UHGV virus genome: UHGV-1961940
DNA from: a virus
Length of the DNA: 20,717 bases
Direction: 5' to 3' (one strand)
Shown here: positions 1-20,717 of the stretch, in pieces
How positions within the stretch are numbered: position 1 is the first letter of the stretch
Layout of the letters: each line of letters begins with the position of its first letter
Made by a program: the position numbers and the translations under genes
The notes under the pieces: model-generated
The model's input: only the letters and a program-made list of their open reading frames with translations
Database searches by the model: none
What the model was told of the DNA's origin: nothing

Positions 1-684
1 CAGGAAGAAACTGGCAATCTGAGTTTTCGCGCTGGCAATCTGGGATTTTCCATCTTCTAATTTTTTCTTTGCATCTGCAAGTTGTGTTTTCCCGTCTTCC
101 AGTTTCTTCCTGGCATCTTCTAATTGTTTCTTACCATCTTTATATTGTTTCTTTCCGTCCTTAAGTTTCTTTTCACCGTCATCCAGTTCTTTCTTCGCAT
201 CTGCAAGTTTCTCATTGGCTTCTTTTTTGCCGTCTTCCAGTTCTTTCTTTGCATCTGCAAGCTTTTCATTGGCTTCATCCACTACTTCATCATAACGGAT
301 CTGACAACGTTCTTCCTCGATTCCCTTTACGCGTTCCTGCACTCTTTCTATCAGGCTTTCATAAGCATCCGTATAACTGATCAGATTTTGTGCCCCATGA
401 ACCTGCACATAAATCTGTGTAAATACTTCCTGATCAAAATTCTCCGGGAGTACATAAGCAAACCCGTTAACTTCACCTGAACCAAGAGTTGTATTTCCAC
501 GATTATAAGATATATAAAGAGGGCTCTCACCAATACCTACAACTGTATAATCTACATTCTGCAAAAGCTTGCTGTCCCCGTCCTGCTTCAGTGTAATCTG
601 ATCTCCGACTTCGTAACTGTTATTCTCGGCAAATATATAATCCAGAAATATCTCGCCACTCTTCTCGGGAATTCTTCCTTCCAT
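1..684 (-). CDS. FtsX/MacB-family ABC transporter permease-like protein, 5'-truncated fragment (periplasmic-core-like segment followed by coiled-coil repeat region); C-terminal part runs off the window start
   Basis: Minus-strand frame is open from 792 down to position 1 and is absent from the ORF track because it has no stop in the window. My translation reads ...VNETVNQITVMEGRIPEKSGEIFLDYIFAENNSYEVGDQITLKQDGDS... then repeated LADAKKELEDGKK / LKDGKKQ coiled-coil units. The 'EGRxPEKxGEIxLD' motif followed by such repeats matches the architecture of large YhgE/Pip-type FtsX permeases as I remember it. No N-terminal TM helix or ATG upstream of 684 (only GTG at 723/714), and in-frame stops at 793-795 and 802-804. 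Confidence 0.4.
   Translation of the reverse strand, partial: MEGRIPEKSGEIFLDYIFAENNSYEVGDQITLKQDGDSKLLQNVDYTVVGIGESPLYISYNRGNTTLGSGEVNGFAYVLPENFDQEVFTQIYVQVHGAQNLISYTDAYESLIERVQERVKGIEEERCQIRYDEVVDEANEKLADAKKELEDGKKEANEKLADAKKELDDGEKKLKDGKKQYKDGKKQLEDARKKLEDGKTQLADAKKKLEDGKSQIASAKTQIASFFL
55..300. repeat. Imperfect tandem coding repeats (~50-60 nt units) encoding coiled-coil 'L-x-D-A-K-K-x-L-E-D-G-K-K' units
   Basis: Recurring 'tgcatctgcaag' (72-83, 250-261; variant 'cgcatctgcaag' 197-208) and '(g/a)ccgtc(t/a)tccagttctttctt' blocks (~174-222 vs ~226-274). They lie inside the minus-strand permease-like frame. Confidence 0.6.
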
Positions 685-710
685 AACAGTGATCTGGTTT
701 ACTGTTTCAT

Positions 711-1196
711 TCACTGATTCCACGGAGCACTTATCGCAAACCTCAACGACATTGATAGTACCATAGTATTTATAAAGAATATAGCCAACGTATCAAACAG
801 GTTAACCTGGTGGTCGTTGATAGTCCCCATGCATTTAGGATCACGGAACATATCAAAATGAATACCGGATAATCTTTCCATTAGCATAAAGTCATAACTG
901 TAGCAGTTATGGCAGTTCAAAGCTGTTGGTGACCAGTCAGAATTGCCTGTAAGCCAACCTTCCAACTCCGAAAAATCTGCTATGCGAACTTCAAAATCTT
1001 TATAAAGAGTTTTCTTTGCCAGAATGAAGTTCTTAGCCTTTTCTATATCCTCCTCGGAGTAGTGTGTGCGGTCATTTAGAGGAAGGAACAGCATAAAACG
1101 GTTCTTATTCAGCTCTTTAAACAGACCGCAGTGATAATAAAGATCTGGGTCTTCCAGCAAACCGGATGACTCAAAATCGAAAGACCACATACTCAT
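711..1196 (-). CDS. hypothetical protein (161 aa)
   Basis: Track ORF with AAGGAGA about 7 nt upstream of the ATG at 1196. No recognisable motifs. Its 3' end overlaps the permease-like frame in a different frame. Confidence 0.5.
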   Translation of the reverse strand: MSMWSFDFESSGLLEDPDLYYHCGLFKELNKNRFMLFLPLNDRTHYSEEDIEKAKNFILAKKTLYKDFEVRIADFSELEGWLTGNSDWSPTALNCHNCYSYDFMLMERLSGIHFDMFRDPKCMGTINDHQVNLFDTLAIFFINTMVLSMSLRFAISAPWNQ

Positions 1197-1254
1197 ATAC
1201 AGTTCTCCTTAAAGGGGAGGCGGTTGTATTACCCCTCCCACTCTTTGTTAAACA

Positions 1255-3333
1255 TTAAAAAGGCGTTTCATCATCCTCAAAACCAGGGACCGGGTCAGAG
1301 GATGGATCATCGTACTGGAGGTCTTCCTGCGTGTCAACAGGCTTAACAGTAGGAGTTACAACCTTATCAGCCACAACCTTGCCCATAGGTGTTTCTACAA
1401 CTGCATGCTCCTGATCCTCAAACATAGCCTGAGGTCTCCAAACAACCTCCCCACCTTCTCCGTCTGTAAACATTTGCATTTCTTTGTCCCAGTACCAATT
1501 ACTGGCATCATGGAACTTACCTGTGTGCGGGTCCATAACCAAAGTGTCAGCAATACCTAGAGTTTTTGCTGGACGGTTTTTAAGACCTACCAGACGGACA
1601 CGTCCACGAGAACGATCCACCATTTCTTCGGCCTCGACACCTATGACTACCCAACTCAACTGTTCAAGCCCAGCCGATCCTCGCAAATTCTCTTTTCGCA
1701 CAGGATACCAGAAAGGTAATGGGTTACCATCCTTGTCCTTAGGGGGCACAATCTCTGTACGTTTGAGGTGAGCGATCACCAAGATAAACACGTTAAACTG
1801 CTTACAAAACGCAGCCAGTTGGGTCATAGCCATGTCCAGTTCTTTTCGCTCATCCTTAACATTAAGCCCTGAAATTACCATGGACAGGTGATCCAGCACA
1901 ATATAACGACAATGGTACAGGCAAACCATTTGCTTAAGCTTGGTAATCAACTCGTCCACTGGAATAGACCCGAAATGTTTGAACACTTTGATTTTTCCAG
2001 CTTTTGCCCATGATTGGTGAATCTCTGCGTGTTCTTGATCAGTTAAAAACTGGCTAGGATCTTCAACAAACTCTTTAACATCAAACCCTAACTGGTTTGC
2101 ATACAAGGAGTTAATTGCTTCCTCTGGGTCCTCCTCAAGATGAATCATGCATAGACGATCATCCTCTTCGTAATCATCAGCCTTTGGACATGTCGGGTCC
2201 ATTAGGTATCTTGCAATACAGTGTTCCAGTTTTTTAGCTACAGTTGTTTTACCGCCTCCTGATGGACCTGTAAGCATTACGAGTGTCCCTTTGTGCAAGC
2301 CTTTTAGCATTTTTTGCAGTTTTGGGAACTCTGCGCTGATATCTACCCCGTTGGAAGTCTTTTTCCGCAAAGATTCGATAGAGAAGTCTTCTAAATCCGA
2401 TACAGCATCCGGTACATACTTAACAGGATGCCGGAACATGTTTACAATATCTTCCAGCTTTTTAGCCTTCAGCATGTCACGGATATCTTTTACACCGTCA
2501 GGATCGTTTACTTCACCAGGGTACTCTACGTGGTAAACGTTATCAGCCATCAAAAATGCTGCGATATTGTGCGTAGCCTCAACACCTTTAATGACGTGTT
2601 TTTGCTTCTCTACCTCGTTAGCTGCATCGTTATCCATTGCCAGCACAACTGTTCCATAGCTACGGATAAACTTCTCATTGTTTGCAAAAGTATCTACTGC
2701 GTTTGCACATCCGCAGTTAATTCCAACAAAAGGTAGGCAGGGTTTTCCTGCCAGATCACCACCGTTGATAACTGCATCGATCCCGTCCTGTACCTCTTTA
2801 GCCCACTGCTTCACCTTTGCCGGGGCTTTAGCGTTGGTGAGAATCCCTTTTACTTGTATCTGATATGCAGCCTGCCATGCTGCAATAACATCACCTTCTC
2901 CCTCGCAAACGTTAATCTGCTTACGGTTGTTGGAAGATGCACACAGCTTTTGACCAAACATCTGGGAGTTAGCCTTTACGATGCCAACAACGGAGAAATG
3001 GCCCCTTTGCTCTTTAGGAATCGTCCAGTCGCGCTTTTTGAAACCGGACAGATTTCCGTAGCGGTCGTAATATGGGAAATATGTTGCAGTGACTGTCACA
3101 CCGTCTTCTTGGGACAATGCTGATCGCACACCAAAATATTGTGCAGCCATCAGACCGATATTTTGTTGTGGGACAGGGACAATTTTAGTATTTTCTAAAA
3201 CAGTCTCTACAGTTTCAACTTCTTTTTCATCACGATAGTCTCGTTTCACACTTCCCCCACTTTTATACTTAGTTGCTTTCGGGTTTGGCTCACCGAAACG
3301 GTTGTATGCAGATGCCATAAATTTACTTCCCAT
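1255..3333 (-). CDS. Bifunctional DNA primase-helicase (TOPRIM primase domain + DnaB/T7 gp4-like hexameric helicase)
   Basis: TOPRIM-like acidic motifs 'CEGEGDVIAAW' and 'VVLAMDNDAANE'. Helicase Walker A 'LTGPSGGGKTT', Walker B 'YIVLDHLSMV', and arginine-finger-like 'RGSAGLEQLSWVVIGVE'. RBS 'taaggagcagaattaATG'. No Cys4 zinc-ribbon seen N-terminal to the TOPRIM. Confidence 0.8.
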   Translation of the reverse strand: MGSKFMASAYNRFGEPNPKATKYKSGGSVKRDYRDEKEVETVETVLENTKIVPVPQQNIGLMAAQYFGVRSALSQEDGVTVTATYFPYYDRYGNLSGFKKRDWTIPKEQRGHFSVVGIVKANSQMFGQKLCASSNNRKQINVCEGEGDVIAAWQAAYQIQVKGILTNAKAPAKVKQWAKEVQDGIDAVINGGDLAGKPCLPFVGINCGCANAVDTFANNEKFIRSYGTVVLAMDNDAANEVEKQKHVIKGVEATHNIAAFLMADNVYHVEYPGEVNDPDGVKDIRDMLKAKKLEDIVNMFRHPVKYVPDAVSDLEDFSIESLRKKTSNGVDISAEFPKLQKMLKGLHKGTLVMLTGPSGGGKTTVAKKLEHCIARYLMDPTCPKADDYEEDDRLCMIHLEEDPEEAINSLYANQLGFDVKEFVEDPSQFLTDQEHAEIHQSWAKAGKIKVFKHFGSIPVDELITKLKQMVCLYHCRYIVLDHLSMVISGLNVKDERKELDMAMTQLAAFCKQFNVFILVIAHLKRTEIVPPKDKDGNPLPFWYPVRKENLRGSAGLEQLSWVVIGVEAEEMVDRSRGRVRLVGLKNRPAKTLGIADTLVMDPHTGKFHDASNWYWDKEMQMFTDGEGGEVVWRPQAMFEDQEHAVVETPMGKVVADKVVTPTVKPVDTQEDLQYDDPSSDPVPGFEDDETPF

Positions 3334-3483
3334 TAATTCTGCTCCTTACTACAGGCTCGTTTGCTAAGAATACAGCTTTTGCCCAGCCAATAACTGCACC
3401 ACCAGACCCGTCAAATAGACTCCACACAACACCTTTGTGGTAGTGTTCTTTGTAGATGAATTTCAATTTGCTGTCTCCTAATG

Positions 3484-3511
3484 CAAAAAGCCCCACCCTT
3501 TCGGGCAGGGC
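3484..3511 (-). terminator. Rho-independent terminator candidate (minus strand)
   Basis: Minus-strand RNA GCCCUGCCC-GAAA-GGGUGGGGC followed by UUUUUG: GC-rich stem with a 2-nt internal mismatch, tetraloop and U-tract. Sits immediately after the stop of ORF 3518-3724. Confidence 0.5.
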
Positions 3512-3517
3512 CTAGTG

Positions 3518-3724
3518 TTAAACCCGGATACCTATTGTATACTCGGTGGATACCAATGTCAAATCTAAATTTAAAATTTCTTGCATCTCATAATATGCGT
3601 CCAGGGTTAGATACATTTCCCCATCCTTTTCTACATACTTGTCCAAGTGCTTGAGGCATTTCGGATAACTATCAAGTGCAGCTTTCAGGCACTCAAACTC
3701 TGTGCTGTTGATGAATCCTTCCAT
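3518..3724 (-). CDS. hypothetical protein (68 aa)
   Basis: Track ORF in the same orientation and tightly packed with its neighbours. No motifs recognised. Confidence 0.45.
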   Translation of the reverse strand: MEGFINSTEFECLKAALDSYPKCLKHLDKYVEKDGEMYLTLDAYYEMQEILNLDLTLVSTEYTIGIRV

Positions 3725-3729
3725 CTTGG

Positions 3730-3996
3730 CTACCCGTTCTTAATGATAGCACTGTAGTGAGATTTAGCTTCCTGAATGCAATGGGTCCAAGCATCAACCT
3801 TCTCTTCGAAAAGTCCAAAGAACTTCTTTTTGGTGAGCTTCAGATTCTTTAAGTGCTTAAGCACTCGGTTGCCGATTACAGCCACATCACGAAACTTAAG
3901 AATCACTTTGTCGATATCCTCGCGACCTATTTTCACAAAACAGGCCTTACACATTTCAGGGGAGGAATAACCAACTTTCCACATAAAATCTGACAT
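3730..3996 (-). CDS. hypothetical protein (88 aa)
   Basis: Track ORF, stop 6 nt before the next start. No motifs recognised. Confidence 0.45.
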   Translation of the reverse strand: MSDFMWKVGYSSPEMCKACFVKIGREDIDKVILKFRDVAVIGNRVLKHLKNLKLTKKKFFGLFEEKVDAWTHCIQEAKSHYSAIIKNG

Positions 3997-4008
3997 ACCA
4001 CCTTCTCC

Positions 4009-4311
4009 TTATTCCTTAAAAGCTATGATATCATAGGAACTTGCAGATGATTCTGGTGAAGAATGACTCCAGTCCAGGTCATCAGAATAGTCAGCGTACT
4101 GTGCGCCACTACGCAGTTTGTATTTTACCCACTTACCTGGTGCAGGGTTTTCACCACCTTCCCATACTTCCCAGCCTTCTGGCAGGCCGTCCTGAGCGTA
4201 GTCATCCACCTCACTAATGATCTTAGGGTTTGGCACCAAGATCCCCGCAGGCTCTTCCTTCCGGATAAGTGTCCACACAGCGTATGTGTCTGAGCAGGCG
4301 CATGATAGCAA
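4009..4311 (-). CDS. hypothetical protein (100 aa)
   Basis: Track ORF on the operon strand; Trp/acidic-rich. An antisense ORF (4063-4293 +) and an overlapping one (4125-4322 -) are less likely. Confidence 0.4.
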   Translation of the reverse strand: MLSCACSDTYAVWTLIRKEEPAGILVPNPKIISEVDDYAQDGLPEGWEVWEGGENPAPGKWVKYKLRSGAQYADYSDDLDWSHSSPESSASSYDIIAFKE

Positions 4312-4402
4312 AGTATATCCACTATTCAGAACTTCTGCAAGCTCTTTTCAGCATCTTCCAATTTGGCTAAGTGGTATTGGATAATCTTCACACCTGTAAT
4401 CA

Positions 4403-4708
4403 TCAGAAACCTCCCACTTCTTCAGCAAATGCAGCTGCTGTCGTCGCTGCATCCAGATAGGACTCTAGTTCACGGGCTGCACGTTTGTAAATTGAGTGGC
4501 GCATATCGTTTGGCAGTTGGTGGGAGTCCACCTCTTCACCGTTGTGGTAAACATGCACATCGGTGATTTGTCTAAATCCGTAACAGTCAACATCAGAATC
4601 CCGGCACTCCGGATCTGGCAACTGAACAACTGCCTGAGCTTCCACAGTAAACATATCGTCAAGTTCGAAATCGATTTCAAAAGTGTATGGTTTATAACGT
4701 TTCATCAT
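4403..4708 (-). CDS. hypothetical protein (101 aa)
   Basis: Track ORF immediately upstream of the methyltransferase stop, same strand. Confidence 0.4.
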   Translation of the reverse strand: MMKRYKPYTFEIDFELDDMFTVEAQAVVQLPDPECRDSDVDCYGFRQITDVHVYHNGEEVDSHQLPNDMRHSIYKRAARELESYLDAATTAAAFAEEVGGF

Positions 4709-4721
4709 TTGATTGTACTCT

Positions 4722-6047
4722 TTATTGATCAGAATTATCTTTCGTAATTAAGGTCTGGGTAAGTTTGTAATAGCGGAAGCCACCGCCACCTTGCCAGCTT
4801 GCAGACTTAGAAATACCACCTTGATCTTCACCATCAATCACTTTTTGCAAGCGAGGGATAATATGGGTATGACAATGATCACCCAGTTCGATCAAGATCC
4901 AACGTCTTTTCATCTTGTGGGCTACAGCAGCAGTAGTTCCCGAACCGCCGAATGAATCCAATACCAAATCACCTTCTCGCGTACACATTTCGAGAATCCG
5001 CTTCAAAAGCGCTTCTGGTTTTTTTCCATTTTTGAAACTAACGCCGCCTTCATTTGCTATTCCATTCCAACTAATGTCTGTCCAAACATCAGTTATTAGT
5101 TCCGCAGGTTGCATCTCACCGTCAATTTCCAAAAGCCTGTTGGAGTAAAAGACCATTTGCCTACCATTTGCGATATAAAATCCTTCAACATCCTCATTCG
5201 GATGTACATAAACCTTATCCCTATCTTTCTTTGACTTCTCGATAGTTTCTTTTCTCTTTATTTTAGCGCCACCACCAATTGCAACAGATTGAAATACACG
5301 TTCTGCATTATCAATTGCGAATTGTGCTAATTCATCATCGAATGTATCAGGCAGTTTTTTCTTGGCTTCTTTTGCATCTTTATAGCCATTGGCCTTTGCA
5401 AACGCATCGGCAATACCGCACCACGTCCAATTTTTATAATGGTCATCCGGGTTTAATAGGTATTTGTTATATCCTGTATCATACCCTTTAGGTATATAGA
5501 TTTTGTTAAGCGGTTTCTGGGTGCGATCTTTTGCATATACAAGCAAAAAGTTTGCTGTGGAGAAAACTGTGGCTCCTGTTGCCTTAAATCCCGAAGGGGA
5601 ATTTGTGGTCATCGATATGGTATTTAACTGATTTGCACGACCAAAAATCTCGTCCATCAAAACTTTTAAATACGCCATTTCGCAATCATCTAAGTGAACG
5701 AATATTACCCCATCATCACTTAGAAGATTACGAATTATTTCTAACCTATCCCTCATTAAGCCCAGCCAAATGGAATGCTCCAGGCTATCATCGTAATGCT
5801 CAAAAGCCCTCCCGGTATTGAATGGTGGGTCTATGTAAACACACTTCACTTTGCCTGCATACTCTTGCTCTAGCGCCTTCAATGCTAATAAGTTATCTCC
5901 AAAAATCAGTTTATTATCAAAAATATCGTTTTCGGTCACTTTCTGGCTGTGGTAAGATTTGCTAGAATCTTCTAACAAAATGTGTGGCTCTAACTTTTTG
6001 CGCTCGTTTTTACCTATCCAGGTAAGTTCTAATTTGGTTTTGCTCAT
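4722..6047 (-). CDS. Site-specific DNA methyltransferase, beta-class (N6-adenine or N4-cytosine; Mod-like / N6_N4_Mtase family); apparently orphan
   Basis: Motif IV 'IDPPFN' near the N-terminus (residue ~73) and AdoMet motif I 'DSFGGSGTTAAVA' near the C-terminus, giving the beta-class permuted order. N-terminal 'MSKTKLELTWIGKNE' is typical of Mod-type methyltransferases. No restriction-endonuclease partner recognised among neighbours. Confidence 0.85.
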   Translation of the reverse strand: MSKTKLELTWIGKNERKKLEPHILLEDSSKSYHSQKVTENDIFDNKLIFGDNLLALKALEQEYAGKVKCVYIDPPFNTGRAFEHYDDSLEHSIWLGLMRDRLEIIRNLLSDDGVIFVHLDDCEMAYLKVLMDEIFGRANQLNTISMTTNSPSGFKATGATVFSTANFLLVYAKDRTQKPLNKIYIPKGYDTGYNKYLLNPDDHYKNWTWCGIADAFAKANGYKDAKEAKKKLPDTFDDELAQFAIDNAERVFQSVAIGGGAKIKRKETIEKSKKDRDKVYVHPNEDVEGFYIANGRQMVFYSNRLLEIDGEMQPAELITDVWTDISWNGIANEGGVSFKNGKKPEALLKRILEMCTREGDLVLDSFGGSGTTAAVAHKMKRRWILIELGDHCHTHIIPRLQKVIDGEDQGGISKSASWQGGGGFRYYKLTQTLITKDNSDQ

Positions 6048-6074
6048 CGTTTGGTGCTCTCCTTAGTTTTTTGT

Positions 6075-6091
6075 GGGGAGGAGGCCTCCCC
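6075..6091. other. GC-rich hairpin (GGGGAGG-agg-CCTCCCC) in the intergenic gap upstream of the methyltransferase start
   Basis: 7-bp perfect stem read directly. On the coding (minus) strand it is followed by an A-run rather than a U-run, so it is not a canonical terminator for the operon. Confidence 0.3.
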
Positions 6092-6108
6092 TTTATACTC
6101 ACATCTTA

Positions 6109-6492
6109 CTACTCAAGGTCTTCAGAGTCAAGCTCAAAAAGAATCAAACTGTGCATGCCTGCAGATAGATTAACACACCCTGCAACAATAAGGGTCTGAT
6201 AGTAAGGTTCAGCACCCTCAATGTCTTCGTTAAAATCCACAACAAGGTAGTCACCTTTGTTAAAGGTGTATTTGTCCGATGTAAACGCAAAACCTGCCCA
6301 GTCCCCTACTGCAGGGTCTTTATCAGTCACCTTTGTTAACAGTAGATCTTTTTCACGGGATCTTTTAGTAAAATCGTGAATCACAACATCCTTCTCTTCA
6401 GGAGTTGGATTGCCACACACGTAGTTAACTATATTTCTCCACAAACTCATACGTCCCCTCTTCGGCTCTGGTTTCAAAATCTTTCCTGACAA
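6109..6492 (-). CDS. hypothetical protein (<=127 aa; start uncertain)
   Basis: Track ORF begins with TTG at 6492 and overlaps the helicase 3' end by 68 nt. An internal ATG at 6450 would shorten the overlap. Confidence 0.3.
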   Translation of the reverse strand: MSGKILKPEPKRGRMSLWRNIVNYVCGNPTPEEKDVVIHDFTKRSREKDLLLTKVTDKDPAVGDWAGFAFTSDKYTFNKGDYLVVDFNEDIEGAEPYYQTLIVAGCVNLSAGMHSLILFELDSEDLE

Positions 6493-7816
6493 TTTTGTCT
6501 AAGTCAGGGAATGTTGTATTGTAAAACTCTACGACTCGCGGGTCAACAATAATGTCAACTTCTCTTAGTGGACGCAACAAGTTTATTCCTTGTATTGTCT
6601 TAACCCGACTCAAAGCAACATACGTCATCCCAGGAGAGAAAGCTCCGTTCTTTCCAAGGTCCAGGTTGTAACAATCTAGCGTAAGTCCTTGACTTTTATG
6701 AGATGTTACGGCATACCCAGATTTCAGAGGAAGTTGCCTGTATGACCCAATCACTACCCTCTCTATAAACTTCTCCATCTTCCTTTCTGCAATGTTGTAT
6801 CTCTGAGATGGCTTATACTCGTTATTTTCCCACAACCTCTGCTCTATGTCAACCTGTGTTCCATCTTCAAGCTCTACCACCACCGCCTTGTTCTTAAATT
6901 TAACAATTGTGGCACGTGTTCCGTTAACATAATAAGGTACTTTGTGCGTCGGGTCAACATCGTTGGCGGTTATCATAACTTTCATGCCAATTTTCAACTT
7001 CATCTCCTGCTCAACTGGCAGGGTGGAGGGAAACTTACCCTTCATTTCACCAGTGTATACCTTCTCTGGGGCGTTGATGGCATCATAGAACCTTCTGTTC
7101 ACTTCCTCTGCTTGTTTGTTGGTGGCGCAAATTGTGAGAGCGTCTGTTGGTACACCGCCTTTGTAACAGCGAGCATTAAGTTCTGCTACAACCTCTTTTA
7201 TGCGACGACCCTCACGAACACAGTTGAGCATTGTGGCAAATCGAATAGACTCCTGTCGGAACTGGTCTATTAGGGCTATGTTGTGAAGGTCCAGCTCTTT
7301 CCAAGATTCGGTATAGCAACATAGGTCTGTGTGGTAGAAGTTGAAGTAGGCCTCCTTCTCCATAGAAGAGACAACAGGAGGTGCCTGGTAAAAATCGCCA
7401 AACAATATGACCTGTATGCCTCCGAAAGGTTTGTCATTTTTTCGAAGGAAGCGGAGTTTTCTATCCATCTCTATAAACTTATCAGCACGGATCATAGAGA
7501 TTTCATCGATAATTAGGATGGTAAATGCCTTGCTTTTCAAAGGCTTTGCTGTTTTTGCCCTTATTGCAGTCCAGTCAGACTCCATGCTCACACCTGCTGC
7601 AAGATCGAAGGTTCGGTGTGCTGTTGCTCCATTAACGTTTAAAGCGGCTACCCCTGTCGGGGCAACCGTTATGCAAGAGTCTCCATACATTGACTGGATC
7701 ATGTTGATGAGGTACGTCTTCCCACAACCTGCGGGTCCTGAAACGAAGACATTCTCCCCACTCATGATTGCAACAAGGGCAGCATCTGTGCCTACATCAT
7801 ACTGCCCTTTTTCCAT
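6425..7816 (-). CDS. SF1B DNA helicase, Pif1/RecD/Dda-like
   Basis: Walker A 'VSGPAGCGKTY', Walker B 'ILIIDEISM', 'FGDFYQAPPV' motif, 'AVTSHKSQGLT' and 'YVALSRVK' C-terminal motifs characteristic of the Pif1/RecD/Dda family. Confidence 0.85.
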   Translation of the reverse strand: MEKGQYDVGTDAALVAIMSGENVFVSGPAGCGKTYLINMIQSMYGDSCITVAPTGVAALNVNGATAHRTFDLAAGVSMESDWTAIRAKTAKPLKSKAFTILIIDEISMIRADKFIEMDRKLRFLRKNDKPFGGIQVILFGDFYQAPPVVSSMEKEAYFNFYHTDLCCYTESWKELDLHNIALIDQFRQESIRFATMLNCVREGRRIKEVVAELNARCYKGGVPTDALTICATNKQAEEVNRRFYDAINAPEKVYTGEMKGKFPSTLPVEQEMKLKIGMKVMITANDVDPTHKVPYYVNGTRATIVKFKNKAVVVELEDGTQVDIEQRLWENNEYKPSQRYNIAERKMEKFIERVVIGSYRQLPLKSGYAVTSHKSQGLTLDCYNLDLGKNGAFSPGMTYVALSRVKTIQGINLLRPLREVDIIVDPRVVEFYNTTFPDLDKIVRKDFETRAEEGTYEFVEKYS

Positions 7817-9021
7817 TACGCCTCCTCGTAGATAATGTCGATGATGTTACCATCACGGTCAACTACGTATTCAATCGGATCGCCATCTTTGCGTGATTCC
7901 GGTGCTGCTACGATTTCGTAGCGGCATGCACGGCACTTAGCACTGTTGTGTTGGTATGGCACACTAACCACATCCGCAGGGTCAACCATAACCATCATTA
8001 CAGTGCCATAGCCCGCTGCATACTCTTTGCTGGCGCAGTGCAGGCCATAAGAACACGCAGCTTCCGGATCATCTTCTACAAAGTTACGAGGCATGGACAC
8101 AAAAGCACCCTGGTATTGTGGAACTTTACCGCTGTGCCAATCCACCCACCTGCTCCCGTTAAACTGAACCCCCTTATAGCAAATGATTCGACCATCTTCT
8201 GCAACCTGGATGTCATTAGCCTGCATGAAATCGTAGAGCATGTTCACAGATTTTGCAGACGGGTTGCGTAGCAGACGGACAAGGAATTTAACATATCGGT
8301 CGTCCAGTGTTCCATCTACATAATCTTCCTCAATTTTCTTTGCAATGGTGGATCGCATCTCTACACCGTAGTAGTAGAGCTTACCATCTTTCATGATCAG
8401 GTTGTCTGCAAGTGTGGTGAACTCATTCTTGCGTTCCAGCCAGACAAGGATTTCACCAATTGCCTCATCATATTCCTGAACAGAAATATGGTCGAAGACT
8501 TTCTGGTAAACTTCCTCACTTTCGCTGCGGCGAATTTCAAAAATGCCTTCGTTGCAGGTGATCTGGAGGAGTTCCCCGCAAATAACTACCAAAGGCTCGA
8601 TGCTTCGAGACTGTTGCTGAGACACACTGCTCACTACTTCCAGCACCGGATCTTTGACTTCTACTAAAGGTTCTTCTGACTTGATTGCTACCCCAGTGAA
8701 CCCCACACCGTGAACAACACACAGTGGGTATACCACGCCCCAACGTTTAACGGAACCTTCACCTGAATCTAAGATCATGGCGTACTTACCGTTGTCTTCC
8801 AGTCCGTAGCGGAATAAACGGGCCTCTTCGCGGGTTTCAAAATCCTCACGGGTATAGCAGACACTGTCTCGGTCAGGATCAAACAGCTCTGGGGCACCTA
8901 CTGCCAGTGTCCATGTTGTAGTACCTTTCTCAATAGCACATGTGAAACCCTTCTTCTCAAGTTCTGCACGGCGGTCGCGTGCTTCTTTACGAGTTTTGAA
9001 ATGTTCGTAGATGAAAATCAT
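7816..9021 (-). CDS. rIIB: rIIB-like protein
   Basis: C-terminal half aligns by eye to T4 rIIB as I remember it: '...NPSAKSVNMLYDFMQANDIQVAEDG...MPRNFVEDD...SYGLHCASKEYAAGYG...VDPADVVSVPYQHNSAKCRACRYEIV' against the T4 '...NPSQKAVSRLFDFLVANDIEITEDG...MPR...DDD...GLHVCSK...HPRDVVSIP...NDAKMRTCQYEVV' pattern. Lies directly downstream of the rIIA-like gene. Confidence 0.75.
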   Translation of the reverse strand: MIFIYEHFKTRKEARDRRAELEKKGFTCAIEKGTTTWTLAVGAPELFDPDRDSVCYTREDFETREEARLFRYGLEDNGKYAMILDSGEGSVKRWGVVYPLCVVHGVGFTGVAIKSEEPLVEVKDPVLEVVSSVSQQQSRSIEPLVVICGELLQITCNEGIFEIRRSESEEVYQKVFDHISVQEYDEAIGEILVWLERKNEFTTLADNLIMKDGKLYYYGVEMRSTIAKKIEEDYVDGTLDDRYVKFLVRLLRNPSAKSVNMLYDFMQANDIQVAEDGRIICYKGVQFNGSRWVDWHSGKVPQYQGAFVSMPRNFVEDDPEAACSYGLHCASKEYAAGYGTVMMVMVDPADVVSVPYQHNSAKCRACRYEIVAAPESRKDGDPIEYVVDRDGNIIDIIYEEA

Positions 9022-9031
9022 AGCTGTCTCC

Positions 9032-11014
9032 TTATTTGGTGTTATTCTTTGCGTCGATCAGTTCACGGTATTCAATCATAGCAGGAGTGTCCCAATATTT
9101 CAAGCCCACATGCTTCAAAAGTGGATATTTCTTTTCCAATCTTGCAATATAGGCCTTCCCGCACTTGACTCGGTTGGCGATTAAGATTTTGGCACGATGA
9201 TTTAGCTCACTGTGCTTCCACGCGGTGTTACCTTCCCACTTGTGGAAATGTGGCCGATAATTTCCAAAATCTTGCATGGGGATAATTTTCCCTAATTGTC
9301 TATACAGGCTGTCATATGAAGTTTCATTTGCTGCGCGAGTCAGTAAGAATTTCCAAGCATCCTCTTTCAACAAATGTTCCACATTCTTCTCTGTAACATA
9401 CTGGCAATCAGGATCAGTCCAAAGCAGACGAGATTCTGATACCAAGTACAGATCTTCACCTTCAGGAATCTGGAGTGCAGCACGCACACGGTCATAATTT
9501 TGCTGGTAGATGTTACTCAGCTGTCCCAGCCAACAACTTCCACGTTGGATATCACCCTCATAAGGAATGCAGTGCTTAATCTTCTTGAACTCTGCCTTAG
9601 TAATACGTTCACGACGGAAGTAACCATCCTTCTCAAGCTTTTTAACCCAATAACCTGGCTCGTAATGAGTTTTTGTTTCACCTTTCTTCGCAGGTCGGCG
9701 AGGGAGCTCTGATAACAATTTGACAGTATCTGCAAAGAACGGATGGTGTGCCGCCTCTTTAAACTCTTTCACCAGATCCGTGTTCCGGCAATAGAAAACG
9801 TTGCGTCCGGTGATTTCGCTTAAGTAGTTACACTTATTTCGGTTATATTTACCATCTCCGTCGTTAAATACAAGGTATACACCTCGTAAGAACTCCGACT
9901 TTCCGTAACGAGCATAGCCTATGCGGCCTTTATTTAAGCCGCCAGCGAAAATTTCACAATCGCCTAAGTCGCCAAGCCCTGTTTCTTCCCAACGGTTCCA
10001 CATAAAGTTTTTGCCGAAGATGTGTCCGAACACTCCACTATTCTTCATCATTTCACGTGCTTCTGCGGAGGTTTTTGCCGTCTCCAGTTCTGCAATAACT
10101 TCTGCCCCGCGAAGACGTATACCTTCTTTGACAAAGGCCTCCAGGCGATCCTGGAATCCACCGTCGTCATGGCCCTCTATGGTCCATTCACGCCCAGGGT
10201 TAATATTGCAATCCCCAATAGGAATTTCCACGCAGATTGCAGGGTAATCGGTCAATGTCTCCAGGAACTTGGAGCGGTAAGGTTGGTGACCCATCACAAC
10301 ACGGCTCTCATCAGAACTGGTATAACCTTTCAGGATGGTCATTTTCCAGCCATCCTTCTCGTAATGATACTGTGCCTCAACCTTGTCACCTTCTAACATC
10401 TTACTGGTCATAGGATCGGTGACGATGAACGGAAACTTCGCATAGCGTAAGCACGATGCAATAGCAGTGCAATATTTCAGGACATGCTCTTTCTTAACAT
10501 GGAACTGAACTTTTACCCCGTTGTGCTCTTCAGTCTTCCGCTCACGGATCTTGGTAACGTTTGGGATACCCTGATCCAAGAACAATAGATATGTGCTTTC
10601 AACACCATTGTGCACACTGATCACATCGAAAGTGTCCACCATACTGAACGGAGCCTTTGAACCAACACCTTTATTACCTACCAGAGCGTTGCTGTTGCGC
10701 TTGGTTGACTCCCCGAGATTCATGAAAGTGTTGCGGACCATCTCTTCTGACATGCCCAATCCAACGTCCTGCACAAAGAAGTATGGTTCAAGGTCTGTAG
10801 GAGAGTGAATGATGATCGGTACATCACCCCGTCCAGACTCAACATGGGAGTCCACAGCATTGAAGATTGGTTCACGGCAGCTTGCCAGCACCTTATCTTC
10901 GTAAATCCCTTTAATGATTAGCCCAAAAGTCTCTTTGTTCAGAGAAATTGAGCCCCTGGTGACCTCCATATTTCCGGTCAGCACTGCTTTAGTTTCATTA
11001 CTGTTTACAATCAT
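9032..11014 (-). CDS. rIIA: rIIA-like protein with N-terminal GHKL (histidine-kinase-like) ATPase domain
   Basis: GHKL boxes: N-box 'REPIFNAVDSH', G1 'VQDVGLGMS', G2 'VGNKGVGSKAPFSMVDTFDVISVHNG'. These resemble the T4 rIIA N-terminal 'RELITNMIDAH...DFGPGMS...[25 protein letters not shown]' as recalled. Followed by rIIB-like gene in the canonical order. Confidence 0.75.
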   Translation of the reverse strand: MIVNSNETKAVLTGNMEVTRGSISLNKETFGLIIKGIYEDKVLASCREPIFNAVDSHVESGRGDVPIIIHSPTDLEPYFFVQDVGLGMSEEMVRNTFMNLGESTKRNSNALVGNKGVGSKAPFSMVDTFDVISVHNGVESTYLLFLDQGIPNVTKIRERKTEEHNGVKVQFHVKKEHVLKYCTAIASCLRYAKFPFIVTDPMTSKMLEGDKVEAQYHYEKDGWKMTILKGYTSSDESRVVMGHQPYRSKFLETLTDYPAICVEIPIGDCNINPGREWTIEGHDDGGFQDRLEAFVKEGIRLRGAEVIAELETAKTSAEAREMMKNSGVFGHIFGKNFMWNRWEETGLGDLGDCEIFAGGLNKGRIGYARYGKSEFLRGVYLVFNDGDGKYNRNKCNYLSEITGRNVFYCRNTDLVKEFKEAAHHPFFADTVKLLSELPRRPAKKGETKTHYEPGYWVKKLEKDGYFRRERITKAEFKKIKHCIPYEGDIQRGSCWLGQLSNIYQQNYDRVRAALQIPEGEDLYLVSESRLLWTDPDCQYVTEKNVEHLLKEDAWKFLLTRAANETSYDSLYRQLGKIIPMQDFGNYRPHFHKWEGNTAWKHSELNHRAKILIANRVKCGKAYIARLEKKYPLLKHVGLKYWDTPAMIEYRELIDAKNNTK

Positions 11015-11511
11015 TTATTGCGCTCCTTGTAGTAGATATGGCTCCCGAATTGAGTTGTCCTCTGCATCTTTTTTGCCCATTTCGGTCGTACTTTGGTTGT
11101 ATGGTAGTGTGTTGCTCCACCTGTTATGTCCATAGCCATGTATGCAACATGGTTGTTATTATAGACCTTTATAAGCATCTTTGCAAGACTTTTAGCGTGA
11201 TCCCATGAATCTTTTTCTGTCACCTTAAAAGTTTTGCCGTGGTTTGTCCACGAAAACTGGTTAGGTTGGTAGACAATCTTTCTTATAGTGTCTGGGTATT
11301 TAGGGTGGGATTTCCTGTTTAGTGTGGCAAACCCAGATGCCAGCATACCCATCGTGCCATCTCCTCTAGCTTCCCTGTAGATATTGCATGCCAGAATGTT
11401 TTCCTTAGTATCTGATGGCTTGCAAGTATGATATACTTTTTGTTTTGGTGCTGCAACAACAGGCAGCGATAAAAGTGCGCTCAAAATAATAGCAAAGATC
11501 TTAATTTTCAC
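11011..11511 (-). CDS. Secreted cell-wall hydrolase, SleB/Hydrolase_2 family (probable lysis enzyme)
   Basis: N-terminal signal peptide 'MKIKIFAIILSALLSLPVVAAP'. SleB-family motifs 'NIYREARGDG', 'FATLNRKSHPKYPDTIRKIVYQPNQFSW'. GTG start at 11511 with a GGAG RBS. Confidence 0.75.
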   Translation of the reverse strand: MKIKIFAIILSALLSLPVVAAPKQKVYHTCKPSDTKENILACNIYREARGDGTMGMLASGFATLNRKSHPKYPDTIRKIVYQPNQFSWTNHGKTFKVTEKDSWDHAKSLAKMLIKVYNNNHVAYMAMDITGGATHYHTTKVRPKWAKKMQRTTQFGSHIYYKERNK

Positions 11512-11520
11512 AATGACTCC

Positions 11521-11548
11521 AAATAGAAAATCCCCGCCGAAGCGGGGG
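11521..11548 (-). terminator. Rho-independent terminator (minus strand)
   Basis: Minus-strand RNA CCCCGC-UUCG-GCGGGG stem-loop followed by UUUUCUAUUU. Lies between the stop of the upstream ORF (11561) and the lysin RBS. Confidence 0.6.
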
Positions 11549-11560
11549 AGGTCTTAGAAA

Positions 11561-11943
11561 TTAATCGTAGTGTGCCAAAATCTCTCCATCGTTGCAAGTT
11601 CCCTCTACAAAGTTATGAAGATTCATGCACTCATCTTGATAGAAGAATTTACCGCTTTTCAGCCGTAGGCCAAACAACTCCGCATCTCCACGATGGCAAG
11701 CCTCTACAAGTTCATAGATTTCATACGGCAACTCTCCGTCGTCATGGAAGAATCCAGCCTTATCGTTGACATAAATGAAGAAATAATCACTGCTATCGCA
11801 AGCGTCCAATATTTTAAACCAGACTTCATCTACATCTTTTTCTCGGATATCGATCACGCAAGTGGAACTGCATTCGTACTCCTTCTCCGGCTCCTCGGTC
11901 AATACCACCAGGTAGTTTCCCCGCTTACCTACTTTAGCCATAC
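11561..11943 (-). CDS. hypothetical protein (~126 aa from ATG 11943; track ORF extends to 11989)
   Basis: ATG at 11943 is preceded by 'AAGGGGG' and avoids the 38-nt overlap with the upstream gene. No motifs recognised. Confidence 0.5.
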
Positions 11944-11951
11944 AACCCCCC

Positions 11952-13136
11952 TTAAGCTTTAGCCAAAATGGCGCTAAACTCTTCACCAAACTCTTTTACA
12001 ATCTTCATCAGGTTTGGGTATGCTTTGATCAGCTGAGCAACAATCTTGTCACGCCCTTTACCGATAAGCAAGGCATTTCCTAAGGCATTAGGTTTCATCA
12101 TCGCCATAAAGACTGAGAATACAAAATCTCGGTTCTCGTCCTTGAAGTTTTCCCAAAGGAAATCGAGGAAGTTTGCCACGCAGCTGACAAGATCTTCGTC
12201 TGAGATACTTGCATTTTCCATCATATTGCGAATAGCGATACAACCTTCAGATCCAAGAATCCACAAAATGTCTGGCTGCTTAGGACCTACGTATTCTTTG
12301 CAGCCACCTGCCATAATCCGACCGATTTCCGGTAAATTACGTTTCTTGGTGTGGTAAGTCCAGATCTCTACCGCTGCAGTGTGACCAATAGCACCTTGTA
12401 GAAGAACACGGGCCATAGCGTCAGAAATAATACCGCTGTCAAAATCGTGCAAGATGTCAGATGCAGCAACCCAAGATCGTGGTGTGGCAAAAGATGGACA
12501 ATTAATCTCAGCCATAGCCTCATAATTATCAATAGCTGATGGAACTCTTTTCAGATACCCAATTACAGAGGAGTGAACCCCGTTGAGGAATGCGTAGTCC
12601 TCAATAAACACCTCTGCATTGCTTGTAACCTCTACAATGATAAAACGGTTAGCCAGAGGGGCTTCGAGCGCCGAAAGAACCGCACCATCTGTAGAACGGT
12701 TACCCGCAGCCACAAAAACAGAACCCTTAGGGAATGCATAGGTGCCGCACTTGTGGTCAAGCATAATTTGCATTGCAACCTTTTGCAGGTAGTTATCTGC
12801 ATGAGTGAGCTCATCCAGAAAGATAATTCCGCTCCAGTCAGGATCCGCAGGCCAAAATTCTGGAATTGCAAACACTGTACGTGTAGTTCCATCCGCTTCT
12901 ACAGGGATAGGTAGCCCAGATAAGTCGGCAGGATCTTTATCTGACAGTCGCACGTCAACAAGGTTGTCATCTCGCTCACCGAACATATTATCAGCGATCT
13001 GCTTCATCACCTGGCTTTTACCCACACCCATTGGTCCCAAAATTAGGACAGATCGGCTATGACGTTGGGCAAACTGAATAATAGCTGGCAACTCACGGAC
13101 AGTGATTTGACCACTTTCGAATACGTTTCTTGACAT
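11952..13136 (-). CDS. MoxR-like AAA+ ATPase (AAA_5 / CbbQ-NorQ-CobS-like)
   Basis: Walker A 'LILGPMGVGKSQ', Walker B 'IIFLDELTHAD', and a sensor-1 region 'VFVAAGNRSTDGA...LEAPLANRF' that resembles the MoxR 'ATxNP...L..A..DRF' pattern. Confidence 0.8.
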   Translation of the reverse strand: MSRNVFESGQITVRELPAIIQFAQRHSRSVLILGPMGVGKSQVMKQIADNMFGERDDNLVDVRLSDKDPADLSGLPIPVEADGTTRTVFAIPEFWPADPDWSGIIFLDELTHADNYLQKVAMQIMLDHKCGTYAFPKGSVFVAAGNRSTDGAVLSALEAPLANRFIIVEVTSNAEVFIEDYAFLNGVHSSVIGYLKRVPSAIDNYEAMAEINCPSFATPRSWVAASDILHDFDSGIISDAMARVLLQGAIGHTAAVEIWTYHTKKRNLPEIGRIMAGGCKEYVGPKQPDILWILGSEGCIAIRNMMENASISDEDLVSCVANFLDFLWENFKDENRDFVFSVFMAMMKPNALGNALLIGKGRDKIVAQLIKAYPNLMKIVKEFGEEFSAILAKA

Positions 13137-13405
13137 TAGTAAAAGTCCTCTACTTGTGTGTAAGTGTTTTCAAAGTTTTCCAAAACAGATATCACATCGA
13201 ATCTGTCAATATCATACGTGACTCTCCAGTTGTACGCAACCCTTTCTGCTGTTGCCTCTTCTGGCGCTAGTCGTCTGCTGGCATAAAAGAGTGTTGGAGT
13301 ACACTTTCTTGCTTGCCCTCTAACTTTCCCATAATAATATCTGTGAATATCTTTGTCAAAATTTAACTCTTTTTCTGCACGAAGTTCATATTGCTGGTAT
13401 AACAT
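13136..13405 (-). CDS. hypothetical protein (89 aa)
   Basis: Track ORF; its stop overlaps the AAA+ ATPase start. Confidence 0.4.
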   Translation of the reverse strand: MLYQQYELRAEKELNFDKDIHRYYYGKVRGQARKCTPTLFYASRRLAPEEATAERVAYNWRVTYDIDRFDVISVLENFENTYTQVEDFY

Positions 13406-13449
13406 CTCTACTACTCCTTAAGCAGCATCCTTGCCGCCATTCCTGCCCA

Positions 13450-13830
13450 CTAAAATGCAGTCCGAATCCAGACAAGGTTCTTATCTGCCCAATCATAGAG
13501 GCAAGTCATTGCACTATTGAATTGCTCACACGGAGGATAATCTTCTTCCATCTGGCGCATAGCAGAGCCTTGTGGGTAAAGCTCCCGTGCTGCAAACCAC
13601 GCATCGTAGTCATCAACGGTGTCGAAGTAGTATACAACATCCTCTAACTCAGGATCGAACTTTGAACTATCAGGATCCAGTTGTTCAGGGAACTTGGAGC
13701 GTAACTTGCCAGCCACAATACTTGCCAACTCGCTAACATGCTTATTGTCCCACTCCACTAGCTTCCCGTCTTCAGTGATGCGTCCTAACCACTGATCATG
13801 AAGGTCAACTGTTGTCTTCCACTGAGCCAT
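13450..13830 (-). CDS. hypothetical protein (126 aa), acidic and Trp-rich
   Basis: Track ORF in the operon orientation. Confidence 0.45.
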   Translation of the reverse strand: MAQWKTTVDLHDQWLGRITEDGKLVEWDNKHVSELASIVAGKLRSKFPEQLDPDSSKFDPELEDVVYYFDTVDDYDAWFAARELYPQGSAMRQMEEDYPPCEQFNSAMTCLYDWADKNLVWIRTAF

Positions 13831-13832
13831 TA

Positions 13833-14090
13833 TCAGTCCACCTCTTCTTCTCGTTGTAGTTCAAGATACCCGTAGGTCTGGACATCTTGAAGGGTGTGGA
13901 ACTCCCCCTCTGCCGCTAAGGCACGAACAACTTGGCACAAAACCTTATGAGGAACTTCATCCAAACCTAGATTCAGTGCAGGAAACACCTTATCTAAGTC
14001 AACAAAATAAACGAACTGTAGCTCACCAGCTTCAAAAGGTGTATCTTCAATAAACATCTTCTCGGCATTAGTCAAGATCTGCACTTTCAT
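13833..14090 (-). CDS. hypothetical protein (85 aa), acidic C-terminus
   Basis: Track ORF; ATGA start/stop overlap with the upstream gene at 14090. Confidence 0.45.
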   Translation of the reverse strand: MKVQILTNAEKMFIEDTPFEAGELQFVYFVDLDKVFPALNLGLDEVPHKVLCQVVRALAAEGEFHTLQDVQTYGYLELQREEEVD

Positions 14091-14446
14091 TATTCTACCT
14101 CCTCTTCTTTTTCTTCGGCATTAGTTTCATGGCTACCCCACTCGGGAGTTTCCACCTCGATAGTAAACTCACGCACTACACGGTAATTGCCCATGAAGCG
14201 CTCTACTTCGTCAAGGCTTATGGAGAGGCCATTGGCAACCAGGTCTGCAGCACCCTCTTCTACCAGGTAGTCCAGATTGGCTTCCAGAGCCTCAGGTTCA
14301 AACCCTGTCAATGCAATCAGATAACCTTCCCCTTCATCAGGGAGGACAATACAGCCCAATTGATTTTCTTTAAAAAGGCAGTGACCATCATTATTGATTG
14401 GGTGTTCATTGCAGTAAATAGCTGCACGATAAGTAACTTTAGACAT
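14090..14446 (-). CDS. hypothetical acidic protein beginning MSKVTYRA (118 aa from ATG 14446; track ORF starts at TTG 14467)
   Basis: AAGGAG RBS 9 nt upstream of the ATG at 14444-14446, and an in-frame TGA two codons upstream of the TTG. The start region lies inside the 29-bp inverted repeat. Confidence 0.5.
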   Translation of the reverse strand: MSKVTYRAAIYCNEHPINNDGHCLFKENQLGCIVLPDEGEGYLIALTGFEPEALEANLDYLVEEGAADLVANGLSISLDEVERFMGNYRVVREFTIEVETPEWGSHETNAEEKEEEVE

Positions 14447-14451
14447 CGGTA
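14423..14451. repeat. Left copy of a perfect 29-bp inverted repeat (reverse complement of 16285-16313)
   Basis: Checked base by base: the reverse complement of 14423-14451 is 'taccgatgtctaaagttacttatcgtgca', identical to 16285-16313. Both flanks mismatch immediately outside the 29 bp. Confidence 0.9.
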
Positions 14452-14459
14452 AGGTCTCC

Positions 14460-14738
14460 TTAGGCAATTGTCATTTTACATTCTTGAAATTTTAACACAA
14501 GACGGTAATTGTGTCTAGTGTCTAAAAAGATTTTTTCAACCATCAGGCACACGGTATAACCGTCCATCTTGTTGACAACAAAATCTCCAGGATGAGGGAG
14601 GATGTCTCCCGGATTGGGGAAACATAGTCCACTCAGAAAGGCATCGTCAGTGGTGGACTTAATAGATTTCCACACACTGTCTGCCTGAACATGTTCACCG
14701 ACGTAATATACATTACCACATGCCTTCATCATAGTCAA
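14460..14738 (-). CDS. hypothetical protein (92 aa)
   Basis: Track ORF; ATGA overlap with the upstream 299-aa gene. Its TAA stop overlaps the RBS of the next gene. Confidence 0.45.
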   Translation of the reverse strand: MTMMKACGNVYYVGEHVQADSVWKSIKSTTDDAFLSGLCFPNPGDILPHPGDFVVNKMDGYTVCLMVEKIFLDTRHNYRLVLKFQECKMTIA

Positions 14739-15634
14739 ACCCTCGCATAAATTAAACTTGTATCAGTATACTTCTTTAATGGGTAAATATCCTGTCCATA
14801 GATGCAATCATTAAACACCTCATCTACCCAAAGGCTACACTTATATCCCATCATTTCTAAAACACCCATCTCTTCTTCGGTAAACTTATCACCGCTCTTG
14901 CAAGATGTCAATACCTCATTCTGAACTCTTGCTACCTCGAAGCGGTTATTGGCAATATCGCTATTGGCGATCAAATACTCACCTAGAGGGTGTGCGGCAT
15001 TAAAGATGCACAGTGGACGGCTGACGTAATAGTCTCCAGGTGTATAAAAATTGTTGAGGTCTTTCACTAGAACATTCTTATCAGTCACTTCATTTATAAC
15101 ATCATGCATATCGCACATCTTTATATGTTTGAGGATTCCATCCCCCATCACAAAATAAAAACTTGCTGAGACACTTTCGGCATAGATCTTACTAGATCCG
15201 TTGTAGTTGTATTTTACTCGGATGCTAACGGGGGTTTTTCCTGTCGCGTTAGCCATCATCCAAAGAAATGGCAGCTCATACTTCTCCTCTGAGGAAACAA
15301 AAGGTGAGGTAGCCAGAGATCGAAAACCTCCAGAGAAGTTGAAAGTTACAGAACCGCTCCGGCGGTATGATACCGCGTATTCTACTTTTATATCGACATA
15401 CCCATTGGAATAGGTGTGTCCTTCATTATCTAAATATGTCCACTTATCAGACCCAGATACCAATCTACGCTCAATAACCTTCATCACTATAGGAATTAAT
15501 GGGTTGGTACAAACCGCTTTTGAAGTAGCTTTATCATCTAAAGCCTCGTAAATTGCAGAAAGGATGTCCCCAGCTGAAAGATTGGTTGTTATGTCCTGTT
15601 TCCACCGCGTACTAAAACTGTTAAGATTTGCCAT
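14735..15634 (-). CDS. hypothetical protein (299 aa), first gene of the leftward operon
   Basis: AGGAG RBS 9 nt upstream of the ATG at 15634, and a near-consensus promoter directly upstream. No motifs recognised. Confidence 0.6.
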   Translation of the reverse strand: MANLNSFSTRWKQDITTNLSAGDILSAIYEALDDKATSKAVCTNPLIPIVMKVIERRLVSGSDKWTYLDNEGHTYSNGYVDIKVEYAVSYRRSGSVTFNFSGGFRSLATSPFVSSEEKYELPFLWMMANATGKTPVSIRVKYNYNGSSKIYAESVSASFYFVMGDGILKHIKMCDMHDVINEVTDKNVLVKDLNNFYTPGDYYVSRPLCIFNAAHPLGEYLIANSDIANNRFEVARVQNEVLTSCKSGDKFTEEEMGVLEMMGYKCSLWVDEVFNDCIYGQDIYPLKKYTDTSLIYARV

Positions 15635-15674
15635 AAGTAAGTGCTCCTATGTTAGTTTTCTTTCGAATGGGTGC

Positions 15675-15703
15675 ACTATATTGTGGAGTTAGAGTAAAGT
15701 CAA
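15675..15703 (-). promoter_or_regulatory. Sigma70/SigA-type promoter for the leftward operon (-35 TTGACT, 17-nt spacer, -10 TATAGT)
   Basis: Minus-strand reading 'TTGACT ttactctaactccacaa TATAGT': -35 at 15698-15703, -10 at 15675-15680, about 40 nt upstream of the ATG at 15634. Confidence 0.45.
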
Positions 15704-15721
15704 CACGTTTTTGATGTTGAC
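15699..15721. promoter_or_regulatory. Palindrome GTCAACA-N9-TGTTGAC spanning back-to-back -35 elements (candidate operator)
   Basis: Perfect 7-bp inverted arms at 15699-15705 and 15715-15721. The left arm contains the leftward -35; the right arm contains TTGACA (15717-22), which with 17-nt spacing to 'TACGAT' (15740-45) gives a possible rightward promoter. Confidence 0.4.
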
Positions 15722-16754
15722 ATCTGTTGAGACAATTGATACGATTTCTTCACTTACAGAGCACGAGAGACGACTCATGAATCTTGAAAAATATTATACA
15801 CCAGAAGAGTTAGAGCGCTTGCTCAAAAAATATAGACGCAAACAGAATAACGCACGGAAACGAGATATAGAGTTCGACCTGTCATGGGAAGAATACCTCC
15901 TATTTGGTAAAAAACTTTTAGGAGATGGAGTATGCGACTATACCCTTATACCTTTTGACATGCACACAGATGAAAACGGGCTGGGGAATCCTTTCTACCC
16001 ATCCCTGGAGCGGATAGATGATGAAGGTCCTTATGCGGTTGATAACTGTTGTGTGGTGGGATTGAGATGCAACTCTCTAAAGGACTGTCTGGTAGATAAA
16101 AAGACTGCAGTCTTGATTAAAGACGAAACTGATCGAAAAATTGTCCAGCAGATGATGCTCCACCTGAGCGAAGAGCGTATGGAGAAATTGAAAGGTGATT
16201 ATACTTTTGAAGATTTCATCTTGCAATATGGAACGGAAGAGGATAAACTAGCACTCTTTGACGAAGAAGAGGAGGAAGATATGCTACCGATGTCTAAAGT
16301 TACTTATCGTGCACCCAAGAAGCACATTTCCGACATTGTAAACGAGCCTATCACAGAAGAGATTGAAGAAATGACGCAACAGGTGCATGAAGAGGAAAAA
16401 GAGACTCAGGAGGTCGAAGAGGAGCTTACAGAAGAGGTTCCTGCACTACCTGATGATGTTGAGATTGCCAAAGCTTACACTTTCTATTGTCAAACGTTCT
16501 ACGATGTAGGTATGAAAGTTGATCTGTCGTTCAGCCAATTTAAGAGTTCGTATATTCGCAAATGCTGTGCTTTAACTGGTGAACGTCTTGGAGCTGGACT
16601 TAAACCCCTGTTGGTGACCGACTGGAATAAAGGTTTCACTAAAGGAAACTTTATGGTAGTATCTCCAATTATGAAGAAAGCTATGACAGATCTTATGAAG
16701 ACCACCCGCATGACAATGACCGAGTTGGCAGGTATTTTCAAACACGTTAAATAA
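15711..16754 (+). CDS. Hypothetical protein (347 aa by track): basic/Cys N-terminal domain with possible degenerate HNH/His-Me-finger-like motif, acidic linker, distinct C-terminal domain; start uncertain
   Basis: 'YRRKQNNARKRDIEFDLSWEEY...CDYTLIPF...PSLERIDDEGPYAVDNCCVVGLRCNSLKD' loosely resembles small phage HNH-type endonuclease domains, but with Arg where the catalytic His would be. Acidic runs 'DEEEEED', 'EEEKETQEVEEELTEE'. If the rightward promoter at 15717-45 is real, translation more likely starts at ATG 15777. An internal RBS (GGAGG) plus ATG at 16281/16290 coincides with the 29-bp repeat. Confidence 0.55.
   Translation: MMLTSVETIDTISSLTEHERRLMNLEKYYTPEELERLLKKYRRKQNNARKRDIEFDLSWEEYLLFGKKLLGDGVCDYTLIPFDMHTDENGLGNPFYPSLERIDDEGPYAVDNCCVVGLRCNSLKDCLVDKKTAVLIKDETDRKIVQQMMLHLSEERMEKLKGDYTFEDFILQYGTEEDKLALFDEEEEEDMLPMSKVTYRAPKKHISDIVNEPITEEIEEMTQQVHEEEKETQEVEEELTEEVPALPDDVEIAKAYTFYCQTFYDVGMKVDLSFSQFKSSYIRKCCALTGERLGAGLKPLLVTDWNKGFTKGNFMVVSPIMKKAMTDLMKTTRMTMTELAGIFKHVK
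16285..16313. repeat. Right copy of the perfect 29-bp inverted repeat (see 14423-14451)
   Basis: 'taccgATGtctaaagttacttatcgtgca' read directly; in frame it encodes (L)PMSKVTYRA inside the 347-aa ORF. Confidence 0.9.
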
Positions 16755-16759
16755 TGACA

Positions 16760-16774
16760 GGGGCCAATGGCCCC
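16760..16774 (+). other. Palindromic hairpin GGGGCCA-a-TGGCCCC between the 347-aa gene stop and the VWA gene
   Basis: Perfect 7-nt arms read directly, followed by a T-rich 'ttctggagtttta'. It contains the ATG at 16767, suggesting the real start of the next gene is ATG 16788. Confidence 0.3.
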
Positions 16775-18248
16775 TTCTGGAGTTTTAATGGATAGCAGAA
16801 GTTCAGAAATCATTGCCTCGCAGAAAGATGATGCCCTGAGAATGTTGCAGGCTGCACGTATGTATCTCCTTGAAAAGCTGCCGTTTTATGGCACACTACT
16901 GTCAGGGTTGCAGTTCGTAGAAAACCACACATGGTGCTCCACCATGGCAACCGACCATAAACGCATCTATTACAGTCCTGAGTTCATTATGGGATTGGCT
17001 GATGAACGCAAGGCTATTCTTAAGGCTTCTCTAACTGACGAGCAGTTTGAGATGGCTGAAGTTTTCTATTCTCCAAAATCTGTGAAAGAGGTGGCCTTCC
17101 TTCTGTCACATGAGGTGGGGCATATTATCTGTGATCACCTAGTCCGTGGTAAAAGCTTTGAGCCGGAACTGTTCAATATTGCTTGTGATCACGTTATCAA
17201 CACAGGCCTTGTGGTTGACTTTAGCAAACCTCCTTGTGTTTTCTTCCCGAAGGGGAAAAGCACTACGTTCATGAAAGGTAAGCCTTTTGGCTTCTTAGCC
17301 AGCTGCTACTGCGACATGAAGTTTCATGGATGGATTGCTGAGAACGTTTATGCAGTTCTTGATAAGCAAAGAGATCAGAATAACGGTAAAAGTAAGAACG
17401 GTAAAGGTGAGAACTCTCAAAGTGATAAGCGACAAACCGATGATCACATGAGTGGGAACGGTGGCACCAGTGATAATCTTGGAAAGGCTATGGGGTATGA
17501 TCAGCCACAACCTGTAATCAGCCAATCTGATAAAGATCAGGCCATGCAGGACTCTGGTGATATGCTGGAGGCAGCAATGCAAGCGTCCGGAGGCCGTTGC
17601 CCTGAGGCGGTGCGTGAGTTTGTCAAGAACAGAGGTAAGCCTGTAATCAACTATATAGACATCATTAAGCAACGTATGTTGTCTAAAAGAAAGGCCGAAC
17701 TGACCTACAGAAAACCTGGTCGCCGATCTGGGTCTTTGACCAGCACAATGCGAAAAGTTGGGGCTATAAACAAGAACCAGCACGTTATTGTTCCTGGTCG
17801 TAATCCGGAAAACACTATAGATATTGTGGTGGCTTTAGACGTTTCTGGCTCGATCTCTCAAAGAACTTTAAAGAAAATGTTCAATGAAATCACCGGATTG
17901 TGCAATCTGTATAAAGAGTTTAAGGTTACAATGTTCTGTTGGTCAACTGAGGTTGGAGAGGTTAAAGTATACACTCGCGGCAACATAGACGAGATGGTCA
18001 ACTATGAGGTCCACTCAACATGGGGCACAACAGCTGCTTGCGTGTTCGAGTATCTGGATGCCAACATACCTAATGCAAAAGATGTCATCGTCCTGACCGA
18101 CCTATACTTTGAGCATAACTTTGAACAAAAGGTTGTTGACAACAAGTGGAAAAAGTACGATACTCTATGGGTCCTCACTGAGGGGTATAATAAAAATTAT
18201 ATCCCGAGCTTTGGGAAAACTGTGGAATTAATCGAGTACGCTAAGTAA
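16767..18248 (+). CDS. VWA-domain protein with N-terminal putative HExxH metallopeptidase domain (DUF2201-like architecture); likely starts at ATG 16788
   Basis: Zinc-metallopeptidase motif 'LSHEVGHIICDHL'. VWA MIDAS motif 'VVALDVSGSIS' in the C-terminal half. GGAG 5 nt upstream of ATG 16788. Confidence 0.7.
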   Translation: MAPSGVLMDSRSSEIIASQKDDALRMLQAARMYLLEKLPFYGTLLSGLQFVENHTWCSTMATDHKRIYYSPEFIMGLADERKAILKASLTDEQFEMAEVFYSPKSVKEVAFLLSHEVGHIICDHLVRGKSFEPELFNIACDHVINTGLVVDFSKPPCVFFPKGKSTTFMKGKPFGFLASCYCDMKFHGWIAENVYAVLDKQRDQNNGKSKNGKGENSQSDKRQTDDHMSGNGGTSDNLGKAMGYDQPQPVISQSDKDQAMQDSGDMLEAAMQASGGRCPEAVREFVKNRGKPVINYIDIIKQRMLSKRKAELTYRKPGRRSGSLTSTMRKVGAINKNQHVIVPGRNPENTIDIVVALDVSGSISQRTLKKMFNEITGLCNLYKEFKVTMFCWSTEVGEVKVYTRGNIDEMVNYEVHSTWGTTAACVFEYLDANIPNAKDVIVLTDLYFEHNFEQKVVDNKWKKYDTLWVLTEGYNKNYIPSFGKTVELIEYAK

Positions 18249-18263
18249 GAGAGGAGGTTATTT

Positions 18264-18527
18264 ATGGCAACAGAGTTAAAATTTGCATCAAACCGTAAAA
18301 CTAAGAAGTATCTGTCCTCAGTAGCTCCAGGCACTGTGGTGATGTTTGTTGATGAACTTGGGGATGTGAATACAGCACTTGTTGTAAAATCACATCCTGC
18401 AAACATATATGTTGGGGTATTTGACCTGTTCAGAAAGGTGTTTGTAGAACTGCCTCACAGTTTGGTTGTTACAGAAATGGATGCCTGCATAGAAATTCTT
18501 GGCGAAGTTATGGTGGAGGAACAATAA
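18264..18527 (+). CDS. Small protein, paralog family member A (87 aa)
   Basis: RBS 'GAGGAGG' upstream. Shares 'MAT...F.S..K.KK...GTVV...VK...FDL...LP...VTE.D..I.ILGE' with the next ORF. Confidence 0.6.
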   Translation: MATELKFASNRKTKKYLSSVAPGTVVMFVDELGDVNTALVVKSHPANIYVGVFDLFRKVFVELPHSLVVTEMDACIEILGEVMVEEQ

Positions 18528-18790
18528 TGGCTACCAGCATTGTATTCAATTCTAAGGTGAAGAACAAAAAGCGTGCAGACAGTTTTCCGTGTGGGACCGT
18601 GGTAAGTTGCGACGGAGACGGCATTCAAAACATAGTTATGATTGTCAAAACAGGAGAACATTGTGTGTGGGGGTTCGATTTAGAAAATAATGAGTTGTAC
18701 GATCTGCCGCCAAACATGAAAGTTACAGAGCTTGACACCAAAATTACCATCCTTGGAGAGACAAGCTATTCAAAAGAAGGAGGAGAATAA
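18527..18790 (+). CDS. Small protein, paralog family member B (87 aa)
   Basis: Start overlaps the preceding stop; GGAGG RBS. About one third identical to member A by eye. Confidence 0.6.
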   Translation: MATSIVFNSKVKNKKRADSFPCGTVVSCDGDGIQNIVMIVKTGEHCVWGFDLENNELYDLPPNMKVTELDTKITILGETSYSKEGGE

Positions 18791-19053
18791 TGACCACAAA
18801 AATCACTATCGCAGAACCGAAAGCTAACACTCAGCCTATCGAAAAGTTTAAGTACGGTGAGGTGGTAACATTCACACCAGATAATGAAGATGCTAAGATT
18901 TTCGCAATGGTCACAGCTGAGTGGATGTGTGACAACACCACACAGGTTCTGCGTTTTGACACCTATCTTACCGATGAAATCAGGAACGACAAGATTGTGA
19001 CTGGTGTGGATACTGAGATTGTTTTCTACAAGAGCTTTTTAGAGGGTTTCTGA
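18790..19053 (+). CDS. Small protein, paralog family member C (87 aa)
   Basis: Same length and start/stop overlap; AGGAGG RBS. Shares the 'G.VV...V...FD...VT..D..I' pattern more distantly. Confidence 0.55.
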   Translation: MTTKITIAEPKANTQPIEKFKYGEVVTFTPDNEDAKIFAMVTAEWMCDNTTQVLRFDTYLTDEIRNDKIVTGVDTEIVFYKSFLEGF

Positions 19054-19054
19054 T

Positions 19055-19288
19055 ATGGCAAAAATTAGAAAATTATCTAGCAATCAGGTTGTGAAAGACT
19101 TCGAATCTGGAGAGATTCTTTATGTTCGTGATGCAGATGACGAAGGTGAAGATCTCGTTATGTTGGTGGGGCACGCTGAGGACGGATGCATCCAAGCTGT
19201 TTTTCTTGAAACAGCTATGGTGCACTGGATAGAGCTGGACCTGAAAGCACGAAAACCTAAAGCAGAAATCCTGATTTACGAAGATTAA
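19055..19288 (+). CDS. Small protein, paralog family member D (77 aa, divergent)
   Basis: Immediately follows member C; 'GEILYV...LVMLVG...AVFLET...ELD' echoes the family pattern. Confidence 0.5.
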   Translation: MAKIRKLSSNQVVKDFESGEILYVRDADDEGEDLVMLVGHAEDGCIQAVFLETAMVHWIELDLKARKPKAEILIYED

Positions 19289-19304
19289 CAAAAAGGAGAT
19301 AGCC

Positions 19305-19754
19305 GTGTTGAGCAAACGTGAATGCGACAGCATTAGCCTGAATTCTTATAAGAAACAATGGTTTGGGGTGGAAGTTTGCCGACTGCGGCTAGGCTCCTAC
19401 CTGAACTTCGTTTATTATGAGAGTGACAGTCGTATCGTTTCTTATGAAGTGTTCTACACTAAGAACACATTCGAACTGCGCCGTAAAGTAGATGGCGGGA
19501 GAACTACCACCCAGAATAATTGGGAAACTATTCTGCCTCCAGATGTTATAGGAAGTCCCCTGAATGTATCTGAAGATGAAAATCTTATGGTTCATGCTAT
19601 GATGGGACTTGACAGCTTAGAGCTGGCAATCTATGATATGTCCATCGAAGCAGTTAAGCTGGACTACATCGAAAACACTTTAGAGGAAGGTATCAAGAAG
19701 TTTCTCAGTGAGAAATTAAAAGACCACTTTCATAAGGAGCTATATCTGTTATGA
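19305..19754 (+). CDS. hypothetical protein (149 aa), GTG start
   Basis: AGGAG at ~19293-19297, 7 nt before the GTG at 19305. Confidence 0.5.
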   Translation: MLSKRECDSISLNSYKKQWFGVEVCRLRLGSYLNFVYYESDSRIVSYEVFYTKNTFELRRKVDGGRTTTQNNWETILPPDVIGSPLNVSEDENLMVHAMMGLDSLELAIYDMSIEAVKLDYIENTLEEGIKKFLSEKLKDHFHKELYLL

Positions 19755-19996
19755 AGACCCGTAAAGAACGTAACAAAATTTTACCTGGAGCTCTCGAACA
19801 CCTGATGAAGTGCAGATCTATTTGGCACTCTGCCAAGGAAGGGCAGAAGGTGGTTGTGGTTAGTGACAATACCAACCCGTTTGGAGATTATACCACCATG
19901 ATGGCCCCATATGTCCGTGATGGCGTTGTAGAAGTGGTCCCTTACAACGGTTTGCATGAACGGCACTTTGAAAGCACTTTGCTAGTGGAGCTATAG
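19751..19996 (+). CDS. hypothetical protein (81 aa)
   Basis: ATGA overlap with the upstream gene; AGGAG upstream. Confidence 0.45.
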   Translation: MKTRKERNKILPGALEHLMKCRSIWHSAKEGQKVVVVSDNTNPFGDYTTMMAPYVRDGVVEVVPYNGLHERHFESTLLVEL

Positions 19997-19998
19997 TC

Positions 19999-20565
19999 AT
20001 GGCGGTCAATGTGGCTTACAACACAGGAAAGCTTGACAGAGACATTGGGTGTCTTGTCCTTTCAGATACAGAAGAGTATTGGGGTTATGGGTTGCTGTCA
20101 GACCCACACCCGAGCAACCTTGTATCAACAGTGCTATACCGCTACGACCCTGTGCCAACGGTACACGACAAAGACATTCACGACCTTCGGATCAAGTGTC
20201 TGGAAGATCTGCTGAACAATGGTTGCAACGATCTGCGGGTAGCCAAGGAGAAGCTTACAAACATTCACAAAGAGGAAGTGATGAGTACCCTCAGTAAAAG
20301 ATCAGTGCACAAAAAGATGATGCTGAACTTTGCAATGGGTATCTACATGGATGGGTATAAGGGAGGGGATCCGATCCTCAAGCTTCGCTGCCCGACACTG
20401 TGGGAAAGAGTGGTTGACAGTAAGGACGGTACTGCCCTGCTCGAACTCCACACTGCAGGTTGGATTTGGCGGTATGTAGACGGATACCCTCTGTGGGCAT
20501 GTGGACCTGGGGAATTTGTTGACAGACCTAGCGCGGTGGTGGACTTACTATTGCAGTTTGAATAA
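19999..20565 (+). CDS. hypothetical protein (188 aa)
   Basis: Track ORF starting 3 nt after the previous stop. No motifs recognised. Confidence 0.5.
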   Translation: MAVNVAYNTGKLDRDIGCLVLSDTEEYWGYGLLSDPHPSNLVSTVLYRYDPVPTVHDKDIHDLRIKCLEDLLNNGCNDLRVAKEKLTNIHKEEVMSTLSKRSVHKKMMLNFAMGIYMDGYKGGDPILKLRCPTLWERVVDSKDGTALLELHTAGWIWRYVDGYPLWACGPGEFVDRPSAVVDLLLQFE

Positions 20566-20622
20566 AAAGGTGAGTTATAAGGTATTCATACACCTACCAA
20601 CAATACAACAGGAGAGACTAAG

Positions 20623-20717
20623 ATGACGAAAGAAGAGGCCGACGTATTAGATTTTGCACTAGAGGCTACGCAGGAGGCTTTGGTGTTAGCTTGGAAAATG
20701 AACCAGCGTGCAGTGTG
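20623..20717 (+). CDS. hypothetical protein, 5' partial (continues beyond window end)
   Basis: ATG at 20623 preceded by 'caGGAGAGactaag'; frame stays open to the window end (MTKEEADVLDFALEATQEALVLAWKMNQRAV...). Confidence 0.35.
   Translation, partial: MTKEEADVLDFALEATQEALVLAWKMNQRAV

Follow-up and report, generated by a model that had tools for sequence, protein, structure and literature searches.

The window, by which we mean the whole 20,717-nt stretch of DNA that was analysed (UHGV-1961940), holds DNA from three sources: an internal fragment of a Blautia permease gene, a short piece of a gut Bacteroidales gene and a long segment of an rV5-like Escherichia phage genome. The features discussed below are as follows:

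1-14, no strand: left fold-back terminus, the exact reverse complement of 99-112; 1-9 have no Blautia match and 10-14 are shared (5-nt microhomology).
10-723, minus strand: codons 105-342 (of 1258) from within the gene for a duplicated FtsX/MacB_PCD ABC-transporter permease of Blautia; 713/714 nt identical to CAKRWH010000004.1.
44-276, minus strand: imperfect 21/42/63-nt tandem repeats encoding a K/E/D-rich coiled coil; a repetitive tract at the contig end.
711-1196, minus strand: 161-aa ORF, formed by the polymerase stump and about 22 further codons that run on through Bacteroidales and Blautia DNA until a stop occurs by chance.
720-723, no strand: Junction B, 4-nt microhomology CCAC (plus) or GTGG (minus), common to Blautia and Bacteroidales.
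724-780, plus strand: gut Bacteroidales piece of 57 nt, the sense strand of a DUF4301 gene (…GALIANLNDIDSTIVFIKN…), within an exact match over 720-784.
781-784, no strand: Junction A, 4-nt microhomology ATAG (plus) or CTAT (minus), common to Bacteroidales and phage; an imperfect match (10/11) covers 781-791.
781-1196, minus strand: codons 1 to 138-139 (of 809), the 5' stump of a family-A DNA polymerase gene of Vequintavirus, with the exonuclease motif region.
781-20711, no strand: rV5-like Escherichia phage genome segment, collinear with isolates at 98-99.9% identity.
20709-20717, no strand: right fold-back terminus, reverse-complementary to 20449-20457; the final 6 nt (20712-20717) depart from the phage references (3-nt microhomology).

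A reading frame on the minus strand is open from position 792 to base 1 of the window, has in-frame stops at 793-795 and 802-804 and lacks a start codon, as had been described from the sequence alone. A protein search with this frame returned ABC-permease-like proteins of gut Clostridia, the best at 81% identity and aligned only from query residue 24 onward, and a scan of species-representative genomes identified a Blautia MAG (CAKRWH010000004.1) that matches residues 24-261. Over positions 10-723 the window differs from this MAG by a single mismatch at 452, and at the protein level 237/238 aa are identical. The full-length Blautia donor, a protein of 1258 aa, combines a TM helix and a MacB_PCD domain with ~480 aa of coiled coil and two FtsX domains (PF02687; 99.6 bits), and its gene (L003 5689-9465) lies directly downstream of an ABC ATPase gene (L003 4926-5678; ABC_tran, E 1e-36). 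The fragment in the window spans the end of the extracellular MacB-like domain and the start of the long coiled-coil insert. In contrast to the donor locus, the window has no TM1 and no FtsX domain, and the greater part of the coiled coil is missing, as is the ATPase partner, whose position is taken by Bacteroidales and phage DNA.

The sequence-only reading had noted that the frame lacks an N-terminal TM helix, and this is borne out: the fragment contains neither a hydrophobic segment nor an FtsX match, and the highest Kyte-Doolittle 19-residue mean in the frame is 0.69, as against 1.9-2.7 in the eight TM-like segments of the donor. Its proposal of a segment resembling the MacB periplasmic domain holds for the Blautia part. 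The MacB_PCD model (PF12704) scores weakly on the fragment alone (E 0.0015, 19.3 bits, under the gathering score of 27) but solidly on the full-length donor (49.2 bits), where we counted the MacB-like core domain as present; the proposal fails for 724-792, where there is no permease sequence. The window carries a permease gene fragment and no permease gene, and the fragment is incapable of function.

The repeats that had been noticed in this frame are real, with 21- and 63-nt periods over 50-171 and a 53-nt unit present six times over 44-276, and they encode coiled-coil heptads. Their attribution to a permease of the YhgE/Pip type is not supported: the donor is of the FtsX/MacB type, and no YhgE/Pip model in NCBIfam matches either the fragment or the 1258-aa donor (E<=1e-3). 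The NCBIfam models that do match fragment and donor are of only two kinds, coiled-coil (SMC/Rad50-like) and FtsX/LolCE-type. YhgE/Pip proteins share with the donor a large size, membrane location, an extended extracellular region and an origin in Bacillota, whereas the donor has FtsX (PF02687) membrane domains and a MacB_PCD extracellular domain. Since the permease is not YhgE/Pip by these models, the suggestion that the phage might carry a fragment of a phage receptor does not apply.

The donor belongs to an unusual family of duplicated FtsX permeases of ~1250 aa, in which a first extracellular MacB-like domain is followed by the ~480-aa coiled coil. Members are widespread in Lachnospiraceae, Oscillospiraceae and Clostridium and are always fragmented at the repeats in short-read assemblies. 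A protein conserved among phages was also considered as the source of the region and gained no support, as homologues of the fragment in the phage database are only 28-39% identical and sit in unannotated faecal or "phage" fragments. The records concerned (MT835791, MT835833, OR848768 and others) are unannotated, many of them 1.6-6 kb long, and go by such names as "Bacteriophage sp.", "Listeria phage" and "Enterococcus phage"; such records may reflect contamination with bacterial DNA, or fragments submitted as phage sequence.

Between the Blautia and phage parts lies DNA of a third origin. In the species-representative genome scan, the Bacteroidales contig DAAP01000003.1 matched the window over 720-791 at 71/72 positions, with an exact run over 720-784, and the DUF4301 gene to which this run belongs is single-copy. 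A 57-mer search of metagenome contigs recovered three human-gut contigs, each collinear with the Bacteroidales contig at 99% identity. In all four of these independent contigs the 57-nt piece stands in its normal Bacteroidales context (4/4), and in none is it part of the chimeric junction (0/4). The first ~23 codons of the minus-strand frame (724-792) contain no permease sequence, being derived from the antisense of the Bacteroidales piece and from the last part of the polymerase stump on the phage side, and the frame is open across the Bacteroidales piece by chance alone. A diverged permease N-terminus at 724-792, for which a shared 'YGT' motif could be cited, was rejected for the same stretch, as it is an exact Bacteroidales match.

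The remainder of the window aligns with phage genomes over nearly its whole length. In megablast comparisons with phage genomes, positions 781-3389 shared 99.9% identity with Escherichia phage APECc02, many further rV5-like isolates of Vequintavirus reached 98-99%, and positions 3390-20711 matched phage ime at 99.3% in one single piece. The genes of this segment include a primase/helicase, an adenine methyltransferase, a Dda-like helicase, rIIB, rIIA and anti-sigma factors, among others. Both nucleotide identity and gene order are those of Vequintavirus isolates, with collinearity over 781-3389 and over 3390-20711, and by these measures the phage part is assigned to a lytic E. coli rV5-like phage (Vequintavirus).

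Several further observations were made on this segment and its relatives. At 3373-3389 (flanks 3323-3496) the window lacks 621 bp, or 207 codons in frame, that are present in APECc02, SYGMH1 and nomine. The loss falls in a 254-aa gene downstream of the primase/helicase, which some records annotate as a putative site-specific or Dcm-like methylase, and leaves a remnant ORF of 47-57 aa; the joint lies inside a 16/17-nt direct repeat, CAGCTTTTGCCCAG[C/T]CA, that encodes (D/G)WAKA. One record, MG065646.1, is contiguous across this joint at positions 1-109, the very start of the record. Either a deletion that occurs naturally or another product of template switching could account for the joint. On the plus strand, three 87-aa ORFs abut one another in succession (18264-18527, 18527-18790 and 18790-19053, together 18264-19053), have counterparts in ime_165-167 and look like a tandem gene triplication. 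Finally, 16 records named "Campylobacter phage", with C. jejuni given as host, share at least 90% identity with Vequintavirus genomes of E. coli, and their labelling or host assignment looks doubtful.

The phage segment ends within a gene. In the alignment of the window to APECc02, identity runs down to 781 and is followed by no similarity at all, which places the breakpoint inside the polymerase gene: in APECc02 the gene adjoining the primase/helicase encodes an 809-aa DNA polymerase (APCEc02_012). Polymerase codons 1 to 138-139 are identical in the window, APECc02 and other rV5-like phages, whereas non-phage DNA stands in place of the remaining ~670 codons and of everything upstream in the window. 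At position 801, 20 nt into the phage side, the window differs from APECc02 by a single C/T change; the rest of 781-1000 is identical. The 161-aa ORF consists of polymerase residues 1-139 (to ~138-139) followed by ~22 unrelated codons and is, by this alignment, a truncated essential gene with a junk tail and no real gene; no gene for such a chimeric product is on record among called genes. The sequence-only reading had the permease frame overlapping the 3' end of this ORF in another frame, and the overlap is there (711-792), but the supposed neighbouring gene is a polymerase stump. The join has removed 83% of an essential DNA polymerase gene. Among relatives with an identical primase/helicase, an intact polymerase of 809-1248 aa adjoins it in 10/10 contigs examined.

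A natural insertion site for a mobile element at the breakpoint was considered and rejected, as the polymerases of four relatives, when aligned, are polymorphic after residue 671 and near residue 809 and not near codon 138. Across rV5-like phages the DNA polymerase, encoded by the gene after the primase/helicase (e.g. L048 6138-9884), occurs in forms of 809, 925, 1132 and 1248 aa. Some of this variation is due to an insertion of 323 aa after residue 671, whose weak match to a Hint domain, below threshold, suggests an intein. A second kind is found where an HNH endonuclease gene lies downstream, and there a C-terminal part of ~116 aa is split off.

Both joints between the three sources cut genes in their middle, Junction B within the permease and Junction A within the phage DNA polymerase, and each has four nucleotides common to the two sequences that it joins. 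In simulated random joins of the same sequences, microhomology of at least 4 nt arose with P≈0.016 per joint, or ~2.6e-4 for both. Each terminus of the window is, in addition, a short fold-back, that is, the reverse complement of sequence further inside; the right-end fold-back, with just 9 nt of which 6 are novel, provides weaker support than the left. Exact-match searches for the junction strings in two collections, viral_contigs and JGI metagenome_contigs, found no copy, and this absence from the two collections is weak negative evidence.

These features resemble those described for chimeras that form during MDA, of which more than 85% were inverted with intervening deletions and more than 70% had junctions with 2-21 nt of complementarity (Lasken & Stockwell 2007, PMC1855051). 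The joints in the window fall in that range, the two inter-genome joints having 4 nt each and the left and right fold-backs 5 and 3 nt. Inverted segments with an intervening deletion are likewise present, together with novel bases that are missing from the donor references, although the right end is a modest example. With MDA/phi29 chimeras the window thus has in common the junction microhomology (here 3-5 nt), inverted fold-backs at short distances and joins in the middle of genes. It differs in that such chimeras are mostly intramolecular, whereas the central joins of the window are intermolecular and bring together genomes of different phyla. This speaks against template switching to the extent that inter-genome joins are the minority class among MDA chimeras.

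On balance, we consider it highly probable (roughly 0.93) that the seam between permease and phage is that of a chimeric contig, seeded by MDA-like template-switch chimeric molecules or reads, and not a feature of any genome; this assessment is drawn from comparison of sequences. From the anatomy of the junctions, a laboratory or assembly artefact is the most likely origin, and the sample was most likely a human-gut metagenome or virome. The window would be the whole, or a terminal piece, of such a contig. The alignments establish the three sources and their breakpoints directly, whereas the way in which the joints formed and the completeness of the contig are inferred. The joints would have arisen when a polymerase switched templates in phi29/MDA-type amplification, or by a library artefact of comparable effect. 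The phage path and the Blautia path would then be bridged in the assembly by one or a few triple-chimeric reads, and the assembler would walk along the Blautia gene until it met the coiled-coil tandem repeats, where the contig would stop. These steps would leave, as by-products, the fragment of permease gene, the 161-aa ORF and the frame that is open across 724-792.

Other ways of bringing the three sequences together were weighed against template switching. The closest in kind is a library artefact without it, in which small fragments are ligated at blunt ends into a concatemer. The 57-nt middle piece does resemble a small fragment ligated between two others, but blunt-end ligation predicts no microhomology, and at least 4 nt at both joints would be expected with P≈2.6e-4 under random joining; the fold-back ends are also left unexplained. 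We regard ligation as unlikely, and template switching as the process that probably formed the joints. A purely computational misjoin, arising by collapse of a de Bruijn or overlap graph or by a scaffolding error with no chimeric molecule behind it, is very unlikely. Metagenome and virome assembly is documented to yield chimeric contigs, and commonly so (PMC3100316, PMC3901335), and the contig end does fall in a repeat tract. Against this, four exact nucleotides per joint are far under any assembler's k-mer or overlap length, the window contains no Ns, and the 57-nt middle piece would demand two independent graph errors. Because so short a shared sequence is much less than graph collapse needs, at least one molecule or read must itself be chimeric and contain the joints.

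The remaining alternatives hold that the seam exists in nature. In one, illegitimate recombination mediated by microhomology added Bacteroidales and Blautia sequence in vivo to defective or packaged rV5-like phage DNA. This process likewise leaves short microhomology of the kind seen at both joints, so that the 4 nt would also fit it, and the three sources are all members of the gut community. The donors, however, come from two phyla outside the infection range of a coliphage, and with 83% of its essential polymerase gene gone the hybrid molecule would have no capacity for phage replication. The event would also have to be very recent, given the near-100% identity to each of the three donors, the same contig bears fold-back ends typical of artefacts, and the junction was found in no other contig searched, while the relatives are intact. 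A real hybrid, which if true would mean that a virulent phage had captured DNA across phyla in the gut, is on these grounds highly improbable. The related proposal of the sequence-only reading, a host-derived fragment carried by the phage, is contradicted by the same locus: Blautia, a member of Bacillota, is not the host, a 57-nt Bacteroidales piece lies in between, and the polymerase is cut. That reading had also offered a prophage or contig junction inside a host permease gene. A genuine discontinuity, a contig junction next to a truncated bacterial permease, is indeed present, and a truncated bacterial gene abutting phage genes is what an attachment junction would produce; as a prophage border, however, it has a negligible probability and is refuted by the assignment of the sources. 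Complete genomes of lytic Vequintavirus phages are collinear with the phage part, the breakpoint lies within the polymerase ORF and thus at neither a genome end nor an att site, and the flank is Blautia DNA with a Bacteroidales spacer, which is not that of the phage's host. Moreover, neither the phage part nor bases 1-780 found a match among 5,426 complete E. coli genomes (0/5,426), no tRNA occurs in the window and no integrase is encoded among the ten ORFs scanned. A comparison of composition, which had been recommended for telling the two sides apart, did not discriminate between them (GC ~0.40-0.42 in 1-780 and 0.37-0.50 in the phage part). Neither of the outcomes that had been named as counting against the earlier proposals, a conserved phage structural protein or an intact ORF, was found, and the evidence points to a chimera instead.

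The value of a chimeric contig of this kind lies in quality control. Such contigs can be mis-scored as a provirus boundary, as a host-range link between a coliphage and Blautia, or as a phage-borne auxiliary or receptor gene. The breakpoints, together with the 4-nt microhomologies and the fold-back ends, offer a concrete signature by which chimeric contigs may be flagged.

Follow-up and report, generated by a model that had tools for sequence, protein, structure and literature searches.

An orphan methyltransferase gene of rV5-like coliphages derived from the 5' part of a bacterial type III-like mod

The window, i.e., the whole 20,717-nucleotide stretch of virus genome UHGV-1961940 that was analysed, was compared with phage records via megablast. 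It matched the Escherichia phages ime, HdK5, nimi and CarlMeissner (Bas48) at 99.0% identity and 96% coverage, and its source was assigned from these matches to Vequintavirus, an rV5-like myovirus (coliphage). The methyltransferase ORF occupied positions 4722-6047 of the minus strand and was the orthologue of rV5 gp230. In the open reading frame listing, it ran from an ATG start to a TAA stop and encoded 441 aa. The neighbouring genes were located on the same strand. On the upstream side were a small phage gene homologous to rV5 gp231 (6109-6492, phrog_11869), which was not a nuclease, then an SF1 helicase of the Pif1/Dda type (6425-7816), two genes upstream of the methyltransferase, followed by rIIB (7816-9021) and rIIA (9032-11014). 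On the downstream side were a 101-aa phage gene homologous to rV5 gp229 (4403-4708, phrog_4240) and a primase/helicase gene (1255-3333), with the start of a DNA polymerase gene nearby. A sequence-only reading of this DNA had placed the methyltransferase in the replication module, and its position between the Pif1/Dda helicase and the primase/helicase, adjoining the start of the DNA polymerase gene, agreed with that placement. An Rfam scan of the window gave no match, and the promoter and terminator scan of the window did not rise above shuffled expectation.

The gene has been annotated already in more than 80 phage genomes, and the GenBank names are 'putative adenine methyltransferase' or 'type III R-M methylation subunit'. 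The rV5 genome record already likens it to the amino terminus of an Azoarcus adenine specific DNA methylase. The protein of the window differed from rV5 gp230 at two of the 441 residues (P21Q and I93V). In Escherichia phage Bas51 (WalterGehring, MZ501111), the orthologue of gp230 is bas51_0070, to which the protein was 98% identical.

The protein contained motif IV, DPPF (aa 73-76, positions 5820-5831, minus strand), and motif I, FGGSGTT (aa 366-372, positions 4932-4952, minus strand). Motif IV is catalytic and binds the flipped adenine, and its columns were invariant in the family alignment. Motif I is the AdoMet-binding motif, of which F, G, S, G, T and T were invariant in the same alignment. 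The equivalent of DPPF in EcoP15I, DPPY, grips the flipped adenine (PMC4490356). The two motifs had been described from the letters alone as standing in permuted order, and motif IV did precede motif I. Since motif IV was N-terminal to motif I, the order was that of the beta class. The proposed beta-class assignment was moreover recovered in Pfam, where PF01555 (N6_N4_Mtase) matched aa 67-393 with 147 bits (E 9.2e-43; gathering cut-off, 26.7 bits). The best PADLOC model was MTase_III PDLC03636 (E 3.5e-202), the match to which spanned only profile positions 2-443 of 575. A Mod-like N-terminus had also been noticed previously, and aa 2-88 of the ORF were found to align with residues 52-138 of the EcoP15I Mod. 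The target-recognition domain (TRD; about aa 179-320, positions 5088-5513, minus strand) interrupted the MTase core and divided it into two halves, a position that fits the EcoP15I plan. The top PDB relatives, by sequence as well as by fold, were the type III Mods of H. pylori (6K0W), EcoP15I (4ZCF) and Mbo45V (7DSU). The AF2 model of the phage protein had a pLDDT of 82.5 and a pTM of 0.79, with a pLDDT above 90 in the predicted TRD, and its best PDB match was the EcoP15I Mod (E 4e-20). The DPPF motif and the Mod relatives together suggest methyl transfer to the N6 of adenine.

The sequence-only reading had recognised no endonuclease partner among the flanking small ORFs and had called the gene an orphan. 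The six ORFs (3323-3496, 3518-3724, 3730-3996, 4009-4311, 4403-4708 and 6109-6492) gave no nuclease or Res match in PADLOC, and the four of them that were also scanned against Pfam gave no match there. An adjacent cognate restriction subunit was likewise sought, and none was present in the window or annotated in the complete genome of the close relative Bas51. The orphan status thus stood.

The bacterial relatives of the protein were explored in a search of 5.8 billion proteins. The E. coli chromosomal Mod WP_024226319 (567 aa) was 96% identical across the whole phage protein, and hundreds of homologues of 560-600 aa at 58-76% identity were retrieved from many phyla. The DNA of the phage gene was 94-95% identical to that of the E. 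coli mod over positions 4713-6060 of the window, and the two TRDs differed at only 2 of 142 residues. The E. coli mod copy occurred in 24-29 of 5426 complete genomes (approximately 0.5%) and was always chromosomal. In E. coli 2014C-3011 (CP027591), the locus was in a selC island by tRNA-Sec with integrase remnants, and the genes were arranged in the order of a mad1-like HTH protein, a 964-aa DrmD-like SNF2 helicase, AbiD, a hypothetical protein, Mod and a 912-aa Res. This 912-aa protein, encoded directly after the Mod, was of the ResIII/REase_III type (PADLOC E 9e-191; Pfam ResIII E 2e-20). The order of SNF2 followed by Mod-Res recurred in Acinetobacter, Pseudomonas aeruginosa, Aeribacillus and one metagenomic bacterium, and the interval between SNF2 and Mod in those bacteria contained a different defence cassette in each case, or none. 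The DrmD-like SNF2 neighbour had raised ARMADA II or DISARM as the donor; this assignment was rejected, given that the E. coli locus encodes a ResIII/REase_III protein. The effector of ARMADA II is a YprA/DUF1998 protein (PMC13463889).

From the gene order and profile matches, the bacterial family can be classed as a restriction-linked, type III-like Mod. The direction of transfer was thus from bacterium to phage, and E. coli Mod WP_024226319 is presumed to represent the donor itself or a protein closely related to it. The TRD was conserved across the bacterial family; in windows of 20 residues, its identity to the phage protein was 35-64%. Conservation of the TRD across a whole family is unusual for type III Mods.

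The Mod of EcoP15I is composed of an NTD (aa 14-60), an MTase domain (62-262 and 390-516), a TRD (263-384) and a CTD (539-644), the last of which makes extensive contacts with Res (PMC4490356). The EcoP15I Mod2 without Res is a competent methyltransferase (PMC4490356). In the phage protein, this four-domain plan of NTD, MTase, TRD and CTD was incomplete, and the CTD was absent. In a profile of 39 full-length homologues, GGGFRYYKLAPSLL was aligned with EcoP15I residues 503-517; therefore, the phage protein stops in the linker between the MTase domain and the CTD. The bacterial homologues were about 126-150 residues longer than the phage protein, and the C-terminal domain of the E. coli Mod accounted for 126 aa. 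An extra alpha/beta domain was predicted at residues 443-554 of the full-length E. coli Mod. The Foldseek alignment to 4ZCF_A covered 658 columns for the full-length E. coli Mod versus 530 for the phage protein, i.e., 128 more. The 101-aa ORF at 4403-4708, which has a weak match to phrog_1573 'methyltransferase', was considered as the missing Mod C-terminus and was rejected, as it had no similarity to the full-length Mod and was present in phage AlexBoehm, which is without the methyltransferase.

A second, unrelated phage-like contig (L011, encoding NrdD/G, PhoH, ClpP and Dam) contained a copy with 84% identity, which was placed elsewhere in the genome. This copy likewise ended right after GGGGF(H/R)Y, i.e., at the same domain boundary. 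Campylobacter phages encoded Mod cores of 38-40% identity, which aligned only to aa 45-426.

The junctions of the fragment were evaluated by comparison with AlexBoehm (Bas56), in which the methyltransferase is cleanly absent and only 60 bp separate the gp229 homologue from that of gp231. The homology of AlexBoehm to the window stopped at 4710 and restarted at 6044. At the upstream junction (6044-6060, minus strand), the E. coli homology extended to 6060 and the AlexBoehm homology began from 6044. At the downstream junction, which includes the stop codon (4710-4735, minus strand), the E. coli homology ended at about 4713 and phage sequence continued from 4710. The captured piece began with the 13 nt that precede the start codon and reached approximately codon 450 of the bacterial mod, and short shared strings (AGCAC..AA(A/C)GATGA and AAATG) were located at both joints. 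The bacterial fragment split the ribosome-binding site (CTAAGGAG...) from the ATG of the gp229 homologue. In AlexBoehm, this phage ribosome-binding site serves the gp229 homologue, whereas in the window it has passed to the methyltransferase. At the 3' end, approximately 13 nt were lost relative to the E. coli mod, which shifted the frame and changed KDKFGLEVINKEYN to KDNSDQ-stop. The host mod sequence ...KDKFGLEVINKEYNPEM... thus read ...KDNSDQ-stop in the phage, and the homology ended a few bases later, before the gp229 ATG. The phage gene corresponds to the first three quarters of a bacterial type III-like mod, which the phage has captured.

The dN/dS ratio between the phage and the E. coli copies was 0.083 (dS 0.19), and the ratio among the phage copies was 0.09-0.10. 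Across 103 full-length homologues, 106 of the positions that lie within the phage protein had a conservation of 97% or more, and the phage protein kept 105 of these. As judged from these values, the phage gene has demonstrably evolved under purifying selection. The gene was found in 86 of 117 related phage records (approximately 74%). Vequintavirus-like records at 90% identity or more numbered 87; the frame was assessed in the 20 of them among the matches listed, and it was intact at 441 aa (440-441 aligned) in all 20.

Nanopore data for Bas51 published in 2025 were used to examine the methylation of virion DNA. The m6A calls of the wild type were 1405 at GATC, 509 at GTAC and 576 at other sites, and those of the T83P methyltransferase mutant were 35, 511 and 349, respectively (PMC12548924 S4 Table). 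The Bas51 genome contained 703 GATC and 258 GTAC sites, i.e., 1406 and 516 adenines. Hence, a comparison of the calls with the adenine counts indicated that GATC and GTAC are both essentially fully methylated in Bas51. Moreover, the GTAC calls were unchanged in the T83P mutant (509 versus 511), so that GTAC methylation was independent of the GATC enzyme, and Bas51 virion DNA carried m6A beyond that of its GATC methyltransferase. The candidate writers of GTAC and of the approximately 349 other sites were bas51_0070 and bas51_0200, the latter a protein of 272 aa that contains NPPF and weakly resembles methyltransferases.

The N6 adenine methyltransferase of Bas51 writes GATC and triggers the retrons Asa1 and Squ1 (PMC12548924). 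The ORF was considered as this published enzyme, and the identification was rejected: the mutated residues D69G, D79G and T83P did not match (C69, G79 and E83 here). Residues D69, D79 and T83 fitted bas51_0176, a 177-aa NPPY enzyme at another locus. In the search for a recognition site by homology, no characterised close homologue was found, and the PDB relatives carried unrelated TRDs. The literature search on the Vequintavirus methylome or on GTAC m6A in E. coli returned nothing usable.

Taken from the gene, its joints and its bacterial counterpart, the phage protein is probably a captured, active, stand-alone N6-adenine methyltransferase, and self-methylation by it would pre-immunise the progeny DNA against the Mod-Res system of the host. 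An rV5-like phage took the mod fragment from a type III-like R-M system of a host, with res left behind. The fragment retains the N-terminal region, the catalytic core and the TRD, and is without the CTD, to which Res docks in EcoP15I. The enzyme would then be made alongside the phage replication genes, and the phage genome would be methylated at the sequence that the host Mod recognises. Upon meeting a cell with Mod-Res, the progeny virions would be pre-marked as 'self', whatever host had made them. The loss of the CTD and of res would thus leave modification without restriction. Protection of this kind is the role classically ascribed to orphan methyltransferases of phages. We infer that the phage enzyme is catalytically active. 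Its specificity would be that of the host enzyme, the same recognition sequence being expected from a TRD that differs at so few residues. Protection from restriction would follow from the near identity of this TRD to that of a restriction-linked host Mod. In the BASEL collection, the Vequintavirinae were 'exceptionally susceptible' to all six R-M systems tried, two of which were type III (PMC8594841). Any protection is therefore expected to be narrow and system-specific.

The benefit of an active methyltransferase may also lie elsewhere than in protection against the donor. The enzyme may mask a short common site, e.g., GTAC, or may serve replication, packaging or gene regulation; this was considered rather unlikely. 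The donor system was present in approximately 0.5% of E. coli genomes versus approximately 74% of the related phages for the gene, and this disparity hints at a wider or different benefit, as does a dN/dS of about 0.09 in a gene so widespread. The 258 GTAC sites of Bas51 (516 adenines, 509-511 called) were methylated independently of the GATC enzyme, the TRD conserved at 35-64% across bacterial phyla suggests one fixed specificity, and the gene is in the replication module. However, bas51_0200 could equally write GTAC, and the sequence gives no sign of a regulatory role. Type III Mods recognise asymmetric sites, which was counted against GTAC as the target. Furthermore, the gene shares 95% identity with a restriction-linked mod, which suggests that the selection comes from that system. 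If the gene were instead one half, for modification, of a full restriction system carried by the phage, Res would have to be encoded elsewhere in the phage. The helicase gene at 6425-7816, two genes upstream, could prompt this idea, but its product was SF1 Pif1/Dda-like rather than ResIII, no Res-like gene was annotated in the complete Bas51 genome and the protein is without the Res-binding domain, which made such a system very improbable.

Two further explanations of the gene were considered improbable. In one of them, the protein would act as a decoy or poison subunit, which occupies the host sites, or which heterodimerises with the host Mod or poisons Mod2Res1, so that Res would be uncoupled from the recognition of sites. 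In two phage lineages, independently, the protein has been cut precisely at the boundary before the CTD. The N-terminal region and the core, which form the dimer interface in EcoP15I (PMC4490356), were retained, and the TRD and the protein as a whole (96% identity) closely resemble those of the host. If true, this would be dominant-negative subunit mimicry, by which even DNA without methylation would be shielded when a restricting host is first infected. However, the catalytic and AdoMet motifs were all conserved under purifying selection, and a pure decoy needs none of them. The truncation point coincided with the recombination breakpoint and may simply reflect how the fragment was taken up, and the EcoP15I Mod dimer interface of about 4000 square angstroms (PMC4490356) makes subunit exchange likely to be slow. 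In the other explanation, the gene would be a decaying fragment carried as a neutral passenger without function. The ORF covers part of a longer gene and owes its stop codon to a frameshift, about a quarter of the relatives are without it and show no obvious harm, and truncated or split copies were also found in decayed bacterial loci. Such a fragment would hardly be expected to show dN/dS ratios of 0.08-0.10 and 105 of 106 conserved residues intact; the 441-aa frame was likewise unbroken in all 20 of the 87 records that were listed, and the fold was confidently predicted. Self-methylation by an active enzyme against the donor system was thus retained as the preferred reading.

The phage protein was compared with known systems. 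It resembled the Mods of EcoP15I, 6K0W and Mbo45V in being of the beta class, in having the TRD between motifs IV-VIII and motifs X/I-III and in an alignable N-terminal segment. It differed from EcoP15I-type Mods in its identity of approximately 20%, in ending at the MTase/CTD linker and in having no res partner. The E. coli Mod WP_024226319 was far closer, with 96% protein identity, 94-95% DNA identity and a near-identical TRD; however, the host gene was full length with an adjacent 912-aa Res, and the phage copy was without either. Because the CTD and the res partner were both missing, the protein fits best among the orphan methyltransferases of phages, with a type III Mod as its ancestor. 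Among such enzymes, T4 Dam, the methyltransferases of the 936 phages and bas51_0176 are likewise phage-encoded without a partner nuclease, and they methylate virion DNA (PMC4190342, PMC12548924). They belong to other families and have other sizes, and bas51_0176 is the reported retron trigger of Bas51.

A precedent for the capture was found in the lactococcal phage phi50. As cited in PMC4190342, this phage acquired the amino domain of the LlaI methylase, which is encoded on plasmid pTR2030, and thereby escapes that system. Both are cases of a lytic phage with a functional part, presumed functional in the present phage, of a host R-M methylase gene. In the phi50 case, the methylase was of type II-A, the host was Gram-positive and the proof was experimental, whereas a type III-like Mod is concerned here and the protection is inferred. 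The annotation of the gene and the capture of host methylases by phages were thus known already. The present analysis adds a name for the donor system, junctions resolved to the base, the specific loss of the domain that docks Res, the signs of constraint and a candidate link to the GTAC mark.

Phage orphan methyltransferases are common, and their origin and target are rarely known; in the present case, a candidate donor can be named and the junctions can be read by base. If the preferred reading of self-methylation is true, Bas48 and Bas51, which carry the gene, would ignore the Mod-Res defence of the donor, and Bas56, which is without the gene, would be restricted. For phage therapy with rV5-like phages, one concrete putative determinant of host range would thereby be identified.

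The window also contained the remnant of a Dcm-like C5 methyltransferase gene (rV5 gp226; 3323-3466, minus strand). An in-frame deletion of 621 bp, which runs between a pair of imperfect direct repeats of 16 bp, has removed the catalytic core of this enzyme.

The homologue of rV5 gp226, a Dcm-like C5 cytosine methyltransferase, was compared with the intact 254-aa reference protein. Only a remnant of the gene was present on the minus strand (window 3323-3496), from which 621 bp had been deleted in-frame, with a junction at 3373-3389. The surviving product was a remnant of only 47 aa. The deletion was flanked by two imperfect 16-bp direct repeats, AGCTTTTGCCCAG(C/T)CA. In all of the 30 related phages listed (of 117 matches), the sequences flanking the gene were ~626 bp wider apart, which is the spacing expected for an intact gp226 gene. 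Outside the window, the junction left by the deletion was detected in a single record, MG065646, at its extreme end. Phage cytosine methyltransferases have been reported among the triggers of retron Eco1 (PMC12916289). Hence, the deletion in gp226 could be an escape lesion from this retron.

The gene adjoining the deleted methyltransferase was a homologue of rV5 gp227 (160 aa in rV5, phrog_12900). Compared with rV5 and Bas51, a Vequintavirus relative with a complete genome, the window lacked 4 bp (CCCC) at ~3730-3740. This loss shifted the reading frame and shortened the product to 88 aa (ORFs 3730-3996 and 3518-3724). The gp226 deletion and the gp227 frameshift thus inactivate two neighbouring genes in this genome. 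The double inactivation could be real, or it could reflect a sequencing or assembly error.

At the edge of the window, homology to Vequintaviruses began sharply at position 781, within the N-terminus of the DNA polymerase. No DNA match to any phage record was found for window 1-780, even when distant mode was included. The minus strand was open from ~760 to the edge of the window, and its product was a coiled-coil LADAKKELEDGKK repeat protein, for which the only match was a weak one to MacB_PCD (E 0.006). Either the assembly is chimeric at this join, or foreign DNA has inserted into the polymerase gene and interrupts it.

Up to four putative DNA methyltransferases were encoded per Vequintavirus, namely the Mod-like protein, a 177-aa GATC enzyme (Bas51 locus L005, 8091-8624), a 272-aa NPPF protein (L005, 24069-24887) and the Dcm-like enzyme (L002, 2399-3163). 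In Bas51, m6A was called at 509-511 of the 516 adenines in GTAC, and all 258 such sites of the genome appeared to be methylated on each strand (PMC12548924 S4 Table and genome site count); this modification was independent of the GATC methyltransferase (PMC12548924 S4 Table). The GTAC mark was tied to no gene in that study. Vequintaviruses have been reported to be highly restriction-sensitive despite these up to four putative methyltransferases.

The bacterial relatives were located in a conserved three-part locus composed of SNF2 (DrmD-like), Mod and Res (L006, 4129-13478; L007, 3366-12571; L013, 4143-11433; L014, 1-11538; and L015). The content of the interval between SNF2 and Mod varied from genome to genome, with a distinct defence cassette in each or none at all: AbiD and a hypothetical protein in E. 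coli, AAA_21 and DUF4276 in Acinetobacter, an SMC-like ATPase and AIPR in P. aeruginosa, Kiwa and M78/DUF4411 in a metagenome, and nothing in Aeribacillus. The interval looks like a cargo hotspot within a type III-like system.

Sixteen GenBank records (MG0656xx; e.g., MG065646, MG065647 and MG065635) were titled 'Campylobacter phage', with C. jejuni as the stated host. They shared ~96-98% identity with rV5-like coliphages across the region compared and were unrelated to genuine CP81-type Campylobacter phages. These records are probably mislabelled or contaminant genomes.

Follow-up and report, generated by a model that had tools for sequence, protein, structure and literature searches.

The rIIA and rIIB proteins of phage T4 protect against exclusion by lambda RexAB, and their adjacent genes have no SleB-like neighbour. 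The cell-wall hydrolase SleB of Bacillus needs muramic-delta-lactam, a component that Gram-negative peptidoglycan lacks. Muralytic enzymes exported by Sec independently of a holin are known from phages P1 (Lyz), 21 (R21) and Oenococcus fOg44 (Lys44); each is the essential endolysin of its own phage and comes from another enzyme family. SAR endolysins carry at the N-terminus a weakly hydrophobic, Gly/Ala-rich transmembrane domain lacking a cleavage site. In Vibrio phage Vp670, CwlQ is one half of a two-gene holin-endolysin module and depends on HolA for its action (PMC6180450), and in SleB the catalytic glutamate is essential (PMC12331253).

Here we characterize a locus combining a SleB-like gene with an rII pair in a 20,717-nucleotide window, UHGV virus genome UHGV-1961940, and determine the identity, order and conservation of its genes. 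The locus is already known: it has been in GenBank since the rV5 record (NC_011041) and carries the same annotation in the Vequintavirus genomes inspected, and recent functional genomics has described the rII genes as anti-RexAB and the hydrolase as dispensable.

Organization of the locus

With 99.4% identity to phage ime, the window belongs to a Vequintavirus, an E. coli myophage of the rV5 type; 121 phage records match the window, with the same gene annotations among the matches listed. Three ORFs occupy positions 7816-11511, where the earlier note had located them, and each is encoded on the minus strand. The order of transcription is an intrinsic terminator, then the genes for a SleB/Hydrolase_2 hydrolase, rIIA, rIIB and a Dda/PIF1-like helicase (6425-7816, minus strand; Pfam PIF1, E 1e-32; PHROG 325, E 7e-112). 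The rIIA-rIIB pair had been described as lying directly upstream of the lysin, which states the order backwards: the hydrolase gene is transcribed first, and the rII genes appear at lower plus-strand coordinates because the whole block is on the minus strand. The hydrolase stop codon and the rIIA start overlap by 4 nt (ATGA, 11014-11011), a gap of 10 nt separates the rIIA stop codon from the rIIB start, and between the rIIB stop codon and the helicase start there is an overlap of 1 nt. rIIA adjoins its rIIB partner, as expected of a T4-type rIIA, and the operon-like string continues after rIIB with the helicase. Through the ATGA overlap, hydrolase and rIIA could be translationally coupled.

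Gene order, lengths and overlaps identical to those of the window are found in rV5 (the type phage, with the same rIIA/hydrolase overlap), ime, Murica, EdH4 and BASEL phages Bas48-Bas54. Nucleotide identity to these loci is 96-99.4% and protein identity 96.5-99.8%, with point substitutions only and no substantive difference. Cell wall hydrolase, rIIA, rIIB and helicase are already annotated in the Vequintavirus records, to which the EdH4 record adds the terminator.

The terminator that had been noted ahead of the hydrolase gene is confirmed. A sequence scan and direct reading identify a terminator-like hairpin, CCCCGC-TTCG-GCGGGG followed by ATTTTCTATTT, at 11547-11522 on the minus strand (stem 11547-11532). 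It lies between the hydrolase gene and an upstream gene for a 126-aa hypothetical protein (phrog_12370; 11561-11941, minus strand), and is closely followed by the hydrolase ribosome-binding site, a conserved Shine-Dalgarno GGAG read at 11517-11520 (minus strand), 5 nt 5' of the GTG start. The RNA fold has an energy of -18.9 kcal/mol (z -2.3), the hairpin is invariant in five Vequintavirus sequences, and the EdH4 record annotates its terminator at this position. The transcript of the upstream 126-aa gene would stop here. As a terminator lies upstream and a promoter is absent nearby, the arrangement suggests that hydrolase expression may be held low, through read-through transcription past the terminator; no transcriptome for Vequintavirus-type phages was found in the literature.

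The exported hydrolase and the rII proteins

The first gene (11011-11511, minus strand; 166 aa, GTG start) encodes a SleB/CwlJ-type cell-wall hydrolase, named 'cell wall hydrolase' in Vequintavirus records. Its product matches Pfam PF07486 Hydrolase_2 over profile positions 2-100 of 100 (E 2e-19, 70.5 bits, cut-off 27), the SleB catalytic domain (PDB 4F55, E 2.5e-6) and PHROG 938 (E 9e-28), the label of which is endolysin, so that the SleB-type assignment stands. Glu47 (codon 11371-11373, minus strand) in the motif Y-R-E-A-R-G-D is the predicted catalytic residue; it aligns with the Glu of SleB YGESRGE and is invariant in an alignment of seven phage homologues. The catalytic domain is thus the same as in Bacillus SleB/CwlJ (PDB 4F55, 4FET), with the catalytic glutamate motif kept. 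Unlike SleB, the phage protein carries a Sec signal and is unlinked to sporulation, and its substrate, if it is active, would be Gram-negative peptidoglycan. A Pfam search found no PG_binding match, i.e., no N-terminal peptidoglycan-binding domain of the SleB type. The protein consists of an export signal and a catalytic domain, nothing else, and its architecture is nearer to CwlJ than to SleB because only the signal peptide precedes the catalytic domain. Judged from sequence, the enzyme is a probable lytic transglycosylase. CwlQ is distantly related through Hydrolase_2 (30% identity over residues 40-161, E 7e-8), and the window hydrolase differs from it in being dispensable and in having no adjacent holin.

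Hydrophobicity and composition predict a Sec signal peptide in residues 1-20, MKIKIFAIILSALLSLPVVA (11452-11511, minus strand), with cleavage before APKQK; both the signal peptide and the cleavage site are rule-of-thumb calls. In MKIKIFAIILSALLSLPVVA followed by AP, the n-region contains two Lys, the hydrophobic core spans ~15 residues (KD 2.34 over 19 residues), and the c-region has Pro at -4 and a V-x-A cleavage motif, with the lipobox Cys absent. By these heuristic rules all three regions (n, h and c) agree with the signal peptide that had been proposed, and a hydrophobic N-terminus is common among homologues (7/7 aligned phage and 73/80 metagenomic sequences). A SAR endolysin was considered and rejected on the same heuristic grounds: in the core IFAIILSALLSLPVV, 10 of 17 residues are L, I, F or V, and V-V-A comes next, with A after the predicted cut and Pro at -4, an arrangement resembling a cleavable signal peptide with an L/I/F-rich core and V-x-A and not a Gly/Ala-rich anchor. 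Vequintavirinae homologues have been reported to be SignalP-positive and toxic on expression in E. coli (PMC7344957). Sec would export the 166-aa hydrolase into the periplasm, probably with cleavage after Ala20, and its SleB-type domain, with Glu47, may there cut the glycan strands of peptidoglycan; this would be a mode of action similar to that of Lyz, R21 and Lys44.

The rIIA-like GHKL ATPase and the rIIB-like protein recognized previously align significantly with T4 and PHROG references. rIIA (9032-11014, minus strand; 660 aa) matches PHROG 612 (RIIA) with residues 1-656 on profile positions 1-722 of 725 (E 2.6e-123), and its first 198 residues align with T4 rIIA by BLASTP (28% identity, E 1e-21); the C-terminal two-thirds gave no pairwise BLASTP alignment to the T4 protein. 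The GHKL (Bergerat-fold) ATP-binding region covers residues 50-147 (10574-10867, minus strand; Pfam HATPase_c_3, E 1.7e-8), and carries the N, G1 and G2 motifs (E48-x3-N52-x2-D55, D83-x-G85-x-G87 and G113-x2-G116-x-G118), which align with those of T4 rIIA. rIIB (7816-9021, minus strand; 401 aa) matches PHROG 609 (RIIB; E 2.4e-60) and T4 rIIB over 204 residues (36% identity, E 2e-38); PF26926 is found in rIIB homologues. rIIA and rIIB are 99.5% and 97.8% identical, respectively, to their EdH4 counterparts.

Profile, alignment and an AF2 model delimit a conserved RIIB core at residues 132-375 (7897-8628, minus strand; pLDDT mostly 80-94) that is common to T4 rIIB. The rII genes of the window thus resemble those of T4 in the homologous N-terminal GHKL region of rIIA, the homologous C-terminal core of rIIB, and their adjacency in the same order, but differ in a lineage-specific rIIB N-terminal domain (residues 1-102; 8716-9021, minus strand) unlike that of T4. 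By alignment and the AF2 model, this domain comprises two beta-alpha-beta-beta repeats weakly resembling SPOR. Pfam SPOR scored 18.2 bits against full-length rIIB and 21.4 bits against residues 1-136 alone (cut-off 21), with half of the profile matched, and the best SPOR match of the domain in Foldseek, CwlC (1x60), was non-significant (E 0.48).

Lysis genes, counter-defence and conservation of the adjacency

Functional data are available for Bas54 (MaxBurger), whose proteins are 96.5-98.8% identical to those of the window. Transposon insertions hit 32 of 36 TA sites in the hydrolase gene bas54_0065, 90 of 101 in rIIA and 56 of 59 in rIIB, all three non-essential, whereas the lambda-R-like endolysin gene bas54_0202 and both spanin genes received 0 insertions (bioRxiv 10.1101/2025.11.20.689424, supplementary file 9). 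The hydrolase had no fitness cost in K-12 and was not depleted in a clinical-isolate comparison (log2FC -0.88, p 0.50). Given this dispensability in the near-identical Bas54, demonstrated in the literature, lysis does not require the hydrolase. Dispensability in K-12 is compatible with a role in lysis timing.

The spanins, 'holin' and endolysin of relatives lie 27-68 kb from the hydrolase-rII block; in the close relative CarlMeissner, the spanins map to 1-683 and the endolysin to 127119-127589 (PHROG 90, E 2.6e-56). Relatives also carry an annotated 'putative holin', which is likewise dispensable. Checking the flanking ORFs revealed no credible transmembrane ORF in the neighbourhood of the hydrolase and rII genes, in agreement with the observation that no holin is found nearby. 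Host lysis would be carried out by genes elsewhere, a cytoplasmic lambda-R-like endolysin and i/o-spanins, plus some holin.

Knock-down of EdH4 rIIA and rIIB, orthologues of the window's genes, by CRISPRi-ART lowered plating on lambda RexAB hosts and had no effect without Rex (PMC11879866). From these orthologues, which share the anti-RexAB phenotype with T4, rII acts in counter-defence against RexAB. rIIA, with its GHKL ATPase domain, and rIIB may act jointly, either in the cytoplasm or on the inner membrane, so that the phage can grow on hosts with abortive-infection systems of the Rex type, lambda RexAB among them. Of the neighbouring genes, that for a MoxR ATPase is needed against DS-28, a predicted defence system, and that for the helicase is conditionally essential in one clinical isolate.

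The adjacency of hydrolase and rII is lineage-specific. It recurs in a second genus, in Mydovirus Ro1. The Vequintavirinae orthologues CB7_83 (Pectobacterium), CR3_087 and CR9_095 (Cronobacter), with ~50% identity to CR9, are positioned upstream of the helicase as in the window, but rIIA and rIIB are absent from Certrevirus: in CR9 the hydrolase gene is followed by a small ORF and then the orthologous helicase, and CB7 has a small holin candidate with two transmembrane domains overlapping the hydrolase gene. In Stephanstirmvirinae, T5-like phages and Pakpunavirus the hydrolase is present and rII is not adjacent. Among metagenomic hydrolase relatives, 78 of 80 had no rII within 6 kb detectable by tblastn, a screen that may miss very divergent rII and that covered many short contigs. 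Conversely, 2645 phage records contain rII pairs; that of T4, for one, has no SleB-like neighbour.

Readings of the gene arrangement

We favour, with a probability of about 0.78, the reading that these are adjacent accessory genes of the replication module whose neighbourhood reflects inherited gene order and not a lysis switch. The hydrolase would then be an auxiliary enzyme, dispensable in the laboratory, that may loosen or remodel the sacculus and so aid lysis or infection under some conditions. Read as one module of a secreted SleB-type lysin and membrane rIIA/rIIB, with rII restraining or timing the hydrolase in a holin-independent, rII-gated lysis, the lysis-control arrangement envisaged in the earlier note is very improbable. 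Adjacent, co-oriented genes with a 4-nt overlap, an arrangement met again in Ro1, the lack of a nearby holin together with the dispensable 'putative holin' of relatives, and the weakly SPOR-like rIIB domain are all consistent with it. However, each of the three genes tolerates insertions in Bas54 while the separate endolysin and spanins took none, EdH4 rII knock-downs are without phenotype in the absence of RexAB, and the two components occur apart in Certrevirus and T4, as they seem to in the 78 relatives with no detectable rII nearby; nor does the SPOR resemblance reach significance. Still less credible, and given almost no weight by us, is a functional coupling confined to Vequintavirus and Mydovirus, by which the ATGA overlap and a SPOR-like, glycan-strand-binding rIIB domain would link hydrolase and rII so that rII senses or buffers envelope damage; if true, this coupling would tie the long-unexplained rII mechanism to peptidoglycan.

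Two further readings concern the hydrolase itself. It is unlikely, though worth considering, that the SleB-like protein serves as a genuine second endolysin that Sec exports early, harmless in an energised envelope and contributing after membrane depolarisation. The muralytic domain with its intact catalytic Glu, the export signal, the toxicity reported on overexpression of a homologue, the endolysin label of PHROG 938 and the action of CwlQ as an endolysin with its holin (PMC6180450) argue for it. Such an enzyme would be redundant with the lambda-R-like one in the laboratory and useful where hosts or growth states impair the latter. Yet the lambda-R-like gene took no insertions despite the presence of the SleB-like gene, so the two are not simply redundant; moreover, the gene is preceded by a terminator, belongs to the replication module and lies far from spanins and endolysin, and it carried no fitness cost in K-12 or in one clinical-isolate comparison. 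Rather doubtful is a non-lysis purpose, with the periplasmic hydrolase as one more member of a counter-defence neighbourhood. Superinfection exclusion, phage competition, host-range extension and anti-defence through peptidoglycan change or muropeptide release are among the options. Counter-defence or conditionally essential neighbours (the MoxR ATPase, the helicase and rIIAB) and the conservation of the hydrolase outside lysis cassettes in several families of large virulent phages are in line with such a purpose, but the clinical-isolate comparison showed no depletion of the hydrolase, and we know of no exclusion system using a Hydrolase_2 enzyme.

The predicted exported, non-essential SleB-like enzyme is widely conserved, being found in several families of large virulent phages of Gram-negative hosts (Vequintavirinae, Stephanstirmvirinae, T5-like phages and Pakpunavirus). 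The picture of this locus is corrected in that the order is hydrolase, rIIA, rIIB and the working lysis genes are elsewhere; under the favoured reading of inherited gene order, the adjacency is most probably not a lysis switch.

Layout and identity of the hydrolase-rII locus

The minus strand is the coding strand over positions 1255–15634 of the window, and the interval 7816–11511 is exactly filled by three open reading frames on that strand: a hydrolase of 166 aa (11511–11011, GTG start at 11511), rIIA of 660 aa (11014–9032) and rIIB of 401 aa (9021–7816). The TGA stop of the hydrolase overlaps the rIIA ATG within an ATGA (11014–11011), rIIA and rIIB are separated by 10 nt, and the rIIB stop shares one base with the start of the next gene, which encodes a helicase of 463 aa (7816–6425, minus). 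The rIIA-rIIB pair had been described as lying directly upstream of the lysin; this order is inverted, as the hydrolase opens the string in the direction of transcription. The accompanying remark on a terminator ahead of the lysin holds: past the end of a 126-aa minus-strand gene at 11561, a hairpin CCCCGC-TTCG-GCGGGG (11547–11532, minus), followed by ATTTTCTATTT, stands 5' of a GGAG (11520–11517, minus) and the GTG start.

Over its full length, the 660-aa protein matches PHROG 612 “RIIA” (E 2.6e-123), and it also matches Pfam HATPase_c_3 (E 1.7e-8). Its first 198 residues align with T4 rIIA at 28% identity (E 1e-21); the GHKL motifs line up, and the ATP-binding motifs are retained. The 401-aa protein matches PHROG 609 “RIIB” (E 2.4e-60) and is 36% identical to T4 rIIB across 204 residues (E 2e-38), and Pfam and PHROG matches identify the gene after rIIB as a Dda/PIF1-type helicase. 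PDB sequence searches with rIIA and rIIB returned nothing meaningful. Hydrophobicity analysis revealed no convincing transmembrane helix in rIIA or rIIB, and any membrane association would therefore be peripheral.

Residues 1–102 of rIIB (8716–9021, minus) have no counterpart in the alignment with T4 rIIB, whose T4 side starts at residue 107. They form a lineage-specific domain conserved across Vequintavirinae rIIB proteins, modelled by AF2 as two beta-alpha-beta-beta repeats (pLDDT 60–84) with a disordered linker at 101–141. A homologue search with this N-terminus alone retrieved two fragments only. The domain only weakly resembles SPOR (peptidoglycan-binding) domains: the Pfam SPOR score is 18.2 bits for the full protein and 21.4 for the isolated N-terminus (cut-off 21), with only one repeat matched, and with Foldseek no PDB structure scored below E 0.1, the CwlC SPOR domain ranking 12th (E 0.48). 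A peptidoglycan-binding module on rIIB beside a wall hydrolase would be intriguing if true; the match is not significant and rIIB carries no export signal.

The gene identities proposed in the earlier note (rIIA, rIIB and a SleB-type hydrolase) are correct, the T4 alignments and the PHROG and Pfam matches being far beyond chance, and apart from the gene order the observation itself stands. The locus is not new, and it has in part been characterised by experiment. Megablast of 7500–11800 matched 121 phage records, the best being Escherichia phage ime (99.4%); other named matches are rV5-like Vequintavirus, some filed under Campylobacter names. Among the annotated matches listed, the genes are called “cell wall hydrolase”, “RIIA protector from prophage-induced early lysis”, “rIIB protector” and “helicase”. 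The terminator is likewise annotated in the record of the relative EdH4, and the rIIA/hydrolase overlap is identical in the type phage rV5 (NC_011041), so that the arrangement already stands in public annotation.

Several further features of the window were noted. Minus-strand genes stop at 15634 and plus-strand genes begin at 15711; the sign of the GC skew switches there, near 15.5 kb, at the point of transcription divergence, and 15634–15711 is probably a bidirectional promoter region. On the plus strand, 18264–19288 holds four tandem small genes (87, 87, 87 and 77 aa), which are mutually divergent paralogues (15–38% identity). Five small minus-strand ORFs at 3323–4708 lie between the primase/helicase and N6-adenine methyltransferase genes; phage CarlMeissner (Bas48) carries a Dcm-like C5 methyltransferase and other small genes at the matching slot (3197–5205 of its stretch L001), and 3323–4708 is a variable accessory-gene slot.

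The hydrolase and its predicted export

The 166-aa protein covers the whole Pfam Hydrolase_2 profile (E 2e-19, 70.5 bits, cut-off 27) and matches PHROG 938 “endolysin” (E 9e-28) and the crystal structure of the SleB catalytic domain (4F55, E 2.5e-6), its Y-R-E-A-R-G-D aligning onto Y-G-E-S-R-G-E of SleB. Lytic transglycosylase activity of SleB needs a catalytic glutamate (PMC12331253), and Glu47 is invariant across the hydrolase and six aligned phage homologues, which represent five lineages. The N-terminal peptidoglycan-binding domain of SleB is absent, and only a signal-like sequence precedes the catalytic domain. Just ahead of Glu47, Cys30 and Cys42 (11371–11424, minus) are conserved in Vequintavirinae and Stephanstirmvirinae and not in T5-like homologues; they could form a periplasmic disulfide.

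The N-terminus reads MKIKIFAIILSALLSLPVVA followed by APKQK across the predicted cleavage site, with an n-region charge of +2 and an L/I/F/V-rich core of ~15 residues; the Kyte-Doolittle mean over 19 residues (2.34) is among the highest of the annotated genes in the window. The c-region has Pro at -4 and V-x-A at -3/-1. By these heuristics, a cleavable Sec signal fits better than a Gly/Ala-rich SAR anchor. A lipoprotein or a virion-associated lysin was considered and rejected, as the protein lacks a lipobox and carries a predicted cleavable-type signal. A hydrophobic N-terminus is present in all seven aligned phage homologues and in 73 of 80 homologous ORFs from viral metagenome contigs (four are truncated); as read from these sequences, the export-type N-terminus is a family trait. 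The orthologue of Certrevirus CB7 is reported to have a signal peptide and to be toxic when expressed in E. coli (PMC7344957).

The hairpin 5' of the hydrolase is conserved among relatives. Since the sole sigma70-like site near the hydrolase start lies inside the hydrolase gene, the hairpin probably attenuates rather than blocks transcription, and the hydrolase would be translated from the read-through transcript, exported via Sec, cut after Ala20 and released as a periplasmic lytic transglycosylase. The sigma70-like site itself (TTGCAA-17 nt-TATAAT, 11158–11186, minus, 10/12 matches) precedes the rIIA start by ~145 nt and could allow rIIA/rIIB to be transcribed separately from the hydrolase; shuffled sequence yields matches of this quality about as often. 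A literature search found no transcriptome of a Vequintavirinae phage.

Lysis genes and holin candidates

The statement that no holin lies nearby stood up to a search of the locus, in which all three small hydrophobic ORFs were rejected. Those at 10914–11135 and 9011–9184 (both plus) are antisense to coding genes and broken by stops in relatives of 86–95% identity; that at 12368–12532 (minus) is nested out of frame within the MoxR ATPase gene, loses its TTG start in one relative and shows non-conservative changes.

The lysis genes of CarlMeissner are located far from its hydrolase-rII locus: the i- and o-spanins at 1–683 beside the terminase gene, a “putative holin” (bas48_0115) at 86121–86492 (15422–15793 of its stretch L006) and the endolysin at 127119–127589 (PHROG 90 “endolysin”, E 2.6e-56). 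The latter (MKLDKNVQRKAFLDMIAYSEGTDNGRQ...) has no export signal and is plainly of the lambda R type in sequence. PHROGs identify the endolysin and spanins of the relatives and place the “holin” only in families of unknown function; Pfam gave no match for either the endolysin or the “holin”.

Transposon sequencing has been published for Bas54 (phage MaxBurger), whose hydrolase, rIIA and rIIB are 98.8%, 98.5% and 96.5% identical to those of the window (bioRxiv 10.1101/2025.11.20.689424, supplementary file 9). The hydrolase (bas54_0065, 32 of 36 TA sites hit), rIIA (90 of 101) and rIIB (56 of 59) are non-essential there, and insertions are absent from the lambda-R-like endolysin (bas54_0202, 0 of 24 TA sites) and the spanins. 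The “putative holin” (bas48_0115/bas54_0115), the only gene so annotated in these phages, tolerates insertions and appears not to be the actual Vequintavirus holin. In Vibrio phage Vp670, CwlQ by itself had no effect (PMC6180450).

The rII pair and its neighbours across phages

In Mydovirus Ro1, of another Vequintavirinae genus, the hydrolase is 59% identical and rIIA follows it as well. In Certrevirus CR9, the hydrolase (50% identity) is followed by a 61-aa ORF and the helicase orthologue (40% identity, E 4e-102), and the rII genes are absent; Certrevirus is reported to lack rIIA/rIIB (PMC7344957). The 3.2-kb rIIAB pair thus acts as an insertion/deletion between two conserved neighbours. Signal-bearing SleB-like genes lie among early/DNA-metabolism genes with no adjacent rII in the Stephanstirmvirinae phages Nernie and nieznany, in T5-like DT57C and in Pakpunavirus JG004. 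Within 6 kb of the hydrolase relative, tblastn, which could miss highly divergent rII genes and met many short contigs, found rIIA/rIIB at 2 of the 80 best viral-metagenome loci, both Vequintavirus contigs (93–97% identical). Homologues of rIIA occur in 2645 phage records; T4, unlike the window, has rII without a neighbouring hydrolase.

A small membrane protein downstream of the hydrolase is reported for CB7 (PMC7344957). That one always follows the hydrolase where rII is absent was rejected, as no transmembrane segment is encoded by the genes annotated beside it in phAPEC8-like and phi92-like phages, DT57C, JG004 and CR9. Unannotated short frames with hydrophobic stretches (e.g. MKNLFIWAITLLAVWMF..., whose start overlaps the hydrolase stop) lie just after the hydrolase gene in CR9 (~3420–3700 of its stretch L013) and may be the small membrane-protein gene reported in other Certrevirus phages.

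In EdH4 (rIIA 99.5%, rIIB 97.8% identical to those of the window), CRISPRi-ART knock-down of rIIA/rIIB left infection of Rex-free E. coli unaffected and lowered plating on lambda RexAB hosts (PMC11879866). Together, the Bas54, EdH4 and CarlMeissner results show that the rII pair of this lineage is an anti-Rex counter-defence, the phenotype coming from the published EdH4 knock-down, that the SleB-like enzyme is dispensable for lysis in the laboratory, and that the enzyme required for lysis is encoded ~68 kb away. The lysis-control arrangement suggested in the earlier note is unsupported, given the dispensability of all three genes in Bas54, the anti-Rex role in EdH4 and the missing adjacency in CR9, and we consider a functional coupling of hydrolase and rII via the envelope highly improbable. 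We favour an auxiliary wall-loosening or remodelling role of the hydrolase, mattering only under conditions as yet untried.

The flanking genes are a MoxR-like ATPase (11952–13136, minus), separated from the hydrolase by the 126-aa gene, and the Dda/PIF1 helicase (6425–7816, minus) adjoining rIIB. Both are non-essential in E. coli K-12; in a clinical E. coli isolate, their Bas54 orthologues showed strong depletion (log2FC -7.2 and -6.3), and the ATPase is reported to be required against the predicted defence system DS-28 (bioRxiv 10.1101/2025.11.20.689424). On these grounds, the hydrolase-rII neighbourhood looks like a counter-defence gene cluster.

Follow-up and report, generated by a model that had tools for sequence, protein, structure and literature searches.

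Two genes on opposite arms of a Vequintavirus (rV5-like) coliphage genome, one for an AAA+ ATPase (gp4) and one for a metallopeptidase with a VWA domain (gp12), are genuine and represent the rV5-type copy of an annotated, widespread phage two-gene module. The two proteins probably act as a two-component machine, the Vequintavirus representative of the conserved, phage-specific N4 gp24/gp25 family, operating by the mechanism outlined in the last section. This reading draws on homology, motifs, folds, co-occurrence and gene-order history for the pairing, and on the analogy with NorQ-NorD, CbbQ-CbbO and RavA-ViaA for the mechanism. The analysed stretch of DNA, 20,717 nucleotides of virus genome UHGV-1961940 (the window), is 99.9% identical to phage Murica. 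Modules of the N4 gp24/gp25 type are present in at least 600–800 sequenced phage genomes of very different architecture.

The module is already known. Murica and other GenBank records label gp4 'MoxR ATPase' or 'ATPase' and gp12 'metallopeptidase with VWA domain', and the phage MoxR-vWA-metallopeptidase pair has been published (PMC7824862, PMC4193335), the pairing having been described by Iyer et al. 2021 (PMC7824862). The contribution of the window is small, as genes, domains and the divergent promoter are all found in public annotation or the literature. Its sole peculiarity is a lineage-specific rearrangement that leaves usually adjoining genes on opposite arms. The one small addition is a gene-order history, with ancestral adjacency and a split in the rV5/Seunavirus lineage in which neither gene was lost. 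A search for functional data in the literature on rV5 genes, N4 gp24/gp25 and DUF2201 yielded annotation tables only; in the CRISPRi-ART paper the rV5-like phage EdH4 and N4 were targeted only at capsid and rII. PADLOC and NCBIfam scans returned only noise.

Table 1. Positions of the two genes, their motifs and the elements between them in the window.
Feature	Position	Strand	Remarks
AAA+ ATPase, MoxR type (rV5/Murica gp4; N4 gp24 orthologue)	11952..13136	-	ORF, 394 aa
ATPase Walker B IIFLDE	12810-12827	-	motif
ATPase Walker A GPMGVGKS	13014-13037	-	motif
29-nt inverted repeat, left arm	14423..14451	-	covers gp8 translation start (..LPMSKVTYRA)
Divergence point of gene arms	15635..15776	.	strand switch; GC skew changes sign
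Palindrome GTCAACA...TGTTGAC, 7-bp arms	15699-15721	.	contains both -35 hexamers
Sigma70-like promoter, minus arm	15703->15675	-	back-to-back pair
Sigma70-like promoter, plus arm	15717->15745	+	back-to-back pair
gp11, Srd-like putative anti-sigma factor	15777..16754	+	phrog_3118, phrog_4592, phrog_1400; annotation; PMC3606486
29-nt inverted repeat, right arm	16285..16313	+	inside gp11, encodes same LPMSKVTYRA
GC-rich hairpin AGGGGCC-aat-GGCCCCT, gp11/VWA gene boundary	16759..16775	.	terminator in Murica record
Zincin-like metallopeptidase + VWA (rV5/Murica gp12; N4 gp25 orthologue)	16788..18248	+	486 aa; ORF from 16767
gp12 HExxH (HEVGH, aa 108-112)	17109-17123	+	motif
gp12 MIDAS DVSGS	17838-17852	+	motif

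Architecture of gp4 and gp12

The preliminary description had assigned a MoxR-like ATPase to the minus strand, and this assignment holds. The ORF has all elements of an AAA+ core, namely both Walker motifs, sensor 1 and the arginine finger, in the form of GPMGVGKS, IIFLDE, AAGNR and PLANRF, and these columns are invariant in 13 homologues. It matches phrog_1297 ('ATPase') at 2e-110. The protein stays below every Pfam AAA threshold: the best match is AAA_14 (20.7 bits vs a cut-off of 27), AAA_5 (PF07728) reaches 16.7 bits vs a cut-off of 22 (E 0.0075), and the Pfam search of the window ATPase returned no match to AAA_3 (PF07726). Relatives at 33–36% identity bear AAA_3, AAA_5 and bpMoxR signatures, and four at 31–33% match AAA_5 (2e-9), AAA_3 (3e-8) and bpMoxR (1e-5).

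In a Foldseek search with the gp4 model (pLDDT 75.5), the top eight matches are all NorQ, which belongs to the MoxR class (E 5e-7 to 3e-5), and NorQ ranks ahead of ClpC, RuvB and MCM; the TM-scores to NorQ are low (0.28/0.42). Midasin is the best PDB sequence-profile match. A β-hairpin formed in the model by residues 75–90, after strand 2, may correspond to the helix-2 insert position of the MoxR clade. Since the window ATPase lies below the Pfam thresholds and its TM-scores are low, membership in the MoxR class rests on transitive homology, according to which gp4 appears to be a divergent MoxR-class AAA+ ATPase.

The second protein had been described as combining a HExxH domain with a MIDAS-bearing VWA domain. 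Indeed, in gp12 an N-terminal zincin-like domain (DUF2201_N, PF13203; 4e-28, 99.1 bits vs a cut-off of 23.2) is fused to a C-terminal VWA domain (DUF2201; 3e-11), both above the Pfam thresholds. The profile searches that had been suggested as a check therefore place gp12 directly, whereas the ATPase is reached through its relatives. The start of gp12 is likely 16788 rather than the 16767 given earlier: 16788 is the deposited start in Murica and Gotham with GGAG 6 nt upstream, and the ATG at 16767 falls within the GC hairpin.

The C-terminal domain of gp12 has a VWA fold with a complete MIDAS (DxSxS...T...D), and its model matches NorD and BchD. This domain dominated both fold searches. For the N-terminal peptidase, the PDB sequence-profile search for a solved structure gave only non-significant Ste24/HtpX matches around HExxH. 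Sixteen diverse homologues show little or no variation in the HExxH, an NxAxDxxxN motif and the full MIDAS (DxSxS, T, D). The linker between the peptidase and VWA domains is poorly ordered and contains a conserved YRRPxRRS motif.

Metal insertion is the function of most MoxR/VWA or chelatase pairs that have been characterised (PMC13036017, PMC9976466). Together with the NorD and BchD matches and the nucleotide-metabolism enzymes encoded nearby, this would fit a metal-insertion chaperone like NorQD, CobST, BchID and CoxDE rather than a protease, with the HExxH as a metal-binding or structural element. Such a role is rather improbable. Both His of the HExxH are invariant, 15 of the 16 homologues retain the catalytic Glu, and H117 and D134 are conserved as well, a pattern that, judged from sequence, fits an active zincin. 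Moreover, no one candidate metalloenzyme is common to the rV5-like, N4-like and jumbo phage groups. A pair of this kind would load metal into a phage or host enzyme.

Gene order and co-occurrence across phages

The preliminary description considered MoxR-VWA genes to be normally adjacent and co-directional and the split to be unusual, and the survey bears this out. Of 80 viral (IMG/VR) loci, 69 have the VWA gene as the immediate co-directional 3' neighbour of the ATPase gene, the ORFs (taken from stop to stop) being separated by a median of 72 nt. Eight other loci end at the contig edge, and one has a radical-SAM-like insert before the contig end. The same adjacency is observed in N4 gp24/gp25, in jumbo phage Muenster, in A7_1, L003 and L005, and in three of four MAG contigs. 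The split layout is present only in Vequintavirus, L007 (53% identity) and Seunavirus SSE121. In the window the start sites of gp4 and gp12 are 3.63–3.65 kb apart on divergent arms, in agreement with the earlier estimate of about 3.6 kb.

In N4-like phages (Schitoviridae), gp24 (AAA ATPase) and gp25 (vWFA protein) are two of 14 core genes (PMC4193335). They are homologous to the window genes (BLASTP 3e-28 for gp24 and 2e-20 for gp25), with the same domains, HExxH and MIDAS and a comparable neighbourhood (rIIA/rIIB, helicase, nucleotide metabolism). Identity amounts to only 27% and 22%, however, and the window proteins are longer (394 vs 352 aa and 486 vs 380 aa). The N4 genes are adjacent and co-directional, whereas those of the window lie on opposite arms. 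The MoxR/vWA-metallopeptidase pair of group 2.2 jumbo phages (Iyer et al. 2021, Viruses 13:63) has the same two-protein architecture and was already read as a chaperone-cochaperone system with a peptidase, and Muenster carries homologues of both window genes. That account deals with jumbo phages only and with a virion-assembly role, and an rV5-like split is not discussed.

The distribution of both genes over phage records is concordant (Escherichia 211/211, Pectobacterium 26/26, Cronobacter 17/17). Each gene is found in about 118 Vequintavirus records, both intact, and both are also kept intact in Seunavirus and Mydovirus-type relatives with 45–53% identity. No genome with one gene only, despite room for both, was seen in the loci surveyed. 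The co-occurrence analysis proposed in the preliminary description thus finds the genes together almost without exception across the phages surveyed, and the functional partnership it had conjectured is supported: the VWA fold is present, the ATPase groups with the MoxR class through its relatives and the genes were not seen independently of each other in the loci surveyed.

As the genes are nearly always adjacent and the split is confined to Vequintavirus-type phages, the partnership has good support, and the split derives by rearrangement from the ancestral adjacent ATPase->VWA order. Presumably the ATPase gene shifted across the divergent promoter to the other arm in the ancestor of Vequintavirus, Seunavirus and their relatives. 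With the ATPase gene on the other arm, gp4 and gp12 would have to assemble in trans. A reconstruction by a single inversion was not achieved: no homologues of gp3 and gp5–gp11 were found in the unsplit relatives L004 and L005 at E<=1e-3, and inversion and translocation are both possible.

Alternatively, the partnership could have been lost after the split; the two Vequintavirus proteins would then have independent roles, and the linkage elsewhere would be historical. The 3.6 kb between the genes, their different transcription units, the hairpin in front of the VWA gene, and the position of the ATPase gene behind six others with a promoter-like site of its own would all be compatible with this. 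A lost partnership is nevertheless highly improbable, given the intact pairs in Vequintavirus, Seunavirus and Mydovirus-type phages, the conservation of all catalytic and MIDAS residues and the lack of single-gene genomes among the loci surveyed. If gp4 and gp12 are partners, a split without gene loss implies that co-translation from one mRNA is not required, and it makes each gene accessible to separate perturbation in a natural system.

When 185,579 species genomes were scanned with the ATPase profile, four loci emerged, all of them in MAGs and phage-like. The ATPase subfamily therefore looks phage-specific within a pattern-based scan of limited sensitivity to distant relatives. In this respect it differs from cellular DUF2201_N/DUF2201 'VWA-like metallopeptidases' with a MoxR ATPase, in which the VWA partner belongs to the same Pfam families. 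In the N4 record, both genes are likened to bacterial counterparts ('similar to S. coelicolor proteins 1 and 2').

The divergent promoter region and the inverted repeat

A common palindromic promoter region for both genes had been suggested. Two back-to-back sigma70-like sites and the palindrome are indeed present at the strand switch. Phage Gotham has predicted promoters at the corresponding position, and bidirectional promoters between rV5 genes 10 and 11 have been reported earlier (PMC3606486). Since the ATPase gene is the seventh of its arm and gp12 the second of the other, behind the hairpin, use of the common promoter by both is only putative. A strong promoter-like site is located just upstream of the ATPase gene (13359->13331, 11/12 matches), and the T tract of the hairpin on the plus strand is weak. 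The first plus-arm gene, gp11, separates the VWA gene from the promoter and is not part of the module. The 347-aa ORF at 15711-16754, the immediate 5' neighbour of the VWA gene, was considered as its true ATPase partner and rejected, as it is Srd-like anti-sigma/HNH-like and has no ATPase domain.

The inverted repeats noted between the genes exist, and their 29-nt arms are 100% complementary; by chance, such a pair would be expected about 1e-10 times in 7 kb. However, the repeat is a duplicated coding string and unrelated to the ATPase-VWA pair. In the close relative L006 it is absent from gp11. An invertible DNA switch was rejected on account of this lack of conservation and because queries with chimeric junctions detected no inverted isomer of the inter-repeat segment in 118 matching genomes.

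Proposed machine and timing

The mechanistic analogy is based on the cryo-EM structure of NorQD (PMC13036017). By this analogy gp4 presumably forms a hexameric ring on which gp12 would dock as the VWA cofactor. The MIDAS metal site of gp12 would grip an acidic residue of the target protein, and its N-terminal HExxH zincin domain would cut the remodelled target or gp12 itself. The YRRPxRRS linker is a candidate handle for the ATPase. NorQ-NorD differs in several respects: NorD lacks a peptidase domain, the system is cellular rather than viral, sequence identity is 15–18%, and it inserts metal (iron) into a respiratory enzyme, nitric oxide reductase.

The module is probably expressed early or middle, alongside replication and nucleotide-metabolism genes, which for Vequintavirus is taken from gene position only. 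In the window the surrounding genes encode rIIA/B, Dda helicase and primase-helicase. The N4 gp24/25 pair belongs to the core genes, is transcribed in the middle phase (PMC4193335) and has dCTP deaminase, rII and helicase as neighbours, and thymidylate synthase is encoded close by in L003 and Muenster. With such timing, a host or non-structural phage protein is a likelier target than the virion.

The same machine might, on the other hand, serve as a virion-assembly chaperone and maturation protease, the pair folding or assembling head or tail proteins and the zincin processing them. This role was proposed for jumbo phages by Iyer et al. (PMC7824862), who cite the MoxR-vWA pair of Acidianus two-tailed virus. 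That pair, p618 (MoxR) and p892 (VWA), is likewise viral and has a proposed chaperone role, but it has no peptidase domain, comes from an archaeal virus and is connected with extracellular tail growth. In some N4-like roseophages, virion protein genes are found near the gp24/gp25 homologues (PMC4193335). In the window, N4, Muenster and L003, however, the genes belong to the early/middle region for replication and nucleotide metabolism, a long way from structural modules, and middle transcription of N4 gp24/25 also argues against virion assembly. Neither gp4 nor gp12 is listed among the virion proteins named in the main text of the rV5 proteome paper, although a chaperone would not have to be packaged. 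On balance, a virion-assembly role is unlikely.

For the two-component machine with an early or middle target, one tentative and rather doubtful specification is an ATP-driven targeting protease, in which the MoxR ring would unfold or open a specific MIDAS-captured host protein that the tethered zincin then cuts. If true, N4-like podophages, rV5-like myophages and jumbo phages would share a conserved effector of a new class, serving host takeover or anti-defence, and the Vequintavirus split would show its assembly in trans. A defence factor or a nucleoid/replication factor are examples of conceivable targets.

Identity of the region and of the two proteins

The window belongs to a known phage. 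The segment 11500–18300 matches 122 phage records (megablast), all from Vequintavirus (rV5-like) myophages, and the best match is Escherichia phage Murica with 99.9% identity across the entire segment (window coordinate = Murica coordinate + 9031). Both genes are already annotated with these domains, gp4 as 'ATPase' in Murica and 'MoxR ATPase' in rV5, LL12 and FFH2, and gp12 as 'metallopeptidase, contains von Willebrand factor domain' in Murica. Kropinski et al. 2013 (PMC3606486) have already reported bidirectional promoters in the interval from gene 10 to gene 11 of rV5. N4-like phages have 14 core genes, the pair included (PMC4193335), and the phage MoxR–vWA–metallopeptidase pairing has been described (PMC7824862). 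The sole point not found stated elsewhere is the separation of the otherwise adjacent pair in rV5/Seunavirus-type phages. This split is a small variation in gene order within a module that is already known.

Sixteen 'Campylobacter phage' records (host C. jejuni; MG065635, MG065655, MG065677, MG065654 and others) are 98–99.6% identical to E. coli Vequintavirus in this region. The host label is odd and may result from contamination or mislabelling.

Features of the window
Feature	Coordinates	Strand	Remarks
Minus-strand arm	711–15634	−	single long arm
DNA methylase	4722–6047	−	441 aa
ATPase (gp4)	11952–13136	−	394 aa; seventh gene of arm
Promoter-like site	13359→13331	−	TTGACA-17-TATTAT; within gp5
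29-nt repeat, left arm	14423–14451		translation start of gp8 (−)
Strand switch	15635–15776		back-to-back sigma70-like sites (predicted)
Palindrome	15699–15721		GTCAACA..TGTTGAC; holds both −35 hexamers
Plus-strand arm	from 15711	+
gp11	15777–16754	+	Srd-like putative anti-sigma factor; opens plus arm
29-nt repeat, right arm	16285–16313		acidic linker between two HNH/Srd-like halves of gp11 (+)
Hairpin	16759–16775		perfect GC-rich palindrome AGGGGCC aat GGCCCCT, between gp11 and VWA gene; terminator in Murica record
VWA protein (gp12)	16767–18248	+	likely start 16788
HEVGH	17109–17123	+
MIDAS DVSGS	17838–17852	+
gp13, gp14, gp15	18264–19053		three tandem 87-aa ORFs

The ATPase ORF is present as described and carries the motifs GPMGVGKS (Walker A), IIFLDE (Walker B), AAGNR and PLANRF. 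On its own the protein stays below every Pfam AAA threshold. Thousands of proteins of ~360 aa are related to it at E about 1e-44, and these carry AAA_3, AAA_5 and sometimes bpMoxR. The midasin AAA domains are the best PDB match of the family profile, and all eight best Foldseek matches of the model (pLDDT 75.5) are NorQ, a MoxR-class ATPase working with the VWA protein NorD. The MoxR family named in the preliminary description is thus supported by relatives and folds, but not by the protein's own Pfam scores; on this transitive and structural evidence gp4 is accepted as a putative divergent, 'MoxR-like' member.

For the VWA protein the family assignment is clear-cut (DUF2201_N 99 bits, DUF2201 44 bits, both well over the Pfam threshold). 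Across 16 aligned homologues, some as low as 24% identical, both HExxH histidines, R120, N130, A132, D134 and N138 are invariant, as is the entire MIDAS set (D351, S353, S355, T414, D438). The ORF is present, but its start needs revision: Murica and Gotham place it at the equivalent of 16788, where the ATG has GGAG 6 nt upstream, while the ATG at 16767 sits within the hairpin.

In PHROG, the groups of this protein (phrog_1314) and of gp11 (phrog_3118) are labelled 'HNH endonuclease', a name also carried by many RefSeq and GenBank phage records. On the VWA-zincin protein the label is almost certainly an annotation error that has spread. The protein's alignment to the rV5 reference record (NC_011041.1 / DQ832317, 7756–9214) falls into two pieces overlapping two annotated features, a pattern that points to a frameshift or a sequencing error there. 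Immediately 3' of the gene, gp13–gp15 are paralogous (38% and 19% identity to the first) with conserved G-x-VV and VTE-D-I motifs.

Linkage of the two genes and origin of the split

Adjacency and co-direction are normal for the pair, as had been proposed. The DUF2201 gene lies directly downstream on the same strand in 69 of the 80 IMG/VR loci that encode a homologue of the ATPase (stop-to-stop ORF bounds a median 72 nt apart). Eight others stop at the contig edge straight after the ATPase and two are split. In the remaining locus, L043, a radical-SAM-like (CxxxCxxC) gene at 2961–3983 occupies the place between the ATPase and the VWA position before the contig ends. Adjacent pairs are also present in phage N4, whose gp24 and gp25 match the proteins of the window by BLASTP at 3e-28 and 2e-20, and in the 347-kb jumbo phage Muenster, the 164-kb contig L003 and the 146-kb rV5-like contig L005. 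In Escherichia phage A7_1 (unclassified Vequintavirinae; L093) an HNH homing endonuclease is wedged in (10285–10779), and in contig L004 the genes share a strand, four small genes apart. With insertions exactly between the genes in A7_1 and L043, the junction evidently tolerates them.

The tblastn distributions of both proteins agree across 50,697 phage records: Escherichia 211/211, Pectobacterium 26/26, Cronobacter 17/17, Campylobacter-labelled 16/16 and Vequintavirus about 118 each. When 185,579 species genomes were scanned, the only hits were four MAG contigs; three of these carry the two genes side by side, and the fourth is too short to show the arrangement. These comparative data are strong: the two genes behave as one unit in N4-like podophages, rV5-like myophages and jumbo phages.

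The split is as unusual as first supposed. The divergent arrangement is seen in three groups only: Vequintavirus (the window and contigs L001, L002 and L006), the 53%-identical relative L007 (Mydovirus/Raoultella-phage type) and Seunavirus (SSE121, L092). L004, L005 and A7_1 also have this Dda-helicase/SleB arm; opposite it, just past a divergent switch, lies an arm holding ATPase and VWA genes together. Thus, adjacency is ancestral, and the ATPase gene was carried across the switch in a single Vequintavirinae sub-lineage, by an inversion spanning the switch or by translocation. No homologues of the small flanking genes could be detected in the unsplit relatives. Both genes are intact and keep all motifs after the split, so assembly in trans evidently suffices.

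Strand switch and inverted repeat

The palindromic promoter region is confirmed, and identical sites are predicted in phage Gotham. That the two genes share it is a matter of position: the ATPase gene comes seventh in its arm and has a separate, strong promoter-like site just 5' of it, and the VWA gene follows gp11 and the hairpin. The site before the ATPase gene (near-consensus sigma70-like, 11 of 12 matches, about 200 nt 5' of the start codon) could give the ATPase its own transcript.

The 29-nt inverted repeat noted between the genes is perfect (chance expectation about 1e-10) but has no visible link to the pair. Both arms are coding, and each gives (L)PMSKVTYRA in the sense of its own gene. 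Consequently, the gp8 and gp11 mRNAs share a 29-nt string, −5 to +24 around an ATG, which may be an internal start in gp11 or a common translational-control site. In the close relative L006, whose ATPase is 98% identical, the gp8 copy differs at one position and gp11 has no copy. An invertible segment was considered, and a chimeric junction query found no inverted form among 118 genomes. Local duplication or a patch of gene conversion accounts for the repeat.

Genome setting and proposed function

GC skew changes sign near 15.6 kb. The pair is surrounded by genes for a primase-helicase, an N6/N4 DNA methylase, a Dda/PIF1-type helicase, rIIB and rIIA; together with the SleB-type cell-wall hydrolase of the minus arm and Srd-like gp11, these mark an early/middle, replication-associated part of the genome. 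The N6_N4_Mtase match of the methylase extends over residues 67–393 with only 216 profile positions covered, and its catalytic domain seems to hold an insertion of about 100 residues.

The same architecture is known in jumbo phages from Iyer et al. 2021, who proposed a role in virion assembly and proteolytic processing (PMC7824862). A non-structural, early/middle role seems more likely. In four unrelated phage groups the pair has genes for replication, rII and nucleotide metabolism around it, N4 gp24/25 belong to the middle transcripts (PMC4193335), and neither gp4 nor gp12 is among the virion proteins that the rV5 proteome paper names in its main text.

The analysis establishes two folds, intact catalytic, MIDAS and Walker motifs, tight evolutionary coupling and early/middle gene placement. 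By analogy with MoxR/VWA systems (NorQD cryo-EM, PMC13036017; RavA-ViaA; CbbQO), the ATPase would form a hexamer onto which the VWA domain docks. The MIDAS would bind an acidic residue of a client protein, and ATP hydrolysis would remodel either the client or the linker of the VWA protein itself. As the VWA protein also has a zincin domain, the likely output would be a cut in the remodelled client. The substrate of this very widespread phage AAA+/VWA/zincin machine is an interesting question, for which the window is no better test case than N4 or other carriers. The linker (residues about 284–341) has low confidence in the model and a conserved YRRPxRRS motif; it is plausibly a handle or an autoprocessing site.

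Follow-up and report, generated by a model that had tools for sequence, protein, structure and literature searches.

Genes 10-5 at the head of a predicted early operon of an rV5-like coliphage: conserved accessory genes with a possible role in host interaction

The six minus-strand open reading frames (ORFs) that follow the leftward promoter of the analyzed window, a stretch of 20,717 nucleotides, are genes 10-5 of phage rV5, already catalogued in rV5-like Escherichia coli phages. On balance, these genes probably form the half of an early polycistronic operon nearest to its promoter and supply accessory proteins for interaction with the host; the operon is fixed in Vequintavirus. In the proposed course of events, host sigma-70 RNA polymerase would start at the conserved P10 promoter, and the transcript would, judged from the layout, cross the six genes, the gene of a MoxR ATPase and gene 3 up to a hairpin terminator. 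Tight stop/start signals and Shine-Dalgarno sequences within the last codons of the preceding gene would link the translation of neighbours at four of the six junctions. The six products are soluble, confined to phages and under purifying selection, and a published transposon screen found them dispensable both on E. coli K-12 and on a single uropathogenic isolate. They may bind or modulate host proteins and be needed only in particular hosts or conditions, rather than being enzymes or virion parts.

Identity of the genes and layout of the operon

The window derives from an rV5-like coliphage, Vequintavirus murica (99.9% to phage Murica), and is syntenic gene for gene with rV5-like phages. The six ORFs correspond to ABI79081-ABI79076 in rV5 and to bas54_0057-0062 in phage MaxBurger (Bas54). 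The proteins of these phages are 95-100% identical to those of the window, and gene order and promoter are the same, i.e. the clusters are one and the same. The original prediction had described a 299-aa ORF and five ORFs of 85-126 aa, and all six were found where it had placed them:

15703-15675, minus strand: predicted sigma-70-type promoter (TTGACT-17-TATAGT; 10/12 in a consensus scan)
14735-15634, minus strand: 299-aa gene with ATG start (rV5 gene 10, bas54_0057)
14460-14732, minus strand: 90-aa gene from the ATG at 14732, which is used by GenBank records (rV5 gene 9, bas54_0058); with an alternative TTG start, 14460-14738 and 92 aa
14090-14446, minus strand: 118-aa gene from the ATG at 14446 (rV5 gene 8, bas54_0059); with an alternative TTG start, 14090-14467 and 125 aa
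13833-14090, minus strand: 85-aa gene (rV5 gene 7, bas54_0060)
13450-13830, minus strand: 126-aa gene (rV5 gene 6, bas54_0061)
13136-13405, minus strand: 89-aa gene (rV5 gene 5, bas54_0062)
11952-13136, minus strand: gene of a MoxR-like AAA+ ATPase, next in the operon (rV5 gene 4, bas54_0063; phrog_1297, weak AAA matches in Pfam)
11561-11941, minus strand: rV5 gene 3, ahead of the terminator-like hairpin
11532-11547, minus strand: terminator-like hairpin found by scan (CCCCGC-TTCG-GCGGGG and a T-run)
15777-16754, plus strand: Srd-like "anti-sigma" gene of the divergent unit (PHROG Srd and sigma-70 decoy matches; rV5 paper)
16767-18248, plus strand: DUF2201 metallopeptidase-VWA gene of the divergent unit (Pfam DUF2201_N and DUF2201), its product presumably the partner of MoxR

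About 40 nt separate the predicted promoter from the 299-aa gene downstream, and the same site was predicted as P010 in Table S4 of the rV5 paper. In a comparison that included rV5, Aya and two metagenomic relatives, the -35 element, an upstream A-tract and the -10 element were kept in five diverged lineages, with a varying spacer. At the other end, the operon segment likely terminates at the hairpin; the annotation of phage Gotham has an ARNold terminator at the corresponding site. The rIIA/rIIB and helicase genes downstream share the operon's strand, and the six genes have a sigma-70-type promoter directly upstream and share the orientation of known early genes. The cluster is divergent from the Srd-like anti-sigma gene and located upstream of rIIA/rIIB, in an early/host-takeover region. 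No data on transcript timing, transcription start sites or protein interactions of rV5-like phages were found in the literature searched.

All stops and starts in the cluster had been described as overlapping or abutting, which proved correct for four of the six junctions: 299/90 (TGA-CT-ATG, gap of 2 nt), 118/85 (TAATG, overlap of 1 nt), 85/126 (TGA-TA-ATG, gap of 2 nt) and 89/MoxR (TAATG, the 89-aa stop overlapping the MoxR start). The other two have gaps of 13 nt (90/118, where TAAGGAG spans the stop codon) and 44 nt (126/89). What stands of the suggested translationally coupled early module is the promoter-proximal polycistronic layout behind a predicted host-type promoter, together with tight stop/start signals at these four junctions.

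The small immediate-early genes of T4 and pre-early genes of T5 are driven by host promoters, often encode acidic proteins, are non-essential, have tight junctions and lie near host-takeover genes. The cluster resembles these early operons in its layout and in its neighbours (rIIA/B, Srd-like), but searches of Pfam and PHROG linked none of the six genes by sequence to early proteins of T4 or T5. For the downstream gene 3, a T5 homologue is given in the rV5 paper.

Coding status and dispensability of the six genes

All six ORFs are real genes and not chance ORFs, since each protein is matched over its full length by a PHROG of its own, annotations of the genes exist in over 100 phage records and their dN/dS is low (about 0.02-0.20 against a diverged congener), indicating purifying selection on all of them. 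Gene order and content are invariant across about 116-118 Vequintavirus genomes. In the diverged relative L009, which has lost the 90-aa gene and acquired one of 101 aa, the reading frames are kept even at 46-58% amino-acid identity; in other genera, different small genes fill the slot. At saturated dS, dN amounted to 0.35-0.52 compared with 0.08 for MoxR, which is 4-6 times the MoxR value.

In a published phage Tn-seq screen of Bas54 (HIDEN-SEQ), all six orthologues were non-essential on K-12 at a TA-site saturation of 0.89-1.0. A host-specific requirement was not seen either, because none of the six was depleted on the uropathogenic E. coli isolate CFE311 (log2FC +0.24 to +0.79; +0.79 for the 118-aa, +0.43 for the 126-aa and +0.24 for the 89-aa gene). 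The screen supports the view that the six are dispensable accessory genes. On the same isolate, the phage needed MoxR against the predicted defence system DS-28 (log2FC -7.23), and the metallopeptidase (VWA) orthologue was depleted as well (log2FC -2.2, q 0.009).

Dispensability of all six genes and the lack of known domains in their products would also be expected of relics, of over-called ORFs or of virion or injected proteins. This explanation is very improbable. The low dN/dS was obtained in all six genes over many synonymous changes and the frames persist in L009, both of which contradict relics, while the rV5 gene table marks virion mass spectrometry evidence for other genes and not for genes 5-10. 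Host-interaction proteins are preferred to virion proteins or relics. The neighbours include genes with host-directed roles, namely MoxR against DS-28, the Srd-like anti-sigma gene and rIIA/B, and were counted in favour of this reading. The invariance of the cluster counts against it, being unlike typical hypervariable anti-defence islands.

Protein families, database labels and the link to MoxR

Searches of Pfam (E <= 0.1), NCBIfam, PADLOC and PDB (no sequence match better than E 0.06) returned no match for any of the six proteins, and no homology to characterised host-takeover or anti-defence proteins was found. The 299-aa protein had been said to contain no recognisable motifs, and this holds in all four databases. 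It is soluble (pI 5.4), matches phrog_12338 end to end and evolves under constraint (dN/dS 0.04-0.09). Its family comprises only five clusters at 90% identity and two representatives among 1.84e9 proteins. The N-terminal region of ~235 aa is an orphan; the C-terminal ~55 aa form a module common to the first operon gene in other Vequintavirinae genera (hhalign probability 92%, E 6e-7). The AF2 model was unusable (pLDDT 43).

In rV5 and dozens of its descendants, this protein carries the GenBank product name alpha-1,3-fucosyltransferase, which originates from a 2006 note, [quoted passage not shown]. Its positional counterparts are labelled thymidylate kinase in PHROG, and a weak phrog_10920 match (E 0.018) over 35 residues could be cited for this activity. 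The chance that either name is right is practically nil. No glycosyltransferase or kinase family of Pfam was matched at E <= 0.1, Glyco_transf_10 included, nor was there an NCBIfam match, and the rV5 paper gives gene 10 neither a homologue nor a function. The counterparts labelled as kinases are likewise without Pfam match and have only the ~55-aa C-terminal module in common with the 299-aa family. Both readings are effectively refuted by these profile searches, and the widely copied fucosyltransferase name appears to be an unfounded legacy label. As regards a P-loop kinase domain, the window protein contains a GKT tripeptide (ATGKTP), which the homologue P0005 does not keep in the alignment.

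The next three genes are restricted to the genus, with tblastn matches only in 116 (90-aa), 117 (118-aa) and 118 (85-aa) Vequintavirus records. The 90-aa protein (phrog_12847; dN/dS 0.07-0.09) is near-neutral, and its gene is the one absent from L009. The 118-aa protein (phrog_12908; dN/dS 0.11-0.13) is the most acidic of the set and 53% identical to its L009 homologue; the 85-aa protein (phrog_13124; dN/dS 0.11-0.21) is acidic as well. The 126-aa gene has a wider distribution: tblastn matched 180 records at 27-100% identity, and a profile search matched 47 clusters. Its product (phrog_6318; dN/dS 0.02-0.08) is acidic and Trp-rich, and yielded the sole confident AF2 model of the six, a helical bundle (pLDDT 94.3, pTM 0.86) with no informative fold neighbour in the structural libraries searched. 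For the remaining five proteins no usable structural model was obtained. The near-neutral 89-aa protein belongs to phrog_13164, whose "ATPase" label was found to be unsupported. Seunavirus and Avunavirus have an 80-aa gene in the corresponding place, to which its gene is probably homologous (hhalign probability 73%, E 3e-5). Within the genus Vequintavirus the 89-aa gene occurs as two allele classes, 34 of 117 records being only 60-80% identical, unlike MoxR, which is at least 95% identical in all Vequintavirus records; dN/dS between the classes is 0.39, and the flanks are nearly identical.

Two layers seem to make up the set. One is the conserved 126-aa gene, with the 89-aa gene as a partner on weak support; the other, fast-evolving and genus-specific, comprises the N-terminal region of the 299-aa protein and the 90-, 118- and 85-aa genes. 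Across genera the 126-aa gene clearly travels with MoxR, and there are weaker signs of the same for the 89-aa gene. The former is a conserved upstream neighbour of MoxR in Vequintavirus, Seunavirus, Avunavirus and a Vequintavirinae-like Klebsiella phage whose record leaves the taxonomy unassigned.

It could be argued from this that the 126- and 89-aa proteins are committed to a counter-defence system of MoxR and the VWA-metallopeptidase, as its adaptors, substrates or regulators, and that the other genes are unrelated cargo. The upstream position in four lineages, the weakly homologous 80-89-aa gene in between, the overlap of the 89-aa stop with the MoxR start and a constraint on the 126-aa protein that equals that on MoxR within the genus (dN/dS 0.02) are consistent with this proposal. 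We consider it rather doubtful, since CFE311 counter-selects disruption of MoxR and not of the 126- and 89-aa orthologues. Moreover, Certrevirus CR3 and phage A7_1 possess MoxR and no 126-aa homologue, and the Klebsiella phage is without the 89-aa gene. In CR3 and A7_1, MoxR adjoins a ~515-aa gene, taken as the VWA partner from its size and position only. Pfam detected no AAA+ (MoxR) or VWA/MIDAS domain in any of the six, and conserved adjacency is the only link. As in the two-component, chaperone-like MoxR AAA+/VWA systems, a MoxR-like ATPase is encoded in the same predicted operon and a VWA-metallopeptidase across the divergent promoter, both conditionally required on CFE311; the two conserved proteins, in contrast, are unneeded for the known MoxR phenotype. 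Within the preferred reading of accessory host-interaction proteins, the 126/89-aa layer may still tune or complement the MoxR/VWA machinery, which is contradicted for the one MoxR phenotype known.

A bolder and somewhat unlikely proposal is that the six include one or more counter-defence or host-takeover factors of a novel type, active only in other hosts. The best candidates would be the 118-aa protein, the dimorphic 89-aa protein and the helical bundle of 126 aa. In one version, the 126/89-aa pair would retarget MoxR-VWA to different defence systems, the two 89-aa alleles representing different specificities. Since rV5-like phages are used against pathogenic E. coli, a host-specific counter-defence factor, if confirmed, would be of importance for understanding their host range. 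As things stand, catalogued hypothetical genes of a well-sampled genus that are dispensable in a genome-wide screen have little significance, and the gain lies in negative results and corrections.

Acidity and the DNA-mimic proposal

The small ORFs had been described as acidic, several of them at the C-terminus, and interpreted as possible DNA mimics. A strong negative charge was found in three of the five small proteins (118, 85 and 126 aa, with net charges of -20, -11 and -13 and pI 4.2-4.3), but not in the 90- and 89-aa proteins, nor in the 299-aa protein. The acidic tails EEKEEEVE and REEEVD do exist; their codons (GAGGAGG, GAGGTGG), however, are the Shine-Dalgarno sequences of the next gene. 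The two tails are thus by-products of downstream ribosome-binding sites and lend no support to DNA mimicry. Acidity does not discriminate, because half of the small proteins in the window are equally acidic (9 of 18 with pI < 4.6); a hand count over the initial part of the rV5 gene table gave a pI <= 4.5 for about 11 of the 38 small proteins there.

The charge and pI range of mimics of the Ocr, ArdA and Acr type would include that of the 118-, 85- and 126-aa proteins, which share small size and strong negative charge with them. Together with the position in an early operon, the genus restriction and the relatively fast evolution, this could suggest that one or more of the three block restriction-modification or another DNA-binding defence early in infection. 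Such a function is quite improbable. No Pfam or PDB sequence match was obtained, the Ocr and ArdA families included; the 126-aa model, on which the proposed search for a mimic fold could be made, has no similarity to known mimics; and disruption carried no fitness cost on K-12 or CFE311. The DNA-mimic or anti-defence interpretation was therefore not upheld, net charge being its sole argument in the face of absent family matches and of a 126-aa model unlike known mimics. A mimic mechanism is possible for the 118-, 85- and 126-aa proteins only, with charge as the one positive indication, and acidity as such is no evidence of DNA mimicry in this genome.

A minor feature was noted at the start of the 118-aa gene, where the first 24 nt and the 5 nt upstream constitute one arm of a 29-nt inverted repeat. 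A 29-nt patch in the Srd-like gene, which rV5 lacks, is present in the window (V. murica type).

Layout of the region

A megablast search with positions 13000-15800 as query matched 120 phage records. The best match, Escherichia phage Murica, was 99.9% identical across 100% of the query, and so were the phages pangalan, CM1 and CarlMeissner/Bas48. Judged by the Murica match, the window belongs to a Vequintavirus of the murica type, an rV5-like myovirus. The gene layout was taken from annotated phage records and the leftward promoter from a consensus scan.

Features of the region
Beyond gene 3, leftward, in this order: hairpin terminator, SleB-like hydrolase, rIIA, rIIB, helicase
11561-11941, leftward: gene 3, following gene 4
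11952-13136, leftward: gene 4, MoxR-like ATPase
Upstream of gene 4, leftward: rV5 genes 10, 9, 8, 7, 6 and 5, encoding proteins of 299, 90, 118, 85, 126 and 89 aa
14735-14900: C-terminal module (~55 aa) of the 299-aa protein, also present in the first genes of five loci from other Vequintavirinae genera (L005-L007, L013, L014)
15703-15675, minus strand: predicted promoter TTGACT-17-TATAGT
About 15635-15776: divergent promoter region between the leftward and rightward runs
Rightward run: Srd-like 'anti-sigma' gene 11, then DUF2201 metallopeptidase-VWA gene 12

The GC skew changes sign exactly at the divergent region. The promoter at 15703-15675 is the site that the rV5 paper predicted as P010. 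Phage rV5, the diverged congener Aya and the metagenomic relatives L008 and L009 retain its A-tract, -35 and -10 elements, with a spacer that varies, which gives the predicted promoter reasonable comparative support. The scan as a whole yielded no excess over shuffled sequences (15 sites vs 12.1 +/- 3.6). A literature search retrieved neither a transcriptome nor an early/late classification for rV5-like phages; we infer that the six-gene cluster is expressed early.

Three start calls exist for the Srd-like gene: TTG at 15711 (347 aa, ORF list), ATG at 15777 (325 aa, most records) and one for a product of 311 aa in rV5. Both the Srd-like and the VWA gene are named 'HNH endonuclease' in RefSeq-style annotation, after PHROG labels to which Pfam gives no support. 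Three tandem, mutually paralogous 87-aa genes occupy 18264-19053, of which the first two share ~39-41% identity with a related copy from other genomes; the gene at the matching position in other genera carries an unsupported 'tail protein' label in RefSeq-style annotation. In the Avunavirus phage Av-05 (locus L014, 1141-1344), a gene annotated as Lar-like restriction-alleviation protein lies in the divergent early arm between the Srd-like gene and a small 'tail protein' gene, and thus the divergent early region of a relative hosts counter-defence cargo. Sixteen 'Campylobacter phage' records (MG0656xx, host Campylobacter jejuni) share 99% identity with rV5-like phages of E. coli in this region and probably carry a wrong host label or stem from contaminated preparations.

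Gene reality and junction anatomy

The six minus-strand ORFs lie where the original prediction had placed them (13136-15634). For two of them a mechanical ORF list, using TTG starts, had 92 and 125 aa; read from the ATG codons that have Shine-Dalgarno sequences, they are 90 and 118 aa long, the GenBank lengths. On sequence criteria all six are genuine genes. Each protein matched its own PHROG family end to end, and dN/dS against Aya (Nei-Gojobori; dS range 0.12-0.71) revealed purifying selection, with values of 0.09 (299 aa), 0.08 (90 aa), 0.11 (118 aa), 0.11 (85 aa), 0.02 (126 aa) and 0.20 (89 aa). In L009, five of the six reading frames were kept at an amino-acid identity of only 46-58%; the 90-aa gene was absent and a 101-aa gene was inserted.

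In cluster order through MoxR, the junctions are a 2-nt gap, a 13-nt gap, a 1-nt overlap, a 2-nt gap, a 44-nt gap and a 1-nt overlap. Their description as all overlapping or abutting holds for four of the six and slightly overstates the case for the 13-nt and 44-nt gaps. The acidic C-termini noted along with them are real, but EEKEEEVE and REEEVD consist of codons that double as ribosome-binding sites: they are encoded by AAGAAGAGGAGGTAGAATAATG and AAGAAGAGGTGGACTGATAATG, respectively, each being the ribosome-binding site of the next gene (direct repeat D2).

A perfect 29-nt inverted repeat has its arms at 14423-14451 and 16285-16313, 1.8 kb apart on either side of the divergent promoter. The former coincides with the beginning of the 118-aa gene (LPMSKVTYRA, 5 nt before the ATG included); the latter falls within the acidic linker that the Srd-like gene encodes. 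Since rV5, JeffSchatz and Aya carry DMSPMQDFKNFMADRAAN in place of the Srd-side arm, this arm is a short patch that the murica type gained as a copy from the 118-aa gene; the patch lies between microhomologies that were already present (ACCGATG and ATCGTGCA) and cost 4 codons net. An inversion across the arms would yield an in-frame fusion of the N-terminal Srd domain with the body of the 118-aa protein. Such a repeat-mediated inversion of the promoter segment was rejected, as the predicted junction occurred in 0 of 118 phage records.

Homologues, predicted folds and the DNA-mimic question

Known domains are absent from the cluster: searches with the six proteins gave no match in Pfam, NCBIfam or PADLOC, only self-families of unknown function in PHROGs and no significant match in PDB sequence searches. 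This bears out the original prediction that the 299-aa protein has no recognisable motifs. Its family is tiny, with 5 clusters at 90% identity in a word search of 5.8 billion proteins and 2 found in a profile search of 1.84 billion representatives; its most distant member, at 25% identity, likewise lies opposite an Srd-like gene. AF2 with a shallow alignment of 5 sequences gave no usable model (pLDDT 43). The name 'putative alpha-1,3-fucosyltransferase' stems from a GenBank note of 2006 ('similar to carboxyl terminus of Bos taurus fucosyltransferase 9'); it found no profile support and was discarded.

The first gene past the divergent promoter in other Vequintavirinae genera encodes a 285-370-aa protein labelled 'thymidylate kinase' in PHROGs, also without Pfam match. 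Only the C-terminal module of ~55 residues is common to these counterparts and the 299-aa family (profile-profile probability 92%, E 6e-7; BLAST E about 6e-4), and it may point to a common binding partner. The module reads F-[ST]-x-E-E-[LM]...E-M-x-G-[YL]-K...L-W-[VL]-D; the first genes across the genera are otherwise unrelated.

In tblastn searches the 299-, 118-, 85-, 90- and 89-aa proteins were found in about 116-118 Vequintavirus records only, and within this genus the content and order of the cluster are invariant. In Seunavirus, Avunavirus and a Klebsiella relative the slot holds different small genes, one of them for a weak HD-domain protein. Against L009, where dS is saturated, dN was 0.08 for MoxR, 0.14 for VWA and 0.35-0.52 for the cluster genes. 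Alone among the six, the 126-aa protein is widely distributed, with 180 tblastn records down to 27% identity and 47 clusters in a profile search. Its gene always lies just upstream of MoxR and, within the genus, is under equal constraint (dN/dS 0.02); it is missing from Certrevirus CR3 and phage A7_1. Conserved adjacency to MoxR is weakly supported for the 89-aa gene: its product is probably a homologue of the 80-aa protein encoded at this position in Seunavirus and Avunavirus (hhalign probability 73%, E 3e-5).

The AF2 model of the 126-aa protein (45 sequences; pLDDT 94.3, pTM 0.86) predicts short N-terminal strands, five helices and a C-terminal strand; the conserved positions are mainly Trp and other aromatics. 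Foldseek returned no PDB match at E <= 0.001 and, in BFVD, two unnamed relatives; fold searches overall gave generic helical bundles only. The model thus has no informative structural neighbour, in particular no known DNA mimic.

That the small acidic proteins act as DNA mimics, as originally proposed, had charge as its sole support (net values across the cluster: -6 for the 299-aa, -1 for the 90-aa, -20 for the 118-aa, -11 for the 85-aa, -13 for the 126-aa and -2 for the 89-aa protein). Charge does not discriminate here: 9 of the 18 small proteins in the window have a pI < 4.6, and about 11 of 38 in the opening part of the rV5 gene table, counted by hand, have a pI <= 4.5; three acidic proteins out of five are therefore unremarkable. 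With acidic tails that derive from SD sequences, no homology, no mimic fold for the 126-aa model and contrary Tn-seq data, we consider DNA mimicry improbable.

Transposon sequencing and the putative MoxR-VWA pair

In the rV5 paper, genes 5-10 carry neither a product nor a homologue, and the virion MS evidence marked in its gene table concerns other genes and none of these six. Nothing on the six genes appeared in papers that mention Bas48 or Bas54 (Avs2, CBASS protease, Aionostat, Zorya/Druantia). The HIDEN-SEQ preprint reports phage transposon sequencing of the Vequintavirus Bas54 (MaxBurger), in which, by its annotation table, bas54_0057-0062 are the orthologues, the 126-aa protein being 100% identical (10.1101/2025.11.20.689424). 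In K-12 all six were 'Non-essential', with 89-100% of TA sites hit. In competition on the uropathogenic isolate CFE311, insertions in MoxR (bas54_0063) were lost (log2FC -7.23, q 0) and those in the metallopeptidase-VWA gene depleted (log2FC -2.20, q 0.009); the six cluster orthologues ranged from +0.24 to +0.79 log2FC (10.1101/2025.11.20.689424). Overcoming the predicted defence system DS-28 requires MoxR and the unrelated bas54_0140 (10.1101/2025.11.20.689424). CFE311 is the one non-K-12 host covered here, as the K-12 vs CFE303 sheet of the supplement appears to duplicate the CFE311 sheet (header and compared rows identical).

The depletion of both MoxR and VWA would fit a counter-defence machine of two parts that acts against DS-28. 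Their genes (11952-13136 and 16767-18248) flank the divergent promoter on opposite sides; in CR3 and A7_1, MoxR is directly followed by a ~515-aa gene, taken as its VWA partner by size and position only. Any link of the 126- and 89-aa genes to MoxR is tentative, and it is contradicted for the sole known MoxR phenotype. Because of the CFE311 data and the absence from CR3 and A7_1, obligatory MoxR cofactors were rejected as the main reading of these genes.

We read the cluster as an early, σ70-driven, translationally compact operon segment for six soluble accessory proteins, dispensable in the laboratory, whose most plausible role is the binding of host components in certain hosts. A tentative idea, which we hold to be doubtful, is that one of them acts as a new counter-defence factor specific to some hosts, or that the 126/89-aa pair modulates the specificity of MoxR-VWA. 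The six genes are known, annotated ORFans with published essentiality data, and nothing here marks a new kind of system.

The 89-aa gene occurs in two allele classes in the genus, 34 of 117 records having only 60-80% amino-acid identity; MoxR is at least 95% identical in all Vequintavirus records. Against phage bov11CS3, divergence is limited to 13169-13467, and dN/dS is 0.39 for the 89-aa gene vs 0.01-0.21 for its neighbours. The gene and its upstream spacer (13136-13467) form a local hotspot, with 77-88% nucleotide identity to bov11CS3 vs 95-100% on both sides; annotation gives the bov11CS3 allele 11 extra codons at its N-terminus. The top sigma-70 match of a 6-kb scan (13331-13359, minus strand; TTGACA-17-TATTAT, 11/12) is situated upstream of MoxR, within the 5' end of the 89-aa gene. 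It is weaker in L009, and its conservation within the genus is confounded by coding (F-D-K and Y-Y-Y codons). This candidate promoter could drive a separate MoxR transcript, which would agree with the absent polar effects of upstream insertions in HIDEN-SEQ.

Follow-up and report, generated by a model that had tools for sequence, protein, structure and literature searches.

The gene 10/gene 11 intergenic region

The window analysed here, a stretch of 20,717 nucleotides from the virus genome UHGV-1961940, belongs to a Vequintavirus (an rV5/Murica-like coliphage), with positions 14700-16800 being 100% identical to phage Murica and matching 118 Vequintavirus records. The only sizeable intergenic gap, of 142 bp, separates the divergent gene 10 and Srd-like gene 11. 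Gene 10 (14735..15634, minus strand), which heads the leftward early unit in the open reading frame list, encodes a 299 aa homolog of the rV5 gene 10 product and is preceded by a ribosome binding site, AGGAG, at 15644-15648. Its product matches phrog_12338 over the full length (E = 2.5e-213), with zero matches in a Pfam search, and is named CPT_Murica10 or rv5_gp010 in related records, often with the label ‘putative alpha 1-3 fucosyltransferase’, the function being putative. Gene 11 (15777..16754, plus strand), at the head of the rightward early unit, encodes a 325 aa homolog of the rV5 gene 11 product, which matches phrog_3118 (E = 1e-112), phrog_4592 ‘decoy of host sigma70’ (E = 3e-13), and phrog_1400 ‘Srd anti-sigma factor’ (E = 2e-10). 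Database labels for this protein read either ‘anti-sigma factor’ or ‘HNH endonuclease’, and gp11 of rV5 is considered a probable Srd homolog by Kropinski et al. (2013, Virol J 10:76). The early timing of both units is suggested by their gene content, which includes rIIA, rIIB, helicases, and the Srd-like protein.

A hexamer scan places two candidate sigma-70 promoters in this gap, each with near-consensus hexamers matching 10/12 consensus positions, and each with a 17-nt spacer, within the 17 +/- 1 bp allowed for such promoters. The leftward promoter, TTGACT-17-TATAGT, has its -35 hexamer at 15698..15703 and its -10 hexamer at 15675..15680 (read 15703..15698 and 15680..15675 on the minus strand). 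Judging from the hexamer positions, transcription is predicted to start at the A 7 nt past the -10 box, at 15668 on the minus strand, giving a leader of 34 nt to gene 10. The discriminator, GCACCC, is G+C-rich and nearly invariant among relatives, with no variation in columns 15668-15674 in the first 11 aligned sequences and a single G->A change in ECML-10. Upstream, at approximately -44 to -40 of the leftward promoter, an A5 tract (15708..15712, minus strand) is likely to act as a proximal UP-element-like A tract, with the -45 to -40 positions being 37-53% A across the 62 co-oriented promoter candidates of the genome.

The rightward promoter, TTGACA-17-TACGAT, has its -35 hexamer at 15717..15722 and its -10 hexamer at 15740-15745 on the plus strand, with a predicted start, likewise placed from the hexamers, at the A 7 nt past the -10 box (15752, plus strand) and a leader of 25 nt to gene 11. 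The scan also flagged a TGn motif (TGa) at 15737-15739, forming an extended -10 element at 15737..15745, which was absent from the initial annotation of this region. The two predicted starts lie 84 bp apart and the -35 boxes are separated by 13 bp, with the promoters on opposite strands, their cores not overlapping, and the flanking genes diverging, as is characteristic of a back-to-back divergent pair. Each promoter faces its own gene at a distance compatible with a leader.

The -35 boxes overlap the two arms of a perfect palindrome, GTCAACA-CGTTTTTGA-TGTTGAC (15699..15721), with 7-bp arms at 15699-15705 (left, GTCAACA) and 15715-15721 (right, TGTTGAC), and a 9-nt spacer that is itself asymmetric and contains the A5 tract. 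The initial annotation had described a compact region in which one palindrome supplies the -35 elements of two divergent promoters; both promoters and the palindrome were found exactly as it gave them, and the description of a back-to-back, sigma-70-type pair is backed by position, orientation, and the pattern of conservation described below.

The promoter pair is already known as a pair of predicted early promoters, put forward independently for rV5 and for phage Gotham, and is orthologous to rV5 P010 and P011. Kropinski et al. (2013) reported bidirectional promoters in the region separating rV5 genes 10 and 11, with Table S4 of that study listing P010 (TTGACT...TATAGT) and P011 (TTGACA...TGATACGAT). 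P11 is also present as a feature in the rV5 record NC_011041, and both promoters are annotated by PhagePromoter, at identical coordinates, in the record of vB_EcoM_Gotham (MT682716). A literature search for a Vequintavirus or Vequintavirinae transcriptome or start-site map returned none.

Conservation of the promoters and of the palindrome

Conservation was assessed in an alignment of 21 Vequintavirus sequences, which share recent ancestry and hence are not independent. Extra variants were sought by scanning IMG/VR with gene 10, yielding two loci, and by scanning metagenomes with a pattern in which the -35 boxes were not required, yielding three contigs, one of which duplicates an IMG/VR contig. 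Across the 21 sequences, the four hexamers vary in 2/24 columns, compared with 29/48 columns in the spacers and the stretch between the boxes (Fisher p = 3e-5). Both -35 hexamers are invariant in 21/21 sequences (0/12 variable columns), and the 17-nt length of the spacer is kept in both promoters, again in 21/21. The leftward -10 hexamer has one variable column, reading TACAGT in Aya, and the third base of the rightward -10 hexamer alternates between C and A in relatives, with the extended TG remaining invariant. That the hexamers are near-invariant while the spacers drift supports the presence of two real promoters. Chance alone yields many consensus-like hexamer pairs, with 13 pairs of at least 9/12 found in 5.5 kb compared with 10.2 expected, so the case for the promoters has to be built on position and conservation. 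The comparative evidence presented here, which was absent from the 2013 prediction, confirms at the level of sequence two conserved, host-type promoters in the gene 10/gene 11 gap, with the conserved -35 boxes appearing to fit sigma-70, or another factor reading the same bases, alike.

The palindrome is conserved only where it coincides with the -35 boxes. Three of the four inner arm columns (15704, 15715, and 15716) are variable, compared with none of the 12 -35 columns (p = 0.007), and the perfect dyad is present in 13/21 relatives, these being the sequences that differ least from the window across the region, with all six of the more diverged sequences lacking the 7-bp symmetry. The right arm reads GGTTGAC in FV3, JEP1, A140, and L003, the arms read GTCAATA/GGTTGAC in the IMG/VR contig L004 and GTCAATA/GATTGAC in Aya, where the innermost pair is broken as well, and phita32, otherwise rV5-like, has lost the symmetry through a right arm of TATTGAC. 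The palindrome spacer is 10 nt in L003, corresponding to a 14-bp gap between the hexamers, with the 13-bp gap kept in the remaining 20/21 sequences. Among the distinct arm/spacer haplotypes, 5/6 are without 7-bp symmetry and one has the longer (+1) spacer, leaving the -35 pentamers alone as fixed.

Two opposed TTGAC boxes force 5/7 positions of each arm, and the remaining TG precedes TTGAC in 19/62 (31%) of the co-oriented early/middle promoter candidates, compared with a genomic TG frequency of 7%, making TG-TTGAC the commonest -35 form of the phage among these 62 candidates. A back-to-back pairing of two such promoters would yield a 7-bp palindrome approximately 1 time in 10. Perfect 7-bp inverted repeats with a spacer of 0-12 nt are in any case frequent in this genome, with 230 copies, or one per 589 bp. 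The palindrome is probably a by-product of two TG-TTGAC -35 regions that are divergently oriented across a 13-bp gap, with no separate function. More generally, back-to-back consensus -35 boxes necessarily read as a palindrome, and an operator call at such sites needs conservation or binding evidence.

Alternative roles of the repeat and coupling of the promoters

The initial annotation went on to propose that the palindrome is an operator, with a dimeric phage or host regulator bound to the 7-bp dyad occluding both -35 boxes and switching both units off (or on) together. A virulent phage must shut off early transcription somehow, the first rightward gene encodes an Srd-like ‘anti-sigma’ protein, and such an operator, if true, would provide a handle on early-transcription shut-off in these phages. 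The dyad covers both -35 boxes and is perfect in the window and in the 13 least diverged relatives, however its symmetry is lost in phita32 and in all six of the more diverged sequences, mostly without compensation. The left-arm C->T change of Aya is matched by a right-arm G->A change, as would be expected of a selected dyad, yet the C->T change occurs alone in the left arm of L004 and the G->A change alone in the right arm of phita32; as each of the paired changes arises singly elsewhere, no selection for symmetry is needed. The preserved 13-bp gap would likewise suit a dimeric protein, but L003 tolerates a longer spacer, the spacer is asymmetric, and the opposed boxes lie 3 bp apart in relatives from other genera. 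The arm itself amounts to the -35 consensus plus the TG usual in this phage. Furthermore, a search for a second dyad with at most 2 mismatches at spacing 9 found none in the 135-kb genome and none in a promoter context, whilst the genome-wide count of weaker dyads with other spacings, six, is close to a chance expectation of 2.5. The flanking genes show no match to an HTH or repressor family, and no repressor-like gene adjoins the site. An informal, by-eye comparison of positions 15690-15730 with the consensus sequences of Fis, CRP, FNR, LexA, PurR, and IHF likewise gave no convincing match.

The features expected of a dimeric-repressor operator of the lambda OR or tetO type, namely selected dyad symmetry across the 21 sequences, and an adjacent cognate regulator and/or further operator copies, were thus not found, and an operator was rejected as the main explanation on the basis of the alignment, the genome-wide dyad search, and the comparison with other genera. 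We consider it very unlikely that the dyad serves this role, and the initial interpretation as a whole is partly supported, with the promoters retained and the regulatory switch set aside for want of conservation beyond the -35 pentamers, of a second copy, and of a neighbouring repressor-like gene. An HTH gene does exist at a distance (Murica gp71), with nothing tying it to the dyad site. Some factor binding the -35 boxes themselves would be compatible with the sequence analysis. A phage-made reader of TTGAC, either a mimic of sigma region 4 or the Srd-like product, might for example dimerize on the opposed -35 boxes of this uniquely paired site and shut down both early units at once, and, if true, would give rV5-like phages an autoregulatory early-to-middle switch. 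Searches of the Srd-like gp11 for DNA-binding character returned no match in Pfam, none among PDB sequences, and nothing meaningful in NCBIfam. We regard such a reader as very unlikely.

The inverted repeat could also act through its structure, as a bidirectional intrinsic terminator, a cruciform, or a part of a replication origin at the switch in orientation and GC skew, although we find this scarcely credible. The repeat was listed as terminator-like on the minus strand by the consensus scan, however its stem is weak, with three G-C pairs in 7-8 and a loop of 7-9 nt, and the single-stranded DNA hairpin of -5.4 kcal/mol (z = -1.4) is equalled by 18/200 shuffles (9%), compared with the G+C-rich stems of -11 to -25 kcal/mol reported for rV5 terminators by Kropinski et al. 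(2013). The tract that follows the stem is just TTTACTCT, compared with the U tract that a rho-independent terminator would carry at the end of a transcription unit. Both predicted starts lie downstream of the repeat, and as no gene reads into the repeat there is nothing to terminate. A terminator or cruciform was rejected on the basis of this weak fold, and, for a terminator, the wrong position. The cumulative GC skew does reach a minimum at ~15400-15600, but a change of coding strand would by itself yield such a switch, and no iterons or repeat families were found in 15500-15900; a replication origin was rejected on these two grounds. A structured RNA was similarly rejected, with no Rfam match at E <= 1 in 15300-16100.

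The best explanation of the locus is a pair of sigma-70 promoters, back-to-back and without overlap, in a virulent coliphage of the rV5 type, together with a palindrome that has no separate function, a reading which we consider very probable. Immediately after entry of the DNA, unmodified host RNA polymerase carrying sigma-70 would bind each promoter and start two divergent prereplicative units ~84 bp apart. Besides gene 10, the leftward unit would encode an AAA ATPase, rIIA, rIIB, a Dda-like helicase, a DNA methylase, and a primase/helicase. The rightward unit would combine the Srd-like gene 11 with the gene of a DUF2201 metallopeptidase/VWA protein and a series of small ORFs. The strength of the leftward promoter would stem from its -35 (TTGACT) and -10 (TATAGT) hexamers and the upstream A tract, and that of the rightward promoter from its perfect -35 hexamer together with a weaker -10 hexamer extended by the TGn motif. 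This reading has little import beyond the quality of annotation, and the pair would start both prereplicative units of phages that are widely used in O157 typing, biocontrol, and therapy.

Any coupling of the two promoters would run through RNA polymerase itself, either by interference over DNA shared by the alpha C-terminal domains or by stimulation through transcription-driven negative supercoiling, such that the back-to-back geometry, and not the palindrome, would be under selection. This suggestion is compatible with the two-promoter explanation, to which it would add rather than replace, and topological coupling of back-to-back divergent promoters has been documented in bacteria (PMC5175336). 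The -40 to -60 region of each promoter consists of the -35 hexamer and spacer of the other, and the 13-bp gap between the hexamers differs by one helical turn from the 3-bp gap at the second divergent junction of the genome and from the 3-bp gap that Seunavirus and Avunavirus show at their Srd junction. However, this phasing is backed by just two or three independent examples and may be coincidental, a 14-bp gap is tolerated in L003, and the leftward boxes of the other genera are putative, scoring 8/12. Such coupling is a tentative proposal, rather unlikely on present evidence.

Comparison with known promoter systems

The closest counterparts are rV5 P010/P011 and the Gotham pair, which occupy the orthologous locus with the same hexamers (TTGACT/TATAGT and TTGACA/TGATACGAT) and the same 13-bp gap. 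Compared with rV5, the leftward spacer alone differs, by a few bases and with nothing substantial. The promoters are predictions in both of these sources as well, and the palindrome goes unremarked in each.

Beyond the genus, eight phages from other Vequintavirinae genera (PVP-SE1, 4MG, Av-05, Mydo, GAP31, Hena1, LNA4, and Kashira) have a TTGACA box ahead of the Srd-like gene, as part of a TTGACA-16/18-GATAAT-type promoter that is annotated in the PVP-SE1 record. As in the window, a strong promoter appears to head the Srd-like gene in PVP-SE1 (gene 218, anti-sigma) and its Seunavirus, Avunavirus, Mydovirus, and Henunavirus counterparts, and in most of these a gene diverges on the other side. 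In contrast to the window, these phages have a leftward gene with no relation to gene 10, the opposing box that best resembles a -35 hexamer (8/12) lies 3 bp from the rightward -35 hexamer or overlaps it, compared with 13 bp here, and the GTCAACA-N9-TGTTGAC dyad is absent.

The PRM and PR promoters of lambda, whose divergent sigma-70 starts lie roughly 80 bp apart, also form a back-to-back pair with dyad-symmetric DNA over the -35 regions. However, lambda carries three conserved 17-bp OR operators bound by dimeric repressors, with cI and cro adjacent, whilst the virulent phage studied here has one non-conserved 7-bp dyad and no neighbouring repressor gene. The non-overlapping divergent promoters of ilvY/ilvC and of dmp Pr/Po are similarly arranged, and each could feel the negative supercoils of the other; coupling has been demonstrated in those systems (PMC5175336) and is conjecture here.

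T4 early promoters are multi-element sigma-70 promoters, built from UP, -35, TGn, and -10 elements (Hinton 2010, PMC2988021). T4 is a distant relative, with each of the two promoters described here having part of this element set, and rV5-like phages are without homologs of AsiA/MotA and of gp33/gp55 (Kropinski et al. 2013). Both are virulent myoviruses that would rely on host sigma-70 at promoters combining near-consensus boxes, TGn motifs, and upstream A tracts, with homologs of rII and srd among the prereplicative genes expressed from them.

The predicted divergent promoter pair

The site lies in the 142-bp gap separating homologs of rV5 genes 10 and 11, with gene 10 (14735-15634, minus strand) belonging to phrog_12338, a phage-only family of function not known, and gene 11 (15777-16754, plus strand) encoding an Srd-like protein. 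Reading of the sequence from 15400 to 16000 and a consensus scan recovered both promoters proposed in the initial annotation, the leftward on the minus strand (TTGACT at 15703..15698, a 17-nt spacer, and TATAGT at 15680..15675) and the rightward on the plus strand (TTGACA at 15717-15722, a 17-nt spacer, and TACGAT at 15740-15745), and the perfect inverted repeat GTCAACA (15699-15705)/TGTTGAC (15715-15721) flanking CGTTTTTGA is likewise present as described. Each promoter scores 10/12 against the consensus, the leftward with a -35 box of 5/6, a -10 box of 5/6, and an A tract, and the rightward with a perfect -35 box and a -10 box of 4/6 extended by a TGa directly upstream, an element absent from the earlier description. 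The T5/A5 tract in the palindrome spacer matches the A-rich -45 to -40 zone of Murica promoter candidates (37-53% A), and is plausibly a proximal UP-like element of the leftward promoter. At the usual 7-nt distance, the leftward transcript would begin at A15668 and the rightward one at A15752, a separation of 84 bp, giving predicted leaders of 34 nt for gene 10 (ATG at 15634, preceded by an AGGAG ribosome-binding site at 15644-15648) and of 25 nt for gene 11 (ATG at 15777).

The minus-strand stretch 15653-15674, GAATGGGTGCAC, comprising the G+C-rich discriminator GCACCC and the start of the transcribed gene 10 leader (+1 to about +16), is unchanged in 20 of 21 relatives, with a single G->A in ECML-10, while the adjoining 17-nt spacer is variable at 13 positions. 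This invariance could stem from a promoter-escape constraint, stringent-type control, or a leader function. The best sigma-70-like match nearby, a leftward-facing TTGACA-17-TATTAT (11/12) at 13331-13359 on the minus strand, sits within an 89-aa ORF (13136-13405), outside any intergenic gap, and could be an internal promoter boosting the ATPase and rII portion of the leftward unit.

The pair is the ortholog of the published rV5 promoters P010 and P011, and so had been predicted before. In the rV5 genome paper, four transcription units are proposed and bidirectional promoters are placed between genes 10 and 11, with P010 (6636..6681, minus strand) given in rV5 Table S4 as CAAAAACGTG-TTGACT-TTACTCTAAATCTCCGA-TATAGT and P011 (6685..6713, plus strand) as TTGACATCTGTTGAGACAAT-TGATACGAT. 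NC_011041 carries P11 as a regulatory feature, and two PhagePromoter features of Gotham (MT682716) coincide exactly with 15675-15703 (-) and 15717-15745 (+) of the window, all of these entries being predictions; a literature search for start-site or transcriptome data on this subfamily found none. Our sole addition is comparative evidence that argues for selection on the promoters and for the palindrome as a by-product.

Conservation of the promoter elements

Hexamer pairs scoring at least 9/12 are no commoner than in shuffled sequence (13 observed against 10.2 +/- 3.2 over 5.5 kb), so that a consensus match alone proves little, and the case for the promoters rests on position and conservation. 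The alignment of the gap covered 21 Vequintavirus sequences: the window itself, 15 phage records from GenBank, two contigs from IMG/VR, and three from metagenomes, of which one is a duplicate of an IMG/VR contig. None of the 12 columns of the two -35 hexamers varies, and only 2 of 24 vary across all four hexamers, compared with 29 of 48 in the two 17-nt spacers and the stretch between the -35 boxes (Fisher p = 3e-5). Among the first 11 sequences, 13 of 17 leftward spacer positions are variable with the length kept. Fixed hexamers with drifting spacers are what one would expect if the -35/-10 promoters are functional. The rightward promoter also predates the genus Vequintavirus, with a TTGACA-16/18-GATAAT/GATACT/CATAAT promoter (10-11/12) found upstream of the Srd-like gene in eight phages of other genera (PVP-SE1, where it is annotated, 4MG, Av-05, Mydo, GAP31, Hena1, LNA4, and Kashira), whose Srd-like proteins share 30-39% identity with gp11.

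The palindrome and other readings of the gap

The initial annotation suggested that a dimeric regulator on the palindrome could occlude both -35 boxes and switch the two units together, an operator role that is not borne out since the symmetry is not kept among the 21 sequences. The perfect arms GTCAACA/TGTTGAC occur in 13 sequences, all little changed from the window in this region, ECML-10 included; FV3, JEP1, A140, and the relative L003 (the last with a 10-nt spacer) carry GTCAACA/GGTTGAC, phita32 carries GTCAACA/TATTGAC, the IMG/VR contig L004 and its duplicate carry GTCAATA/GGTTGAC, and Aya carries GTCAATA/GATTGAC. Three of the four inner arm columns are variable, against 0 of 12 -35 columns (p = 0.007). 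The left-arm C->T of Aya is paired with a right-arm G->A, however each change is also found singly (C->T in L004, G->A in phita32) and the innermost pair of Aya is broken as well, so that the pattern requires no selection for symmetry. A genome-wide search gave no second GTCAACA-N9-TGTTGAC at up to 2 mismatches; looser dyads at other spacings number six against about 2.5 expected by chance, with no promoter hexamers at them, and the genome has nine back-to-back GTCAA-N0-25-TTGAC pairs, this one alone being flanked by a -10 box on each side. Other genera have their best opposing -35-like box at a distance of 3 bp from the -35 of the rightward promoter (AATCAA-GTG-TTGACA in Seunavirus, GTCAA-CGC-TTGAC in Av-05), and the second divergent junction of Murica (65412-65513; 15412-15513 of segment L022) reads TTTCAA-GTG-TTGACA, sites that could not serve a regulator adapted to a 9-nt separation between the arms. 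Family and sequence searches revealed no resemblance of the gene 10 and gene 11 products to DNA-binding repressors. The site thus lacks the defining features of an operator that were tested (a conserved dyad, a cognate regulator, and further copies), and the operator was rejected as the main reading. A separate and very improbable reading is that the two -35 boxes, as a pair, are recognised by a phage factor that shuts off both units.

The palindrome instead appears to be a by-product of the paired -35 boxes. Of the seven arm bases, five (GTCAA/TTGAC) correspond to positions 1-5 of the -35 consensus, read on one strand or the other, so that any back-to-back pair of good -35 boxes forms a 5-bp palindrome. 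The two further bases are TG at -37/-36, a dinucleotide found directly before TTGAC in 31% (19/62) of the co-oriented early/middle promoter candidates of the complete Murica genome; its frequency is 14% before TTGAC pentamers that have no -10 box and 7% genome-wide, and the rV5 promoter table agrees (8/26). The heptamer TGTTGAC has 66 copies in the genome, two such promoters both with TG are expected about one time in ten, and the genome has one perfect 7-bp inverted repeat (spacer of 0-12 nt) for every 589 bp.

The hairpin is of unexceptional stability (-5.4 kcal/mol, z = -1.4). A terminator was excluded, the stem being weak, a proper T tract missing, and no gene reading into the palindrome; rV5 terminators are G+C-rich, at -11 to -25 kcal/mol. 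No Rfam family matched. A replication origin is not indicated, because the cumulative GC-skew minimum (about 15400-15600) coincides with the switch of coding strand and iterons are absent from the site. The 3-bp gap at Murica 65412-65513 and at the Seunavirus/Avunavirus Srd-gene junctions (L013-L015 and L019, about 1420-1440) differs from the 13 bp in the window by one helical turn, which may be due to chance or to a phasing that two polymerases favour.

Flanking genes and the putative early units

Over positions 14700-16800 the window shows 100% identity to Escherichia phage Murica, with 118 Vequintavirus (rV5-like) records matching at 80-100% identity. From about 8000 on, the window runs colinear with Murica at full identity (window coordinates exceeding those of Murica by 9031); its left end is unlike Murica, with one of eight 50-mers sampled from 1-8000 present in KT001917, at another offset, which points to a mosaic close relative of Murica as the source. 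The helicase/methylase region appears to be the site of divergence or indels. Sixteen unannotated 'Campylobacter phage' records (MG0656xx accessions among the matches listed) share 96-99.6% identity with this region of an E. coli phage, with Campylobacter jejuni the stated host in 15 and the record of A140 flagged UNVERIFIED; these look like mislabelled or contaminating Vequintavirus genomes and not a true host jump.

The gene 11 product has no Pfam, NCBIfam, or PDB sequence match and is tied to Srd and endonuclease VII-like families by PHROG links only. Its public labels clash ('anti-sigma factor', 'HNH endonuclease', 'anti-termination protein', 'hypothetical'), and one record places 'putative alpha 1-3 fucosyltransferase' on the gene. 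Leftward, gene 10 is followed by small ORFs, an AAA ATPase, a SleB-like hydrolase, rIIA, rIIB, a Dda-like helicase, a DNA methylase, and a primase/helicase, and rightward, gene 11 by a DUF2201 metallopeptidase/VWA protein and many small ORFs; from this gene content both strings look prereplicative. ATPase/VWA pairs usually work together, and here the MoxR-like ATPase (rV5 gp4 homolog, phrog_1297; 11952-13136, minus strand) and the VWA-like protein (gp12 homolog, PF13203 and PF09967; 16767-18248, plus strand) are divided between the two units, which the promoter pair would co-express. Three successive plus-strand ORFs of 87 aa each (18264-18527, 18527-18790, and 18790-19053) represent a tandem duplication of a small early gene (phrog_10698, function not known), the first two being paralogs (39% identity, E = 1e-12) and the third showing no BLASTP similarity to the first.

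In the mechanism we propose, host sigma-70 holoenzyme would bind both promoters on incoming DNA and then launch the two divergent prereplicative units. Sequence, position, conservation, and earlier annotation of the pair are shown; its use by host polymerase, the early timing, and the start sites are inferred. With the -35 boxes only 13 bp apart, the upstream region of each promoter is the -35 box and spacer of the other, so that some interference over alpha-CTD contacts is conceivable, as is a stimulation by the negative supercoils that transcription generates, an effect known from bacterial promoters arranged back to back (PMC5175336). By analogy, the pair would work as early promoters of the T4 type do, here arranged back to back, the likeness to the T4 early promoters, described as UP/-35/TGn/-10 promoters that outcompete those of the host (PMC2988021), lying in their mix-and-match element design, and that to lambda PRM/PR in geometry only.

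Follow-up and report, generated by a model that had tools for sequence, protein, structure and literature searches.

We analyzed a 20,717-nt stretch of viral DNA (UHGV virus genome UHGV-1961940; "the window") and found that one of its early genes, gene 11, encodes what appears to be a PacI-type His-Me finger domain followed, in the same chain, by a diverged and catalytically dead duplicate of that fold. This description can replace the three conflicting labels under which the protein has been filed. There is nothing unusual about gene 11 itself: this early gene is conserved and has already been annotated in a phage genus that is well sampled, and its affinities to Srd of phage T4 and to HNH proteins are known from the literature and from annotation. 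What is new is the PacI-type assignment, with an invariant Tyr/Arg/Asn set that extends to T4 Srd; the tandem duplication of a seemingly live and a dead module; and the origin of a 29-nt patch between the modules.

Identity, start, and surroundings of gene 11

We assign the window to a Vequintavirus (rV5-like) genome, of which it is a segment. Over positions 15000-17500, the identity is 99.9% with Shigella phage CM1 and 99.8% with Escherichia phage Murica, and coverage of this region reaches 80% or more in 117 phage records. (The matches include 16 "Campylobacter phage" records, MG0656xx with host C. jejuni, that are 90-99.7% identical to E. coli rV5-like phages here, which suggests mislabeled hosts or contaminating coliphages.) The product of 15777-16754 is identified by its sequence as the orthologue of rV5 gp11 and Murica gp11. 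It is 99.7% identical to the Murica and CM1 proteins, and orthologues that are 88-99.7% identical are present in 118 deposited Vequintavirus genomes. Gene 11 lies at the same locus, behind the same promoter, in 117 of the 119 matching Vequintavirus records. Beyond this genus, relatives of full length turned up in Seunavirus, Certrevirus, and Mydovirus and among phages of Acinetobacter and Aeromonas, and a relative at 38% identity (L005) retains the synteny of gene 11 with the DUF2201 gene that follows it.

Public records describe the gp11 orthologues as "anti-sigma factor," "anti-termination protein," "HNH endonuclease," or "hypothetical"; most GenBank records use anti-sigma factor, and RefSeq uses HNH endonuclease. 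The rV5 genome paper (2013) considered gp11 a probable homologue of T4 Srd, based on PSI-BLAST, and described Srd as a postulated sigma decoy (PMC3606486). One rV5-type orthologue (P0013) is named "type II restriction endonuclease" in one NCBI source. This name probably reflects an automated PacI-like assignment, and it agrees with our result.

Among the PHROG profiles, phrog_3118 ("HNH endonuclease") matched residues 25-346 of the 347-aa open reading frame (1.5e-112), and the N-terminal part also matched phrog_4592, phrog_1400 (Srd), and endonuclease and endonuclease VII profiles (1e-10 to 1e-13). We place the window protein in the PHROG 3118 / rV5 gp11 orthologous group and gene 11 in the phage Srd superfamily (PHROG 3118/4592/1400). 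The initial annotation, made from the letters alone, had proposed a Pfam search of each half of the protein. This check came back blank: neither the complete protein nor either half had a significant match in Pfam or NCBIfam. The HNH and endonuclease profiles of PHROG do match. Likewise, a Pfam scan of 45 diverse members of the N-terminal domain gave no match to an HNH family, and a PDB search with the single sequence gave no significant match (FliA appeared at E = 3.4). An exhaustive profile search returned 764 cluster representatives at E <= 1e-3. The majority of these are 230-330 aa long, with one matching stretch in the N-terminal and another in the C-terminal part.

The control elements and the coding sequence are as follows.

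15675-15703, minus strand: putative divergent promoter, TTGACT-17 nt-TATAGT (found by scan; annotated in Gotham)
15717-15745, plus strand: putative sigma-70-type early promoter, TTGACA-17 nt-TG-TACGAT, with an extended -10 (scan score 10/12; PhagePromoter annotation in Gotham)
15777-16754, plus strand: coding sequence, 325 aa (stop included), from the preferred ATG 15777
16759-16775, no strand assigned: GC-rich hairpin AGGGGCCATTGGCCCCT, between gene 11 and the DUF2201 gene (gene 12); putative terminator, annotated as such in Murica

The initial annotation had described a 347-aa protein at 15711-16754 and had suspected that this start might be wrong if the rightward promoter (TTGACA at 15717-22, TACGAT at 15740-45) is real. 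The reading frame is indeed uninterrupted from 15711 to 16754 on the plus strand (347 aa counted from TTG 15711), but the start is another matter. Our scan found the promoter, which is annotated at the same place in Gotham. TTG 15711 and ATG 15714 precede or fall within the -35 box of this promoter, the only rightward one, and everything upstream of it is transcribed leftward. The curated records (Murica gp11 and Gotham F10B_0031, 325 aa) start at ATG 15777, and a Shine-Dalgarno-like GAGAG (15765-15769) is found 7 nt upstream of this codon. Homologues at 55-64% identity lack the 22-residue extension, and their starts are within a few residues of M15777. Because the promoter covers or lies downstream of the two earlier codons, because of the GAGAG and its 7-nt spacer, and because the homologues are extension-free, translation most likely starts at ATG 15777. 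The 15711 start, and hence the length of 347 aa, is unlikely, and the suspicion was well founded. Metagenome catalogues also contain gene calls of 346 aa for gene 11; since the 15711 and 15714 starts lie upstream of or in the promoter, these calls probably translate through it.

The rightward early promoter is predicted to drive gene 11, which is the first gene behind it, together with the rest of the rightward operon. We infer that the divergent leftward promoter is functional as well. The -35 boxes of the two promoters (for genes 10 and 11) lie within one imperfect palindrome at 15699-15721, GTCAACACGTTTTTGATGTTGAC, which the scan also flagged as a terminator-like hairpin and which could be a shared operator for a regulator. 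A promoter-like site inside the gene (16258-16285) was rejected: it scored only 9/12, and the number of such sites in the region was at the level of chance (5 found versus 3.8 expected).

On the other side of gene 11, the hairpin AGGGGCCATTGGCCCCT overlaps the earliest candidate start codon of gene 12 (ATG 16767). In Murica, gene 12 starts at the equivalent of ATG 16788, so the start of gene 12 is ambiguous too. This gene (16767-18248) encodes a DUF2201_N putative metallopeptidase domain and a DUF2201 VWA-like domain (4e-28 and 3e-11). In the RefSeq entries for FV3, Murica, and FFH2 it bears the name "HNH endonuclease," apparently an annotation error. Three 87-aa open reading frames in tandem (18264-19053) encode diverged paralogues, two of them at 38% and 19% identity to the first, with conserved GTVV and VTE.D motifs; one of the three was scanned against Pfam, with no match. 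Gene 10 (14735-15634, minus strand, 299 aa) is widely annotated as a "putative alpha 1-3 fucosyltransferase," but this name looks unsupported, as we found no Pfam match at E <= 0.01. An AAA-type ATPase is encoded at 11952-13136 on the minus strand.

A PacI-type module and its degenerate copy

We divided the 325-aa protein into the parts listed below. For the residues of the N-terminal module, we show the corresponding residue of PacI, mapped by HMM alignment, and the conservation among 133 representatives of the N module.

15798-16106, plus strand: predicted N-terminal PacI-type His-Me finger domain, residues ~8-110
15933-15935, plus strand: codon for C53 (PacI C66), conserved in 132/133
16008-16013, plus strand: codons for E78 (PacI D92; Glu in 113 and Asp in 20) and R79 (PacI R93; 133/133)
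16032-16034, plus strand: codon for Y86 (PacI Y100), 133/133
16044-16046, plus strand: codon for N90 (PacI N104), 133/133
16071-16073, plus strand: codon for N99 (PacI N113), 129/133, with His in the other 4
16080-16082, plus strand: codon for K102 (PacI K116), 127/133
16107-16271, plus strand: helical extension of the N module, residues 111-165, with four predicted helices (AF2 pLDDT >93)
16272-16442, plus strand: acidic, hypervariable linker, residues 166-222, predicted to be disordered (AF2 pLDDT 46-59)
16443-16751, plus strand: C-terminal module, residues 223-325, basic (pI 9.35; AF2 pLDDT 91-98)

Sequence profiles and the predicted fold together identify the N module as a PacI-type (tyrosine-type) beta-beta-alpha-metal domain. 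PacI was the sole significant PDB match (E = 6.4e-4) of a profile built from 45 N-module sequences. The AF2 model that we used was computed from an alignment of 80 sequences (pLDDT 88; an alignment of 7 sequences gave a pLDDT of 45.6). [quoted passage not shown] The top structural matches to the model were PacI, McrA, Gme HNH, Cas9 HNH domains, Hpy99I, and T4 endonuclease VII, and the viral fold matches include giant-virus HNH proteins. The initial annotation had compared the N-terminal part to HNH/His-Me-finger endonucleases, citing the motifs SLERID and GPYAVDNCCVVGLRCNSLKD. Both motifs are present, and the PHROG matches and the PacI match bear the comparison out.

The same annotation took the Arg at the expected position of the catalytic His as a possible sign of inactivation, and here we disagree. 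The general-base His at the end of the first strand is absent, and the residue is Arg79 in all 133 representatives, but PacI has the same swap (R93). As described in PMC5714182 and PMC4081073, PacI is an HNH enzyme without the catalytic His, in which a loop residue, Tyr100, substitutes for it and an Asp and an Asn serve as metal ligands. The catalytic residues of PacI have also been listed as H, DR, Y, and CxxCN (PMC11529989). The window protein has both traits of the PacI-like group, the acidic-Arg pair (E78-R79) and the loop Tyr (Y86), and N99 occupies the metal-ligand position on the core helix. Given that PacI has D92-R93 at this place and relies on Tyr100, and that the acidic-Arg/Tyr/Asn set is conserved in the family, the change from His to Arg, although correctly observed, points to a PacI-type signature and not to decay. 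In other words, the missing His is no evidence of inactivation. The annotation had left a choice between a non-catalytic DNA-binding derivative and a family that it did not know, and the second is the better of the two.

The PacI constellation appears to be under purifying selection, and it extends to T4 Srd (srd/dda.2, NP_049634). By hhalign, the window protein matches Srd residues 4-91 with 98.5% probability (E = 3.6e-15), with homology extending to about residue 133, through the "KY" helix; BLASTP gives 3e-7. Thirteen columns are invariant between the family and six Srd sequences (five distinct) of T4-like phages (T4, JS98, JD18, RB49, and two Acinetobacter phages). The positions of E/D78, R79, Y86, N90, N99, and C53 are also invariant in these Srd proteins, and K102 is replaced by Arg. 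The C-terminal half of Srd (~134-248) matched neither the linker nor the profile of the C module.

Some features of PacI are missing from the N module. Neither of the two Cys4 zinc sites on which PacI depends (CxxC...CxxCN) is conserved, and Ile31 is found opposite His42 in the alignment. Two of the PacI cysteines are left in the window protein, C53 and C98 (PacI C112), and only C53 is kept family-wide. Because the zinc sites and His42 are not conserved and because the N module is acidic (pI 4.7), we consider nuclease activity to be plausible but not assured.

Beyond the core domain, the helical extension has a conserved "L..KY" motif around Y142, which is nearly invariant. The linker contains 19 Asp and Glu versus 5 Lys and Arg (pI 4.2), which matches the acidic stretch noted in the initial annotation. 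Its length and sequence vary among homologues and are not conserved.

The C-terminal module is best described as a diverged, catalytically dead duplicate of the N-module fold, which by all appearances arose by duplication within gene 11. When we aligned the N and C profiles to each other with hhalign, the probability of homology was 98.5% (E = 3.3e-15). The C-module HMM also matches the N modules of other members of the family and of T4 Srd, and BLASTP aligns the C module of the window protein with the N domain of T4 Srd (E = 9e-4). The equivalents of E78, R79, Y86, N99, and K102 in the C module are hydrophobic or variable. For example, the equivalent of Y86 is F287, and just 7 of 79 sequences have Tyr there. 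The residues that are retained are C264, D282, and N291 (equivalent to C53, D81, and N90), and Y234 and K256 are also conserved. The homology between the two modules was missed in the initial annotation. AF2 does not predict with confidence how the two modules are positioned toward each other (pTM 0.57).

The 29-nt repeat in the linker

The initial annotation ascribed a shared sequence, MSKVTYRA, to the C-terminal module. The sharing is real and stronger than was described: it reflects a perfect 29-nt inverted repeat, TACCGATGTCTAAAGTTACTTATCGTGCA, for which 100 shuffles gave 0 matches. Comparison does not support MSKVTYRA as characteristic of the C module: its copy in gene 11 is confined to one clade.

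14423-14451, minus strand: putative donor copy of the repeat, comprising the spacer after the ribosome-binding site and codons 1-8 of gene 8 (118 aa, MSKVTYRA...)
16285-16313, plus strand: putative acquired copy, encoding PMSKVTYRA in the linker, found only in the Murica clade

The donor copy is conserved in place in all of the Vequintavirus genomes examined (29/29 nt in rV5 and 27/29 in FV3). A near-full 29-mer is present in 116 records, about 29 of which have two copies, and the window-type linker is found in 28 of 118 records. At the site of the acquired copy, FV3 and rV5 have a 41-nt ancestral stretch (ATGTCACCAATGCAGGATTTTAAAAACTTCATGGCTAATCGTGGAG in FV3). It is flanked by the microhomologies ACC(A/G)ATG and ATCGTG, which the FV3 sequence has in common with gene 8. 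This is most simply explained by a template switch, a short-patch ectopic conversion with gene 8 as the source. The microhomologies would have primed the switch, and 41 nt would have been replaced by 29 nt, in frame, in a linker where nearly any sequence is tolerated. The MSKVTYRA segment looks incidental and recent, and we saw no indication that the patch has a function. An inversion between the two copies would yield in-frame chimeras, and we considered this possibility, but the predicted junction was found in 0 of 118 records.

Possible roles of the product and comparison with known systems

Most likely, the gene 11 product acts on nucleic acid early in infection and helps the phage take over its host. 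PacI is a homodimer with one active site per subunit, so tandem live and dead modules would act as a pseudo-dimer with one site. Our tentative model, to which we give slightly less than an even chance, is that gp11 is such a single-chain pseudo-dimer and acts on nucleic acid in host shut-off. In this model, the N and C modules would together stand in for the PacI dimer and would bind nucleic acid asymmetrically. The N module would cut or nick it, with Y86 as the base or nucleophile and the metal held by E78 and N99. The acidic linker might be a flexible tether or an autoinhibitory mimic of nucleic acid. Made early in infection, the protein would turn on host nucleic acid or pass it on to be degraded, a role demonstrated by genetics for T4 Srd, and would contribute to host shut-off as Srd does in T4. 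The lost zinc sites, the change of His42 to Ile31, and the acidic N module all count against a nuclease. A pI of 4.7 is unusual for a nucleic-acid enzyme, and the invariant residues could serve binding rather than catalysis. Either way, the PacI-style set, invariant in hundreds of phage proteins, offers a testable idea for host shut-off by the Srd family.

Alternatively, gp11 could be a non-catalytic adaptor like T4 Srd that uses its conserved residues to bind the catalytic half of RNase E, and possibly RNA, and so stimulates the decay of host transcripts. T4 Srd is reported to bind the N-terminal half of RNase E and to stimulate host RNA decay (Qi et al. 2015, as cited in PMC13232886). The N module and the helical extension of gp11 are homologous to Srd, and the lost zinc sites and the acidity of the N module would fit an adaptor. 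(This proposal overlaps with the non-catalytic derivative of the initial annotation.) However, the acidic-Arg, Tyr, Asn, Asn set of PacI is essentially invariant over 133 divergent representatives, and phosphate chemistry is the simplest explanation for this. Also, the half of Srd that gp11 does not share may be the part that binds RNase E, and because that half is unrelated, the link to RNase E is not simply transferable to gp11. We consider an adaptor credible but rather unlikely.

A bolder version of the nuclease model, which we regard as a long shot, is that all members of the Srd superfamily, T4 Srd among them, are active nucleases of the tyrosine (PacI-like) type that nick host RNA or DNA directly, as single-chain pseudo-dimers with a live and a dead site in the case of rV5-like phages. 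HNH-type cleavage leaves 5'-phosphate ends, and 5'-monophosphate ends on mRNA are entry sites that activate RNase E. Nicks in mRNA by these proteins would therefore create sites that activate RNase E. If true, this would account in chemical terms for the RNase E-dependent collapse of host mRNA that is ascribed to Srd.

It is also conceivable, but very unlikely, that gene 11 has two products, with the C module also translated on its own (a possibility raised in the initial annotation) from AGGAGG (16270-75) and ATG 16281 or ATG 16290, and with the copied gene-8 initiation region as reinforcement. The AGGAGG is a strong Shine-Dalgarno-like sequence 5 nt before ATG 16281, the patch imports an authentic initiation region before ATG 16290, and most relatives at the level of Vequintavirinae have a Met after the acidic run. 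However, acidic codons rich in GAG and GAA generate Shine-Dalgarno-like strings by default, and the hypervariable linker of the wider relatives has no conserved Met at a fixed position. The patch is missing from about three quarters of the genus, and its RNA folds no better than shuffled sequences (z = 0.37). A stand-alone C-module protein (P0038) turned out to be a fragment at a contig edge and was rejected as evidence of a separate product.

An anti-sigma function for gp11, in which it would mimic sigma-70 or sigma-S as a decoy and switch early to late transcription, seems highly improbable. This idea goes back to the historical label of T4 Srd as a "postulated decoy," transferred by PSI-BLAST (PMC3606486). 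Our Pfam and NCBIfam searches found no significant similarity to sigma or anti-sigma factors, and the PDB search found only the FliA match at E = 3.4. Searches by fold return HNH nucleases, and the role of Srd with experimental support runs through RNase E. Finally, many small phage HNH proteins are homing enzymes and RefSeq names gp11 "HNH endonuclease," but a free-standing homing endonuclease (selfish mobile DNA) is the least probable reading of all: instead of sporadic presence we see the core-gene pattern described above, with a fixed locus and promoter, full-length relatives in other phage groups, and synteny held at 38% identity.

Among known systems, the PHROG 3118 / rV5 gp11 orthologues show no substantive difference from the window protein, and the 29-nt linker patch alone marks the Murica clade. 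PacI (PDB 3LDY/3M7K; group 20 of the His-Me fingers in Jablonska et al. 2017) is the best match to the N module by both sequence profile and fold. As in PacI, an acidic-Arg pair replaces D/H-His, and the loop Tyr, the helix Asn, and the following Lys are in the same register. PacI, a 142-aa homodimer, has its two Cys4 zinc sites and His42, whereas the window protein conserves neither the zinc ligands nor this His and carries in the same chain a helical extension, a linker rich in acidic residues, and a second, dead copy. T4 Srd has the identical invariant C, Y, E-R, Y, N, and N and is likewise an early gene of a large lytic coliphage, but its C-terminal half is unrelated to the linker and C module, and the binding of RNase E was shown for T4 Srd only. 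The C module has its own parallels among the pseudo-nuclease His-Me fingers, such as Smad MH1 and the nuclease-like domain of ENPP, which kept the fold and lost both the His and the substitute Tyr (PMC5714182). These domains have no sequence kinship to the C module, and in gp11 the dead copy adjoins a live-looking one.

What the first reader, a model, noticed from the sequence alone, without database searches (positions are those of the whole stretch)
18264..19288. Tandem array of four diverged paralogous small ORFs of near-identical length
Four consecutive genes (87, 87, 87 and 77 codons) with overlapping or abutting stop/start codons and individual strong RBSs share a protein pattern (MAT..., G-T/E-V-V, hydrophobic core V.VK, FDL/FDT, VTE.D..I.ILGE) but almost no nucleotide identity. 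Three are exactly 264 nt long, which suggests a conserved small fold. This points to old duplication followed by diversification, as seen for anti-defense or host-range accessory families. Function is unknown.
Basis: seen in the sequence. Interest (0 to 1): 0.6.

Follow-up and report, generated by a model that had tools for sequence, protein, structure and literature searches.

The report
Four small beta-barrel paralogs in rV5-like phage
Four back-to-back genes in the early region of an rV5-like E. coli phage are real, very old copies of one small acidic beta-barrel protein; their function is unknown, but two are swapped as a block between related phages and two are almost unchanged, which makes them reasonable though unproven candidates for host-interaction or counter-defence factors.

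Summary
The window is a Vequintavirus (rV5-like E. coli myophage), 99.9% identical to phage Murica. The four ORFs exist exactly as described: 87, 87, 87 and 77 aa, TAATG or TGAtATG junctions, each with its own Shine-Dalgarno, and no nucleotide repeats.

**Paralogy**
- ORF1~ORF2 is solid (BLASTP E 5.6e-10).
- ORF3 and ORF4 are remote members. Each outscores every shuffle and every one of 452 genome-wide decoy ORFs in profile comparisons, and both align full length in the same order.

**Fold**
- AF2 models of ORF2 and ORF3 (pLDDT about 80) are the same all-beta SH3/Tudor/KOW-like small barrel.
- The ORF3 model's best match among viral structure models is the independent ORF1 model (TM 0.75).

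**Distribution**
- A search of 1.84 billion proteins found the ORF1/2 family only in rV5-like phages. ORF3 and ORF4 were found only there too, by less sensitive searches.
- Sister genera lack the array.
- 44 of 118 genomes carry ORF1+ORF2. The other 74 carry one third allele (about 40% identity) between 98%-identical flanks.
- ORF3 and ORF4 are 90-100% conserved (dN/dS 0.03-0.04).

**Function**
Function is not established. The likeliest role is early, non-enzymatic binding proteins in host takeover or counter-defence. This is a modest finding: a new remote-paralogy link between three 'unknown' PHROG families.

The parts
18264..18527 (+). ORF1 (87 aa, 'type A'; Murica gp013). Variable member of the family, phrog_10698. 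Acidic: pI 5.0, 9.6 kDa.
   Evidence: ORF list. PHROG hit E 7.6e-43. BLASTP to ORF2 E 5.6e-10. Present in 44 of 118 Vequintavirus records. 56-58% identical to its ortholog in the divergent relative L004. pI.
18527..18790 (+). ORF2 (87 aa, 'type B'; Murica gp014). Variable member, phrog_10698. Its start shares one base with the ORF1 stop (TAATG).
18790..19053 (+). ORF3 (87 aa; rV5 gp015 / Murica gp015). Conserved remote paralog, phrog_12861. Start overlaps the ORF2 stop (TAATG).
   Evidence: hhalign against the ORF1/2 family gives P 2.4e-5 over 77 columns and outranks all shuffles and decoys. AF2 pLDDT 81.1 with the same strand order; the best BFVD match is the ORF1 model at TM 0.75. 93-99% identical in 118 phages. 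dN/dS 0.03 against L004.
19055..19288 (+). ORF4 (77 aa; rV5 gp016 / Murica gp016). Conserved, most remote paralog, phrog_12046. It is the most acidic member (net charge about -8).
   Evidence: The (ORF1/2+ORF3) profile against ORF4 scores 25.8 over 68 columns with 0 of 100 shuffles reaching it, and 23.9 against a decoy maximum of 18.8. The independent BFVD model of its ortholog naam_63 (identity checked) is matched by both the ORF2 and ORF3 models at TM 0.50-0.55. dN/dS 0.04.
18290..18789 (+). Exchangeable cassette. In 74 of 118 relatives this stretch (most of ORF1 plus all of ORF2) is replaced by one 'type C' gene of 85 aa.
   Evidence: In the DNA alignment with FV3, about 93% identity breaks after about codon 9 of ORF1 and resumes exactly at the ORF3 start. 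Type C is 35-41% identical to A and B, while the flanking genes are 98% identical.
15717..15745 (+). Sigma-70-like promoter (TTGACA-17-TACGAT with an extended -10 TG) at the head of the rightward early operon that contains the array. A divergent partner lies at 15703-15675 on the - strand.
   Evidence: Consensus scan. [quoted passage not shown] The scan predicted no + strand terminator between here and the end of the window.
15777..16754 (+). First gene of the operon, a Srd-like protein labelled 'anti-sigma factor / HNH endonuclease' (rV5 gp11 homolog). Context only.
   Evidence: PHROG 3118, with weaker hits to Srd and sigma-70-decoy families. Murica annotation. The rV5 paper calls it a Srd homolog.
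16767..18248 (+). DUF2201 putative metallopeptidase plus VWA-like domain protein, directly upstream of the array. Context only.
   Evidence: Pfam DUF2201_N E 4.4e-28 and DUF2201 E 2.9e-11. In Seunavirus and Mydovirus this gene is followed directly by the homolog of the gene at 19305, with no array; Certrevirus CR9 has a similar-sized gene there whose homology was not checked.
19305..19754 (+). Downstream flank, the rV5 gp017 homolog (149 aa; PHROG label 'tail protein'). It marks the right edge of the Vequintavirus-specific insertion.
   Evidence: PVP-SE1 gp215 is annotated as similar to rV5 gp017 and directly follows the DUF2201 gene.

Best explanation
**What it is (shown).** This is a gene family specific to rV5-like phages, produced by ancient tandem duplication. 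It encodes four small (8.8-10 kDa), acidic, all-beta proteins with an SH3/Tudor/KOW-like small-barrel fold. The genes sit in an early operon with host-type promoters and have overlapping or abutting stop and start codons, an arrangement that permits translational coupling.

**How it most likely works (inferred).** The proteins have no catalytic motif and most likely act as non-enzymatic binding modules on host, or possibly phage, macromolecules during takeover. The locus has two tiers. ORF3 and ORF4 are a constant pair under strong purifying selection and presumably act on a conserved target. ORF1 and ORF2, or the single alternative type C gene, form an exchangeable cassette that behaves like an accessory, strain-specific factor, for example a counter-defence or host-range factor.
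For: **Real genes and paralogs**
- ORFs, Shine-Dalgarno motifs and coupled junctions are present.
- dN/dS is 0.03-0.22 in orthologous comparisons.
- Homology statistics support the family.
- No fifth member turned up among about 600 small ORFs across the genome.

**Fold**
- AF2 pLDDT is 80-81 for ORF2 and ORF3, with the same strand order.
- Foldseek links the ORF2 model to the ORF1 model at TM 0.87 and the ORF3 model to the ORF1 model at TM 0.75. The ORF4 ortholog model matches at TM 0.50-0.55.

**Early expression**
- A sigma-70-like promoter lies at 15717-15745, with no predicted terminator before the array.
- The rV5 paper places genes 11-26 in one unit driven by host-type promoters.
- The genes are not named among the virion proteins in the passages of that paper that were read.

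**Accessory behaviour of the first slots**
- 44 genomes carry A+B and 74 carry C.
- The cassette breakpoints fall at the gene borders.
- A type D copy sits in a different genomic context in an uncultured Vequintavirinae-like lineage.
- The whole array is absent from the three sister genera examined.

**Other**
- ORF3 and ORF4 are conserved.
- All members have pI 4.4-5.0.
Against: - There is no functional evidence of any kind. Pfam, NCBIfam and PDB sequence searches gave no hits, and the PHROG families have no assigned function. No literature on these genes was found.
- The SH3-like barrel is one of the most common small folds, and dozens of unrelated-looking 70-90 aa phage proteins match equally well. 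The fold therefore says little about the target.
- The ORF3 model was built with an alignment that included the other families, so its agreement with ORF1/2 is partly circular.
- ORF4 homology rests on an intermediate profile plus a TM of about 0.5.
- No sign of positive selection was found. dN/dS is about 0.22 for the variable genes, and their divergence against L004 is similar to that of neighbouring genes.
- Stop/start overlap is common in phage operons and does not prove that the proteins form a complex.
Confidence: 0.45

Rival explanations
1. The four proteins are subunits of one hetero-oligomeric complex, possibly working with or on the adjacent DUF2201 metallopeptidase/VWA protein, as adaptors, substrates or inhibitors. 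They would not be independent host-directed factors.
For: - The genes share a fold, are adjacent and have overlapping or abutting stop/start codons, which favours fixed stoichiometry.
- They lie immediately downstream of DUF2201.
- The same number of records (44 of 118) carries A and carries B.
- ORF3 and ORF4 are conserved together.
Against: - Sister genera keep the DUF2201 gene without any array.
- A type D copy occurs alone, away from DUF2201 and from ORF3/4.
- 74 genomes manage with one variable gene instead of two.
- No multimer prediction could be run.
Confidence: 0.15
2. They are transcription or translation modulators that dock on RNA polymerase or the ribosome in the way cellular Tudor/KOW barrels do (UvrD/PcrA C-terminal domain, NusG/Spt5 KOW, ribosomal L2, EF-P). 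They would complement the Srd-like anti-sigma gene at the head of the operon.
For: - The first gene of the operon is a Srd homolog.
Against: - There is no sequence match to KOW or Tudor Pfam models.
- An acidic pI argues against direct nucleic-acid binding.
- The only characterised small RNAP binder that was followed up, phiEco32 gp79, is all-alpha.
Confidence: 0.12
3. They are dispensable lineage-specific ORFan genes with no shared function. ORF4, and perhaps ORF3, only converge on a common small-barrel fold and are not true paralogs.
For: - Direct ORF1/2 vs ORF4 comparison is not significant: E 0.11 and 0.03.
- HMMER with the ORF1/2 profile did not retrieve ORF3 or ORF4 from 1.84 billion proteins.
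- PHROGs keeps three separate families.
- Many unrelated phage proteins match the fold at a similar TM.
Against: - ORF3 and ORF4 are the two top-scoring ORFs of the whole genome against the family profiles, and they are the physically adjacent genes.
- The alignments are full length and in the same order.
- dN/dS of 0.03-0.04 shows that ORF3 and ORF4 are under strong constraint and are not junk.
Confidence: 0.13
4. The variable cassette serves phage-phage competition, for example superinfection exclusion or interference with co-infecting relatives, rather than acting against host defence.
For: - Discrete, mutually exclusive allele sets (A+B versus C) circulate within one genus that shares hosts.
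- The genes are in an early operon.
Against: There is no membrane or signal feature, and no evidence from any tool. This reading cannot be separated from the counter-defence reading with the present data.
Confidence: 0.08

Closest known systems
PHROG families phrog_10698 (ORF1, ORF2), phrog_12861 (ORF3) and phrog_12046 (ORF4); rV5 gp014-gp016 and Murica gp013-gp016
   Same: These are full-length, high-scoring matches (E 1e-41 to 1e-60). They are the same genes as annotated in 118 Vequintavirus records.
   Different: The three PHROGs are kept as unrelated families of unknown function. The remote paralogy shown here joins them into one family. No function is recorded for any of them.
SH3-like small beta-barrel superfold (Tudor, KOW, ribosomal L2 SH3 domain, UvrD/PcrA C-terminal Tudor domain, KapB)
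   Different: There is no sequence-family membership: no Pfam match to Tudor, KOW or SH3. The phage proteins carry an extra N-terminal beta-hairpin (residues about 2-16) and are acidic. Ligand-binding features such as an aromatic cage were not examined.
Uncharacterised 70-90 aa proteins of other phages in BFVD (N4 gp21, Kuravirus SU7/172-1/NJ01/ECBP2, LAMP, PaP3 ORF65, Seu621 and others)
   Same: They match both models over nearly full length at TM 0.55-0.70 and are the same size. Several of these phages contribute two hits each, which suggests paralog sets there too.
   Different: There is no detectable sequence similarity: tblastn and the exhaustive HMM search found nothing outside rV5-like phages. 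None of them has a known function, so they give no functional lead.
Variable 'accessory regions' of closely related phage genomes used to discover counter-defence genes (Silas et al., bioRxiv 10.1101/2023.04.06.535777)
   Same: The first slots of the array fit the operational pattern: small genes of unknown function that differ between otherwise near-identical genomes and are flanked by conserved genes.
   Different: That paper does not mention rV5 (0 occurrences). No counter-defence activity has been tested for these genes. ORF3 and ORF4 are not variable.

Membership tests
One paralogous family comprising ORF1-ORF4 | Statistically significant sequence similarity between members | tested here: met
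   ORF1~ORF2 gives BLASTP E 5.6e-10. ORF3 against the ORF1/2 profile gives P 2.4e-5, z about 9 against shuffles, and outranks 452 decoys. ORF4 is significant only against the combined ORF1/2+ORF3 profile: E 2e-4, z about 9, above all decoys.
One paralogous family comprising ORF1-ORF4 | The same three-dimensional fold and strand order | tested here: met
   The ORF2 and ORF3 AF2 models (pLDDT 80, 81) have the same strand order. The ORF3 model's top BFVD hit is the ORF1 model at TM 0.75. The ORF4 ortholog model matches at TM 0.50-0.55. Caveats: the ORF3 alignment contained the other families, and ORF4 itself was not modelled here.
SH3-like small beta-barrel fold class | Compact barrel of five or six bent antiparallel strands that superposes on solved SH3/Tudor/KOW domains | tested here: met
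Tudor / KOW / SH3 sequence families (Pfam) | A match to the family HMM above its gathering threshold | tested here: not met
   None of the four proteins has a relevant Pfam hit at E <= 0.1. A PDB profile search returned 0 hits at E <= 10.
Tudor readers | An aromatic cage that binds methylated Lys or Arg | not tested
Known phage anti-defence proteins (Acr, Ocr/ArdA, Tad, Gad, Acb and similar) | Sequence or structural homology to a characterised inhibitor, or a demonstrated inhibition phenotype | tested here: inconclusive
phiEco32 gp79-type RNAP-binding transcription factor (considered because Kuravirus proteins matched the fold) | A small four-helix protein that binds the RNAP clamp | tested here: not met
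   gp79 is described as four alpha-helices (PMC12276001). The proteins here are all-beta.
Virion (structural) proteins | Late expression, location in the structural module and detection in virions | tested here: not met
   The genes lie in the early unit (genes 11-26) behind sigma-70-like promoters. They are not named among the virion proteins in the passages of the rV5 paper that were read. The supplementary MS table was not read.

The most novel reading that the evidence does not exclude
The array may encode a modular hetero-oligomeric takeover or counter-defence device. A conserved core pair (ORF3/ORF4) would combine with exchangeable specificity subunits (A+B, C or D), all built from one small-barrel fold, so that cassette swapping retargets the complex to different host factors or defence systems. 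A broader version is that sets of small-barrel paralogs, seen as paired hits in several unrelated phages, form a widespread and unrecognised class of phage effectors.
Probability: 0.08. Interest if true: 0.7.

Novelty: new member of a known kind. Interest (0 to 1): 0.32.

Why it matters
If the inference holds, the locus offers a compact natural experiment. Within one phage genus there are two near-invariant and two exchangeable versions of the same 9-10 kDa fold, and isolates of both cassette types are already in culture, for example BASEL-collection phages and the Danish wastewater series. Deleting or swapping about 500 bp could reveal a new host-interaction or counter-defence activity. The work also gives a small curation gain: three PHROG families of unknown function merge into one family with a predicted fold. 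Without functional data this remains an ordinary feature of large lytic phage genomes, namely a tandem array of ORFan early genes.

Tried and rejected
1. **Pairwise BLAST among all window ORFs.** Only ORF1~ORF2 came out, so profile methods were needed for ORF3 and ORF4.
2. **Word-indexed homolog searches and tblastn against 50,697 phage records.** They found nothing outside 118 Vequintavirus records.
3. **Exhaustive HMM search of 1.84 billion proteins with the ORF1/2 profile.** It gave only three true clusters. The other three hits are repeat proteins (an LRR-like protein and a tandem-repeat protein were inspected) and were judged spurious.
4. **Pfam, NCBIfam and PDB sequence searches.** No meaningful hits.
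5. **Search for a fifth family member.** About 600 small ORFs in the window and the whole Murica genome were tested and none was found. The best decoy scored 22.5 over only 24 columns.
6. **Search for the array or relatives next to DUF2201 in sister genera.** PVP-SE1, VLCpiM5a and CR9 have none. The small gene between the Srd-like gene and DUF2201 in the first two shows no similarity.
7. **Type C as a simple A/B chimera from unequal crossing-over.** Rejected. Type C is about equally distant from both along its length, although it shares two short nucleotide words with ORF2.
8. **phiEco32 gp79 (RNAP inhibitor) as a characterised relative of the Kuravirus structural hits.** Rejected, because gp79 is all-alpha.
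9. **CRISPRi-ART paper on the Vequintavirus EdH4.** In the passages read, only the capsid and rII genes were targeted, so it offers no data on this locus.
10. **Rfam scan and repeat search for an RNA or DNA element explaining ORF3/4 conservation.** Nothing was found.
11. **Literature searches for Vequintavirus anti-defence or paralog descriptions.** Nothing relevant.

Full report
**Identity of the window.** The region 17800-20717 is 99.9% identical to Escherichia phage Murica and 90-99.9% identical to 118 phage records in total. Murica is classified as Vequintavirinae, genus Vequintavirus, the rV5-like E. coli myophages. Window coordinates equal Murica coordinates plus 9031. The finding corresponds to Murica gp013-gp016, all annotated 'hypothetical protein'.

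The leftward part of the window carries early and replication genes: primase/helicase, Dda-like helicase, rIIB, rIIA, endolysin and an ATPase. A divergent promoter region at about 15675-15745 starts a rightward operon. Its genes, in order, are:
- a Srd-like protein (15777-16754);
- a DUF2201 metallopeptidase/VWA protein (16767-18248; Pfam E 4.4e-28 and 2.9e-11);
- the four small ORFs;
- further small genes.

- The ORFs are at 18264-18527, 18527-18790, 18790-19053 and 19055-19288, encoding 87, 87, 87 and 77 aa.
- The junctions are TAATG, TAATG and TGAtATG. Each start is preceded by GGAGG, GGAGG, AGGAGG or GAGGG at 7-9 nt (sequence).
- There is no nucleotide-level repetition; a single 12-mer pair is the only repeat found.
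- No Rfam family matches anywhere in the window.

**Are they paralogs?** The evidence is graded.
- ORF1 and ORF2 are clearly related: 39.5% identity over 81 aa, E 5.6e-10. Neither ORF3 nor ORF4 gives a significant pairwise hit to anything in the window.
- PHROGs likewise places ORF1 and ORF2 in phrog_10698, ORF3 in phrog_12861 and ORF4 in phrog_12046, all of unknown function.
- A profile of eight ORF1/2-type sequences aligns to ORF3 end to end, 77 of 87 columns, with P 2.4e-5.
- Re-run locally, that comparison scores 32.3. One hundred column-shuffled ORF3 alignments give 10.4 +/- 2.4 with a maximum of 23.1.
- Against ORF3 as a single sequence the score is 29.9. The 452 small ORFs from the rest of the Murica genome give 9.6 +/- 2.3 with a maximum of 21.1.
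- ORF4 is not significantly similar to the ORF1/2 profile alone (E 0.11 and 0.03).
- Against the merged ORF1/2+ORF3 profile, ORF4 aligns in the same order over 68 columns and scores 25.8. Shuffles give 9.9 +/- 1.8 with a maximum of 16.0.
- As a single sequence ORF4 scores 23.9, against a decoy maximum of 18.8.

So the two best-scoring ORFs in the whole genome are the two genes physically next to ORF1/2. No fifth member exists in the window or elsewhere in the genome.

**Structure.**
- AF2 on ORF2, using the ORF1/2-family alignment, gives pLDDT 80.2 and pTM 0.64. The model is all-beta with eight strands.
- AF2 on ORF3 gives pLDDT 81.1 and pTM 0.68 with the same order of elements. One caveat applies: its input alignment contained all four families, so this model is not fully independent.
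- Foldseek against BFVD, whose models are independent of mine, ranks the ORF1-family entry A0A6B9WQ88 first for both models. TM is 0.87 for ORF2 and 0.75 with E 9e-6 for ORF3.
- The BFVD entry A0A6B9XD35 is the ORF4 ortholog naam_63; its identity was verified by an exact cluster look-up. Both models match it at TM 0.50-0.55 and E about 0.013.
- At that level dozens of other 70-90 aa uncharacterised phage proteins also match, including N4 gp21, several Kuravirus proteins, LAMP and PaP3 ORF65.

Fold evidence is thus strong for ORF1-3 and only consistent for ORF4.

**Distribution and evolution.**
- tblastn with each of the four proteins finds only the same 118 Vequintavirus records.
- An exhaustive HMMER search of 1.84 billion cluster representatives with the ORF1/2 profile finds only three genuine clusters. 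The other hits are repeat proteins. ORF3 and ORF4 were not searched exhaustively.
- In Seunavirus (PVP-SE1) and Mydovirus (VLCpiM5a), the DUF2201 gene is followed directly by the homolog of the gene that here lies at 19305. In Certrevirus (CR9) a similar-sized gene follows it, but its homology was not checked. None of the neighbouring small genes resembles the family. The array therefore appears to be an insertion specific to the rV5-like lineage.
- Within the genus, 44 of 118 records carry ORF1 and 44 carry ORF2. The other 74 carry a single 'type C' gene of 85 aa, for example rV5 gp014, FV3_00013 and V18 gp012. This gives a three-gene array.
- Type C is 35-41% identical to both ORF1 and ORF2, while the flanking DUF2201 protein and ORF3 are 98% identical.
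- Nucleotide similarity to FV3 breaks after about codon 9 of the first gene and resumes exactly at the ORF3 start codon. The first slot(s) therefore behave as an exchangeable cassette.
- Within each allele type the proteins are nearly invariant.
- A 'type D' gene, 61% identical to C, sits alone in a different context in an uncultured lineage. Its neighbouring gene is only 33-35% identical to Vequintavirinae homologs.

| Gene, compared with divergent relative L004 (Logan contig; array of 88/85/87/77 aa) | Protein identity | Source |
|---|---|---|
| Srd-like | 58% | |
| DUF2201 | 82% | |
| ORF1 | 56% | |
| ORF2 | 64-70% | |
| ORF3 | 96.6% | |
| ORF4 | 94.8% | |
| Downstream gene at 19305 | 61% | |
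| Downstream gene at 19999 | 55% | |

- For ORF3 and ORF4 in this comparison, dN is 0.02-0.03, dS is 0.62-0.64 and dN/dS is 0.03-0.04. They are under strong purifying selection.
- Their synonymous divergence is also lower than that of the saturated flanks, so a more recent exchange of this segment cannot be excluded.
- The variable genes show dN/dS of about 0.22, with no evidence of pervasive positive selection.
- All alleles are acidic, pI 4.4-5.0 and net charge -4 to -8, and weigh 8.8-10 kDa.

**Interpretation.**

What is shown:
- these are real protein-coding genes;
- they descend from one ancestor by old tandem duplication;
- ORF1-3 share a small SH3-like barrel fold, and the evidence for ORF4 is consistent with it;
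- the genes lie in an early operon with host-type promoters and have overlapping or abutting junctions that permit translational coupling;
- the locus has a constant pair and a cassette-like variable part.

What is inferred:
- lacking any catalytic signature, they most likely act by binding;
- the constant pair probably serves a conserved step of takeover;
- the variable cassette behaves like the accessory genes that often turn out to be counter-defence or host-range factors.

**Verdict.** The 'diversification' picture needs correcting, because two of the four genes are among the most conserved in the neighbourhood. The anti-defence idea remains an untested analogy. This is a new remote-homology link within already catalogued hypothetical proteins. 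It is a typical ORFan paralog array of a large lytic phage, with a neat constant/variable architecture that makes it a convenient experimental target. Interest is modest.

Noticed in passing
window 15777-16754 and 16767-18248 (Murica gp011, gp012): RefSeq and PHROG label both genes 'HNH endonuclease'. Pfam shows the second is a DUF2201 putative metallopeptidase plus VWA-like domain. The first is Srd-like (anti-sigma or sigma-decoy families) with an endonuclease VII/HNH-like N-terminal match. The 'HNH endonuclease' name for the DUF2201 protein looks like propagated misannotation.
   Followed up: partly
window 19305-19754: PHROG 6790 and RefSeq call this 149-aa early-operon protein a 'tail protein'. 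It sits in the early transcription unit far from the structural module and has homologs directly after DUF2201 in sister genera, so the label is doubtful.
   Followed up: no
phage database hits: Sixteen GenBank records named 'Campylobacter phage' (host C. jejuni), for example C12, A13b, A147 and A140, carry this locus with proteins 96-100% identical to those of E. coli Vequintavirus. C12 is 98.4% identical at the DNA level. The host labels are probably wrong, or the records are contaminants.
   Followed up: no
L004:4258-4756 vs window 18790-19288: Against the divergent relative, ORF3 and ORF4 have not only very low dN but also much lower synonymous divergence (pS 0.42-0.43) than the neighbouring genes (pS 0.64-0.86). 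This suggests either a more recent recombinational exchange of this 0.5-kb segment or an extra constraint on the DNA or RNA.
   Followed up: partly
L007:1355-1606 (ENA metagenome contig): A 'type D' member (83 aa, 61% identical to type C) occurs as a single gene between a 211-aa gene and a Cys-rich 143-aa gene, with no ORF3/4 or DUF2201 nearby. The lineage has no close relative in the phage database, and cluster members lie on contigs up to 148 kb. A 240-bp piece of the same contig (2070-2307) is 84% identical to Krischvirus (RB49-like) phages.
   Followed up: partly
BFVD hit lists: Several unrelated phages contribute two different small proteins each to the list of structural look-alikes: Escherichia phage 172-1, Proteus phage 3H10_20, Siphoviridae sp. 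ctuUw41 and Escherichia phage EP335. DUF2201 homologs also occur in N4-like phages, whose prototype N4 gp21 matches the fold. Sets of small-barrel paralogs may be common in phage early regions.
   Followed up: no
window 19751-19996 vs L004:5224-5471: The 81-aa gene (phrog_4868) downstream of the array has no called counterpart in the divergent relative L004, where a 247-bp gap without a gene lies at that position. This is another presence/absence difference in the same operon.
   Followed up: no
window 14090-14467 (-) vs 15711-16754 (+): There is a short 13-residue stretch of 77% identity between the N-terminus of the 125-aa ORF on the minus strand and residues 189-201 of the Srd-like protein (E 0.01 in a 29-sequence database). 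It may be chance.
   Followed up: no
window 18790-19053: The exact ORF3 protein of this window (Tyr22 instead of the usual Cys22) is recorded only from JGI/Logan/ENA assemblies. One of these is a contig of exactly 20717 bp, so the window is probably a whole metagenomic contig.
   Followed up: no
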